A DNA stretch of 62,408 nt, filler included, from Basidioascus undulatus (Eukaryota), in NCBI GenBank assembly GCA_000826855.1. It is 5 parts of 5 records of this genome, joined end to end, with 100 filler letters (N's around TTAATTAATTAA, not from the genome) between each part and the next. Parts side by side here need not be neighbours in the genome. Positions count along the whole stretch, not along the records: positions 7,573 to 35,481 come from JTLS01000155.1; 4 more parts are not named here. One strand, written 5' to 3'. The notes beneath the pieces were generated by a model. The model did no database searches and had not been told where the DNA came from. It saw only the letters and a list, made by a program, of their open reading frames with translations. Of the stretch, positions 1 through 62,408 are shown one piece after another. Position numbers and translations under genes: made by a program. Position 1 is the stretch's first letter. Each line of letters starts with the position of its first letter.

Positions 1-1576
1 ACTCCGACCACCAGAGCAACTCGATCCTCATGCGCTCGCAGCTCGACTGCGAAGACGAGCGCCTCCCCCGCAAGACGTTCGACATCAAGACGCGCGCGTG
101 CGTCGCGGTCAGGCAGGACCGGCTGAACTACGAGGTGCGTCTGCCACCGCTCCCCACCTGCCCTTTCCGGAGCTGATGGCGGACTTGCTGCTGGTGTGTA
201 GGAGGGCGGCGGGTACATGATCAAGCAGAGCCGTGCGTCCTTCCTGCGTGAGTGTGAACAATGAAGTGGGGAAACTGATGTGGAATGGGGATGGGATGCA
301 GAGGGCCTCCTTGAGTCGTTTGAGCGCGAGTACTACGACATGATTCGCGGGGCGTTTTTGAAATACGGGTGCGTGGTAGAGGAAGAGAAGCTAGGGAGCG
401 AGCATAGTGTCTGACTCGACACGACGCGATGCGGTGCAGTCTCCAAGCGCGCATCGGGCACATGGACGGGATCTTTGTCGGTGCGTCTCTTCTCCCCACC
501 CATGCTCACTCAAGCGCAACAACATCCACTGACTGGGGGGAGGGGTTCATCCGCAGCCTATCATAACACGGCGCGGATCTTCGGGTTCCAATACGTCCCG
601 TTGGAAGAGATGGACGCGCGCGTGTACGGCACGTCCGAGATGGCCGAGCAGGCGTTCCGCCACAGCGTGGCGATCCTCGAGCGCGTCCTCGACGAGGCGT
701 CGGGGATGTTCCCCGGCGAGGTAGGCGCCCTCCCCTCTTCGCCCCTTCTCCTTTCCTATTCAACATTAAGCGAGATGGCTCGCTGATCTCTCTCGCCCGT
801 AGACCCTCCGCATGACCTTCGAGACGCGCACGAACCACTCGAACATGACCGTCTATGTCCAGCCGGACCGGACGTCGTCCGCGTCTTCATCGGAGGCAGA
901 GGCGGAGGCAGACGACGAAGAGGGCCCGATCCGGCAGATCGACGTGAGCGTTAAGAGCAGGCTCAACGGCGACCCCGTCTCCGGGCCGATCGACTTTGAG
1001 TCCCACCCCGACTGGCGCGAGGGCCCGCACGAGGACGCGGTGGGGCCGGTGCTTTGTGCGTTTCTTCTTCGTCATAACTCTTCCTCAGCGATAAAGAGAG
1101 CATCGAAGTACTTACGCGTGGTGTGCACAGGGGAACTCGAGTACACGCTGAATACCTCCGCACCCGAAGAGGCGTTCCTCGTCCGGCGGAACCTGCACGG
1201 CACGCGCAAACGGCAGACCGCGCTGGGGAGCATCGCGCTCCCTGACGGACTGACGCCTACGGATATCGCGCGCCGGCGCGCAGCGATGCGGTCCTGGCGC
1301 CCGTCGTCAACGTCGCCCGATTCCGACCCTGAGGCAGTCCAGGAGGGCGCAGCGGAGGAGGAAGACGCCGAGGTGGGCCTGGGCGTCCGGTACATGCCCC
1401 CTAGTCGGCATGTGCAGGAACTCCGCAGGCTGAGTAGGGAGGGCGAGCGGATGCGGAAGATGTTGGAGGAGAAGTGGGGCGGGAGGAAGGTCGTGTGGAG
1501 GGAGGTGGAGGAGGGGGAGGGGGAGGGTGTTGAAGAGGATAGGGTCAGCGAGGAGGACATGCGCGCAGAGAGGTAG
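1..1576 (+). CDS. PET127: Mitochondrial RNA-processing protein Pet127, 3' part, spliced (5' end outside the window)
   Basis: Exons give LMRSQLDCEDERLPRKTFDIKTRACVAVRQD, EREYYDMIRGAFLKY, LQARIGHMDGIFV and AYHNTARIFGFQYVPLEEMD, which match the conserved Pet127 core. GT-AG introns lie between them; stop at 1574-1576. Confidence 0.9.
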
Positions 1577-2157
1577 AGAGCCCGAGGGGGCACACACATC
1601 CTCACTGCCTTTGGATTACTTGCGAGACGGCGGCTGCGCCTTTTTGCTTGTGCGGAAGACTGCCGTCGATCAGATCGTTTCTCTTTGGGTGCATCCGGTG
1701 CTCAAGCCCTGAACACTGCGATTGATGCAAGGCGGCAACACTTAACGCTACGCCAGTAGACTATGTGGCAATCGCACGCATTTCGATGTTGGAGCGGGGC
1801 ATTCGGGGGGCCGTTTCATCCTTCAAGTCTCCCGTTCTCCATGGGTTTGCGATTCAGGACGACAAGCTCACAGGGAGCCGTCATTAGTCACCGCGTCGGG
1901 ACGCAGGCACGCCGTCCTCGATCACATTTTGAGCGTGCGCAAGATCAAACAAGGATCCTGACAGGACGCAGGCACGCTGACAAGCCTTCATTTTTCAGAC
2001 TTCAACCGTAGGCTTTAAGTACAATTGTTGACAGTGGTATGAAGACAGTCGTTCGGGAATGGGTACATGTTCCGCCTTACATCCACCGCAAATGTCACAA
2101 CGTTCCATCGCTTCCTTCATGTCCTTGAGCATCGCGATTCCTACTGAGGGCCGTCCA

Positions 2158-5100
2158 CTACTTAGGGCCGTCCAGCGGCCCCAGCGTGTCAATTCGCCCG
2201 AGCAGGTACTCCAGCAACTTGTACGCCGCCGCTATGCCCGTCAGAAACTCATTAGGATCAGCATTTAAAAACCATGCTCCAGTGTGAGTTCTGATTGTCG
2301 ACGAACCAGGTTGGTACTGTGGGACTTCATGACCAGAAAGAGCAAGGCTGACATAAGTCAAGTCGCGCTCGGTGTGCTGAGGTATGGCACCATGGGGTCA
2401 GCCGCGCGAAGGGAGCAAATAAGGCAGGTTGGGTGGGGAGAAGCAGGCAAGACGTACTTGCGTGCCCATGCTGCCCTGTCCTTCAACATAGAACGACTCG
2501 TTCGGCTTGAACTGGAAACCTTGCGCGCCGGACCCTGGACGGGGGAGAGAGTCGCTGAGCATTGCTGGACACATCCCCGGACGGCAAAGGGGGGAGGAAA
2601 CGCACAGGTCATGTTCCTGCATGCGCACCGCGCCCAAGCGCGAAAGTCATTAGAGTTGGACCGCTATAGACACGCAGGGCTTCACAGAGCTGAAAAACAT
2701 GAAGCGGCTTACTGGATGGCCAGCTCCGACCCGATGTCCACGAGCACGTAGTCGAGCTGCCCGTGTACAATGACCGTGCGCTGCCCATCCCCGGACTGCG
2801 CTCAGAAAGCCCGCCGTGTGCAACAGCAACAGAAGTATAGAGACTCCCGCAACATACTAGAGAGTTCTCGATAACGCCAGGGAGGACAGTCTCGCCCGAC
2901 GCCGGGCTGGTGTCGTTTGGACTAACAGTCCCGCCTTGGCCGACGAACACCTCCGTCCCATCGGGGCATAGTGTCTGTGGGCTTTCATGTGAGTAGAGTC
3001 CTTCAGACGCCCCAGATCTTCGGCTAGTAAGAGAAGAGCAACTTCTGTCTCACCCAGTTGACGTAAGGCTCGACGTGCAGCGCAGCCTGGACTTCGGGCC
3101 GCTTGAAGTAGACGGGGTCGGCGGCCGAGTTGGGTGGCGACTGGCGCGCTTCGAGGTCGAAGCCTTCGTGTAACGAAGAAAGGATGTTAGCACCCCTCCA
3201 TGCTGGAAGAAACTCAAGCTGAAGGCTAAAGGGCTCGTATGCACAAGACGTACCCAGTACGTCCCACGGAATCGGCGCCTGGCGAAGGACGTTACTGCTC
3301 GCATTGCCCCTTTCAGCTCCCTACTCTCACCCGCAGCATAGGAAATAAGAGGCGCAGACCCACTAGATGTTGAAACCCGAATTGATTTCCGGCGCGGCTG
3401 TGTATACCTTCGTGAACAGGTCGCACTCCGGGGTCGGCCCGTCGGGCCCGCTCGAGTTGAGGTACGGGAATGGGCCAGCCGGAGGAGGGTAGGTCAGGTA
3501 CTTGTCGAGATAAGCTTGACTATACGGTGGAGAGGGTGTCAATTGAACACTGAGAGTCAGATGCCAAAGTGGAAGACGTACTACCCGCAGTCGTTGTGGG
3601 CCTGCTCCAGCTCAGCCATGAACGAGGCGTTGAGATTCAGGACGTTCCGCCAGCGCTCCACAAACGGGTAGGTCGCCACGTCGCGGCTTTCGAGAGCGTG
3701 GATGTAAGTTTTCGATCACGATCAGGAGAAAGGAGGGAAAAAGAGGCAACGGATCACCTGAACAAGAATGACGACAGGACAGCGTCGATGAGGTATGTGC
3801 CCTTGAGGTTGAGGTCGAGCTCGGATTTGTGTCCAAAGATGTGAGAGGCTAGATAGGGGATCTAAAATGCATTGGGAAACCGCAGTTAGAGAGGGGGCAG
3901 GAATGAGTACGAAAGTGTCATGTCAACGAAGGGAGAGACGCACGTAGCTCCCTGCATAGCTCTCTCCCGTGACTGGAACATAGACATTAGTTTTGCAAGC
4001 AGGAGGAGGAGAATGGTATTTTGGGCGTTAATGGTGTTGTAGGAAGCTAAACGTACTGTACAAGTCTGCGCCCTTGAGCTCGTCAAACACCTCAAGGAAC
4101 TGCTGTACGAAGCCGAACAGCTGCGCCGACGACTCGAGTTCGTTTGTCACGTTCGAAGTGCCTTTCGAGAAGCCCGTCTGTTTCATGCGTAGCGACGCAT
4201 GTGGTGGTTAATCGCTTGACACTTGTAGGATGGAAGGAGGTGGGAACAAGAGAAAACGCACGCCGACGGGCTGGTCACTGAGCGACACGAGGTTAGGAGA
4301 CGCAAACCAAAGGGCCCAGATAGGTATAGTGCCGTTAGGAGGGGAAGAAGAAGGATTGAGGGAACGTGGGGGTTGGAACGAAGACGGACATGTAAAGAAC
4401 GTTTACAGCGTGATTCCAGGAGCTGTCGGACAAGAAATAGACAAAGCACAGGTAGTCAGAGAGACGGTTTATACCATTCTGGAATAATCCAAGCTTAAGT
4501 GGGCTGTATCGGCTCGTAAAAAGACGTACTAAGGGTCTGGGGTAGGTCGTGCCTGACCCGGCCTCCATGAGATGGGACCATTTTCGAACAGTAAGCCTGT
4601 TCACAGATGTCAAGGGTCATATTTAGTGGGAAACAACAAGGTAAGTGCCTGAAGTAATGGCTCTCACCGTTCAATGACGAGCAGCCGGGGCCTATTTGTG
4701 GGGAAATTTCGTCAGCTCGCGCGAGGACGTGCCATAGATTGCGCTCTCCTCTCTCCCCTCACCTCCGGTAAGCCAGATGATGAGCTCGTTCTCGCCCTCT
4801 TCGGCCAGACTTGGCCAAAACCAGAAGAAGAGCTCCCGTCCACCGGCAGCCTCTTCGGTAGCAGCGATAGGCAGCCGACCAGCCCAGGAGTCGCCGACGT
4901 CAAAGTTCACATCCGGGATGGCACCGGCCGTGCCATTGACATGGAACGCCTGGGCACGCTCGTTTTGAAAACGTTGTGAGGTTGTGTTAACGGGCGACGA
5001 TTGTTCGCGCTTGGCGAGAAGACGATCCCGAGGAGTGAGGGGGGATGCAGATCGAGCGGCCTGCACGGAGCGTCGAAGAAGAGTTCGAGAGAGAGGCGGA

Positions 5101-5177
5101 TTGCCCGCGGGGTACAATGCGGCGGTAAGAATGGGAAGGACGAGTGAAAGTGAAAAGGTCGAGATGAGCGATCGCAT
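2158..5177 (-). CDS. Secreted serine carboxypeptidase (peptidase family S10), multi-exon
   Basis: Signal peptide MRSLISTFSLSLVLPILTAA, then LFFWFWPS..ELIIWLTGGPGCSS, ENGP, DQPVGTGFS, the catalytic Ser motif TGESYAG, and a C-terminal His motif LSGHEVPQYQPG..AYKLLEYLLGRI. Confidence 0.92.
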
Positions 5178-6670
5178 GGTTGAAAGGTGGACTGGGAGCT
5201 CAGGGAGCGAAGTCGAAAAGGAGGGATGAGAAGAGGCACCACGCGGTCGAATACAAGAAAAGGATTGCTGAGGCCGTCCAACGACCGCTGCATGCCGAGC
5301 TGTGGTGCGAACCAGCGCGACGCACCATACGCTCATGTAACTGAGGGCAAGGGGAAAGGGACCATGCGATCGACGGCGCTTGCCTAGCGCTAGCAGCGGA
5401 GAGAGTACGTGCCACCGCACCCAGAACATGCTGCTGAGCAGCTGCTGATCGTACCTACCTTGTGCGCACTTCGCTCGAGAACAACATTCGAAGCTCGCGT
5501 ACGTCTCCACGAATCCAGACGTGAACGTATGATTGAAACGGCGGAAGGAGCGAAGTGGAGGCGTTCCGGCCAGCGAAAGTAGGGTAGTTTGGCGTTCACG
5601 GACCTCACGAAGAACAAGAACTAAGGTCTCGTAACGTTTAGCGGAATTCGACGATGGTATGGCCCTGAAAGACTACCAAGATGCGAGCTCGTGCCAACTT
5701 CGAGGCGATCAATCAGACAGCCTCGGAGAGACCTCCCTTCTGCATTGGTCTGCCAGTAGTGCCAAGTATTCGGGCGCAGCCGTCAGGCTCCACTCAATTC
5801 CGCCGCTCTCCACAGAAATATCTCCGTCCCTAATTCCTTTGTCAGTAATGAGTTCATAACGAGGACGCCGGCGTCGAGCGCAGGCTTCGCTTCCTCTCGA
5901 GTCTCGAGACGCAGACCTCAGACGTGTGGCCCCTTTGAGCATTATATAACCGCAGGATGTAGTGCAAGCTGGGGTGGTACATGTAAAGACAAAGTCGGCC
6001 CTTAAGTTTGAAGCCAAATATGGTGGCGACGCCGAAAACAATACTGCGCACATTCAGTTGCCACCAACAAGCGACTCTGAGAATTGAGTTTGCAACTTTG
6101 AGTGTCAACGTTCGCGTCGTCCTGAATCGTATACACAGGTATACACGGGCTTCTGGACTGAAGATCGCATTTGCATTCTGAAGAAAGCTCCTTTCACGAC
6201 ACAGATTCCCTACTCGGACTGGTTGCGTGTCACGATGATGCACTTTGGGAACGCCAACGGCGTCGGCCGCACGGCATGGGCCTGCATGCTGTGTCCGGGA
6301 AGGGAGCGCAGATAGTCCATATGTTCGAAGCTCAAGTACTCAATCTATCGGATAGGTGCACCCCCCGTCTAGTGCGCTGCGGCTGCTTGCCTGGCCATGC
6401 CCTCCACCTCTTGCTCGGTGATCTGTAATGAATTTATGCCAGCGGTTCTTAAAAGAGTCGGAAGACGCAATGCGTACTTATGAGCTTCCAAGCATTGTCG
6501 GGGTTATGCGGGGCGAAAAGACAGACCGGCGGACGCCAGCAGGACTGCGATGGTCTGGGGAACCGGCGTCCTCATCAGCCTACAAATGCTTAGAAATATT
6601 CAAATCGTCTACTCACCAGTCTCTGGGCCCACATACGACATTGAACTAGCTTCTGAGAAAACGACTGTGT

Positions 6671-7180
6671 GCGGATCCACCCCTCGCAGCGAGCCAGCTT
6701 AGGATTTTTAGCCCGTCAGCGCTGCCCCGTCGCCATTCCAATCGAAAGAGGAAGCTCTCAATCAGCTGAGCCCGACAATCTTAAATCGATTCTCCTTCGC
6801 CCACTTGAGCCCCCGCTGTGTCGACGGTGAGGTGGTGCCATTGCTCCTGCTCAGCCCGCTCCGCGTCCTCGACGATATCGAGGTTGACGATCGTCCCCTT
6901 CTCCAGGCCCACCAGGAACACTAAATTGGGTCTTAAGAAACCGACTGCCTGCGGTCCGGGCGCGAAGATCACGGCAGCGGATCCGCCCATCGCAGCGAGC
7001 CAGCTTCGGATTTTTGGCCTGTCAGCACTGCCACCTTGCCCTTCGAAAGGAAATAGAAAGCTCTCACCTGACTCCCACTATCCCAAACCGATGCTCCTTC
7101 GCCCACTTACGCCCCCCCTGCGTCGACGTGAGGTGGCGTCATTGCTCCGCCTCTGTCCACTCCGCGTCCTCAACGATAGG
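6671..7180 (-). pseudogene. Two tandem degenerate copies (~306-nt period) of an exon-intron-exon fragment of an Rcf2-like (HIG1-domain) gene
   Basis: Imperfect direct repeats at 6671-~6883 and 6977-~7180. Minus-strand translation is EQ(W/*)xHLTSTQxGxKWAKE(N/H)RFxIVG(L/V)S, intron, WLAAMGGSAAVIFAPGPQ. One copy has an in-frame TGA; the other has a frameshift and has lost the donor site. Confidence 0.65.
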
Positions 7181-7472
7181 ATGATGAAACTCTGGTATTC
7201 ACGGGAATATCAACGGATTGAAGAGAGGACAGCCTACAGTCGCATCCTCAATCGATTCACCGCCGGCAGCAGCGAAACACCTGCACGTTGGGAGACTCGC
7301 ACATCTCCGTGCGGCGGTGCAACTCGACGTGATTCCAAGAAAAGTAAGATCGTCACGATAGTGCAAATGGGAAAAGAATACAACAGACCCTGCGAACTGC
7401 CCCCAAAAGCCGTCCCGACCCACCTCAGCCCCAAACGTCCCCCCCCCCCCTGCCCTCCCGCCCGACAGCGTA

Positions 7473-7572
7473 NNNNNNNNNNNNNNNNNNNNNNNNNNNN
7501 NNNNNNNNNNNNNNNNTTAATTAATTAANNNNNNNNNNNNNNNNNNNNNNNNNNNNNNNNNNNNNNNNNNNN
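7473..7572. other. Artificial contig linker (N44-TTAATTAATTAA-N44)
   Basis: 100-nt N block with a central motif giving stops in all six frames; the same block occurs four times. Confidence 0.97.
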
Positions 7573-7710
7573 TGATTCTGAATGTGTTTTGGCATCTGTT
7601 TGATGCACTGGCACAGGCATCTGAGTCGGCTCCAGGTAGGGCGGTCAAAAGGTGAGGCAAAGTCGGAAGTGCTCAACCATATCCGCGTGGGTCCCCGCCT
7701 GTCTTATTCT

Positions 7711-8010
7711 CTGATAACTTTGCTTATCCGACCGAAATGTTCCCGCTGAAAACCCCCTTTTTTATTCAGGGGGCAGAAGTCTGCTTGTCTCGAGGTGGGT
7801 TCGGTCGGCCACTAACGCTGCCGCTCTGCACATTTTTGATGAGAAGGTGAATCATAGGCCGAACGTATCGAAGCAGCAAGGAACACCCTTGATCTTATCT
7901 CGACGCCAGATAGTCCGTCTTACAGACGACAGATAAGTCAGGGGGTGCGACCCAAAGCGACCTTGTGTTGCTCAACAAACCAATGGAAAACCCAGCTGCA
8001 AATGAGTCAT
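7711..8010. promoter_or_regulatory. Cluster of GATA-factor sites plus a perfect Gcn4/CpcA-type site upstream of the GNAT gene
   Basis: TGATAA ~7712, CTTATC ~7723 and ~7894, AGATAG ~7908, AGATAAG ~7931, ATGAGTCAT 8002-8010. Confidence 0.4.
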
Positions 8011-8309
8011 TCACGCTCCGCTTAGTGAGGAGCTCGCATGGACCCTACAGCACACTGAAGTCGCATAATTGCACGTCAATTCTGCAAGGATGAAACTTAC
8101 ATGTAACCAATATTCTGACTCGCTTTTACTTACACCATTTTGCCAGTTGCATCTGAGTTTGTTGCAGGGCGCTAGCCTTGTCCGTGTCATCCTGCATGCA
8201 CTGACCTGACCTTCCTTCTTCTCTTAACCGCATCTGCTTCTTTTCCAGCTCCCACTCATATCACTCATTCTCATACCCCTCCGTTTTACCTTGCATACGC
8301 TCCCTCCGC

Positions 8310-9125
8310 ATGTCCCTGTCACCACCCCACCTCCTCCCGCCCGCCTCCTTCGCTCCCTCCATCCCCTCCCTCTCCCGCCTCTTCTCCGCCTGCGTGCACG
8401 GCAACGCCTCCTCAACTTTCTCATCCCCTCCCGCCCTCCGAGGCCGCCGTTATGGTGGGCGGCGATCGCGCCCGAGGTCGAGAGCGGGAAGCGGCAGCTG
8501 CTTGTTGTGAAGGATGAGCGGAGAGAGGAGGTTGTCGGGTGTGTCATGCTGGTCAGGGAAACGAAGAGGAATTGGAGGCATCGAGGGGCGGTGGAGAAGC
8601 TGTTTGTGCTGCCGGACTATCGGAGACGGTGAGTGGAATATGTCCTTCCAGCGCCAGCCACTGGTGCACTGACTGCATGAGCCTTTCACCTACACTTATG
8701 GAATACTCTGTGCTGTACCGATTCACAGAGGTATTGCACGCCAACTAGTGTCCGCCCTCGAGCGCCTAGCCCAACAGGAAGGGCTCATGCTCCTCGTGCG
8801 TCGTCCTGCCTTTCCCGCCCCCATCCCACTGCGTTCGCCCCACCATCTTCTCATATCTCAAACCCCGCACATTCCAGATTCTCCATACCGAACCCCATAG
8901 CGACGCCGAAACCCTCTATGTCACGCTCGGGTACACGAAGGTTTGTCTCCCCCGCCTTCTCCCTTTTCCATCCCTACCTCTCTCCAATAGGCTGTGAATG
9001 GCGGGACGCAACAGTATGGCAAGATCCCCGACTTTGCGTGGAAGCCGGACGGGTCGTCCATGTTGCCGTGCTCGTGCTTTTACAAGACTTTGTGGGGTTT
9101 CGAGAGGGAGAAAGAGTGGGAATAG
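8310..9125 (+). CDS. GNAT N-acetyltransferase, tabtoxin-resistance (TTR)-like; spliced, with apparent frameshift(s) near 8410-8455
   Basis: ACVHGNAS/LNFLIP..WWAAIAPEVESGKRQLLVV..VVGCVMLVRETKRNWRHRGAVEKLFVLPDYRRRGIARQLVSALERLAQQEGLMLL/ILHTEPHSDAETLYVTLGYTK/YGKIPDFAWKPDGSSMLPCSCFYKTL. The acetyl-CoA motif RRRGIARQL is present. Confidence 0.8.
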
Positions 9126-9960
9126 AGCTCTGGACTACCTGGACGGATGTCTAGGGACTATTGGGAAGGAACGGTGGGCAGGGAGCGGTGGGTACGGCGG
9201 AGGTGTATGCGTACAGGTTAAGAGGCCGAGCTGGAATGTGAGCTGAGGCGTTACTGAAAGGTTCTCGCAGTCGCTTCTCCGTAAACCATGTTCCAGGGCA
9301 TGTACTGCTTAAAGAATCTTGTGTATGTTCTCTAGGCACGCTGTGGAATTGCAGGGCGCTGCTGACAACAAGCACGGCAGGCCTGGTTGGCAGTGGGTTG
9401 GTGGCAGCGTACCATGAGAGCCCTGGAACCACTAGAAGACTCAGAGGTTGTTCAACGAAGACTGAGGCTTGCCGGCTTTACACTATCCTTTCGGCAAGCA
9501 GAGTGAACAAAATAATGCGACCGGCAGCCAGCGGTCTTTACTGTTGCCCCGCGGCGCGAACTTCAGCCGCACTCGGAGTGCCACATTATTAGTCCCTGTA
9601 AAGACCCCAGGCAGTCCTTTAGTCTGGGAGGACCACCCTGATCCTTTTTTGCGTGATCATGATCCAGGGCTTCTTGAGAGTAGAAGTTGATGTATGCGGC
9701 ACCATGGGACCTTTTCAACCTTTTCCACGTGGACTTTTTCAGAAGGGTCTGAATAACAACGCATTAATGAAGCGCCGATTGAGTAATGTCTTCATGAAAT
9801 AGCGGCGCAAGTCCGCATTTACGGAGCGGAACAAAGTGAACGAAGTGGGCTCGATTCAACTCGATTGGCCGTTGCGGGTTGATCTCCGCCCCTATCTTCG
9901 CGAGCCCTTGGCGCTCTCCTACAACAGCCTCACTCTCACACAACGCCGCAGCTTCGCGCT

Positions 9961-11052
9961 ATGTCTTCGAGCCGCATCATTCCGCTGCCTGCCGAGGTGA
10001 CTGCCCTCATATTCGCGTTCGCCAGCGAGGGGAACGAGGAGAAGGCGGCCAAGACGCGGGCGTCCCTTCCCTTATCTGTAATCGCCCTGGGGGAGAGTGT
10101 GTCCGCACGCTCGAGATAGCTCTACCGAGCGACGTACCGTGGTCCGCACACATGTTCGAATCGTCTCTCCTTCCCACGGTCTTTGCGCTCCTGCCGAAGC
10201 TCGTCTCCTGCTCGATGGCCGGTCCCGACCACCTCGAGTGGGCGGTCCTCTGTGGATCGCCCTGCCTCCGCACCTTGTCTTCTGCTGGCACCGCTACCCT
10301 AAAGAAGCTGTTGCTCAGGCTGGGCTTTCCCGGAACCGAGGCTGAACCGGGTCTTTCGTGCTTCGATCGATTCACCAATCTTCGAAGCCTCACCCTCACC
10401 ACCGTCAGGCCTGTGCACTACGCCGTGGACCCCTCTTTTCTACGCATGCCTCGCCTAGAGAAGCTCGCTCTGAGCTCTCAATTTGTCGGTCCTGAAGCAG
10501 CCCACTGGCTAGGCACACTCGAGCTTTCTCGCCTCGGCAAACTGGCCCTCTCATTCCAGGGCCCTACCCGTTCCTTTGCCGCTCCGCCGATTCCTGAAGC
10601 GCCACGCTGGCACCTCGGCAACCTCGGAATATCTGCCGAGAACTCCGAAAGCGAAACGGCAGTCGTGCGGCGCTACACATCTGCCCGTCGGTGACACGCA
10701 TTTCGCTGCGGATCGACGTTACAGCGGCGAGCTCGCCCAAGCCTTGCCCCATTCCCTGCAGTGGCTCACCCTCGAAGGGCGCTTTCTTTCGTCCAGCCGC
10801 GCGCGAGCTTTAGCGGGCCTTCTCATTCGACAACTCTGCATGTTGCCCCCGCTCAAGCGTAGAGCCGTTCGACTGTGTTCTTCGGCACCGCGAGGCAAAG
10901 TCTCCTGGACTTCGGACAACGAGGCCGATTTCGCCCTCATCTGTTGGGCTGTTCAACGGAGCATCAGGTTGAAAGAGTATGGCATTGATCTCTGTGATAG
11001 CTCTTGGCTACGCCTGGGCGTGTCGGTCGGAAGGGTCTGTGAAGATAGCTAG
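9961..11052 (+). pseudogene. F-box/LRR (RNI-like) gene with several frameshifts
   Basis: ATG at 9961 gives the F-box-like MSSSRIIPLPAEVTALIFAF. After a frameshift near 10070 come LRR-like segments (FTNLRSLTL, MPRLEKLAL, LSRLGKLAL), and after further shifts near 10580-10690, LPHSLQWLTL. Confidence 0.6.
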
Positions 11053-11472
11053 GAAGAGGCGGACGAGGACGAGGATGTTCAATGATTTGTTGATGAGGGT
11101 GCCTGCGAAGACGATCAGTAGTTTAGGCTTGCTGCGGTGCCTTGTGCAAGACGGGATCTGCTCGGTCTGCATGTATCTTGCCCCTTATAACGGATTAGGG
11201 CACCAGTCTTTGCGCAAGGGAAGTAAAGCCCAGGAGACGGGATACGTTGAGCTCCAACGCCCTTGGTTCCTTTCCTCTCGTAGCTACCTACAATACAACA
11301 GATTGCCAGAAAAGAAGTGTAACAAGCGTTTCACATCACTTCCGGAGGGAACAGCTCAGACAAAATAAGAACGATTCAGCGGTTGATCTGGTATTGACAC
11401 CAGTCCCTGCGATGCCACTTCATTTGAAGCACAAGGATGCTTGTTCATGTTCATGTTTGCTTGTGCCTTCCC

Positions 11473-13057
11473 TCATCCGAAAATGTCCAACACCACACCC
11501 GCAGCGATGCTCGCGCCGCCACGGCGGAGGAGCACGCGGCCCATGTCCTTGTTGATGCTGAACGGCTCGAGCGGGACCGCGACGGAGCGCTGCGGCCCGC
11601 CGGACGTCGAGAGCGAGCCGGAGCGCAGCGTGATCTCGACCCGCGCGCTGGCGCTCTTGGTGAGTACTCTGAGGCGGTCAGAAGTGGGAAAGTCAAAGAA
11701 ATGAAGGGGACTGAGGTAGAGGGGAAAAGGGAGGACGAACCGAGGCTTGTTCTTGATCACAGCGCCCGTGGAGCGGTCCAGCGTCGCGATGAGCGACGTG
11801 ATCGTGGCGGGTAGGTTCGTCGAGTGCTCGTAGAGCTCGACCTATCACAAAGGACACCAACAGAAACTTTCAGCATTCGTGGTCTAGAGATACGGACCGA
11901 ACAGGAAGATGGGCGTACAGCTGTGCCAGGCGTGATGGGCAACTCGACGTCGAACAGGATGATCTGCGCGTTGAAGCGCGTGACGAGCGGGACGGGCTGC
12001 GAGGGCGGGCAGAGGACGGAGCCCACGCTGCGCGGAGACGGCGGTGGAACAAATCGTGAGCGAGGCGTGCTGTCGGTGAGAGTGGCTGATACGACGTACG
12101 CAAGGTGGATGGGGTCGATGCCCGCAAGATATAGCGTAACGTTCGAGCCCGCAACGGCCCACGGCACGCTCTCGTCCTCCTCCTCAATCACTGTGCGCCC
12201 ATCCATCATCTTCAGCATTTGCGGACCTTCGAAGCTCTCTGCCGCCCGAGGAAATACTCACACCGCACAACAGCAGTCTCGTCGCCCGGCAAAACGCGCA
12301 CGCGCTCGCCCACTTGCACGATGCCGCTCGCCAAGCGGCCGCTGACGCCGACGCCACTCGCGAGCGCCGTCTGGCCCTTGAAGACGTTGTGGAGGGGCAG
12401 GCGGAGGGGGGCGTCGTACGGTCGTTTGGGGTCCTCGAAGCGATCTTCATAGAAAATGATCAGAAATTGGCGAACTGTCAAGGATCACGACGGCGACGCG
12501 ACATGACCCACCCAGCACCTCGACGAGCGTCGGGCCGTCGTACCACGCCTCGAGCACGGGACTTGACCGCGCGATCAGATTCTCGCCCGTGAACGCCGCA
12601 ACGGGCACGTAGGTGGTGCTGTCCTTGCTGAACCCACACTGGAGCAAGAACGGCTTGAGCTCGTCCACGATCTGCTCGAACCTCGCCTGGCTGTATCCCA
12701 CCTGTGAACACCCCACCCCATCCCACAATCGCTTTAAGTCGTACCGCTTTATTTGAAAGAGTGGAAGAAGCGAAAGTCAAACGCACCGCGTCAAGCTTGT
12801 TAACCAGCACCGCCAACTCCCTCACGCCAAGTGCGCGCACAAGGAGCGCGTGCTCGCGCGTCTGGCCGCGCTCCGAGAAGCCGCTCTCGAACTCGCCCTT
12901 GCGGGCGTCGACGACGAGGAGCGCCGCGTCCGCCTGGGACGCGCCGCTGATCATGTTGTGCACGAGGTGGGCGTGGCCGGGCGTGTCCACCAAGGCGAAG
13001 CGCTTGCCCGTCGTGGGAAGACGGAAGTTGGTCAGGTTGAAGTCGAGGGTGACACCC
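11473..13057 (-). CDS. HBS1: HBS1-like translational GTPase, 3' exons only (switch I/G2 through domains II-III); N-terminus and G1 P-loop absent
   Basis: [116 protein letters not shown]. No GHVDAGKS-encoding exon was found upstream. Confidence 0.88.
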
Positions 13058-13128
13058 CTGGGATGATGCGGTTATGAGGTTAGTGTGGGGGGGAGAGGGG
13101 GGATGGGAAATGGAAGAATGAGACTCAC

Positions 13129-13287
13129 CGACTGGAGGAACTGCTCGCGGATGACCTCGGCCTTCCACCAGACGGCGCGCGGGACGGGGACGCCAACGCG
13201 GACGTCCTTGACCTGGACGGTGAGCGCGCGCGTCTCGGCGGCGTCGCTGCCGCCGAGGATGTTCTTTGCGGATTCGAGGAGGGACAT
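13129..13287 (-). CDS. FAS1: Isolated first exon resembling the N-terminus of fungal fatty acid synthase beta subunit (FAS_N region)
   Basis: MSLLESAKNILGGSDAAETRALTVQVKDVRVGVPVPRAVWWKAEVIREQFLQS aligns by eye with yeast Fas1 STRPLTLSHGSLEHVLLVPTASFFIASQLQEQF. It has strongly coding codon usage, a GTGAGT donor at 13128 and a long C/T-rich leader upstream. Confidence 0.7.
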
Positions 13288-15288
13288 CGTGCGTGTACTG
13301 GGGTGTGCGTTGGGGTATGAGTGTGGGTGGGTTGGGTGGTCGAGGAGTGTGGGTTGTGAGGATGAGCGTAAAGGTGGAGTGGGCTGTCTCTAGTCGGAGG
13401 AGGGTCGTGAGGATGAGAAGGAGTACAAGGCCGTTGCGATCAAGCCGAGGTTGCCAAGTTGCCAAAAGAGAACCAAAAGAGTAGAGAAACGGGATGGGGA
13501 TGCGCGGTGGTGCGTGTGTGCTGCTGCTCTGCTGCTGCCGATAACAAGGCGCGTTTGGGGCAGGAAGAGGATGAGTAGCAGGCGGGGATGGGGGTGGTGG
13601 GAGGATAAGGGTGTTGCCAGAGCAGGCCAGCGAGCAAGGCAAGATTGGAAGCAGGCAGGCTGCGATGGGATGGGGAGACGACTCGCCGACTTTCCCAGGC
13701 TGTTGTCCCGAGCACGGGCGCTGCGCTGCGTCCCCAACGCCCAGCGAAGCGACCCCACCGCGCCTGTCCCCTCGACCTGACCGCCCGCTTTCCGAATTGG
13801 CCCGCCCCCGCCCTTTCGTCCTCCTCCGTCCCCATCCCAGCCTCTTTTTTTCTCAGTCCTTCTCGCACACTCGCAATCTTTATTTTTGCTATCGTCATTC
13901 CCGCTCGCTTGTGCATACTCACTGCGATGACTGACTCAATACGGACCCCCGCCTGCCGCTTGCCCCAACTTGCCCCAACTTGCCCCATTCAACGCTCGCA
14001 ATCCGGTCGCCGTGCGGTGCTGCATTTCCCCGAGAGCCTGCTTGCCGTTATCACCACCAGTCAGACCGTTATGCATGTACCAACCAATGCAAGCTGCACG
14101 ACTTCAATTAGACGCAGTTGCAGCGCCGAAATCTTTCTGCAGCAAAGTCTTCCCGAATCGGAACGTCCCGGCATGGCAACTGACGTCTGACACTTGCGCA
14201 ATCTTGCGCAACGAGCTCATTTCCCAGCGCTCGCGACGTGCCTTCCCTTTTCCCCTTGTTTTTCACCCAAAGGTGGCCTTTAACCTCTTCGATCCTTTCC
14301 GGCGTCTTACTTCTGGTAACCATATCAATAAGAGCTCACCAACGCGATCCGAAATGTGCATCACTGCTGTGCAACCACTTGCAGTCTTCAGCCGCCCAGT
14401 GCCGTCCAGTGAGCGGCGCCGCTAGATTATTGGTCCGAAATTGCTGCAGCGCCGTTCGTTGCAGCAGCAGCCACACGCCAGCAGCAGCGCCGACGGTTGG
14501 CTGCGTCTTTTGTTGTCTGATCCGGATACAGACCTCATAGATTGAGGTGCTCTATCTGGTCAGACTGCGTTAGGTTGCTTTGATGTGGGCATGGACGCGA
14601 ACCGTCGAGGGCGTGGGTGGGTGAAACTCAGACGGGCTGGAAGGATGTGGTGGATGAGTACCTAGCGGGGTAGTGAGCGCACGGGCCACCGTGCCAATGG
14701 CTGTCCGACTGTCCGACCCTCGCCAGCATCTTCGTATGAATCGCGTTCGGACCGGTAATATCGATCGTAAATCCGAAAGTCCGCACCATGTCTTCTCCGT
14801 CCTTCGCTCAGAGGCGACGTCGCTCATGACTAAGAGCACTACTACCAGCCTCTATAGCGAGCTTGCGCCTGCGGACGGCATCAAGGACAAGCTAGGCGCG
14901 TTCCAGGTCGTCCTTTTGTGCGTTGCCCTGCTTCTCTTCCTTTGCTCGTGTCCTCCTTACTTCGGATTCTACAGGTTTGTCCGAGTAGTCGGGCCCGCAA
15001 GACCGTCCGGACTGTATGAATCAAACACACCTTACGTCTACTAGGAGAGGCTTCTTTAGGGGACGACGAGCGCGGGGAGGTGCTGTTGAAAGAAAGGGGT
15101 CTGTAGTGTGGCAGCATGCAGTGATGTTGACCTCCAGGCGCTCGGGGTGCGGGCAATTCAGTCTGTTAATGCCATCTCGTCAGATCCTTCTGTTTGTTGA
15201 ACTTCGAAGGAACGACGGACGCTTGCTCGAGAGCCATGCAGACATCCAGAAGATAGCCGACGTTGGCGACCGTTATATAGAATTTGGA

Positions 15289-16014
15289 TTAGTCTCCTAG
15301 GTATCTGCGGACCGAGAGCGATACATAAAGCGTTACCGCTTGCACTGGCGGTGTGGTCGCAAAGGTCGCCCCGATGACGGCGTGGTCGTGCAACGGCGAG
15401 AAGGAACGCCCGCGCCCTTCCCGGTGCTCTCCTGCAGCGCGACGCGCTCGGATCGCTTTCTCCATCGTGACCACGAAGGAAGAGAGCCTTTGGGAACGAG
15501 ATGGAAAGTGTTCTTTCAAAAGGCCTCGCGATAGCAGCTCAGGGCATTGAAGCTCCACGGCCTGATCGACAACACCAGCAGCAGACAGCGGCGGCGCATA
15601 GCCTGTCCATCCGATCGTCCCCCAGTCTGCAATCTTTCGGTCTAGGTGGAAGATTAACCACATCTGTTCAAATAAGAAGCTTCGGAAAAGCGGAGCTGAA
15701 CGGACCCACGCTTTTCCGAAGCTGAACGGACCCACGCATGGCTTTGAGAGCTTGCACCGCGCTCTGCCCCCGCATTTCGGCGACGCCAGCCGCGCGGCCG
15801 CTGTGCACACAGCCGATAGTACCCCGTCCTTACTGTGGCCAAATGCGAGTGGCGCTCCGAGTCCGCTTCGATTCAGGATACGAAGAAGGGAACTTTCATC
15901 GCATATCTCTCTGAGACGACTGCACGTCCGCGAGAGGGCTGTTGAGGGCAGTAGCGAGTAGATCTCGTCTCGGACCCGGATGAGGATCTCGTTTGGGAGC
16001 GTGAGGAGAGACAT
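15289..16014 (-). CDS. F-box-like protein of a lineage-specific family (paralog of 50841-52000); possibly truncated by a premature TAA
   Basis: F-box-like MSLLTLPNEILIRVRDEIYSLLPSTALSRTCSRLREI, then GLGAP..VCTAAARLASPKCGGRARC and ATFATTPPVQ. Coding-like sequence continues in frame after the TAA at ~15290. Confidence 0.6.
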   Translation of the reverse strand: MSLLTLPNEILIRVRDEIYSLLPSTALSRTCSRLREICDESSLLRILNRSGLGAPLAFGHSKDGVLSAVCTAAARLASPKCGGRARCKLSKPCVGPFSFGKAWVRSAPLFRSFLFEQMWLIFHLDRKIADWGTIGWTGYAPPLSAAGVVDQAVELQCPELLSRGLLKEHFPSRSQRLSSFVVTMEKAIRARRAAGEHREGRGRSFSPLHDHAVIGATFATTPPVQAVTLYVSLSVRRYLGD

Positions 16015-16441
16015 TTAGGAAAAGAAAAGGTAAGGTGGTGTTGGAGGTCAAGCGTAAAGCGTCGAGGGGCCGCAGAAGACTGCTTTGTCGCCGTGGAACA
16101 GCCTCGCGCCTCGCTCTTGACAGCCGAAACAACTGAATGCGGCTGGATTTGCCTCCCAGCAAGGGCACGTCGACAAGGAACCCTCACGCTTGCATGTCCA
16201 CCCCTCATCGTTTTGGTTTCTAAAAGACTAAGGACATAGCGCTGCAGGCGATTGACAAACGCACGAGAAACTATGCGGCGGAATGAGAAGTGCAATGGCA
16301 ATCGAAGGTATCGTGCGTGCAAAGAACGAAAGCAAGAAAGTATTACAAGACGATGCAAAGATGCGGAATGCGGACTGTGAAGCGTCAAGTCGTAACCGGG
16401 GCGTAAAAATGGTCGTAAGCGCGACGCGCGGATGCGAGAGA

Positions 16442-17859
16442 CTACGCCGCCGTCGAAGGTCCAGCCTGCGCCGGGGCCTCACCCCCGCTCCCAAACTTCC
16501 ACCACCGCCTCTTCTGCTTCGGGGCCGCCGACTCGCCCACAATCCCGCTGACGACCTCGTCCGCCTTCCTCTCGTCCCTATGGACGATCTCGCCCTCCCT
16601 TTGCGCACGACTAGAACTTGCTTGCGCCTGCGCCTGCATGGGCGGCGCGCTCCGCTGCTCCTGCAGGAGCCTCGACCGGATCTTCGTCCCCTCGCCCGGC
16701 TTCATGCCCTTCCCCACCCCGAGCTTCTTCACGCGCTTCAGCGCCTTCTTCTCCGCGTCTGTCGAGCCCAGGAGCGCGGGAGGGATGGCGGGAGGGTTCG
16801 GGTTCTTCTTGCGCTCACGTCGGGAGGGGCCCGCCTGGAGGACGGAGGCGGCGTGGCCCTTCGCGTCGATCTCGGCTGCGAGCGCGGGGTGCTCGGCCGG
16901 CAGTGCGATGAACACCTCGCCCCGGCGTCGGACTGCCCAGTCCAGCTGCGCAGATCAGAAGAGGCCGGGAAGAGAGATGCAGAGCAGTGGAAGACGGACG
17001 GTATTCTTCTAGCAAATGCGAGTTGCGCGAGTTCGCCTTCCACGCCGCGAGGATGACGTCTCCCACGAGCGGGACGAACCCTACTCCCGCGGAGATGGCG
17101 TTGTTTGTCCACCTGTCCCAGTTACCTCCATCAGCACTCCTCACGCGTGCCAAGTCCGCTGATACGTACATGCGCGTCCGGAGAGTTTCAGGGATATCCG
17201 CCTTCGAGCACTGCCGGAGGACGAGAAAGTAGTTGAGGGACGCGTCGGCGCTGCGTCGATGAGCCAGTCCAGCGTCAGCCGACACATCGACCATCCCGCC
17301 TGAAGGAAGTAGAGACTCACACGTCACCCACTACAGGGATCAGCCCGATGAAGAATGTCCAACTGCGCTTCAACATGTCAGGAGCCCTCCGCTGTTCCGC
17401 CCACCCAGCCCGCGACGCACCCGAAGCGGAACCCGCAGACGGTGAACCCCTTGTCGAGGTAGTGGGCGCGCTTCATGACCTTCTCTGCTCCCAGTGACCC
17501 CTTCAGCTGCTATAATCCGCACCAGTATGGAAGGTACGTACTGAGAATGCGCTCGTCCCGCTTGGACAGCCCGGGAGGCACGTCGCGCTTCCGGCGCCGG
17601 ACGCGACCTTGCGCGTCTGTGTACTCCTCGTCTGCACACCTCAGCCCCTCTCAGCACACCGTAGCACCACAGTTCCGAATAGCCGAGTTGTACCCACAGT
17701 ATGGGTCCAGAGGGGCCATTCCTGCCACACGTTGAGACAGCGCGTTGCCGGCCATGTCGGCCGCGACCTGCAGCCCGATAGCGACGCCGCTTGTAAGCTC
17801 TCTCCTGCGAAAGCCACGGGTCTTCGGGCGACACGCACTTTCTTTATAATGGCGCTCAT
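16442..17859 (-). CDS. DUF4112-domain membrane protein, multi-exon
   Basis: Spliced exons DPY..PPGLSKRDERIL/KVMKRAHYLDKGFTVCGFRFG/WTFFIGLIPVVGD/ADASLNYFLV..ADIP..M/NNAISAGVGFVPLVGDVILAAWKANSRNSHLLEEY are the DUF4112 signature. Confidence 0.85.
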
Positions 17860-18953
17860 AGCTCTGTTGCTGCGGTGTGTATGGAGATGGTGGGGAGAGA
17901 TGATGGGGGGACAGAGAGCGGAGCGGCTGACTTCGGAAGGATGCAAGCGGTTCAAAGCTCGCAAGCACGTGTTTTTACGTCATTTAGCAAGGCGATATTT
18001 GTGGCCGCTTGCCAAGTGCACTGTTTGCATCCTTTTCAGTCTCACAGCACTGCACTTTCAGGTCGATGAAGGCAATGAAACGCAGGTAATGCTACAGAAA
18101 ACCGTCGGGTTGTAGAGCTCAAGTTGTCAATCTCAATCACCCCAGCCTCAGCTGGTGGTTCACTGAGAAAGTCTGCCTCGCCCACGGTATCGCAATCGCT
18201 CGGCTTCGTCCTGACAGTTTCTCCTTCTTATTGCAGAATTCGGATTTAATCTGATGCAGTTTCCCTTTGAACAGTCCGTTGAGTGTTACAACCAGTTCAA
18301 CCCACCTTGGGTGCAGTGGTCCTTTCAAGGTACCCCTGCTATCTTGTCTTCGCCTTCGAAGAAACCCCAGAATGGTTGAAAGTAGGTCTTTCTGTACTAT
18401 TGTACATTTGAATAACTGGTAATACTGCAGAGGTTGCTCGACGTACTCCGTTACAGAGATGCCACCCCAGCAGTTTGTGCCTGCGTGCCGCCGATGACCA
18501 TCTTTGACTCAACGGTTCAGCGTTAGACCCGGCTGGACACCAGAAGGCGACATAAATATCTTCTATCCTGGCGAGTCTGCTCCAGCCTGCAAGCCGATAT
18601 CCCAATTGTGTATCAGCGTCCGCCCTTCAGACTGGCCGCATCGATCGAGGGAACAGCCTCTCCATGGCTCAACGCAGCAAACCCATCAAGACAAGCTCTT
18701 GTCCTTTTTGGCACTGTCTCTTTTGTATATTGTCAATAGTCGGTCTCGAAGCTGCAGCCGTACTCTCTCTCTCAGAAAGCAGACCCCGCCCGTCTACTCA
18801 TGAATGCATGTCTACTTGAAAGCAGCTACCTTCTCCTAGCAACCTCCGCAATAGCCTCTTGCATCCTCGCGCCCCGTCACCACCAGTTGCACGCGATTTA
18901 TGCGCTACACTCGTCTGTGAATGCATGCGAGAGTTGCATCATGGTATTCATGC

Positions 18954-19435
18954 TCAACTTCTCCACCCGCGCGGGACGTGGAAACCCCAGCTCCCGGGCC
19001 AGTCCGAGTAGTCGTACACCCGCTCGCGATCCTCATTGTCATAAACCTTCAACACACACTCAGCATCGCAAACTCGTCCCATCAAGCGCCTCAAGAGACG
19101 CGGCCACCTTACCTTGAAGTACACCGTCTCTCTACCGTCAAACACCTGATCCACGCGCGTCTCGCCCGGCCACTCAAACTGGGCTCCGCCGCCGGAACTG
19201 CACGTCGACGCACCACCCCTCGGGGAGGGGGAAACCGTCGCCCATCGCGAACCCGAGTACGACAGAGTAGAGGAAGTCGGGGAGAGCCTTGCGCTCGTTC
19301 ACGTCCTGCCCGCGCGTGTGCCCGTAGCTGCCCTGCCGGACGTTGACCCACAAGCAGCAGCGGGCGCGGTACCCGCGCTTGTGCCAGCCGGTGCCGCGGA
19401 CGTTGTGGGTGCTGAGGCCTTTGGCGCGGGGCATT
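18954..19435 (-). CDS. Small hypothetical protein (two exons, one apparent frameshift near 19190)
   Basis: MPRAKGLSTHNVRGTGWHKRGYRARCCLWVNVRQG..EGWCVDVQF, then +1 to GGGAQFEWPGETRVDQVFDGRETVYFK, a GTAAGG intron, and VYDNEDRERVYDYSDW. GC3-rich coding-type codons. Confidence 0.55.
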
Positions 19436-20034
19436 GTGAGAGTACAAGGGATGGGCGATGGGGAAGGAGAAAGAGGTGGGGACGCGTCTACTCTAGTCGT
19501 TGCTAGTCGCCCTTGACACGAAAATGCACACACCTGCACATCTTTACGACCTCCACGCGAACATAGTATCAGGCAGATCTCCATCACTGAATCCATAAAA
19601 AATGCCCACAAAGATGTTGCGTCTTCTCCGGGCCCATCCTCGCTCATAACAGAGGATCGACCCCCAGCGACGCGTTCGCTCGACCGCGACAAACCAATGA
19701 TCTTAGCATCGGCTTGACAGCCTACCCAAGAACAAAAAGACCGGCCCCACTGTACGCCCTGGAGGAAGGGTGGGCGCGGGGGGCCAGTACGCGATTGTAT
19801 GTGTGGAGAGAAGACGACCAGCAGAGGAAGACGGGAAGATCTGGCGCGTATGCGAATTCCCACGCTGCTCCGGGATGAGTAAGCGGCGGGCGGACCGACA
19901 GCCGGATAATGATTGCAAAATGCTTGTTCGTTTCTCCCTTTTACCTTCATCTTCGTAGCTTGATCTCCTCAAAAACTGACCATCAGAAGTTCGGTCTCTG
20001 TTGAGGCTTCATACTCGCATCTTGCTCGCCCACG

Positions 20035-23000
20035 ATGGCGGTTCCGATGCCCGCCGGGCCTGAAGGGGCGGAAGGGGCAGGGGCAGAAGGGGCAGCAGGG
20101 GCAGCGTCTTCCTCGTCCGTCTCTTCGCTCTTCGCCCGCATATAATCGAGATCATGCTCATCTTGCTGCGTTTTACCGGTCTGGATGAAACAGATATGAT
20201 TACCAAGATGCACCGATCGAGGGGGAGTTCACCGTAAATCGGTCTCTTGCTCATATCCCCCTCTCAGGAATCGGAAAGAGCACCGCTCACACAACCCCTG
20301 CACTTTCATCTCCTCGTACAATGCGATATACCACAAGATACGCGCAGTAATTCTCGGCCTGCTTATAGGCGTTCTCCTCTGCCTGACGAACCTCGTCCGT
20401 CCTCCCTCACCGCGGCTCTCCTCCTGCCCCTACTACCCTGCTGATTCACGCACTTCAGTTCTTCGGATTGCAAAGCGGGTGGATCAGGTGCGGCGGCGCC
20501 TGAAAAATACCTAAACCGTGCAGCACGGTGCTGATGGTGGAACGGGGACTCGGAACAGCATGATGTCCCTCCAGGCTGCGCTTATCGGCTTCGGGCTGGG
20601 GAAGCTCCAAGGGCGGGGGCTGAGCGTGAGGGAGAACGTCGGTGGGTCACTTTCCCCATGCTTCAGCTCTTTGTCCCGACCCTGAACCCCCCTCGCAGTC
20701 GTCCAAACCACTGCAGTAGGCGTCGGGACGCTGCCCTTGGCCGCCGGTGCGTCTTCTTCTTCCTCCTTCCTTCCCGGTCCCTTGTCTCATCATGCTGGAC
20801 AACTGCACCCAGGGCTGGTCGGGATTGTCCCCGCGCTCTCGCAGCTGTCCCCCGACTCAGACGGGGCAGAGCCAATCGTCCTCTCCGCTTGGCATCTCAT
20901 CGCATGGTGCCTCGCCACTGCATTCTTCGGGGTCTTCTTCGCTGTGCCGCTAAGGAAACAAGTCGTACATAACTCTGCACACCCCGTTATCTTAATTCTC
21001 CTCTTTCGCGTCTGACACAGCGTCGCTGCCCGTCGGATAGATCATCAAAGAGAAGCTCGTCTTCCCCTCCGGGACGGCGACCGCGCAGCTCATCTCCGTC
21101 CTGCACCATGCGCCACTGCGCGACGAATCTGCCTCTTCCGTATCTGCGTCCGGTTCTGCACCGCGCCGCCGGAACCGCAGTGGATACGAGGCGCTCCCGT
21201 CCTCTGTGGACGTGGAGGAGGTCGACGACGGCGCGTCGGTAGACGAAGCGGAGGAGGCGGCGGAGGAGCGCAAGGGCGTGCAGGACGCGGTGGGGCGCAG
21301 CGGTTGGTGGAGGCTTGCGGGGAGCTTTGGGGCCAGTGCGGGGCTGACGGTGCGTGTCTGGCTGTGCCCAGCTGCGGTGGGAGGTTGAACGCTCATGAGC
21401 TTGTGCGGCGGTTGGATTGGGGGACGGCAGATCGCGGGCTTCTTCTTCCCTGTCCTTGGGGCGATTCCGTTGTTCAACGTGTTTGGGAACTCGCTGGCTA
21501 GCAAGTGGTTGTGGTGGTGCGTTAGGACCTCTGCTCTGGGCGTAAAAGAACCTTCCCGACTGACTGCGTTGCGCAATGCTGCCTGAAGGTTCTCACCCTC
21601 GCTTTCGTACATCGTACGCCCCGCTTCTTGGACTGGAGCAGATCAATCCCTCATACCTCCTTGTCGCACCTGCAGGGCCAAGGCGTCATCATGGGCCTCC
21701 CCACAACGCTGTCAATGAACGTCGTGCGTCTTCCTTTCCTCCACCCCTCTCGTCTTCCACATCCCGCACACGCGCCTCTTCATCCAGGGCATGCTCGTCG
21801 GTTGGGCCGTCCTCTCCCCGCTCTCCTACCATCGGGGCTGGGCGCCGGGCCCCCCCGCCTCCTCCTCCGACGGCGCGCGCGGGTGGATCCTGTGGACCGC
21901 CCTAGCGATCATGATTGCCGAGTCGCTCGTCGGGCTCCTGCCCATCGCAGCGGAGACCGTCCAGCGCTACGCGTCCGGCATTCCGTCATCCAAGCAGGCG
22001 GATGCGGAGGAGGACCATGACGACGAGACGCCCGACCGCCTCGTCCCCGCGTGGTGGGTCTGGGTCGGCCTCTGCGCGTGTACAGTGGGCGGGACGGGCC
22101 TGATCTGGGCGGTGTTTGGCGCGGAGGGGATCCGCCCGTGGGCGACCGTCGTGGGCATCGCGATGGCGAGCGTGTTTAGCTTGCTTGGGTGCGCTGGTTA
22201 CCTCACTCACTGCGGTCGACTGCGGGGTGGCTCATGTGTGGGGCGTGGGGGGGGCGGGGGACAGCGTGAGAGCACTCGGCGAGACGGACCTCAACCCCGT
22301 TAGCGGCATCGGCAAGATCTCGCAGCTCGTCTTCAGCGTGCTCCAGCCGGGCAACGTCGTCGCGAACTTGCTGGCGGGCGGGATCGCAGAGGCGGGCGCA
22401 CAGCAGTGCGTCTTTCTTTTCCCCGCTCTTTCTTACTTTCACTCTTTCTTACTTTCCTTCTTGTTACCGACGCTGAATGTGGGCGGGTACCGACGCAGGG
22501 CGGGCGACCTGATGCAGGATCTGAAGGTGCGCCTTCGTTTGCATCTCGCGCAAGAAAGCTCGGAAATGGAATACTGATGAGCTTGCACGTAGACCGGGCA
22601 CCTTCTCCGCGCCAGCCCGCGAAGCCAATTTTACGGGCAGCTCATCGGGTCGTTCGCTTCCGTGTTTGTTTCGACTGCGGCGTACAAGGTACCTTTTGGC
22701 TTTCTCTCGCACCCGTTTTGTCCGTTGCACTCACACATGGTCTGCTAGATCTACACCGCGACGTACACCATTCCCGGTCCGACCTTCCCTGCTCCTCAAG
22801 CGGCGATCTGGTGCGTCTCTTCTCGCGCCCCCTGCTGCTCCCCATCTCTGCTAACGCCGCCGATACAGGCTCAATCTCGCCCGGCTCGTCAACTCCGGCT
22901 CGCTCCCTCCGCGCGCGAAAGAGTTCATGACCGCCTTTGGGATCGTATTCGGGGGATTGTCGGCGCTCCGCGTGTGGCTGGATGGGAGGGGCCAGCAGAG

Positions 23001-23461
23001 CCCCGGGTGGGTGCGGTTCTTGCCGAGCGGCGTGGCGTTTGCGATTGGTAGGTCCAATCAGACATTCAGTTTGCGGACCGCACGTACGCGCGTGGGGCTG
23101 ACAAGACGAGCGAGCAGGTTTCCTCAACACGCCTTCGTTCTCTATCGCACGTCTCATCGGGGTGCGTGTCTTCTTTATTAATGAAGTCGACCCAGCAGCT
23201 CACGTTCGATCTTTCATTCCGTTTCGCCAGGGCATAATCTCCCACGTCTCCCTCCGACGCCTGCAGCGCACGCAGCGCTCCCCCCCGCGCGGGCCCGCCG
23301 CGCATTTGGCGGACCTCGCGCTCGTCGTGCTCGCCAGCGGGTTTGTCCTCGGCGAGGGGTTCGCGAGCGTGCTCGTGCTCGCTCTCAAGAGCGCCGGGGC
23401 TGAGCCTGCGAGCTGCTGGGGCTGCGGCGCGGGCGGGGGAGGGTATTGCGGTGGTTGCTAG
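20035..23461 (+). CDS. OPT superfamily oligopeptide/YSL-type transporter, multi-exon
   Basis: In-frame spliced start MAVPMPAGPEG..SSS/YDYQDAPIEGEFT/IRAVILGLLIG..TNL/FFGLQSG. Also ENV.VQTTAV, FFGVFFAVPLRKQ..KEKLVFPSGTATAQLI, GQGVIMG, ALGETDLNPVSGIGKISQL, AGDLMQDLK and ASGFVLGEG. Confidence 0.92.
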
Positions 23462-23983
23462 GAACGAGGAGGACGGGTAGTGCGGATCGGATGGATAGAC
23501 GTACTTTGCTTCTCATTCTGATTCTGCAAAGAGGCATGACTCCCGCGCGCGTCGACTGCTGGCTCAGCCTGTCATTGCGGTTATTCAGTCGAGCGCAGCC
23601 AGGTCAATACCATCGCATACGGAGCGTTTCACGCAACTTGTTGTTTGCTACCAGGGTATTTCGAGTGAACAATCTGTAATTTCTGCGTATCCTTTCTTAC
23701 CAACGCTCATGGCTGGTGTTTCACTGTCGTGGACTCCCGACACGCTTACAGTGTGGCTTCCAGTCATCCAACTCATTTTTGTCCGACAAGAGCAGTCAAC
23801 ATAGTTCCATGGCCCGCGAACCCTCACAATCCCACCCCTAACAAACGGGGTTTCCGAGCCCGTCCATCGCGTCAAGCGAGCACCAGAAACGCCCTAACCG
23901 CCCTTCGCCCAATCGACCTTCCACCCTTTCCGGCCCAAACTTCCAGCTCCAATCCTCATCCCGGCCCCAGAGCCCCTAACCCG

Positions 23984-24662
23984 ATGTCTTCCCCCGCGCG
24001 CCAAACCATCGACGCCTACGTCGCGGCGATGAACGCCCTCTCCTACGACGGCGTCGTCGCGCTCCTCGCGGATGACGGGACCTTCACCCAGCGCGTGCGG
24101 CCCGCCTCGCTCGCGAAGTCGCTCGGCACGAAGCTCGACAAGAACCGGGAGGAGTTCATGCATGACTTGAGAGCGCTGCCGGACTGGTTTGAGTGGTCGG
24201 ATGTGCGCATGTTGGCTAGCCGACCAGCTTGGTGATGCACTCACAAGGTAAACGGAGGAGGACAGTTCAAGCCGCATGAGGTGATCGAGGCGAAGGATCA
24301 GGAGGGGGACATTATCTTCATGCATGTGCGTTACTGTCTCTGTTCAAAAGATAGCTTGCACTTAACTCCCCGACGCTTGACAGGCGAGTGCGACCGGCAA
24401 GACCAAGAGCGGCGGGGCGTACGCGAACGAGTACCACTTCGTCTTCCGCTTCATGCCTGACGTGCGTCAATGTTTGCTTTCATCCGACGCCTTCCCCAAG
24501 CTCGACCAATGCACTGAAACCGTTGCGGGTTGGATGCAGGGCAACAAAATCAGGAGCATCGACGAATTTGCGGTCAGCGCGGTCATCATTGACTTTATGA
24601 AGGGGGAGATGGAGCGGCAGAAGGTCAATGCGCCGGTAGGCTCGAAGGAGGGAAGCGCCTGA
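23984..24662 (+). CDS. SnoaL-like/NTF2-fold protein, spliced
   Basis: MSSPARQTIDAYVAAMNALSYDGVVALLADD..RPASL../EVIEAKD..IIFMH/ASATGKTKSGGAYANEYHFVFRF/GNKIRSIDEFAVS. Confidence 0.8.
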
Positions 24663-25529
24663 GAAGTAGCCGCACATAACTTGTTGAGGTTAAAGCCAAA
24701 TATTCCCTAACAAAGGCGTAATCCCAAAGAATCCGACGAAAGGTTTGCCATTCAACAGCGCCCGGGGTTTGTTTCAATAAGCCAAATGGAAGACAGGCTA
24801 AGGAACGCGCCGCCGTGACTTCGCTCTACGACAGTGGGATCAGGCAAATGGTTAAACTCAAGATACATCGGGGAGGTTGTTCATGCCATTAGGGTCCAGG
24901 CGCACAGAACGAGTCGGCTTGAAGCAGTGGTTTACAGAGCAGCCCCGAACCTCTCTGCATCTTCGCAGCAACTTAGATTACACTAGAAATGGAAAAACTG
25001 TTTATCCTTTGAAACTTGGTCTCCTTCGTCTACAATATTCAGCGCCTGAAGCACCGAATGATCACGGAGGCTGGGCACGCGGAAACGATTTTGGCCTTGC
25101 CAACTACGCCGAGGCTGTGCATACAAAAATATCATTCCTGAGTTCTCATACATAGACACGATGCTCTTTCAAATACTTGCTCGGCCAAGTATGTGATGAA
25201 GACAGTTCCTCGTCGTATAGCTCCAGCGGTTGGTCTCCAGCCGCTGCTGAAGTTATCTACTGCTCGACTCATATTTCAAAATGACCGAAAGTTCGAGTCC
25301 TGCCAACTATGCCAATATAATCATGAATAAATATCCTGAATATAACTGTAATGGAGAAGGCTTTGGCCGGCGAAGGAGGGCCACACAGTCTCCACGTTCG
25401 GCGGCTCCTGACTGCCAGATAGAAGACAGCCGCTCTGCAAAGGTTTTTGGAAGACCAGGCTGGGAGGACAGCAGAGAAGTAACTGAAACGGTCTCAAGAA
25501 ACGCTTACACGACCGAATCTGCAATGAAG

Positions 25530-26622
25530 ATGAAAAATAAAGTGCCTGGAGGCCCACGTCCGCCTCGAGCTTCCAACTTCCTCCCCTGTCTACTCCGTCC
25601 CCTCGTGGCTTACACCTGAGCCGCACAGTGGCCCCAGCACAAGAAGTTCGTCCTCCGCCCACCGTCAAACCAACTTTCCGAATCCGTACCCTCCCCGCAT
25701 CCCCCACGACCGCCGCTTCGCTAATCCTCCCAGCCCCTCGGACTACTCTTACGAGCTCGCAACCGAGCACGCCTCGACCGGAGGCGCGCCTCCCCGGGCG
25801 TAGTTGAGGTTGATAAGGAAGGGACAAACTGCTGGGGGACTCGTGGATCGGTTACACGATCACTAATCTGCTGCTGTGTCGATTTCCGGACGCGGCAGAA
25901 GGTCGTATCAGCGTGCAAGTTTTCGTCGTTCTCGCGCCTCCGTCGAGCCCTCCATGGCTGCCGATCTACGCAGCCTCGGTCACCATATTCTTCGCGCCCA
26001 CCTCACATCCACCCCGACACTCGCGCACTGGGCTCTCCTTTACCGCCTGCCCAGCACGACCCCCCTTTACGCGCTTCCTCCCTCCGCGCGCGACCTCGCC
26101 GCCAAGCCCCTCGCCGAGATGTTCGAGACGTACGCGGGCGCGCTCGTCCGGCACGCGGACCAAAGGGGCTCCGGCCACGCCGCGATGCGGAGCTGGCTCG
26201 TCGCGCTTGTGACACCGTAGATGGAAGCGTTCGCCGCACACGAGGAGTGGGTCGCGCAGGGGCAGCTGGAGGGCGTGGACCATGCGGAGGTGGAGCGGGT
26301 GCGGGCGCTCGCGCCCAGGCGGAGGAAGGACGCCGCGCAGGCGATCCGGGCGCGCTTCGGCGCGGATTACACCGCGTGGCCGAAGCAGGTCCTGACGGCG
26401 CCGGCGAGGCGCGAAGGGTGGGGCGCGCTGGCGTGGTCGTCGGACGGCCCGCTGGGCGCTGGGTTCCCCCCGATTCGGAGAGTGAGACTATTTCTGGATG
26501 GGAAGGCCGAGTCGGAGACGTATGCCGCGTCGGAGGAACCGGGCGAGCAGGAGACGGCGGACATGGTGCTCAGACGCAGGGAGCGTTCGAGCGGCGGGTC
26601 CAGCCGGCGTGCGGCGAGTTAA
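25530..26622 (+). pseudogene. Degenerate RNase III-like plus dsRBD-like gene with in-frame stops (5' boundary uncertain)
   Basis: DLRSLGHHILRAHL resembles ERLEFLGDAVL; LAHWALLYRLP; KPLAEMFETYAGAL resembles KxLADxFEAxxGA; AAMRSWLVALV. In-frame TAG at 26218-26220. The C-terminal RVRLFLDGKAESETYAASEEPGEQETADMVL is dsRBD-like. Confidence 0.5.
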
Positions 26623-27138
26623 GCTTCAGGGTGTCGGACTTCTCATCCTCGTCGTTCACGCAGGTCCGCATCACCTCTGTGTTCTCTTAGCTTCGTCCGC
26701 CCTAGTTGATCTCGCTGGTGGTACGGTCATCATTTTCTTGAAACTTTTTGCGCTTCTCGTCTCGACTGCTCCTCGCTACGTACGATACATTGCTTGATCC
26801 CCATATCACAGACCGCCTGATTCCACCGTATATGTCTGTAAGCGGGCAGGGCCGCAACCAACCCAGGCGAGTCGGACGACGACGAGAGGGGGGTCCACAT
26901 CGAGTGTGAGGGCTCGACGATAATGAACAGAGGAAGACGATGGATGAGTGGGCGATCGAAAGAGATTTGAATGAGAGCGGCGGCGGGCACGGGAGACGAC
27001 TCGAGAGCGGGCGGGAGAGGGTGAGCTGGGTGGGAGAGGAGAGCAAGGGAAGGGGAGGAAAGGCTCGGATGCGAGCGAGTTCGAGTCTGAGTTCGCCGGT
27101 GGAAAAATGGACACACTGCGTAACTTCCGCGGGGTGAA

Positions 27139-28174
27139 TCAGCTCTCCCTACCCGTCCCTGGTCCCTCCTCCTTTTCCTTCCCTTGCCCTTCTGCCTTCT
27201 TCTTCTCTGCCCCCTTCCCCTGCCTATCCATCTCCCCATCCTCCTCCTCATCCTCCCCATCCTCCCCCTTCCGTCCCCGTCCACGCCCAGTCCCGCGCTT
27301 GCGCTTCTTCCGCCCTGCCGAGGACGTGCGCGGAGGGAGAGGGGGGCAGGGCTGATACCTGTTTGGATTGCGGTGTCAGAGAAGGGATGGGGCGAAAGGG
27401 AGGGGAAAAGGGGAAGAGAAGGAGGGAACAGAGGGGAGGAAGGGGGAAGGGAGAGGGAAGGGGGAAGGGGCGGAAGGGAGGACGGCAAAAAGGGGTGAAG
27501 GGGAAGGGGAAGGTGAGGGACGGATGAGGACGGACGTGTGTGACTGTGAAGCTGCGAGTGCGGGGAGGGGCTGCGTGCTGAGCGTTATACGCATGAACGG
27601 CGTGTGACGGCGCTTTAGTCTGCCCGCCACCTCCTCCTTCAGCACATCCACCCTCACCCTCACATCGACATCCACGTCCCCAAAAAGAAACGCACCGCTT
27701 TGCCCCCACCTCGCCCAGCATGTCCTCTATCGTCCTGCTCTCCTCCTCCTCCCCCCCCTCCATCTCCTCCTCCAAAACCCCCACCTCATTATACTGCCAC
27801 ACCTCCATCCCATCCCCCTCCTGGTATTCCCGCTTCACGATCTCCACGACGCTCAACAGCTTCGGGATGGCGGTGGTGGCTTTCCGCCGGGCTTCGGGAG
27901 TCGTTTCGGAGGAGGAGCGGGAAGGGGGAAGCGTGTGGAGTGTGAGAGGCCGGGCGTGGGAGGGGTCCTGTACGGGAGGGGTGAGAGGAGGAGAAAGGTG
28001 GATAAGGAAGGGAGGGCGCACGAGGAGGAAGGATAGGGCGAAGGAGACGTAGCGGTGTATGTCTCCCTGCCGGGCGATGCGCATCGAATGCGCCTCGCCT
28101 GACGCTTGCGGTTGCACTTGTGCTTCTACAGGCGGGTCCACTGCTATTTGTGCGTCTGGTGCGGGCGAGTTCAT
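27139..28174 (-). CDS. Alba-fold protein, Rpp25/Pop6/Rpp20-like (possible RNase P/MRP subunit), spliced
   Basis: HSMRIARQGDIHRYVSFALSFL/..PLTLHTLP..AIPKLLSVVEIVKREY..WQYNEVG../TPFMRITLSTQPLP/YQP, followed by a basic RKKRKR/RGRGR and acidic tail. Confidence 0.7.
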
Positions 28175-28281
28175 GTCGTGCGAATGGGCGAGGCAGCGTT
28201 TGTCGAGATGAAGGCAGAAGACAACCCCGCACGCGTCTCCCCCTCGCGCCTCTTGCCCTCCTTCCCCTCTCAACAACCCCG

Positions 28282-28932
28282 ATGCTCCGCGCCTCCCTCG
28301 CCCGCCTCTCCTCCCAAGCAGCAAACGCAGCGCGCCCCTCGTACCGCGTGCCCACCGCTTCGCTCATGCCCGCCGGTCCAGTCGAGGAGGCCATCGTCGC
28401 CAAGGTCCGGCTCCTGTGCCTGAAGGGAAGGGGAGGGAGGGGATGGTAGACTGACAGTGGCGGGATGTGCGACGACAGCTTGAGGCGCTTCTGAAACCGA
28501 CCTTTCTGGAAGTGAGGAACGACTCGAGCAAGCATGCGGGGCATGCGGCGATGCGTGCGCAGGGTGGGGGAAGCGGGGAGACTCGTGCGTCCAGACTTTC
28601 TCAGCCCTCTTCCCTCTCCTCGCAGGGATGTTCTGATCTACTTGTGGTGGGATGGGGAAACAGACTTCGCGGTGACTGCCGTGTCCGAAGTGTTCGAGGG
28701 GCAGGTGCGTCTTGTCCCTCATGCTCCCATCCATCCCCATCCCCATCCCCATCCCCCTCCCCACTCACTCCTCCACCTCTCAATTGAGCAGAGGCACATC
28801 CAGCGCCACAAGCTGGTCAACACCGCGCTGCGGGAGGAGCTCGAGCGCCCAGGCGGCGTGCATGCGCTCAGCCTGCGCTTGAAGACGCCTAGGGAGGCGG
28901 AGGCGGAGGCTGCGCAGGCGGGGGGGCAGTGA
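28282..28932 (+). CDS. Mitochondrial BolA-family protein (Bol1-like), four exons
   Basis: Presequence MLRASLARLSS, then GPVEEAIVAK/LEALLKPTFLEVRNDSSKHAGHAAM..GET/HFAVTAVSEVFEG/RHIQRHKLVNTALREEL..GVHALSLRLKTP. Confidence 0.92.
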
Positions 28933-30526
28933 GGGGAGAGCAAGAGGGATGGGCAAGGCATGTTGTACGTTCTTGGGATGCGATGCGAAGATGTGGGTTG
29001 CAAGCACACGAGGCGCTGAACGAAAACCCTGCCCGCTCCAGCTGCATGCGATTTGTGTGTGCTACATTGCACTCATTAGGCTGCGAGAGCAGGGAGAGTC
29101 GTGGCGTGGTACAAATTCATGCCCAGCTTCAGGACGAGGAGCCCCCAGCGGAGGGCTGGCTCCTGCTCGTTCGTACGCGTGCGCGGTATTCCTCGTATGC
29201 ACCTTTAATCGCACATTCCTACGAGACTCATCAGAGGTAATTCACACCCCCTGACCTCGACTGTCCCTATCCTGTCCCTGCCTCGCTTTTCCACTCGGGG
29301 GCTGGTTCGATCGACCGCTCGGCTCGTGCGATTATGTGGACTGGACAGACTTGCGCACGCCGCTCGCACGCTCGGACGCGGAAATATTGGCAGGCGGATC
29401 GCTGGACTCTAGGCAGGGGATCCCGGGATGCAGGCGGAGGGGCTCAAGGGGAGGTAGGGAGGGGAGGACAGTCTCGGGCTGTGACTGGGTCTGACCGCCT
29501 TGCTGGGCGCTGTCGGTGCCAGCCGGTGGGTTGGGTGCCGCACCGTCGTCGCTTCGCCGAGATGACTATTTGATGCTGAGCCGTCGTGCCGCGTGCGTGT
29601 GGGCGGGGACGCATTCAACTGCCCAGTCGGTCTCGGTTGGTCGGGGCGTTGTGCTCGCCTCAGCCCGGAGGGTGGCACTCCTCTCTCCACTCTCCCGGCG
29701 CAGCCCTGGCTGCTCCACGGTATGCCACCGAGCTCGGGCGGAAAAGAAGAGGAAGCGGGAGGAGCGGCGGGTCCGAGTCCGACCGGCAGAAGGAAGACAC
29801 GAGGCGGGGCTCGGGGCTCATTGTGATCTGCGCTCTGCACCGCTGGATATCTGGACAGAGCTATGATCCGTTTTGGGCAATACTCAGTGCACGCTGTCGG
29901 CCTGCTAGGAACGGGAACGGCAGTACGACGTCTAAGCAGTCTCGCTCGCCTTGCGCCTCGCCGTGCATCGCAGTCCCTGTTGACGCTGGTCCCACCTACC
30001 GCGCTCGGCTTCAGAAAGAGGGCCGGGCTGCTGGGGACCAGGCACAGTCTTGCTTCGTCTCCTAAATCGCTCATCACTCCCACAGTGCGGCGTACAGTTG
30101 CTCTGCAACGCGTAACGCTTGTGTAGGATTGAAAGTGAGGAACAGCTTCTGCACGCTCTCACTGTCTCCACCCCTTCCGGACCCATCACCGAGTCCACAG
30201 CCTACTTTGAAGTATGTCAAGTTTGATTTACACCGCGCAAGGATCTACTTTTTTGGATGGGTGCACTGTGCAGCAGCCTTCCCTTCCGCGCACCGAGGTC
30301 CTGGGCGCTCACGCGTGATGTTCCGATTACCATCTTCTACTTCAACAGCTGCATCTTATAAACTCTGCAGCTCCGGTAATTAATTTGTTATGCGCTGGCT
30401 GGGGACGCGGGACAGCCGGCAAAGCAGCAAACGCCGACCCCTGTCAGACAGGTATTTCAAAAACATGTTGTCGTTCGACACCTCATCCGCTTCACCCTTC
30501 CTTCCACCACCTCGTCCTCCTCGCTT

Positions 30527-31332
30527 ATGTCTGCCCCATCGGTTTACCATTCTGAACCGACGAAAACGAGGCTCACTTACCGCCGTGCGCTCTTAGAGCA
30601 CGGCAGCCTCGAGCGCCTCCGGGTGACCTACAAGGAGTACGATTATCTCCTAGGCCAGTGGGAGATCCAGATGGGCGCGCAGCAATGCAATACCTTATTT
30701 TGCGTCACTATGTATGGGGTCCAGTGGAAAGCCCTTTATAAGGGTCAGGACGCACTTTGGAGGGAAGTCATGCAGCTGAGGGAGTTGGTCAGTGAGTGCG
30801 CAGGCTTCCTCTTCCCATACCCTCCCCCCACCCCACCATCGCATCGACCGGATCCTCCCTCTTCCGCACCTTCGTTTAGGATAATTAGAAACGGATGTTT
30901 GCAGAGCTGGTGAGTGCCGGGAGGTCAACGTCTGCCGGGCGGCGCGGAAGGAGGGCGTGAAGCAGTCGGTCATTGTCGAGCGCCTCAACTGTGCGCTTGA
31001 TTTCCTATCTCCTCCCCTCCTTCCCCCCTCTTCCTCACCATGAAGATATCAGAGATACAATCCCAAGCCCATGTGGAGAGCGACACTCCCTCCAATACCC
31101 CGCCGCCGCCCGATCGACTCTTCTCCCAACGGTTCGCCAGGCACCCTCATCGTCCTGCAGCTTGCTCTGTCACCACAGACTGACAGTGCATGGTTTTGCA
31201 CCGGCCCAAAATTTCCTCGAAAGCACCATTCCTTGCGTAAACGCGACCCGGGGAGGAGGCTCGACAACGCGTGCTGAGGGCGTCGGTGGTCATGGTGAGC
31301 CGGGGCCTGGCGGGGGCGGGAGCAGACGGTAG
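30527..31332 (+). CDS. Hypothetical spliced protein, probably disrupted
   Basis: Coding-like exon MSAPSVYHSEPTKTRLTYRRALLEHGSLERLRVTYKEYDYLLGQWE.. with a GTCAGT donor. The next exon needs a frameshift near 30911 to continue as ECREVNVCRAARKEGVKQ. No family recognised. Confidence 0.35.
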
Positions 31333-31833
31333 CTGCTGACAGAAGGGAATAGACTGCCTATATTTTCAGGTTTGGTACAGAAAACCTACTTGGATGGCTT
31401 ATGAAGGACAGATGCGAATGCAACGGGGAGACAGTATGCAGTGGGACGACTGCAAGGTGCGCCTTCTGGATCTAGACTCAGACGTCAAAACCTCGACTAC
31501 TGATACAGAGATGTCTTGGGAAAGGATATTCCTGATAGCAGATCCAGTTTCTATTCGTTGTTGCGACGGCCGGCGAAGGCGATGGTCATCCTGCTTGCAC
31601 TTGCAGACACCGCCAGATATCGCCTCCCCCACACTTGAGGCGGATTCTTTCCACCTCTCCACTTGTCAGAACGCACGGCACAGCATGACCTCACGTCCAT
31701 TTCCCCAGATCCCCCACCTTCTTTCCTTTTCACCGTACCTTCAACCTCCTTCCCCCTCTACAGATACCCCGAGCCCCCTCTCCGCCTCCTCTTTCTCGCC
31801 ACCAATCACTCCTACACCTCTGACCAACCGACC

Positions 31834-33066
31834 ATGTCCCGCACGACCTACTCGCTCTCCGACCTCGTCCCGCTTTCGTCCGGGCACTCCATCCCCCGCC
31901 TCGGCTTCGGCGTGTACAAGTCTCCCGCGTCGCAGACGATCGCGTCCGTGAACGAGGCGCTCAAGGTCGGGTACCGGTGCGTCTTTCCTCCTCCCTCCCG
32001 GACCTCCCTCTCCCTGTCCTGCCACTCATTTACTAACCTCCCAACCAATCCCAACCCTCCTCCATACCCTTCACGTCCACCCCAGTCACATAGACTCGGC
32101 GCAGTACTACGAGAACGAGCGGGAAGTGGGGCAAGCTGTGCAGGACGCCTCCCTCCCGCGCGAGTCGCTCTTCGTCACGACGAAGATCATGTCCCCCGGC
32201 GAGTCCGGGCCGGCGTCGACGCTCGCCAAGGCGCGCGAGAGCTTCGACCGCTTCGGGCTCGACTACCTTGACCTCTTCTTGATCCACTCGCCATCGTCCG
32301 GCCCGGAGGGGAGGAAGGAGATGTGGGCGGCGCTGGAGAGGCTGTGGGAGGAGGGGAAGGTCAGGACGCTCGGCGTGTCGAACTTGTGCGTCGCCGCTCC
32401 TCTCCTTCGTGCACCTTGTTCACATTCAGCATGCTGACTTTGTGAGGCGGTTCACAGTGGGGTGAGGCATATCGAGGAGCTCAAGAAGGTCGCGAAGGCC
32501 CCGATGGCCGTAAACCAGATTGAGGTGCGCTTTTCCATCACTGTGCTACCCCTAACCGGGCTTCCCTCTGACACAGGGCATATGCAGCTCCACCCCTGGT
32601 GTCAGCAGCGCGAGATCGTAGAGTATTGCAAGAAAGAGGGGATCGTGATTGAGGTGCGGACTTCACTCTCCCCCCCACCATCCCATCCCATCCCGCTTTT
32701 ACACCCACGCGGCACGCACGCGCAGGCCTACTGCCCTCTCGTCCGCGCCCGAAAAGCCGAGGACCCCGTCCTGCAGCGTATCTCCAAGGAGTGCGTCCCC
32801 TCTCCCTTATTTTCTCTTCTCCGCGAAGCAAGCAACCAAGCCCTCCCCCGCCCCACAGGGTGAACCGCCCCTGGTCGCAAGTCCTCCTCCGCTGGTCGCT
32901 CCAGCACGGCTTCGTCCCGCTGCCCAAGTCGGACAGCCCCGAGCGCATTGCGGCCAACGCGGACATCTACGACTTTGCGCTGTCGGAGGCGCAGATGGCG
33001 GACCTGGACAAGCTGGACGAGGGGAAGAAGGGCGCGATCGCACCGAATCCAGTGGACTGCGAGTAG
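31834..33066 (+). CDS. Aldo-keto reductase (AKR5/2,5-DKG reductase-like), spliced
   Basis: IPRLGFGVYKS..ALKVGYR/HIDSAQYYENE..LFVTTKI..GLDYLDLFLIHSP..GKVRTLGVSN..NQIE/LHPW..AYCPL..QVLLRWSLQHGFVPLPKS. The catalytic D/Y/K/H residues are visible. Confidence 0.95.
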
Positions 33067-33532
33067 AAGGACGATGGCATTGGGTATTGATTTCAGGAGT
33101 GACGATTGAAGTACCTTTCAGCGGAGGAAGTCTCGGAGGCGTACGGATGCAGAGGTTTTCAGACTGAGTTTTCTAGGTTTGACGTTGAGGCTGCTACTTC
33201 TCGCCGATTTCCGCAACTTCAATTATGATGAACGGGACGGCCTGTCGCCTTAGCGAGGCAGTGTGCGTTGCAAAATTCGCCTGCAGCGACCAGTACCTCG
33301 CGCGTTCCACGAGAACCATCACATCGAGGAAGCATAAACGGCAGTCTCATCCTACGTGCTCTGACTCCCCAACAGCTACTCTTTCGCCTGCACTACCCGC
33401 GCCTATGGAGCAAAGCCATACGCGTCTTGTCCCCACTCCCACGTAGTGTACTCTCCGCGACCATAGCGAGCGATCTGTGCTTCGACTGCATGGGAAGTCA
33501 GAAACCCTTTATTAAAGAATAATTAGAATGAA

Positions 33533-34495
33533 TTATTTACTCTTGGCACGCTGAGTCGCCTCACCGTCGCCGTAGACGATCTCCTTCCCGAACGCCTGTC
33601 GCTGTGTGCTTCCGCCGACGTGCGTAGGCTGCGGACAATACTCGACCTTTGACAGAACGCCCTGTGCACAACGAATTAAAGACAGAATGTCAGCTGTGGT
33701 CCAGAGCTTGTAAATCAAGCTTGCACGTCAGACGTACCTTGTCTCAGAACATCGATGAACTGGGGAGCCTCCTGCTGCGCCCGGTGGAAAAGCTCCAAGG
33801 ACGAGCTGATAGGCGTTTCTCCACCCTTGGCAACACGATCCGCGCAAAGGAGATGTACTCCGGAGCGTGCGGCACCTGTACAGCGTGGTCAGTCTCAAAG
33901 CGGCAAAACTGCCCGCCAGCGCGATATACCTGAGGAAACTCATTATGCAAGTAGATCAAGACGTCCTTATGCGCTCTAGATACGCTTGCTGTAGGTTTAA
34001 TAACTATAAGCTGGGGATAACGCACAGCACGTACTCGTTCGCTGGAGCTACGTTTGGAGCAAGCACCTGTGGCATACCCTGATTAGATGAAGCACGGTCA
34101 CCGCAACAAACCAGCAGTCGTACCGGTCTGTTCACTACTATCCCAATGATTTCATGGGGACGATACCCGAACGCATGGGCGAATTTCGAAAAATCATCGG
34201 CGTTGTGGATCGGCAGTCCGAGCGCCATGATCGCAAGCTTCTTGGTGAGGGTCCCGGTCGAAGCGAGGTGCTCGATCCACTGAACAGCCGAGTCGAGATT
34301 GATTTCGTCACTGGGCTTCACGGGCTTCAGAGCAAGAAGAATTTGCGTGTTGGGCGGATGAGGAGCACCGAGGATGCGCTGGTTGGAGGCGGGTAGTGTG
34401 AAAGCCTCAAAGCCCGCCAAGCTGGCGTCGCCTTTGAGCGAGAGACCATTGAGATCGCCGGTCAGCGAAGTTGTGGTAAAAGTGGCTGTGCTCAT
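33533..34495 (-). pseudogene. TauD/clavaminate-synthase-like 2OG-Fe(II) dioxygenase; frameshifted and 3'-truncated
   Basis: GLPIHNADDFSKFAHAFGYRPHEIIGIVVNRP..LAPNVAPANE..IYLHNEFPQVPHAPEYI, a frameshift near 33845, then KGGETPISSSLELF..GGST..QAFGKEI and a stop. The C-terminal half is absent. Confidence 0.75.
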
Positions 34496-35481
34496 GCCGG
34501 AATGAAGACTGGGGCAGACTGTTTGGAGAGGAGCAGATCTACTGAGTCGGCTACTGATGCACCTCTTCTAATTGCTCTACTTAGCCATATCTATCCACCC
34601 ACCATCTTATTCTGACGTTCCATTCTATTCGCCGATCGGGGGCTCAGGGCTTCGCTCAGCAAGCGGCGTTGCGATCCGCGGGCGAGACCTGCCTCCGACT
34701 ACAAGTAGCTGAGCACAATACACTGTAGTATCAAGTGAACTTTGGGTGTGGTCAATGCTGGGGAGGAAGCGGTGCGCAGGGGTAGGTTGGGGAAGCTGGG
34801 TGCGCTGAACGAGCAGGGGCTTCTTCAATCCAGCAACGTGGTGTTGTCGTCCATAATATAAGTTACTCGCACCCTTTATGAACTCTGAGGATTATGGCTT
34901 AAATATTGCTGTAGACTTTGTTTTACTTGGCAAAGCATGACAAGGCAGAGCTTTGAATGCGGAATCCGACAGCACGTTGGTCTATGCTGCGGCTTCTCGT
35001 TAGCGACTTCGACTTCCCATGGAGAGCACATGTATGTTGTGAAACCATCCTGGAACGTATATTAAACGTCCCTTAACCACTTTGAGGACCTTGAGCCTGG
35101 GTCAGTAGACGGCAAGCCGCCTGCGTGTAGGGACCTGAGGCTGAACTGTTCAAACTTGTAGCTTGCTGGGCCGCCGAGCTCCTTCCAGAACTCAGCCCAG
35201 GCAGGATCAGCTTTTGTGGTTTTATTTTTTCCTACAAATATTTTCTTCTGTCACCCGCAGTTCGAACAGCTCGGTACTGGGTGGTCGCCATGTGCGAACA
35301 TTCGGCTTGAGGGGGATTTCAGGCTGCACTGGGTTCATGCCCCTTACGGCAGCACAACCAGGACTGCAGGATACCATAATAAAATTAAAGCCATTACTTT
35401 TCAACAACCACAGGCAATGATTCAGGTGCACCCGGGACCAAAGCATAATAGCGATTCTCTCAGACTCTCTCAGACGTAGCA

Positions 35482-35581
35482 NNNNNNNNNNNNNNNNNNN
35501 NNNNNNNNNNNNNNNNNNNNNNNNNTTAATTAATTAANNNNNNNNNNNNNNNNNNNNNNNNNNNNNNNNNNNNNNNNNNNN
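35482..35581. other. Artificial contig linker
   Basis: N-TTAATTAATTAA-N, 100 nt. Confidence 0.97.
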
Positions 35582-37642
35582 CTTGCGCGCTTCGATGTCT
35601 TGAAGGAGTACAACGAGGGGCCGTTCAGCATGCTGGGGAGGACTGAGAAGAAAGTCGGGCCGGCCCCGCCTGTGATTTAAAGTGCATTCAGCCTCCTGCT
35701 TGCTTTCGTGCAATAAGCGGAAGTGGACTACGCACCTGCCAGGAGCAACACGCGATCGTACACGCCGAAAGAACCCTCCGGCCCACCGTAAGGCCCATCG
35801 AGCAGGACAGGAACACTCTTGTTGATCCCACGAGCCGCAAGACGAGCGAGGCTGTCGGTCAAACCAGCGTTCTGCCGGACGAGCACGACAATTTCGCGGT
35901 CCTCACCAGGACAGTCTTGGCACACGTTTGCGACCGTGAAAGGGTGCCTGGGGTGCGAGAAATTTCGGTTCAGCCTACCAATGTGGATACTTGAAACGAG
36001 AAAGCGAAAACCCACGACTCGAACGGGCGGCAATTAATGAAGTTCAGGAAGTAATGCTGGCCGGCGCGCCAGGTGAACGACGGCGGGCAGGTGATGGTGA
36101 CGCGGGTCATGCGGGAGGAAAGGGCTTCAAACTGAGCGCGGGGGATGCACCGGCCGTTGCGCACAGCGATGAGCCCTAAACGCGCAAATACAGACAGGCC
36201 GTACACCGCGATGGTCGCATAGAGGTAGTCCCTGTAGCCGACACGTTGTTAGTACAACAGCATAGGAAGCCATCACCGATCTTGTGCAAGAGGTTTCATG
36301 ACCCAAGCAGCTTGTTGCAGTGGATGAAGAAGAACGCAAAGAACAACGCGACAGAGATGAAGTGCAGGACTGAACGAGCGCCATCGGAACTCGGCATGTC
36401 AATGAGGAACCGTGAAACTGATACACAACTCACGCTTGAAGAGCTCGTAGTGACGATTCCTAAAGTGTGGCAGGACGGTCAGTCAGTCATACGCAAGAAG
36501 GCAAAATGGATATCAGCGCGGTAACCTACCTGATGAACGGCAGACTGCCCCAGCAGAGCCACGCAAGCACGATCAACGCCGCAGTACCCGACCAGTAGTA
36601 GCTGCAGCACACTCTCAATGTTTGGTCAAATAAAATGCAGGAAAAACACCTGGCCAACGTACACTTTGTTCTCCCACCCATATCGCAGCTGCGATAGGCC
36701 GGTACCGGGCTTGATTTCCCTGGACGTGGAAGAGGAGCATGAGCTGCGGCATGCCCCGGTTTGAAGGAACACTGACGCACTTTAGGCCGAGGACAATGAA
36801 GGGGAAAGTGTGAAGCATGGAGAGCGCGACTGCCGCAGGATCGTTCAGGTGGGAGTCGCTCGCTGCCCCAGCACGACAAGCGACTCACGGAAGAGGTGCG
36901 ACAGCCATTGGTGGTAGACTTGCAGTTTCTCATGCGAGAAGCCCGTGACAAAGGTGACCAAGTTCCACTTCGCCCCGAAAGCGCTGGACACCCGATCCGA
37001 TGAGTACGTCTGCGCAAGTGAGGATAGGGAGCGTGCCTGCGTACAGGATGAAGGGGAAGCAGCCGAGCGCGAAGAAACCGGTCCGCATGGCGAGCGGGGG
37101 AGATCCAACGTTCCAGCGGCTCCTGTAATAAGGGTACACACCTAGGCTCCAGACTAAAGCCGTGAAGAGCGTCGTTACTGAGCTATTCTGGTCCACAGGT
37201 CCTCACCACGCAAAAGGAGACGCACTGATGATGAAGAGCGTGAAGGCAAGCATGAGAAGGCCGAAGCCCAGCACAGGGGAGGTAAAATTCAAAAACCGCT
37301 GCTGCACCGAGCCCAAGTAACGGAGAAGAGCGACGGGCTTGCGGTAGACGGTCGAGTTCGCAGTGCGCTGGCCCCATCTGCAACCAGCAGGGACACCCAG
37401 TCAGCACCAGCCTACCTCCAAACCTTCAACTACACCGACGGTAAAAATACTTACTTTGCGGATTGGCGGACACGGTGGATAATGTTCGCGACGCCGAAGA
37501 GTCCGATGGTAGCGCAGAGGAAGTAGACCGGCGCCCGCGCGTACTTGGGCGTCTCCTCGTACGGATCTACCAAAGTTTCGGCAATCTCAGAAGGCGTCAT
37601 GCCATCGTGAGAGTGGGCGCGGGGCAGAAGAAGCGAGCTCAT
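35582..37642 (-). CDS. Ferric/cupric reductase transmembrane component (FRE family), 3' end cut by the contig break
   Basis: SPPLAMRTG..KWNLVTFVTGFSHEKLQVYHQW, MLHTFPF, YYWSG, HYELFK.LHF..FFIHC (heme His residues), WRAGQHYFL, HPFTVAN (FAD), LDGPYGG..YDRVLLLAG (NADPH). Confidence 0.92.
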
Positions 37643-39558
37643 GATGGCGGGCGAGCGTTGCTGAGAGACAGAGGCAAGGAGGAGCGCAGTAAGGCAGTCT
37701 TTTTTAACTGGCGGCAGCAAAATCTGTGCATATGCCCCCCGGTCGTCGTTCCACGCCTCTGCGGAGAAAGGCAACTGAAAGACATGTCATACAGTACGCT
37801 GCCACAAGCTGCACACGGGACGAGTTCGGCAACGGCAGATTCCCCCCGCCTCCTTGACTCATCACTTCGTTGCCCCATTTCGGTGATATTTCCTTCACGC
37901 CGTCAGCCCAAGAAGCCTCATAAGCACATCCATAATCCCGTCTTGCTTGGGCAAGTCTTCGCATCGAAACGAGCCAGCAAGTTACACTTGATTGCCAGAA
38001 AGTGCTCCGAATTGTGTCAGACGCCCGGTAGTATCGGTCTGGGATCGATAGGTTCTGAAGAGAAGAATATGCGAACAGAGAACGCCAAGACGGATGGCGA
38101 GTCGAGTGATTATTGAACAGGTCGGCGTGACGGAATCGCTGCATCCGGCGGTTCAGCGCGGCTCGCGGTCCGCCGAATGGAAGGCGCAATTGAAGCTCAT
38201 TGGTTGAGAAAGTGATGGTGCGATATCGTCGGGGTTGAGCGGTCATTTCCAGGAGCGTTGAGAACATCGCGGACATCCCCTCCAGGCCCGCCGGTGGGGA
38301 CGAGGCGGATGGGGCTAGCGCAGCAATGTGGAAAAGTTGATGCGAAACACTGCGAGAATGGGTCATGAAAAGGGGGAGATTGACCGAGGGTGAATGAGTC
38401 CCGACATCAATCTGCGAGTTATGAGGAGGCCTGAGAGGAGGTCGGCCCACGAGAACGAAGCCTCAGTGCAGCGACCACCGGGCAAATGCGATCGAAACGT
38501 CCGGCTGAATGTTTCGCAGGACTGAGTATGAAATCAGCCGTACCAGGTGGACAGTAGAGACCTCGATGTAAGTCGCAAGTTAGGGGAGATCGATCTTTTT
38601 GTAGGTCATGAAGTGGTCAGAGGCACGTCCGCCCACCGAGGCCTTTTGATCGCCCCTCGAAAGTCCATTGCCCACAGGAAGGGACTGCGTACGAAGGAGG
38701 TGTTGAACAGTACTTGACGTGTGAGTGAGTATTAAAATGGAAGTCGAGCCGTGGGCGCTGATCAAAAGAGAGGCGAGGGAGAGGTGGGGATGGTGAGAGC
38801 GGAGACCTAAGAGGCGGCAAGGGGAGATCAGCGGCCAGCGCGGCACATTCGCTGCGGGTCCGGCAGCCTCGCCTTGCCTGCGGCATTTTTGCCTGTCGAG
38901 AGGACCGCCTCCCTCGTACGTTCCTCTTTCACATCAATATACTTCATGATGTTTGTAACGGAAAAGGACTGAATTGAATTTTAACATTCAGAATCGCAGT
39001 AGACTTGTGCTGTCCTGTGGCGGGTCGACTGTGTTGGTCCGTTGCAAACGACGGTCGTCTAGTTAGATCTGCCTGAGTGGTTGGTGTCCATCTCATCGCT
39101 TCCAAACACAACTGAAAACTGGAAGACGCAGTCTTCACTACCAAACGTCTTCTGTACAGGCCCGTGGGAGCAAGACCTCGGTGCTGTTGTCTGCGGAATC
39201 AGTGGTCGAAGCACCCGGGCCGGATTGCGCGGTGCTCAATCATCTCATCGACTGTTACAAATATAGGGGAGGTACTGGGGCGTCTTCATAGAACCATCAT
39301 TATCCGAAGTCCGGACAACAACCCGTCCTGCCGATCTCGAAGCTTGGGACAACGCTGTTTGCGCAGGAGGCTATGGGAAGACTGAAGGAGGAGATCAAGT
39401 ATCGTGCGATTGCGGCTGTTACTAGCGTTCAGGATTTAAGCGACGCCGTGCACTTGTACGCCATGTAGACATTCGTTCATTGTACGCTGCGCAACTGCAA
39501 CAGTACGCAAGGCTTGCGGAACTAAAGAGAGGCAACGATCATTTTGGGATACAAAACA

Positions 39559-40793
39559 TTATTTTGAAGGATAGTACGAAAAGCGAAAGGCAGAGAAGTT
39601 CATACTGACCGTTGGGTGTATGCCCGTCTCAGGACGGTGAAGGGGGCAGCGCCGTCACGTAGGACACAGCGAAAATGACACGTTGGGTGCCTGGTTTACG
39701 TTTCACCATGCATCAGAATCGTAGAATAGCAGGAAGAGGGTGAGGATATGGACAGAAACACATCCAGTGGGCTTACCGTCGGCCAAGGTGATCCCCATCT
39801 TCACGCTCTTCGTGCTCGGATCGAATGTCCACGTGTCGGTACGAGCATAGCGGAAGTCCAGCACGCCCCCCTGGACGAAGGAAGTGTCGCTCCCATCACT
39901 GACGGGCACTATTTCGGTACCTGGGCAATGCACAGGCGCTCTGTCAACGGGCGAAGCTGTACGTGTCCAAGTCCATAGCGGCACTGTACAGACATATCGG
40001 TCACTTCGGAGCGTTCGGTGTCGTATCTATCGGTCTCGATGAATCTCCGCCTCGTGATCGACGCGGAGACGTATCTGTAATCGCTAATGGAGTCCTGACG
40101 ATCAAATCGAAGGTGTTCGCAGTTGAATGTCAGGTTCCGGCATAAGCTTCCGTGAAAAGTATGCACCTTTAGCTCATGGCGATATTTTCGCTAATTCCGG
40201 TCGAAGGAGCAGTGAAGGTGATTTGAAGCGAGTCCTTTGTGGTCTTGGTTAGGCTGGAAAGGAGAGAAAATGTGTGTCAAGCATAGCTCGACGTCTCCCG
40301 TGAGAGATAGAGGCGCACAAGCCATCGCCGTTGATGGTTTTGGTGACACAGAGGTTTGAGTTGGCATTGCAGATGTATCCGACGTATCTGCACGGGACAC
40401 CAGAACCGGATTGTCAGTAGGTCTCTAGAAGGACGGCATTCAGCCACTAACTCGACGGGGTCGGAGGGGTCGACGGTGCAGGCCTGGTGAAAGGTATGAA
40501 ATGTAAGTCTCTGATGTTGACTCAGAGAGGAGATAAACGGAGGGACGAACCGTTGTTGAAGACTTGACGAGGTTTGAGCAGAGCAAGGCCAGCGGCCAAT
40601 CTGTTTCCCAAGGGCCAGTTTGTGAGCGCCGAAGTTCTTCTAAAGAGTAAGTGATGGACCCACCGTTGAGCGTCAGTGCGGTAAAGAGGCTCAGATGCTA
40701 CAGGCGCGGGCATCGGCGAGCGCTCTTGCTCGTGCGCGTTGAGCCGGCAACGGTGCTGACGGCGAGAAGGAGATGAGGCCAAATAGCGACCAT
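39559..40793 (-). pseudogene. Probable secreted-protein gene, disrupted (3' boundary uncertain)
   Basis: Signal-like MVAIWPHLLLAVSTVAG, a frameshift, then RTDAQR/LAAGLALLKPR (resembling the xNAxRLAxGLPPLxPR motif of basidiomycete secreted proteins), a Ser/Thr-rich exon, and FRYARTDTWTFDPSTKSV. Internal stops are present. Confidence 0.45.
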
Positions 40794-41835
40794 GCTGATT
40801 GGACTTGGTCAAGAGGGATACCAGGAATGCTAGTTAGAATGAGGAAGGAGAAGCAACGACAGCAACGCGAAGCTGGGCTCTTTGAACGCGAGCGTTTTTC
40901 CCAGCAGCTGACTCTGTTCTCGGACGCGTCGTTTCTCAAAGCTTCAACCTGTTCACCAAACAAAGGGACATACATGCTGATGGCTACAGAACCTGCGGAC
41001 AAGTATTGGAGACGAGCTTATGTGAACGCAAAAGCCAGGCAGCTGATGACAGGCGTTCAGAAGTCGTTGCACAACTTCAAGCTCTATACGCTGCTGGTAC
41101 TTTCAGAGGGCACTCGCCCTGCAAACATGACGCCACAACGCTTACGCTTGTACAGAAACATTTTGCGTATGCACACTGGAACGCTTGACTGGCGGGACCA
41201 GTTGCGTGCGGCGCCCGCTGGGCACACGGCTGTTGAGTTCGCAATAACCTCACGGAACGTATTACTCCTGCACAACCACACTGAGGTTATCAATACAAAT
41301 ACCAGGCGGCACTGGGAGCAGCTTTTGCAGCATCAATCACCTCTACAACGCCTGCGTACTGCAGAGTCTACAGTACGCAGACGGTACGGTAGTGTTCTGA
41401 AGAGCTGCTTGACGCATTGCTCGAGTATGTTGAGGATCCTGACTTTTGTCCCAAAACTACAGTCCGACCTCGCATTCCAACTGAGGCAGTCAGCAGCTGC
41501 AGTAGGGCAGTAGCGTTCGGTCTGCTCCTGTACCGACAGCCGGTCCCGGTGCACCTCATTCTCGAGGGCGAGCTTGCTCGCGGGTCGCTCGCTCCCTCCC
41601 TCTGAGCTCCCGCAAGACAAAAAACCGGCCTGCACGGACTTGTCGCGAACGCAAACACATCGGAAGCCTTCCTCCGAACGCTCGAGCATAATCGACAACG
41701 CAAGCGCGAAATAAATCTTTACTCCACAAGCCATACAACAGCGCGATAAACAACAGCACTAAACAAACAACAACATTATCTTCCTTTCCCCTTACAACAG
41801 CGTCCTCCCTCCTGCCGATATGGGCGGCCCGGCGC

Positions 41836-43045
41836 CTATCCGCCAACGCGGACGATGATCCGACCCTCGCCGACCGCGCACGCCCAGCCCTCGCGCTCGA
41901 GCAGCTTGCGCAGCGCGGGGAGGAGCACGCTCCGCCCGCCCGAGGAGTGCGAGCCGCGGCCGGTGATGATGGTTAGGGGGCGATCTGTGCCAACCCAGCC
42001 AAGCATTATCATCTTCTGCTTCTCCCAGGGCTGGGATGGAGGGAGGGGGATGAAGGGGGATGGGGGAAAGACACGCACTGGAATTAGCGAACCAACGCTC
42101 AACAGCCTCCTTCGCGACGGGCAAGGCCTCGGCCTGCGTCAGCCCGTGCAGGTCGATCGTCGCTTCTTGCGGGGTGGATTTGCGGCTGTTCGTCGGGGCG
42201 TAGATGTGATGTCAGAAGCCACGTAGGACTTGCGGAAAGGGCGCAGGGAAAGAGAAAGGGGAAAGGAGAGAAGACGCACGACCGCTCCACCTCCGCCCGT
42301 GCCGCGTGCAGCGCCCACTCCTCCGCGCGGGCGGCGTACTCGCGAGCCTGCCAACCACCACACATCGGTTATCACTTTCGGCTCTTGCCACGGCGCGTCG
42401 AACTTGGTATTGAGGGAATGTGGGAGGAGAGAGAGAAGGGCGGGGAGAGGAGATGGAGAGAACGGAGAAGGGAGGGAAGACGCACATCGTCCGCCTTCGC
42501 AGCCGCCGCACCCGTCCCGCCCTCGCCCCAGCCGCGTCCGACTTTGTACAGCCTGCATTCGGCGCACCCATCACCGCCCCACAAAATGCCACACTATCAG
42601 TCAAAGGGGGTAAAAGGAAGGGGAAGGGTAGGAGAAAGGAAGACCCACCGCGCAGCGTCCCGCAGCGCCGCCCGCCTGCGCGCGCGCCACTCGCGCTCCA
42701 TCTCCCTGCATACGCGGGGGTCGTCCCGCGCACTCGTGCCCGTCGAAGTCGCATACCCAATCCCATTCCCGTTCGCCTGCTGTTTCTCTTCCCACTCATC
42801 AGTCCCCACGCAGACGCCAAGCTGTGCCAGACCGGGAAAAAAGGGAAAGCGAACCTGCTGCTGAGCGGTCCCCGTCCCGGGCGGGTAGTACGTTTTTGCG
42901 CGCAGCTGGGGTAGGAACGGGTGGTGGTCGGGTGGTTTCTTCTTCGAGGCGTTGGAGGAGAGGGGCATGGTCTTCCACGAGCTCGGCGGCGGGGGTAGGG
43001 TGCGCGCTGATGGCACCTTCGCTGGGGGTGGGGGAGCGAGGGCGG
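41836..43045 (-). CDS. Smr-domain (DUF1771+Smr) endonuclease-like protein, Cue2/N4BP2 type; 5' end cut by the contig break
   Basis: CREMEREWRARRRAALRDAAR..AREYAARAEEWALHAARAEV..ATIDLHGLTQAEAL..AVERW../PLTIITGRGSHSSGGRSVLLPALRKLLEREGW..GEGRIIV. Confidence 0.85.
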
Positions 43046-43145
43046 NNNNNNNNNNNNNNNNNNNNNNNNNNNNNNNNNNNNNNNNNNNNTTAATTAATTA
43101 ANNNNNNNNNNNNNNNNNNNNNNNNNNNNNNNNNNNNNNNNNNNN
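43046..43145. other. Artificial contig linker
   Basis: N-TTAATTAATTAA-N, 100 nt. Confidence 0.97.
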
Positions 43146-43627
43146 CGGGGGAGGGGCCGGGGCGGACGGAAGGCATAAGGCGGATCGTGGAGGGGTTGAT
43201 TTTGCGGAGGGCCTCTGTGTGTACCCTACTTTGTCAGCAGGAAAAGAAGGACAAGGGAGAGAGGGGAGAGGGAGGAGAAGGGGAAGACGGACCGTTGGTC
43301 AAGTTAAACCCTGACAGCTCCCGCCCGTCCGCGTCAAAGCTCCCGATGAGCACGAGGTCCTCCGCCGCCTCGCGGTCCTCGTCGGCAAGGAGGCGGAGCG
43401 TGGGGGCCGCACCGAGGCGGGCGAGGTCGGAGGTCAGTTGCTGCCACCGACGAAGGAGCGACTAGGTTAGTAAGATAGAGGAAGAGGGAGGGAGCGAAGA
43501 AAGGGAGAGGGAGAGGAGGAACGGGGAGAGGAGTGAGGGAGAGAAGACCAACAGGATAAGCATCGTGGTGCACGCCTGACACAGCGCAGTACGTGTGCCA
43601 CCCGCCGAGGTTGCGCTCGTCCCGCAT
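43146..43627 (-). CDS. Hypothetical protein, 5' exons only, divergent from RPC11
   Basis: MRDERNLGGWHTYCAVSGVHHDAYP/SLLRRWQQLTSDLARLGAAPTLRLLADEDREAAEDLVLIGSFDADG../HTEALRKINP, with typical C/T-rich introns. Runs into the gap. Confidence 0.5.
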
Positions 43628-44164
43628 AGTGTCCAGCACCTTGAAGTGGAAAGTGCACAGTAAAGTGGAAGGATTAAAGGAGTGGCGAGCAAGGAGGATG
43701 GATGGGGAAGGAAGACGTGCAAAGCACGCGATTTTACCGATTGCTTATGTGAACGTTATCGCCTTCGAGGCGACGGCCGTCAGGTACGGCGGGCGAGAGA
43801 AGGGTCGTTCAAGAGTCTACGTTCAGGAGCGGTTTCGCGAATGGCAAGAACGCCAACTTTCCGCCGCCGCCGAGTAGCGACTTCTCCTTGCACTTGATCG
43901 TCGTGAGCAGGAGCTCTATATCGCTTTCTCTAGTTGAACACTTGGAGCACGAGCACGTAGAATAATGTGAGTACACCGTTCCTCACCACGCAATGCTCGG
44001 ACGCTCTAATCGATCGAGTCGATCCGCCAAGCGTCTTCGTCCTCCTTGCCTTACTCGCTCTCTCTCCCCTTCGCGTCTCCACTTTCGCGTCTCCAAAACG
44101 GCGCTTGAGATCAGACTCTCGACCGGACGCACCTTTCTTACCCCTCGTTCCTCACCAGCCCGCC

Positions 44165-44910
44165 ATGCTCTTCTGCCCCAACTGCGCCACCTCGCTCGTC
44201 ATCTCCCGCGAGTCGAGCGGGTTCAACAAATGGGCATGCAACACCTGCCCGTACGAGTTTCCCATCTCCAAGCAGGTGCGTCCCCTCTTTCCCAAAACCC
44301 CCATTCCCCTCCCTCTCTCCTATCCTCCCTATCTCCTCCTACTCCTCCTTTGTGTCGTATTTGGGATGTGTGTACGCGGGTGCTGATGTGCTCGGTGGGA
44401 TGGGTGTGGTGTAGATGACGAGCCGCACCAAACTCAAGCGGAAAGAGGTAGACGACGTACTCGGCGGGGAGGAGCAGTGGAAGAATGTGGACCAAACGGA
44501 CGGTGGGTTCCCCCATCACTTTCCCCTATCCTCCACTCCTTCCCTCCGCCATCCTCCCGTCCTGCTGTCTTCATCGTTCCCGATGACTCGGCACTGGTTT
44601 AAATGCTTAACAAAAGGGAATGATGACAGCCGAATGCCCAAAATGCTCCAACGGTCGCGCGTTCTTCATGCAGCTCCAGATCCGCAGTGCCGACGAGCCA
44701 ATGACGACGTTCTACCGGTGCGTCTGGCCCTTGTCTCCCTCCAATTCCCTTCTTCCCTTCTCCGTTCATCGCCGAGAACCTCGTGTATGGAGGGGGGACG
44801 CGGGATCTGGTGTTGACCCACACCGCCGCTCGGACTCTACTGACGTCCGCCCTCCCACGTTAAACAGATGCACCAACGCGAAATGCGCGTTCCAGTGGAA
44901 AGAGAACTGA
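44165..44910 (+). CDS. RPC11: RNA polymerase III subunit C11 (TFIIS-like), four exons
   Basis: MLFCPNCATSL..ACNTCPYEFPI/..KRKEVDDVLGGEEQWKNVDQT/ECPKC..AFFMQLQIRSADEPMTTFYR/CTNAKCAFQWKEN. Confidence 0.97.
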
Positions 44911-46688
44911 TCCCCTCCGCCTACGCATCCGCCACTCCCACACCCTCCTCCACCCCACACATTCTCTTTTTCCTTCCGGGTTCTCAGAGTCTCCGCACAC
45001 GCACGCACGCACAAATTGTATTGTACACTGTACCCATACCAACATCTACGCCACGCCCACGGGCCTACAGTCGCATGCGGAGCGGGACGCACCGACGGCG
45101 AGGCTCGTGCTCTCGCCCATGCGAATCGTCAACTCCTTCGTATCATTCTTCTCTCATCAACTCAATGACTGACTCCTCGATCGATCACCCTCACGCTTCA
45201 CTTCCCCGATCCACGCGTCAGCCTTTGCTGTCATTAGCTTCTCCTCAAAAGTAGCCGAACGCATTTCCTCCGCTAGCTGACTCCTGCCGCGCGCTCGCCC
45301 GCTCACTGTCATATTCGGTGCCCATCAACGAACCTCACCCAATCACATTACTTCTCATTCACCCTCGCGTATCCTCCTGCCCTGAATCTATACGCCCTTC
45401 AACTCACCCACCCACACTCCCATCTTCCCTCACCTCCCCTTCCAGCGCTCCTCATCCCCCAACCCCCACCCCGAACCTCCAACCACCCCGCGCCCTTCCC
45501 TTATCCCCTCAAGCACAAGACCCCTCCGCCTTCACCTCTCCGCACCCAACTACCCCCGCACCCTGCTCAGCCCCTTCTCATACGCTTCAGCTTCCGCGGC
45601 AGCGTCTGCCTCCGGCTCCTCCGGATCCTCGGCCAAGGGTGAACATCACAGGCACGGTAGTTATCATTGTGCATAATCTAATCTGACCGTGAAACGCATA
45701 TTTGATGCTCACCCGCAGAAGCTATCCACGAACCCGATTCCGGGGTGGGCTCGCATCGCCCGGGCCATAAGCATCCCGAACTCCGACGCCAGCTGCTCTG
45801 CTGTACGCTTGGACCTGAGGAGGATCTCCGATGGCTTGTTGCGACTGAAGCCATCAAACCAGCCAGAATTCGTTGAGGGGTCATCGCAGTGTGATGGTAT
45901 AGATGATTAAGAGCGCCCGTACGCCAATTGCGGACCAGCATAGATAAAGTCAGGTACTGAAGGGACATACGCGTTTGCTAGCTGCCGCTCAACCTTGCAC
46001 ATATACCGGTGGCATGGTCCGTGTAAGCAAATACAGTGGGCGCTCTCAAATCGAGGACCTGTCCACCGAGCTTACTTGGATACCGCAGCCCGCCAGCTTT
46101 CTGCATGCCTCCACGAGCATCTTGTTTGCCTATTAAGGGATGGTCTCAAAGTATCAGATTTCCTGAAGGACTGGAGCTCGTAATCTTGGAGAAGGGCAGG
46201 AGAAGCTGCCTACCTCGTCCACCTTCAACAACGACGACTTGGAAGTACTACAGTTGCTTTTCAGCCTCTTCGACATGTCGAGCCAGCGCGCCCTGTCCGG
46301 GAAAGCCTGCCCGACCAGCTAGAACTCAGTCACATGTTGCCTGTATAGCAGATATCATGCTGTTCCACTGCACACGAGCCTTTTTGTATTTGAAACGCCA
46401 TTGCAGTCGATGAAAGGCAGGGAAAAACGTGAGAAGAAGCTGAGTCGTCGCGAATGTGGCTGTGGTAGGACAAGCGGCAAGCCGGTAAGTTATGCATGAC
46501 AGTTTCTAGAGGAAGTGCCTCGCAGTTGCAACGTGAAAGAACCTGACTTCGTTGGTGTAGCCAGATCCCTTTCTTGAAGCCCGTATGCAACATTTTTGCA
46601 GACTCACTCGACCGCTTCCGAACAGCGACGGTACCGACACAGCGTCCATGGTTAAAAAGTCGCAACAAGTCCGCTATCGAATAACAGA

Positions 46689-49600
46689 TTAAAAGGCATT
46701 CCTCCTGTTCCCCGGTACCCCATCATCCCTGAACGGGTCCCTCGTGTCTCGCCAGCTCCGGCGTGCGTCCGTAAAGTCCTCAAAAGGATTGTCGTCGTCA
46801 TCCATCCAGTGACTGCGGTGCGGAGGCCTCCGCGGAGGGGGAACCACTTGGAATGCTGCGGCTGTCGAGTCTCTGTATGCCTCGTTGCTCCCGATGGACG
46901 AGTACTGGGAAGGATCTTTGGGCAACTCTGGACGCAAACGTCCGACGACACGCGGCGGGAGCATGCTTGACCTCGGCATGGGCGAGGGTGAGGGCGCGAG
47001 AGGCGTGCGGTGGGAGCTCTCGAAAGCTTGATCGGACGTTTCGGGCGCGTTTCGAGGAGCTGGGACGAAGGACTTGTGGAGATGCACCGAGCGCGCGCGG
47101 CCCATGAGCGTGCTGGCCCATGCGAAGCGGGGCTTGCGCTCGTTGTCGATGGAGAGCAGCGACGAGGAGACCGCAGGGGGCGCGCAGTCAAGAGGAGGGG
47201 GGTCGGGTCTAGGGAAGAGAGGGGGAGCTGCCGCCGCTGGGGGCTGCGGCACGGCCGCAGATGCGGTTTTCTCCGGCATGTGCTTCTCGGAAGCGGCCGT
47301 GCCGAAGAAGAATGAGGACGAAAAAGGTGGCAACGAGTAGAAGGGTTCCGCGCGAGCCGACGGAGGGAGTCTACGCCGTTGCCAGAAGGCGAGAGCACTG
47401 TCGCGAATGAATAAGGTCCAGAGGACGACGAACAAAGCGATCTGATGGAGCGAAAAGCGTGAGGACCGTAAATCAAAGCGGGATCGACATGCAAACCCGG
47501 CACTTACAAGTACGACGGCCAAGTAGATCGCCAAGAATACAATGTGCATCGTTAATTGACTCCGCAGGCTCTTCTCGTACGCGTCGAGCAATTGCCCGAC
47601 GACGCCGCCATTGGACGAGTTGGAACCGCCCAACGCTGCGTTGAGTGGAGCAAGCGCAGACCCGATAGAGCTGTTGTTCGGAACGAGAATGTCGTCGTTC
47701 ACTGAGCCAGGGAGATAAGTCAGCCTATAGACATAGACAAGGCGAACACGCAATGAGCGCACCACGAGAGAAGTTAACATGGGCGTTGTCGTGAACCCAG
47801 GTAAGGCCGGAAGTAATCGCATCGATCTTGGAGCCGAGTACGCATCGGACATATGTCTCGACAGCATCCTGGGGACACGCAGGGCGTTAGCAGCAGCGAC
47901 AGACCTCGACATAAGCAAAGCAAAGTTGTACGCACGTCCATAAAGGTCCCTTCGCTATACGGACGAGGGCATCAGCATGATGATGAACGGGGTGAAAGGA
48001 GGACCGAATGCTCACAAAACAGTCTGCACAGCCTTGTTAATACCATCCATAAAAGACGTGAGTGTGTCATTTATGGGCAGGACAGCGCTATCGACAAATC
48101 CAAAGACGTCGTCGTTCATCTATGCCAGCGATGGAGGTAGGGTCAGTCTCGATTGCTCATGCAAAATTCTCGCTGGGAAAAGGAAAGTGGACAGTTGACT
48201 CCATCCGGGAAATGTACGCATTGAGGGAGTCGGCTGCAAGTCGTGTATGTCAGAGGTGCGCTGCGGTGTTACAGAACATCCATGCCGTCGACATACCGAA
48301 TGCTTTGGACTGCGGACCGGTCGAATCAAATAGGGACTGGCTAACGCTGTTCTGCATAGCGGCCGAAGACGAGTCGATGCGGGCAGTATACGTCGGTCGG
48401 AGGTGGTCGACTGTGCATTACCACAGCATTAACCGTTGCAGTCCGACAAGATAAGGAAACATGACTTACGGGCGGCGAGCTGAGCAAGTACAGAGATGAG
48501 TCCGACCAAGCCCAACGCCAGCAAGCCGAGAGGTCCGGGATGCGTCGTGTAGAGGAAGAACCAGCTGCGGTGGCGTCGAGAAAATTAGTGCCTTCGCGAT
48601 AATTGAAGAAAAATCGCAAGCGCACCGAGTTGAGTTACGGACTCGCTCCGATCGAAGCCGGTCCGTCAAGCTGAACATGAAGGGGTGCTGAAGACGAGTC
48701 ACGAGCTCCTTAAATCGCGCCTCGGTTCCGTTCCAGCCGTCGTTGCCAAGGACCTCGACTTCGCTTCGGACGATGTCTTCTACGCGCTTGACGGCGCGCC
48801 ACTCGGACCAAACGAGCCAAGCGCAGATGAGCAACGCGAAGACGAGGACCGCTATGATGCCGGCGCGCGCCAGAACCCAGATGTCGTGCGCGAGCGAGTC
48901 GATCAAGGAAAGGTCGAGATCGGAGCAGATGTCAAGCGTCGACGCGAGGTTGGACGCAGTCGCGTTAGGGTTCGAGGAGAGAGCCTCGGTGGCGTTAAAG
49001 GAGTACGACGCGAATGTGGAGTTGACCTCTCTACAAGACAAATGAAGGAATGAGCGGGACCAGTTTCCAATCCAAATAGTCTCACCCTTCGAGCTTGGTG
49101 AACGGGACCGTAATCCTGTGCACTGGGCGTCAGATTGCCGATATGAAGCAAAACGTTATCGACTCACAGCTTCTCGAGCTCGTCCTTGAGATCATCGAGA
49201 TCAGGCATTTTGTCCTGAATCTGTGGGTTCGAGGTCAGCGACACGCATTTAGAAGCGTTGCTTGATCGAGCTGCGGCGATGCACCTCCTTCAGCGTGTCC
49301 TCGGCGCCGGTAGGCATCGTGAAGTTGGCGAGAGAGTTGAGATCCGGAATGGACAGGTCGTCAATGCTTTGGCCCGTGAAGCTGATTGCCTTGTTAATCC
49401 CGTCGATGACCGTGTTGGCAGCGCCGAAGGCGGACTGGACGGCCGAACGAATGCCTTTGACCATGCTTTCGACTAGGTGACGACTCAACGTCAGCGTTGC
49501 GAAGTGCGGGCGCAAAAGCGGCCGCCAACCTACTCGCGTCGTTGGCCTGTACGTGCGGTGATTGGTCAGCGCTGCCAGCGGGAACGGAGTTACGTCGACA

Positions 49601-50274
49601 CCTTACCTCGGTGACCAGAGCCAGAACAGCGGCAAGCGCTCCTTGCACAATGAGCTGGATGAGACACAGGAGGAGGGACCGGAACATGTCGATGAAGAAC
49701 ATGATCTGTGCTCGTAAAACTGAGCGTGAGCGTCAAAACCATGAGGCAGCGCGAGACAACAAGCGCACGATTTTAGGTGTCACGGTCAAGCTATTGGAAC
49801 TGTGAGTGACTGCTCATCGCAGCGTTAGGAAGGAGACACCCACATAATCAAGATCAAGCGCTGTGTTCCGCCGACCGTCCCATCTACGCTCTTCTGCACC
49901 GACCGGATCACGGCCTGCTTTACCGCATCGGGGGACTCGAGGACTTGTCGAGCGAGAGATTGGACGCTTCCGCAGGCGCTCTGAAGAGTCGCCTTTGAGG
50001 CTTCGGCCGCCGCGTCCACGGCAGCTGAGCCTGATGCGAGCGAGAACGCGACGATGATGACCGCAATGAGCGTGGGGGCGAGGACCGAGAGTGAGATTCG
50101 CGGCGCCAGAGTCAGGTAGGGAGGTAGTGAGGCATTGTTTGATGGTGCTCGGTTGGGAGCAGTCGAGTGAGCGTAGGAAGGCGGGGGGGTCGCATTCGGG
50201 GGACAAGAGGAGAGCTCCTCAACAGGGCCCGCGGGCGCGGCAGTAGCGTAGGGATGAGGGGAGTAAGTGGACAT
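46689..50274 (-). CDS. PRM1: Pheromone-regulated plasma membrane fusion protein Prm1, multi-exon
   Basis: PPYLTLAPRISLS, AKATL.SAC, IMFFIDMFRSLLLCLIQLIVQGAL, DICSDLDLSLID, WFFLYTTHPG, GVVGQLLDAYEKSLRSQL. TM layout is typical of Prm1. Confidence 0.9.
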
Positions 50275-50446
50275 ATCAGAGTTAAGTTACGACGAATAAA
50301 TGATCGAAAGTGTGTCGACCGGCGACGTGAAGCGATAGAGGATATGCGGCCGGCGCAGTGAGTGTTGAGATCGAGGCGAAAGCGTAGGTGGGAGGAGCTA
50401 GAGGTCAGCAAGATGGAGAGCCATCGACACCGACGTTCCACAGGGG

Positions 50447-50550
50447 AAACAAAGGTCAGCGGAACAAACGGAACGCATTCTGAATGTAAGTATTGAGCGG
50501 TGAAGGCGGTGTTGAAGAAAGGGAAGCAAGAGAACAAAGAGAACAAAGAG
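50447..50550. promoter_or_regulatory. Cluster of HMG-box (PRE/TR-box-like) motifs in the PRM1 promoter
   Basis: AAACAAAGG 50447-50455, GAACAAAC 50462-50469, and tandem GAACAAAGAG at 50532-50541 and 50541-50550, 170-280 nt upstream of the PRM1 ATG. Confidence 0.55.
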
Positions 50551-50840
50551 AAAGGCTCTCCGCGGTTTATGTAATCATCCGCTTCACCTTTCCCCCCCCC
50601 CCCCTTCGCGTAAGCCGCTCAACATGGGTCCGCCGAGGTACGGTACCTACCTAGTGCCAGTAAATCCTGCGCATTACTTATTCGACTGAGCATGAGCAAG
50701 AAGAGCGGAAGCAGGCGCGGTAAGTCCCGTCGAGTCCCGTAGATTCGAGGCGGACACGCTCTGAATTTGCGCTTGCTCCTGCCTGTCTCCCAACACGAAC
50801 TTCGGCATTCGCTCAAACCTCTCTTGCAAACAACAACGTA

Positions 50841-52000
50841 TTGGAGCCGCCGACATTGATTTTGATGCTTTCGACTGAGCTGCATCTCCGTATTCCATGC
50901 TTCATACCTTCGCTGGCCGACTGCGCTGCCCTCTCGCGAGTCTGCAGGCGTCTCTCGGAAGTGTTCGACGACGCGTACTTCGTGCGAGAGCTCACCCTTC
51001 GTGGTTGGGGTGCTCCTTTTTCTCTGGTGGAGGAGACCGACCCCTTGAGGAACGTTTGTGTAGCCGCTGCCAAGTTGGCGTCGTCGAGTTGCGCGAATGG
51101 CGCTACTTGCAGGTACTGCAAGTTCCACGAGAAGGGTAAGGAGCATCGCTCTCAAGCAATGAAGCGCTTCACGGGCTGGAAGAATGACTCATCTCTCAAG
51201 CAGACGCCGATGGCGGAAGCGCTTCCATTCGCGATGTCTTCTAGCCTCTCCGCCTGGCATACGAACAACCTGCCCTCGACCTTCATCCTCTCATCAAGGT
51301 CAACAGCGAGTTCCGGCTGAGCATGCCACTCGACTCAAACGAGATCGGCCTGCACTTCGTCGCAGAAGGAGAAGGCGACGAGTCGGAGGAGTACGAGGAC
51401 AGCGACGATGTCCCGCTTTTCTCCCCTCTTCCGCTCGCGGCAACCTTCGCGACGACACCGCCTGTACAAGAACTCACCGTGGTCACCCGTGTACCGCCGC
51501 ACCACAAGGCCAACCCGTTACAGAAGACCTTGAACGAGTCCGACAGGTATGACCGTTCTGAGTTTGTCGGGGCATCCAGCAGATGTGAGTATTCTCCGGT
51601 TGCGAGACCGCTTACGCCTACATGCATAGACATTAATGACGACTCGCGCTTTTTTTTTTTTTCTGTCCCAGCTAATGACCGTTCAAGATAGAGCTGAATT
51701 TCCCAACACTTCTACGGCATCTTCTAAGGCGCAATCGTCGGAGGGTTTTCGAGTCGACTTGTGACTTTCGCCGGTGTGTTATCCGACCTCACCCTGCAGG
51801 ATCGCATTGACTTGGTGCGTGGTGTTGGAAAGGTATGCCCACCATTGGGAAGTGAGTATGCACAGCGCGGATGCTGCACGTTGAACGTCGGTTCGACAAA
51901 GAAGTACACCTGCCCATTTGAGGAAGTCGGCTATTATAACTTTAATTACCCATTTTGGTACTACACCGTTGAGTCCGCCGATGAGTTCGATTTCTGGTAG
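50841..52000 (+). pseudogene. F-box-like gene (paralog of 15289-16014) with an in-frame TAG after splicing
   Basis: LMLSTELHLRIPCFIPSLADCAALSRVCRRLSEV, GWGAP..VCVAAAKLASSSCANGATC, ATFATTPPVQ. TAG at ~51242-51244 in the spliced frame; Cys-rich aromatic C-terminus. Confidence 0.55.
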
Positions 52001-52399
52001 TCTGGCGCAATGTACTCTGTTGCAGTATTGCTCCGTTCAATCATCTTGCCGGCATTGATTTTGCGCGAGCGTTGCAAGCTCTTAGTGGCTTGTCAGTGAG
52101 CAAACGGATAGGCGCCTCGGTCCCTCTGCATAGCGTGTTTTTCAGGTGTTGTCCGTGCTATAGTCCGGCTTGGGCGTTCCAATATATATCCCAATAGCGG
52201 CCAGACGCACGAGTACTCGTCTGCTGCACGGCCTGCCGGTAGGCATTCGCTACGGGCAGCTCGACCCTGGATAGCCACACACCCTCGCGCTTCACGACCC
52301 TCAGGCGCGTTCCCGACACAGGACCATCGCATCTGAACGCATGCGTGCGTGCGTAAACAGCCAGGTGTGCAACACTCCTCTCCTCCCCTCCGCCCTTCC

Positions 52400-54146
52400 C
52401 TACTCCCCCAGCCGCGCATACCGCCTCCACGCGGCTCTCTGCCCGCTCCCCCTGCCCGCGCCCATCCCGCGCTCACGCTCGAGCGCAAACAGCGCGTCCC
52501 GCATGTTGACCATGCGCTTCTCCTCCCCACCGTCGCGCACCTGCGCCGCGTGCGCCGCGGGTCCCAACGCAGGGGCGCCGCGCACCCACCCACCCCCAGC
52601 CGCGCCCGCCGCCGCGCCGGACCCGGACGTCGAGGGCGTGAGGACGGGAGAGTTGAGCGTCCCTGGCGGTTGCGGTGTGAACTTGGGTTTGGGGAGCCCG
52701 TTCGTCGTGCGCGGTGAGGAAGGTGTCGAGCCGCCCTTCGGCTTCCCTGCGCCCAGCGCCGCCGCCGCCGACCCGCCGCCCGTCATCCACGAGTACTTGG
52801 CGGACAGCCCTCCGGCCGAGCGGAGAGCCGTCTGGTCCGACAAGCGCTTCTGCACGTCCTCAGACATGTTCCGCGCGGACGTCGGCCCGTCCTTCCGCTT
52901 CTTGCCCTTCTTCTTCCCCGACTCGTCCTCCGCCCCGGCGTCCGCACCGTCCCCCATCCCGCCCCCACCGAGCGCCTCGCCCTCCTCGCGCATCTGCCGC
53001 TCGAGTGCCTCGCGCTCGACACGCTCCCGCCGCCGGCGCGTCTCCTCCTCGCGCTCTATTCGCTCGAGCGCGGCGAGCTGCTTGTCCACGTCTGAGGAGA
53101 TGACCTGCGTGTACATGGGCGTCGGCGTCGGCAGGTCCGGGTGCAGCGGCGGCGGGGCGGCGTGGGAGGAGGATTGGCGGTGCTGCGAGGCGGAGATCAT
53201 AGATTCGACGAGGGAGCGCAGACGCGCTTGGGCGGCGAGTGCAAGGTAGGCGAGACAGTCTTCATCCACTCGTTGTAGAAGATGTGGGGCGGCTAGGAAG
53301 AAGGCGTGCGATTTCAGCGGAATGTGGGGAAGGTACGCGTTAGGATGGCGAAGCACGCACCCGCTGCTCGGATCCGTTCTCGCAACACGACAGGATTCAA
53401 GAATTCCTGCACACGTGTTCGGCTCGGTCTAGACGGCGCGCCGTATCGCGGCTGGAGCATCTCATTCCCTCTCAAGATCGCCTCCTGCTCCGCCTGCAAC
53501 CCTCACCACCCACGACCCGGCCCCATGTTCAGACCACACACCCCTGCCAACCCAGATCCGAGAAGGGAACACACCTCAATATCCACCCCTGCCGAGCCCA
53601 CAGCGTCGATCAAGGACATGACGTCCGTCCGCCCCCCACCGCCGCCGCCTGATGAAGACTCTGCTGCTGCTCCCGAGCTTCCGCCTTGCGCAGTAGAGGA
53701 CCTTGGACGCCCAAATCCCGCCCGCGCGAGTCCGTGAGCCAAGGAACGCGTGACATGGGGTGGGAGGGCTCAAGTTCTCACCCCGCTGCGGCAGCGCCTG
53801 CTCCTGATGCGCCGGTAGCTGCATGTGCGACAGTTGATCGATGTGCGTCACGGATGTGATGAGAGTGGTTGATGTGTGATCGAGGAACGGTTCGAAATGG
53901 GCCACGCCCGCAGGGGGAAGGGATGGGGAAGGGGAAGTGGGGTCAGCGCGTCCGCACGCGACACGCCGGCCAGGATCAAGCAGCAGCCTTACACGCAGCA
54001 GGCGCGTTGGCGCGGGGCAGTGCAAACGCGGCACCTGCGAGGCCCGTTCTGGGCATGCCGCCCCCCGTCGCAGGGGTCGAATTGAACGCGTGCGTGGATG
54101 AAGACGCGTCCACGTCCAATCGGGGCTTCTTGAACGAGGCCTGCAT
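52400..54146 (-). CDS. TAF4: TFIID subunit 4, multi-exon
   Basis: DVMSLIDAVGSAGVDIE/AEQEA, FLNPVVLRERI, histone fold VDEDCLAYLALAAQARLRSLVESMISASQHR, SDVDKQLAALE, ARNMSEDVQKRLSDQTA..KYSWM, and VNMRDALFALERE. Confidence 0.92.
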
Positions 54147-54853
54147 GGCGGGCTGACGGGGCGCGCTGGTCGAGTCGAGCGGTGTATGTCGGGAATTCCT
54201 AGGCGCCCTGGGACCGGGAGAGAAAAAGGTGGCTGAGGGGATTAAGCAGGGGCGCAGGAACGCGCAGATGCGCTGGTGAGGAGCTCAACTTGGTGATGGC
54301 GAGCCCAAGGGAGTGAGCGACTCGCGAATTCTTTGGTTAGTTTTCAAACACATTAACATTCCCCTTTCCTTTGATCTGAAAAGACTTTCCAAAGAAAGCA
54401 TGTTTGTAGGGAAATATAAATCTTCTTAGACAGCACTTAGCATGTAATATTACATATGGGATTTATGCTGTAGAGGTCTTTTAGAGACAACACCCAGGAA
54501 CATCCGCAAAGCAAAGCAGTCCACGCACTCGCAACGTATAACGTCGAATCTGAACGTGGTAGCCAGTACCTGCCAAAGATTCTGTGATACGACATTTCAG
54601 GGGACACTCTCAAACGTGGAAAATGTCGACGAGTAAGTGGAAGGTGTGCCGAGGTTCCAGCTTCCCCTCGCATTCGCAAAGCAATGCAAAAGCTCTTATG
54701 CAGCGGGCGCACCAGTCGCTCATGAAACCCAGTTTCGACGTCTGGTGGGGGTACAAATGGTCTGAATCCAGCGGAAAATAAAGACATGCATCAAACTGCA
54801 GCCCGCAGCCCACTATCTCCCCACGCACCATCTTAACCTCCCTCCCCTCAGCC

Positions 54854-54953
54854 NNNNNNNNNNNNNNNNNNNNNNNNNNNNNNNNNNNNNNNNNNNNTTA
54901 ATTAATTAANNNNNNNNNNNNNNNNNNNNNNNNNNNNNNNNNNNNNNNNNNNN
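54854..54953. other. Artificial contig linker
   Basis: N-TTAATTAATTAA-N, 100 nt. Confidence 0.97.
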
Positions 54954-55027
54954 AGGGGAGGGAAGAGGGACGGGAGGGCTGGGGGATGAGGATGGAAGGG
55001 GAAGGGGAAGGGAAGAGGGAAAACGGA

Positions 55028-56647
55028 CCTTGGTGCTAATCTCCATTGCCTGCGCGTGGCTCGACATTGCAAAGCCAGTCATGATGATGATCCCTGCGGG
55101 GACGAGCGAGCGCTGTCCGATCCGACCATCCCCAAGTCCCAGATAAGCTACTCCTCATGCGGGAAGGTGGAGGGGGAGGGAGGACGAGAGGGAGTGAGGA
55201 GGCGAGAAGGAACAGGGACGCACCCTGTTCTTCCGCGAGAGAAACAGTCCGAGCGCGCCGCCGGCCCACCCTTCATTTCCCTCCCAGTGAGCTATACGGA
55301 TAGGACAGCGGGGAGAAGGCAGGCAAGGGGGAGGAAAGAAGGAAGAACGCACAGAGCACGCCCATCAGCGTGTGCTGAAGGTCCTTGGGCGTCCACGGGC
55401 CGCCGTGGTCTGCCCGTGCCCGCACGTACCCCGCATTCTATAAGCTTTTCTTTCGCATTCAGCCGCCACATCCAGTCCGACCAGCCGGGACTCACGCTCT
55501 GTGAAGGTATTGACGATTCCCTACGCGCGTCGCTCATGCGATCAGTCCCGCGCGAAAACAAGGAGACGAGCGAAGAACGAAAGGGAGGAGGGTAGAGGAG
55601 GGGAGGAAGGGAGGAAGGAAAAAAGGAAAAGGAAGGAGAGGTAACGCACCCAGACCGTGATCACCCCTGAGTCAAAGAACTCCTGGCTCTGCCCGCGGCG
55701 GGCAAGCCAGGCGCCGCCCAGGTGGAGCATGAGCGCGTAGATCGCGCCGTAGGCGATGAAGGCTGATCCCATGATATAGCTTCCCTCATCCAGCACGCGT
55801 CAGCCTCGGCTCTCGCAGGTCGGGTAGTCGGGAAATGGGGAAGTGTGAAGGGAGGATGAAGAGGAGAGGGAGAAGGGAGACCAAACGCACTGCGCCAAGC
55901 ACTGACCCAGCCCGCCGCCCATGCAGTACCCCCCCAGCGTGGCCGCTCCAAACACGCACTGCACCCACCCCACAACCGGGAAGGTCACGCCCAGCCACTT
56001 GTGCACCCTGACCGCCCACGCGCGCAGCGTCGTGCGCTCGAGGACGTGCAGCTTGAGGAAGATGCCCAGGGCCAGTTGGAGGAGGAGGTACGGGATGAGG
56101 AGGGAGGCGAAGGTGGAATGCACCTGTGCGAGGGAGGAGGTAAGTGGGAGGGAATGGGAGGGAAGAGGAAGGGAGGTGGGGCAGGCGGGAAAGGGGAAAG
56201 AGGAGGGGGAGAGAGGACGAACGGTCTTTGGGAATGCACGCCCGCCGTGGCGCTGTCCCGAGATGTAGCCCAGGAAGCCAGTGAGGAGCATGCCCGTGCT
56301 CTGTACAGGGACATGCCAGCGTGATCTATCCTTCCACCCTACATCAGTCCCCTTCCTCATCCCTACTCTCCCCGCTCGAACGCACCGCCCGAGCCCGAGC
56401 ACCTGCGCCCTTCAAGCGTCAGCGCATATGGCAGAGGAAGGAGGAAGGAAGGACACACCATCCCAACCGGAAACAACACGCCCCACACGCCCACCTGCGT
56501 AGCGACATGCACCCACAGGAGCGCGTCGATCGGCTTCGCAGCATTTGTAGCGTCGCCAGGGGAGACGTGGTGGTGCCCTTTGTGGGCTGCGGCGACGGAG
56601 ACGAGCGCTAAGGCCGCGAGGAAAGTGGATATTATTCGGGTGAGCAT
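55028..56647 (-). CDS. YTP1: Ytp1-like multi-pass membrane protein, 3' end cut by the contig break
   Basis: Signal peptide, [112 protein letters not shown]. Confidence 0.88.
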
Positions 56648-56882
56648 TATTAAGTAAATATTAGGTGGACGAGGAGGGCTAGGAGATGGTGAGCGGCGAG
56701 GTCGAGAGAGGCTGTCGAGGCGGAGCGAGGTGCCGCGCTGCCGGCCGAGACGATGGAGCGGCGGCCGGCGAGATTAACTTCTGATCGACGCTCGCCTGCC
56801 TTCCGCGGTGCCCCCCCCGGTTCAGCCTGCCTCGTCGCTTTCCTCGCGTCGTCTTCTCACATCGCATGAAACGCAAAGCAGC

Positions 56883-58140
56883 ATGGCGCCCACGCTGCTC
56901 CCCCTACCCTCCGAGTCGGACCTCAAGCTGCTCCACTCCTCCCCCGAGGCGTTCGAATCCGCCCACGTGCACGCGATCTACGACTCGATCGCTTCGCACT
57001 TCTCTCAGACGAGGTACAAGGTCCTTCTCCCGTCCATCTCCTCCCCCTCCTTCTTCCTCCCTTTCCCCCCGTCCTTGCTGACAAAGAGCGCGAAATCAGC
57101 CCTGGCCCATAATATCCGCATTCCTCTCCTCGCTCCCCCCGCACGCGCTCGGGCTCGATGCAGGGTGCGGGAACGGAAAGTACCTCCCGCTCGTCGACGC
57201 GTCCGGGGGGCTCCTCCTAGGGCTTGATCGTTCGCAGAATTTGCTTCTTCATGCGCGCAAGCAGCCGGGTGCGCTGGATCCCAGGCCCGTCGTACTGGCG
57301 GACGCGCTGGCGATGGGCGTGAGGGAGGGGGTCTTCGTGCGTCTCTCTTCCCTCCTCCCCTTCTTTTCCCCTCAGTAGATGGTTGAACTGCGAGTGGGGG
57401 TGATCCAGGACTACGCAATCTCCATAGCAACAATCCACCACCTCTCCACCCCCCGCCGGCGTCTCGCCGCCGTGCGCGCGCTCCTCCGCGCGGTCAAGCC
57501 CGATGGCGGACGCGTGCTGGTGTATGTCTGGGCGGCGGAGCAGGGTGAGGGGAGCAGGCGGGTCGTCCCCGAGCAGGAGGGCCGGGACGAGGGGAAGATT
57601 GGAGTGGATGTGTGGGTGCCGTGGGTTATGGTGGCGCAGGGGAAGGGGAAGGAGGCGAAGAAGGGGGAAGGGAGGAAGAGGGAGAAGGGTGGGGGGCGAC
57701 GCCAGCACACCGAGGCGTCCGAAACGCCCGCCGCCGCGCCTCCATCGGCTCCCGCTCCCTCCGCGGCTCCTCAACCCCGCGCGCCGTCCTCGGATCCCCA
57801 ACCCTCCGCCCCCGTGCAAGCCCCCGAACACACCCCCGTCGGCCAGCCGTTTTCCTCCGCCCCGCAGCCCACCTCCTCCCCCTATGTACCTTCTTCCCAA
57901 CCCACGACCGCCTCCCCCCAGCCCGCCCCCCAATCCTACAACAGGTACTACCACCTTTTCTCGCGCGGCGAGCTCCTCGCGCTCTGCCTCGCGGCTGCCT
58001 CCGCGGAGGGTTTGCGCATCCACGTCGTCCAGGAGGGATGGGAAAGGGACAATTGGTTTGCTGAGGTGCGGGTTGTGGGGCAGGAGATGAAGGGGAGGAG
58101 AGATAGAGAGAAAGGAGGAGGGGGTGATGTATGCGTTTGA
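56883..58140 (+). CDS. TRM9: tRNA wobble-uridine carboxyl methyltransferase Trm9
   Basis: FESAHVHAIYDSIASHFSQTRYK/PWP..GLDAGCGNGKYL..GLDRS..LADAL../DYAISIATIHHLSTPRRR..LVYVWA..YNRYYHLF..GEL..GWERDNW. Confidence 0.93.
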
Positions 58141-59449
58141 GGTTGGAAGATACGGGCTGGGGGCTCGCTTGTCTGTGCGGGAGAGGGATCCATCGTACGT
58201 TCCGCGCAACTTCCGTTGCGCTCGCACTTCGCGACTCCGGCGTGCACGCCGGCTCGATCGAACGTCTTCGCTCGCCTTGCATGGGTCGCGCCTTCTCGTA
58301 CTGGCTCGACTTTCGCCCATCAGTCCGCATCTCACGCGTGCACATCCGAGTTGCTGCCGCTTTAACTTTGGTCGCTCACGTTTCGAAAACTAAGGCTTTA
58401 CCTTGCTCGCGCTTCTCCCTTCACCTCGGCCCACGCTCGCTCATCTTCCCCACCCGAAATGCGCACTCACGGCTCCCGTTCGAGCCCCTCCCCCCAGCAC
58501 CCAATTTCCCTTACTTCTTAGCCTCGTGTCGCTTCCCACCCATCACGTCTTCCATCAAACCACCATGTCACACCGGCGCACAAGTTCGTTCAGGACCTCA
58601 CCCGTCGTCTGTCCGCTTGCTGTCGGACTTTCGGCGGACAAGCCGCCCCAACGCTCTTCCTCGATCGGGCATGCTGGATCTCCCCACTCTTCTTTCTCGC
58701 ATGCTCTACGAATGACACTGCCGGCCTTCTACGACTCGATCGCTGCGGGGCTCGCAACCGCAGTGTAGCTACTTCCTTCGACTCTCGCGTTATGCTCGAT
58801 TGAACAGGCTGTTCAATGATCTTCTGCGCTTCTCCTCAACATGTAGAATTCCTCCGATCAGGACGCACTGCTACACCTAGGGTGAGGGCGTCGGGAGGAC
58901 GGGACTCGTTCGGAGCTCATGAAACGGCAGTCGCCGAGTCGTGAATAGTGATTCGTAAGTTTCATTCAATGAACACTTTCTGTGGGGTCCTCGATGTTTT
59001 ATCATACCGAATGAATGCGGGAAAGGCAGAGCACAACGAGAAAACGCAACACAGCCACAAACGGATCTTTAGTGGGCATTGTGATAGGGATGCTAACAGC
59101 ACTTAAAATCCTACAAATTCTAGCACGGTGACATCAAATGATGCGACTTTGTTGTAGATCAGCAGAGTACTGAGCATCATGAAGAGCGAATGAGCCAGCG
59201 TGTACAGGGTAGCACAGATTTTCGCGAGACAACCGGCCCAAATCTGAATATAATGAAACACAACAATCAGCACCAAGTCAAAGAACACCCACAATAAAAC
59301 AGCAGCAGGTCAGTCACAATCAAGACAGCGATGAGCAGCGAGAAGTGACTGAGGCGCGAGCAGTAGCACTGAGTACAGCGCAGACTGAGTCTCCCCCCTC
59401 GACAGTGTCTCGCTCACCTTGACCTAGGCCTTTACTCTACCGCTCTCAT

Positions 59450-61160
59450 CCGTACCGCTCCAGCCAAACCCATCCACCGCCTTGCCTGTCACCCTCCCTC
59501 TTTCTTGATTGGCAAGTGCCCTGACTAACTGGGAAGACTCCGTACCTCTCCAAAATGACATCGATGGAGCTGCCGCAGACCTCACTCAGATTGTCTCTGA
59601 GGGGACTGAAGCGCCAATCGCGCGCTGAATGCATTACTTAAAAAATGTGGTGTTCAAACCTGCTCCCACCACTTCTTGCTCACATAATGACCTTCGCAGA
59701 ATTCTCAAGTGCAGCCAGTCTGGTGAGGATGAGGAATGATAGAGGGAAGCCGCAAGGCTGTACTCCAAAGCAATCCGGTTCTGAAAGCGTGCTCACTGGC
59801 GGGAATGCTTTGCCAACCTCTTGGAGCAAGCTTTCTTTCAGAACTCATCATACCTTTCCACACTGGGATGCTTACTTCACAGTCATCCCAGAAGAGAAGG
59901 TTGACTGTTGTAGCAGCCACTTCATCATTGAAGGTAACAGTAACAACATTCCAAATGACATTTAGCCCCTCCAGGCTACTCTTCCCCTTTTCCTTCCCTG
60001 GGCTTCCTCATCCATCTGCCTTATTGTTCCTTTTCCTTCTCCTGCTCAGGTCCCGGCCATGCTACTACATGGAGCTATGCGCTGACATCTGCTTCCCCGT
60101 AGCGAGCTGCCTGTCCCAGAATGAACGCCAGGGTGGCCCTTGCACTTTGACTTTCGAGTTCTCCCACCAGATTCCTCTGCGTCACTGCGCCTACTCCTCT
60201 TGCTTGAGGACCGGGTGAGGTGTGGATACCTGGGAGAGGTTGGAGCTGACCTGGGCATTGTACAGCTTCGATATGTATGCCATTAAATGCAAAAGCCTTA
60301 GGAGATTATGAAGTCCCTGCAGGGTTGCTGAGCCAGAGCTGTTTGACAGACAAATGAGGGCCAGGCATCGAACCAGTCATGCATTGTATTTTCATTCCCC
60401 ACTTTGACCTCATCTGTGCTCTAAAAATTCCGAATAAGGTACTTACTTGATAAAAAGTGAAAGTGGGCTGCAAAAGACAATGGACAAAAAGAAAAAGAAG
60501 TAGATCTTGTATATACATTTGCACAATCTTCCATCGTTCCCCCTTCGCCATTTTGTACAGATAAATCCCACCTACGTTCGTTCTTTTGAAGAGAATCCTG
60601 GTGTCTCTTCCCGGCGCACTTCAGCATTGGCAAGTGCTTCACACTTAATAGGGGTATCTTTCCAGTAAGCCATGAACCGGTGCCATGCAGCACTCGTTAC
60701 ATTGTTGTCAGAATATTGATGCACATCTGACCTTCTCTTCCACTCAACCTTGTCAGTCTGACGATTGCAGTTCACAATGAGACATGATAAAGGGCCTGGA
60801 ACGTGCTCTTCAAATTCTCTCATTTGTCCCTGCAACTCCCATCACCACCTATTGAAGTTGTGCTGATATTCCACCATGTCCAGCCAAGTACCTCAAGGCA
60901 GCAAGGCCACTGTCTGTATTGTAAGCCTGCCACACAACCGTCTATGTAAAAAAAGAAGCGTCAGCTGTTGGAAAGGCTTACAATATGTTTATTGGGTCAG
61001 AACCGCAGAGCAGATTTGCCTATTGGCAAATGGCCTGCAGTATGGCAGGTCGTGGGAAAAGTGGGAGGGGTCGAAGTTCAGGGAGACGGCAAAGATGAAG
61101 AGGCGGTGCTTGGCCTACTCGAGAGAAGACAAAAGAACTGGGTTTTCTCACTGCAAGGCA
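59450..61160 (-). pseudogene. CpG-depleted, stop-riddled remnant of a repeat, TE or gene (family not identified)
   Basis: About 4 CpG in 59701-60000 by my count, far below neighbouring genes. The minus strand has coding-like fragments (HVPGPLSCLIVNCNRQTDKVEW..WHRFMAYWKDTPIKCEAL) broken by many TAG/TGA. Confidence 0.4.
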
Positions 61161-61249
61161 TGAGGTTTAGAGAGAGGGAGGAATCCGCAGTCAACAGAGG
61201 CGAGCTATGCCGACCAGACCGGAGGGGTTCAGTGAGCGGTAAGGGTGCG

Positions 61250-61844
61250 CGACGTCCTGCAGCTGTGAGTTGTAAAATGAAGGCGGACTATGCCATGAGT
61301 ATTGGCTGGGAACGCCTACAAGCATTGGGGCATCGCAAAGTGGGCTGTCACAGAAGACATCAGCCACTACGATACCGCCGTCTCTTTCTAAACCCGTATA
61401 GCCGAAATATGCTCCAAGTCTGGAGAAGCTCACAATCAAAGTGGAAAGCGGCCTCTATAAGGGCGAGACTTGACAGCAATTGCCAGTGGGGTCTCGATGC
61501 TTTCAAACCTGCGGGCGCTCGATTTGTTCGACGACTGTTGGGCCGATATGTATCGATCGAGAGACCCATATCCTCTTCAGTCCCTTCTCCAAGCCGTCCC
61601 AACCGTCGGGGATCTGCGCAACCGGTTCCGGTCAACACCCCGCTATCAGCCCTTGCCATCGACGCTCGAGGCGGACTTGCTTCCTCGGCTGCGCTGTTTC
61701 GAAACATCGGACTTCGCTGCTATGTGGAGTTTGATATCCGCTTCCCGGTCCCTCAAGCCCACTCCTGATCATTACGAGCATCCATGTTGTAATTCAAGAG
61801 TTTGCCCAACCTCAGCCGAAGAGATTTACTGGGCGCCCCTTTGA
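61250..61844 (+). pseudogene. LRR/RNI-like gene remnant
   Basis: MLSNLRALDLFDD and LLPRLRCFETSDF LRR-like segments, with frame breaks on both sides. Confidence 0.35.
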
Positions 61845-62408
61845 GCAAGGATCCCGAACCAGAGCCGGCAAGGCAACGCCGCTGAACGTTCACACCACCC
61901 CTTAGACGCCCGATGAGAAGTCTGCGCGGACTGCTCAGAGCCCCACAACGCAGAAAAGCACCGAGCGCACCGGAGCCGGCGCTGCCTTGCCTCAGCTGCG
62001 TATCACCCTCCAGCCCAGCATCTTCTGCCGAAGCACACTTCCCAGAATCGGTGCCGACCGGCCACTGTTTTAAGTATGCAGAATATTCATCTTGAGCCCC
62101 CTGAAATTGGAAAAGGAAAGCAGACGGGCTGCGAGATCGAGTTTGGAGGAAGCGGCGCGTCGGTTTCGTGCAGGGCAAGAAAGAGGGTTTCGGGCGATGC
62201 TGGAAAGCCAGAGCGGTGCTCAAATTTCGGTTCGACGGCCAGGAAACACGAAGAGGCGTTCAGAAGTCACCGCGGTAGGTTAATACCGTTCAGAACATAA
62301 CTCACCGTCGGAGGTGACGCGCAAGGCTGCCCAAGCACGGAGACGAGATCGCTGCGCGAGCGCAGAAAATCTGCAGTGGACTCAGACGCTGTGGGCCGAA
62401 GTCGGGAG

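Follow-up and report, generated by a model that had tools for sequence, protein, structure and literature searches.

The apparent FAS1-HBS1 fusion carried by a draft contig of Basidioascus undulatus (GCA_000826855.1) is very probably a chimera of two loci rather than a new gene. The window (the whole stretch of DNA analysed, 62,408 nucleotides) consists of five contigs joined by N spacers, and the contig under study occupies 27.9 kb of it (7573-35481, JTLS01000155.1). In an independent sample the two halves of this contig continue differently, both in DNA contigs and in RNA-like contigs. A sequence-only reading had described a first exon of FAS1 joined through a hybrid intron to an HBS1 without its P-loop, and had called an assembly chimera at least as likely as a real gene. 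The hybrid intron structure stands and the chimera is favoured, whereas the functional FAS1-HBS1 gene finds no support. The support for the chimera comprises (i) DNA contigs of a second study that part from the window to either side of the join; (ii) RNA-like messages of both genes that are ordinary; (iii) no contig bridging the join in any of the four runs compared (X1-X4).

The comparison used contigs, not raw reads, of these four runs aligned to window positions 10500-15500; such contigs can show the presence of a form, not its absence, and a rare form may be missed. X1 is the 2014 run, the probable source of the window. X2 provides DNA contigs from another study and X3 comes from the same sample as X2. 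The type of X3 was guessed as 'DNA?', and it is treated here as RNA-like because its contigs lack all six HBS1 introns. X2 and X3, being one sample in one study, count as one independent line, perhaps from a different isolate. X4, a soil metagenome, gives short pieces only (90-99% likeness), none of them near 13058-13128, and is uninformative on the join; two X4 joints (10810>14895 and 12214>11781) were set aside because their sides are shorter than 30 letters. The features of the region, with their support, are as follows.

11473..11668, minus strand: last coding exon of HBS1 with the stop codon, domain III (Pfam GTP-eEF1A_C, E 2.7e-11; X3 piece 11446-11668)
11741..11841, minus strand: HBS1 exon (X3 joints; open frame)
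11919..12027, minus strand: HBS1 exon (X3 joints, the cut moved by 2 for GT..AG; open frame)
12100..12190, minus strand: HBS1 exon (X3 joints 12190>12262 and 12027>12100; open frame)
12262..12444, minus strand: HBS1 exon, start of domain II (X3 joints; weak GTP_EFTU_D2 match, E 0.013; open frame)
12512..12701, minus strand: HBS1 exon (X3 joints 12698>12784 and 12444>12512; GT..AG ends; open frame)
12787..13057, minus strand: HBS1 exon with G2 (GVT), G3 (DTPGH) and G4 (NKLD) (Pfam GTP_EFTU; PDB 5lzw; X3 piece 12784-13058)
13058..13086, minus strand: 3' part of the real HBS1 intron, with a CTAAC branch-point-like motif and a CAG acceptor, phase 2 (X2 record 3, X3 record 5)
13087..13107, unstranded: 21-nt tract common to both loci, putative crossover site, plus strand GGGGGGGAGAGGGGGGATGGG, G-quadruplex-like (X2 records 3 and 4)
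13108..13128, minus strand: 5' part of the real FAS1 intron 1, GTGAGT donor, phase 0 (X2 96-kb contig, X3 record 6)
13129..13287, minus strand: coding part of FAS1 exon 1, 53 codons, FAS beta N-terminus (translation, Pfam FAS_N, relative P0002)
13288..13690, minus strand: FAS1 5' leader (X3 record 6 begins at 13690 and runs through the exon; composition)

Hbs1 / HBS1L is an eEF1A-like GTPase and the partner of Dom34/Pelota in ribosome rescue. The earlier claim that its exons begin at GVTLD and are intact to the stop holds: on the minus strand, seven exons, the first opening with G GGT GTC at 13057 and the last closing with a stop codon at 11473-11475, encode 379 residues without an internal stop. 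In blastp comparisons with three orthologues the 379 residues are collinear to the C-terminus at 52-61% identity (61% to a Wallemia ichthyophaga protein of 867 residues, 58% to a Rhodotorula protein, 52% to a Mixia protein), and they match the C-terminal ~380 residues of Hbs1 / HBS1L orthologues end to end. GVTLD, DTPGH and NKLD are present in the translation of 12787-13057, the domain II and III matches listed above follow, and the GTP_EFTU match (E 2.9e-21) starts at profile position 53, so that the P-loop is absent from the window. The best PDB match of the 12787-13057 exon alone is Hbs1l (5lzw, E 3.5e-27), with archaeal and eukaryotic EF1A at 5e-26; in a large database its fungal matches are 62-73% identical, some of them carry HBS1_N (PF08938) and many are named HBS1.

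Compared with Hbs1 / HBS1L orthologues, the window lacks the 404-486 residues that precede GVT. These hold HBS1_N (present in orthologues P0011, P0026 and P0118), the linker and the P-loop, and tblastn of the three full-length orthologues against the window matches only from RGVT onward. The truncation belongs to the contig and not to the gene, as a contig of X3 extends 282 nt further upstream. This contig (record 5, 1451 nt) holds all seven HBS1 exons, skips 13058-13086 and continues beyond 13058, where the 30 letters preceding GVTLD, read by hand on the gene strand, give MDALSEERAR. The resulting EERAR|GVT corresponds to the family motif EERERGVT in the same three orthologues, and the real HBS1 gene probably has its P-loop. 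X2 record 3 covers 13058-13086 along with the HBS1 exons.

On the other side of the join, the minus strand of 13129-13287 encodes a 53-residue peptide that begins with ATG. Its resemblance to the fungal FAS beta N-terminus, previously put forward from a sequence pattern, is also seen in a profile scan: residues 19-52 align to positions 2-35 of the 125 in Pfam FAS_N (PF17828) with E 3.8e-4, at a score (21.1 bits) just below the gathering score of 23.1. A search of 1.84 billion representatives returned three matches, and the only credible relative among them, P0002 (85 residues; 54% identity over exon residues 1-53, E 2e-7), passes FAS_N at 36.1 bits and shares the exon's start and its ...FLQS end. 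The other two were dropped as repeat proteins aligned over short stretches. The sole metagenome match (locus L001) was rejected as spurious, being the antisense of a bacterial transposase-like ORF. Longer homologous proteins were absent among proteins of up to 2000 residues, a length that many fungal FAS chains exceed. The long C/T-rich leader reported before this exon measures 403 nt (13288-13690), is 66.5% C+T and contains no upstream ATG.

The exon's transcript contig is long and deep, in keeping with fungal Fas1, the FAS beta subunit. X3 record 6, 5474 nt long at a depth of 274, spans 13690-13128; from 13128 on, its remaining 4911 nt lie outside the window. Beyond 13128 it reads …FLQS|GPTVEDAAPV, which indicates that the FAS1 message uses the phase-0 GTGAGT donor. 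Its depth is 12 times that of the HBS1 RNA-like contig (274 vs 22.3). The window differs from a Fas1 locus in holding the first 53 residues only, with the gene body elsewhere: when acyltransferase, enoyl reductase, dehydratase and malonyl/palmitoyl transferase domains were sought, none of the 268 window ORFs of at least 100 residues matched at E 1e-5.

These transcripts bear on the proposal that the 53-codon exon belongs not to FAS1 but to HBS1, as an alternative, lineage-specific first exon giving an isoform with a different N-terminus, and that the locus is correctly assembled, which we regard as scarcely credible. HBS1 genes do give isoforms by alternative splicing, according to passages of PMC3597508 and PMC6143672, and the exon's own FAS_N score falls under the gathering score. 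Against this, the only credible relative of the exon passes FAS_N, its RNA-like contig leads at far greater depth into sequence that is neither HBS1 nor part of the window, the HBS1 RNA-like contig goes upstream into the EERAR exon, and the intron phases mismatch. A similar comparison can be made with Ski7, a GTPase-fold relative of Hbs1 with altered function that in many fungi, by the account in those passages, comes from the same gene by alternative splicing (PMC3597508, PMC6143672). There the isoforms differ N-terminally via splicing inside one gene, whereas here an unrelated locus supplies the N-terminus, and the FAS1-HBS1 join is absent from the transcript contigs.

The intron that separates the two parts in the contig (13058-13128, minus strand) is 71 nt long, has GTGAGT..CAG ends and is 73% C+T. 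It is phase-incompatible, as the sequence-only reading had pointed out, with a phase 0 donor and an acceptor that needs phase 2; canonical splicing leads to a frameshift and a stop after 138 residues. The cryptic GTCGGT donor at 13132 does restore the frame, and the product would read QFLQ|GVTLD. The proposed composition of the intron is likewise found, a FAS1 5' part (13108-13128) and an HBS1 3' part (13058-13086) that overlap in the common 21-nt tract. Neither a 13132>13057 nor a 13128>13057 joint occurs in the contigs of X1-X4, and both RNA-like contigs (X3 records 5 and 6) leave the window at exon borders. The suggestion of a GTPase-dead, Ski7-like Hbs1 expressed from a lipid-synthesis promoter through the 13132 donor thus finds no support in these contigs.

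The DNA contigs of X2 part from the window at the two edges of the tract 13087-13107, which is found once in the window. X2 record 3 (11,141 nt) fits 10500-13107 with no other letters and is then unlike the window, and X2 record 4 (96,112 nt) fits 13087-15500 and is unlike the window below 13087. Past 13107, the HBS1-side end of X2 has a GTGCGT donor 19 nt on, after which its exon letters match those of X3, so that the DNA and the RNA-like contigs of this sample are in agreement. Three 30-mers from the loose ends, sought in the window with up to three mismatches, gave no matches.

We propose that the contig 7573-35481 combines two unlinked loci of a basidiomycete-like fungus. The part from 7573 to ~13107 would be the last seven exons of an ordinary HBS1 gene with downstream sequence, and the part from ~13087 to 35481 would be the promoter, leader and first exon of FAS1 with upstream sequence. 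The crossover would lie in the 21-nt G/C-run tract 13087-13107, carried by chance in an intron of both genes, G-quadruplex-like and located where the older data set (X1) has a coverage hole. The two contig ends may have been linked through a small number of template-switched molecules or by the assembler accepting a short overlap. In the organism, HBS1 would have its normal upstream exons (…EERAR|GVT…), FAS1 exon 1 would be spliced from GTGAGT to its own exon 2, and no FAS1-HBS1 gene would exist.

Chimeric contigs can form at short low-complexity repeats in draft assemblies. The present case resembles these, since two loci are joined at a short common tract where contigs end and the join finds no support in either independent assembly of this species. 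It differs in that chimeric 31-mers turn up when the older run is re-assembled independently, although the common tract spans no more than 21 nt. X1 has one contig ending at 13119 and another at 13103, both inside a span of 17 nt. The 31-mers spanning 13090-13132, required under any hypothesis, occur in no X1 contig, which places a coverage hole exactly there. The HBS1-side contig of X1 reaches 13119 with no other letters and so includes 13108-13119, 12 bases that belong to the FAS1 intron according to X2. Because this contig holds chimeric 31-mers, the join did not come from the assembler alone: the X1 DNA sample contained chimeric molecules or a real junction. A single base error in reads of the FAS1 locus was rejected as the source, since it could explain one 31-mer and not the run of nine. 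The chimeric 31-mers suggest that chimeric molecules in the library contributed, beyond any error of the assembler.

The same 31-mers, with the bases 13108-13119 on the HBS1-side contig, would be expected if the join were real in the source culture, through a break at the G-quadruplex-like tract repaired via the 21-nt microhomology (translocation or break-induced copy). We consider this quite improbable, and equally so the arrangement that it would create, in which the FAS1 promoter and exon 1 stand before HBS1 exons that lack the N-domain and P-loop, beside an intact FAS1. The G4-like character of the tract and the frame-restoring cryptic donor would fit such an event, but no X1 contig bridges the join and the two stop almost together. 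With a coexisting intact copy, the X1 contigs would be expected, from the way k-mer graphs break, to end at 13107 and 13087 and not at 13119 and 13103. X2 and X3 represent the same species (2608 nt of the HBS1 side match without a differing letter), yet both loci are intact there and the messages are normal. Neither splice joint that such a gene would produce is seen in these contigs, and its strong GTGAGT donor would give the frameshifted product that stops after 138 residues. FAS is essential in fungi and a true reciprocal break in a haploid would be lethal; as the sole event it would destroy FAS1. Splicing through the cryptic GTCGGT at 13132 could yield an in-frame, P-loop-less Hbs1 fragment of 431 residues (52 + 379, by hand). 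It is very improbable that a physical join by the 21-nt microhomology leaves such a FAS1-promoter-driven fragment, in frame only via the weak GTCGGT and a possible Dom34 decoy, beside intact genes.

The chimeric contig remains the preferred reading, and its main value is for quality control. Annotation of the assembly would predict a frameshifted or chimeric FAS1-HBS1 gene and call both FAS1 and HBS1 truncated. Were the fusion real, it would be a rare natural promoter swap yielding a GTPase-dead ribosome-rescue factor, and the evidence is against it. The signature of the false join is an intron with ends in different phases together with a crossover in a short G/C-run tract like those that end contigs. 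Of the eight contig ends inside the window, five fall within sequence rich in G or C runs, in line with the earlier remark that its contigs end in C-run-rich sequence.

The FAS1-HBS1 join is, in our judgement, very probably an assembly or library chimera. It lies on the minus strand of the 27.9-kb contig 7573-35481, and the details described by the sequence-only reading (the 53-codon exon, seven intact HBS1 exons, the phase clash and the 13132 donor) all hold. Its parts are as follows.

Parts of the feature
13129-13287, minus strand: 53-codon exon
13132, minus strand: cryptic donor, GTCGGT
13058-13128, minus strand: 71-nt intron, GTGAGT...CAG, 73% C+T
11473-11475, minus strand: HBS1 stop codon

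The seven HBS1 exons, joined across six GT..AG introns, encode 379 aa running from GVTLD to the stop without an internal stop. G2, G3 (DTPGH) and G4 (NKLD) are all found; the Pfam match to GTP_EFTU begins at profile position 53 and GTP-eEF1A_C is matched with E 2.7e-11. Aligned with three full-length HBS1 orthologs, these residues match the C-terminal portion end-to-end (identity 61%, 58% and 52%). The orthologs have 404-486 residues ahead of GVT (HBS1_N, linker, P-loop); when they were searched against the window, none of these residues was found and the match ran only from RGVT onward. The right half is most probably ordinary HBS1, the Dom34/Pelota partner.

On the left stands what is probably an unremarkable first exon of FAS1. 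It encodes a 53-aa peptide with an ATG start, residues 19-52 of which fall on positions 2-35 of the 125-position Pfam FAS_N profile (PF17828; E 3.8e-4) at 21.1 bits, narrowly below the curated cut-off of 23.1. A search of 1.84 billion representative proteins gave three matches at E up to 0.001. One, P0002 (85 aa), is 54% identical across the entire exon, the match closing with an identical ...FLQS, and itself clears the cut-off at 36.1 bits. The profile match, together with the likeness to P0002 and the latter's FAS_N score, identifies the exon with good confidence as the probable N-terminus of the FAS beta chain. The other two matches were long repeat proteins with ~20-27 residues aligned and were set aside. 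The sole metagenome 'relative', the 2115-nt contig L001, is a chance match unrelated to the finding, falling antisense to an ORF (610-1560 and 1479-1799, minus strand) that resembles a bacterial transposase.

The ends of the intron disagree, the donor being phase 0 and the acceptor phase 2; canonical splicing therefore shifts the frame and reaches a stop after 138 aa. Splicing from 13132 would bring HBS1 back in frame. Four public runs found by one search (X1-X4) were each compared with the window as contigs over 10500-15500, and no joint 13128>13057 or 13132>13057 was seen in any of them.

X2 comprises DNA contigs from another study (2025). Its 11,141-nt contig equals the window at 10500-13107 with 0 differences and then continues for ~2 kb unlike it; its 96,112-nt contig equals the window at 13087-15500 and is unlike it below 13087. 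The only sequence common to both loci is 13087-13107 (plus strand GGGGGGGAGAGGGGGGATGGG). Since the contigs diverge on either side of this tract, the FAS1 and HBS1 halves are separate loci in the X2 sample, and the intron is indeed a hybrid, as had been suspected.

X3 derives from the same sample as X2; its kind is not on record, and we treated it as RNA-like because its contigs are exonic stretches lacking all six HBS1 introns. A 1451-nt contig (depth 22.3) spans the seven HBS1 exons and 282 nt more upstream of 13058, reading ...MDALSEERAR on the gene strand ahead of GVTLD (hand translation of 30 letters); EERAR before GVT is the HBS1 family motif, EERERGVT in orthologs. Past 13107, X2 has 19 further intron bases starting GTGCGT and then exon letters identical to those of X3. 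The real HBS1 intron is thus 69 nt long and phase 2, the phase the sequence-only reading had required. A 5474-nt contig (depth 274) starts at 13690, takes in both leader and 53-codon exon and exits the window at 13128, from where 4911 nt found elsewhere begin ...FLQS|GPTVEDAAPV. The FAS1 message is therefore spliced from the strong phase-0 donor to a second exon of its own.

With separate loci, normal messages and no joint, the proposed chimeric gene finds no support. The Ski7-like analogy does not apply either: SKI7/HBS1 isoforms are reported to come from alternative splicing within one gene (PMC3597508, PMC6143672), whereas here no transcript carries the join. Three 30-mers from the loose ends had 0 matches in the window at up to 3 mismatches, and none of its 268 ORFs of at least 100 aa matched a FAS domain; the missing FAS1 and HBS1 halves lie outside it.

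X1, a 2014 run and possible source of the window, has two contigs at the junction, ending at 13119 and 13103 with a 17-nt overlap, and neither bridges the join. The 31-mers spanning 13090-13132, which are FAS1 exon 1 and intron under any hypothesis, are absent from every X1 contig, revealing a coverage hole exactly at the junction. The HBS1-side contig extends to 13119 with 0 differences and so holds 12 bases (13108-13119) that X2 places in the FAS1 intron. An independent re-assembly of X1 therefore contains ~nine chimeric 31-mers, too many to have come from one wrong base in reads of the FAS1 locus, and this speaks against a purely computational error. That the junction was physically real in the culture behind X1 is improbable. 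Had intact copies accompanied it, the X1 contigs should end at 13107 and 13087, the branch points, and they do not; had they not, FAS1 would be broken. FAS is essential in fungi, and the reciprocal break would set the phase-2 HBS1 donor before a phase-0 FAS1 acceptor, destroying FAS1.

The case for an artefact draws on a second, independent sample from this species, in which both loci and both messages are intact, on the X1 coverage hole and on the assembly's habit of breaking in G/C-run sequence. The window is five contigs rather than a single molecule, with spacers between them that consist of TTAATTAATTAA flanked on either side by 44 N; adjoining contigs need not be genome neighbours. Low-complexity sequence rich in G or C runs stands at five of the eight inner ends (for example C12 at 7439-7450), and coverage in the source data evidently drops out in tracts of this kind.

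Spacers and G/C-run-rich contig ends
7473-7572, 35482-35581, 43046-43145, 54854-54953: N-run spacers
7403-7472, 42976-43045, 43146-43215, 54784-54853, 54954-55023: G/C-run-rich ends

The crossover of the probable chimera is the shared 21-nt tract. On the most economical account, polymerases may stall in the real HBS1 intron, whose plus strand is richer still in G; incomplete products could then re-anneal to the FAS1 intron through the shared 21 nt, and the few template-switched fragments would be the only ones to cross the coverage hole. Contig 7573-35481 needs a flag, and no truncated FAS1, truncated HBS1 or fusion gene should be annotated on it.

In X4, a soil metagenome, all that matched were short pieces lying clear of the junction. 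Those at 12450-12674, 13174-13324 and 13421-13571 (depth 2.5-3) are 97-99% like the window (151-225 nt long, 2-3 differences), which suggests that soil harbours a very close relative of the organism.

A short tandem repeat of ~three copies of GGGGCAAGTT (13955-13995, minus strand) lies ~270-300 nt upstream of the point where the FAS1 transcript contig starts; it could be a promoter element or simply low-complexity sequence. A 241-nt X3 RNA-like contig (14856-15096, depth 9) falls in the stretch from the FAS1 promoter region to the next ORF. That ORF (15292-16014, minus strand) starts MSLLTLPNEIL and looks F-box-like by eye; it had no Pfam match at 1e-5. The other Pfam-recognised genes are ordinary fungal housekeeping content.

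Other Pfam-recognised genes of the window
415-783: Pet127
16818-17330: DUF4112
20686-22574: OPT oligopeptide transporter, several exons
28516-28929: BolA
31952-33063: aldo/keto reductase
35731-36033: FAD_binding_8 fragment (ferric-reductase type)
43961-44383: RPB9-type zinc ribbon
52403-53428: TAF4
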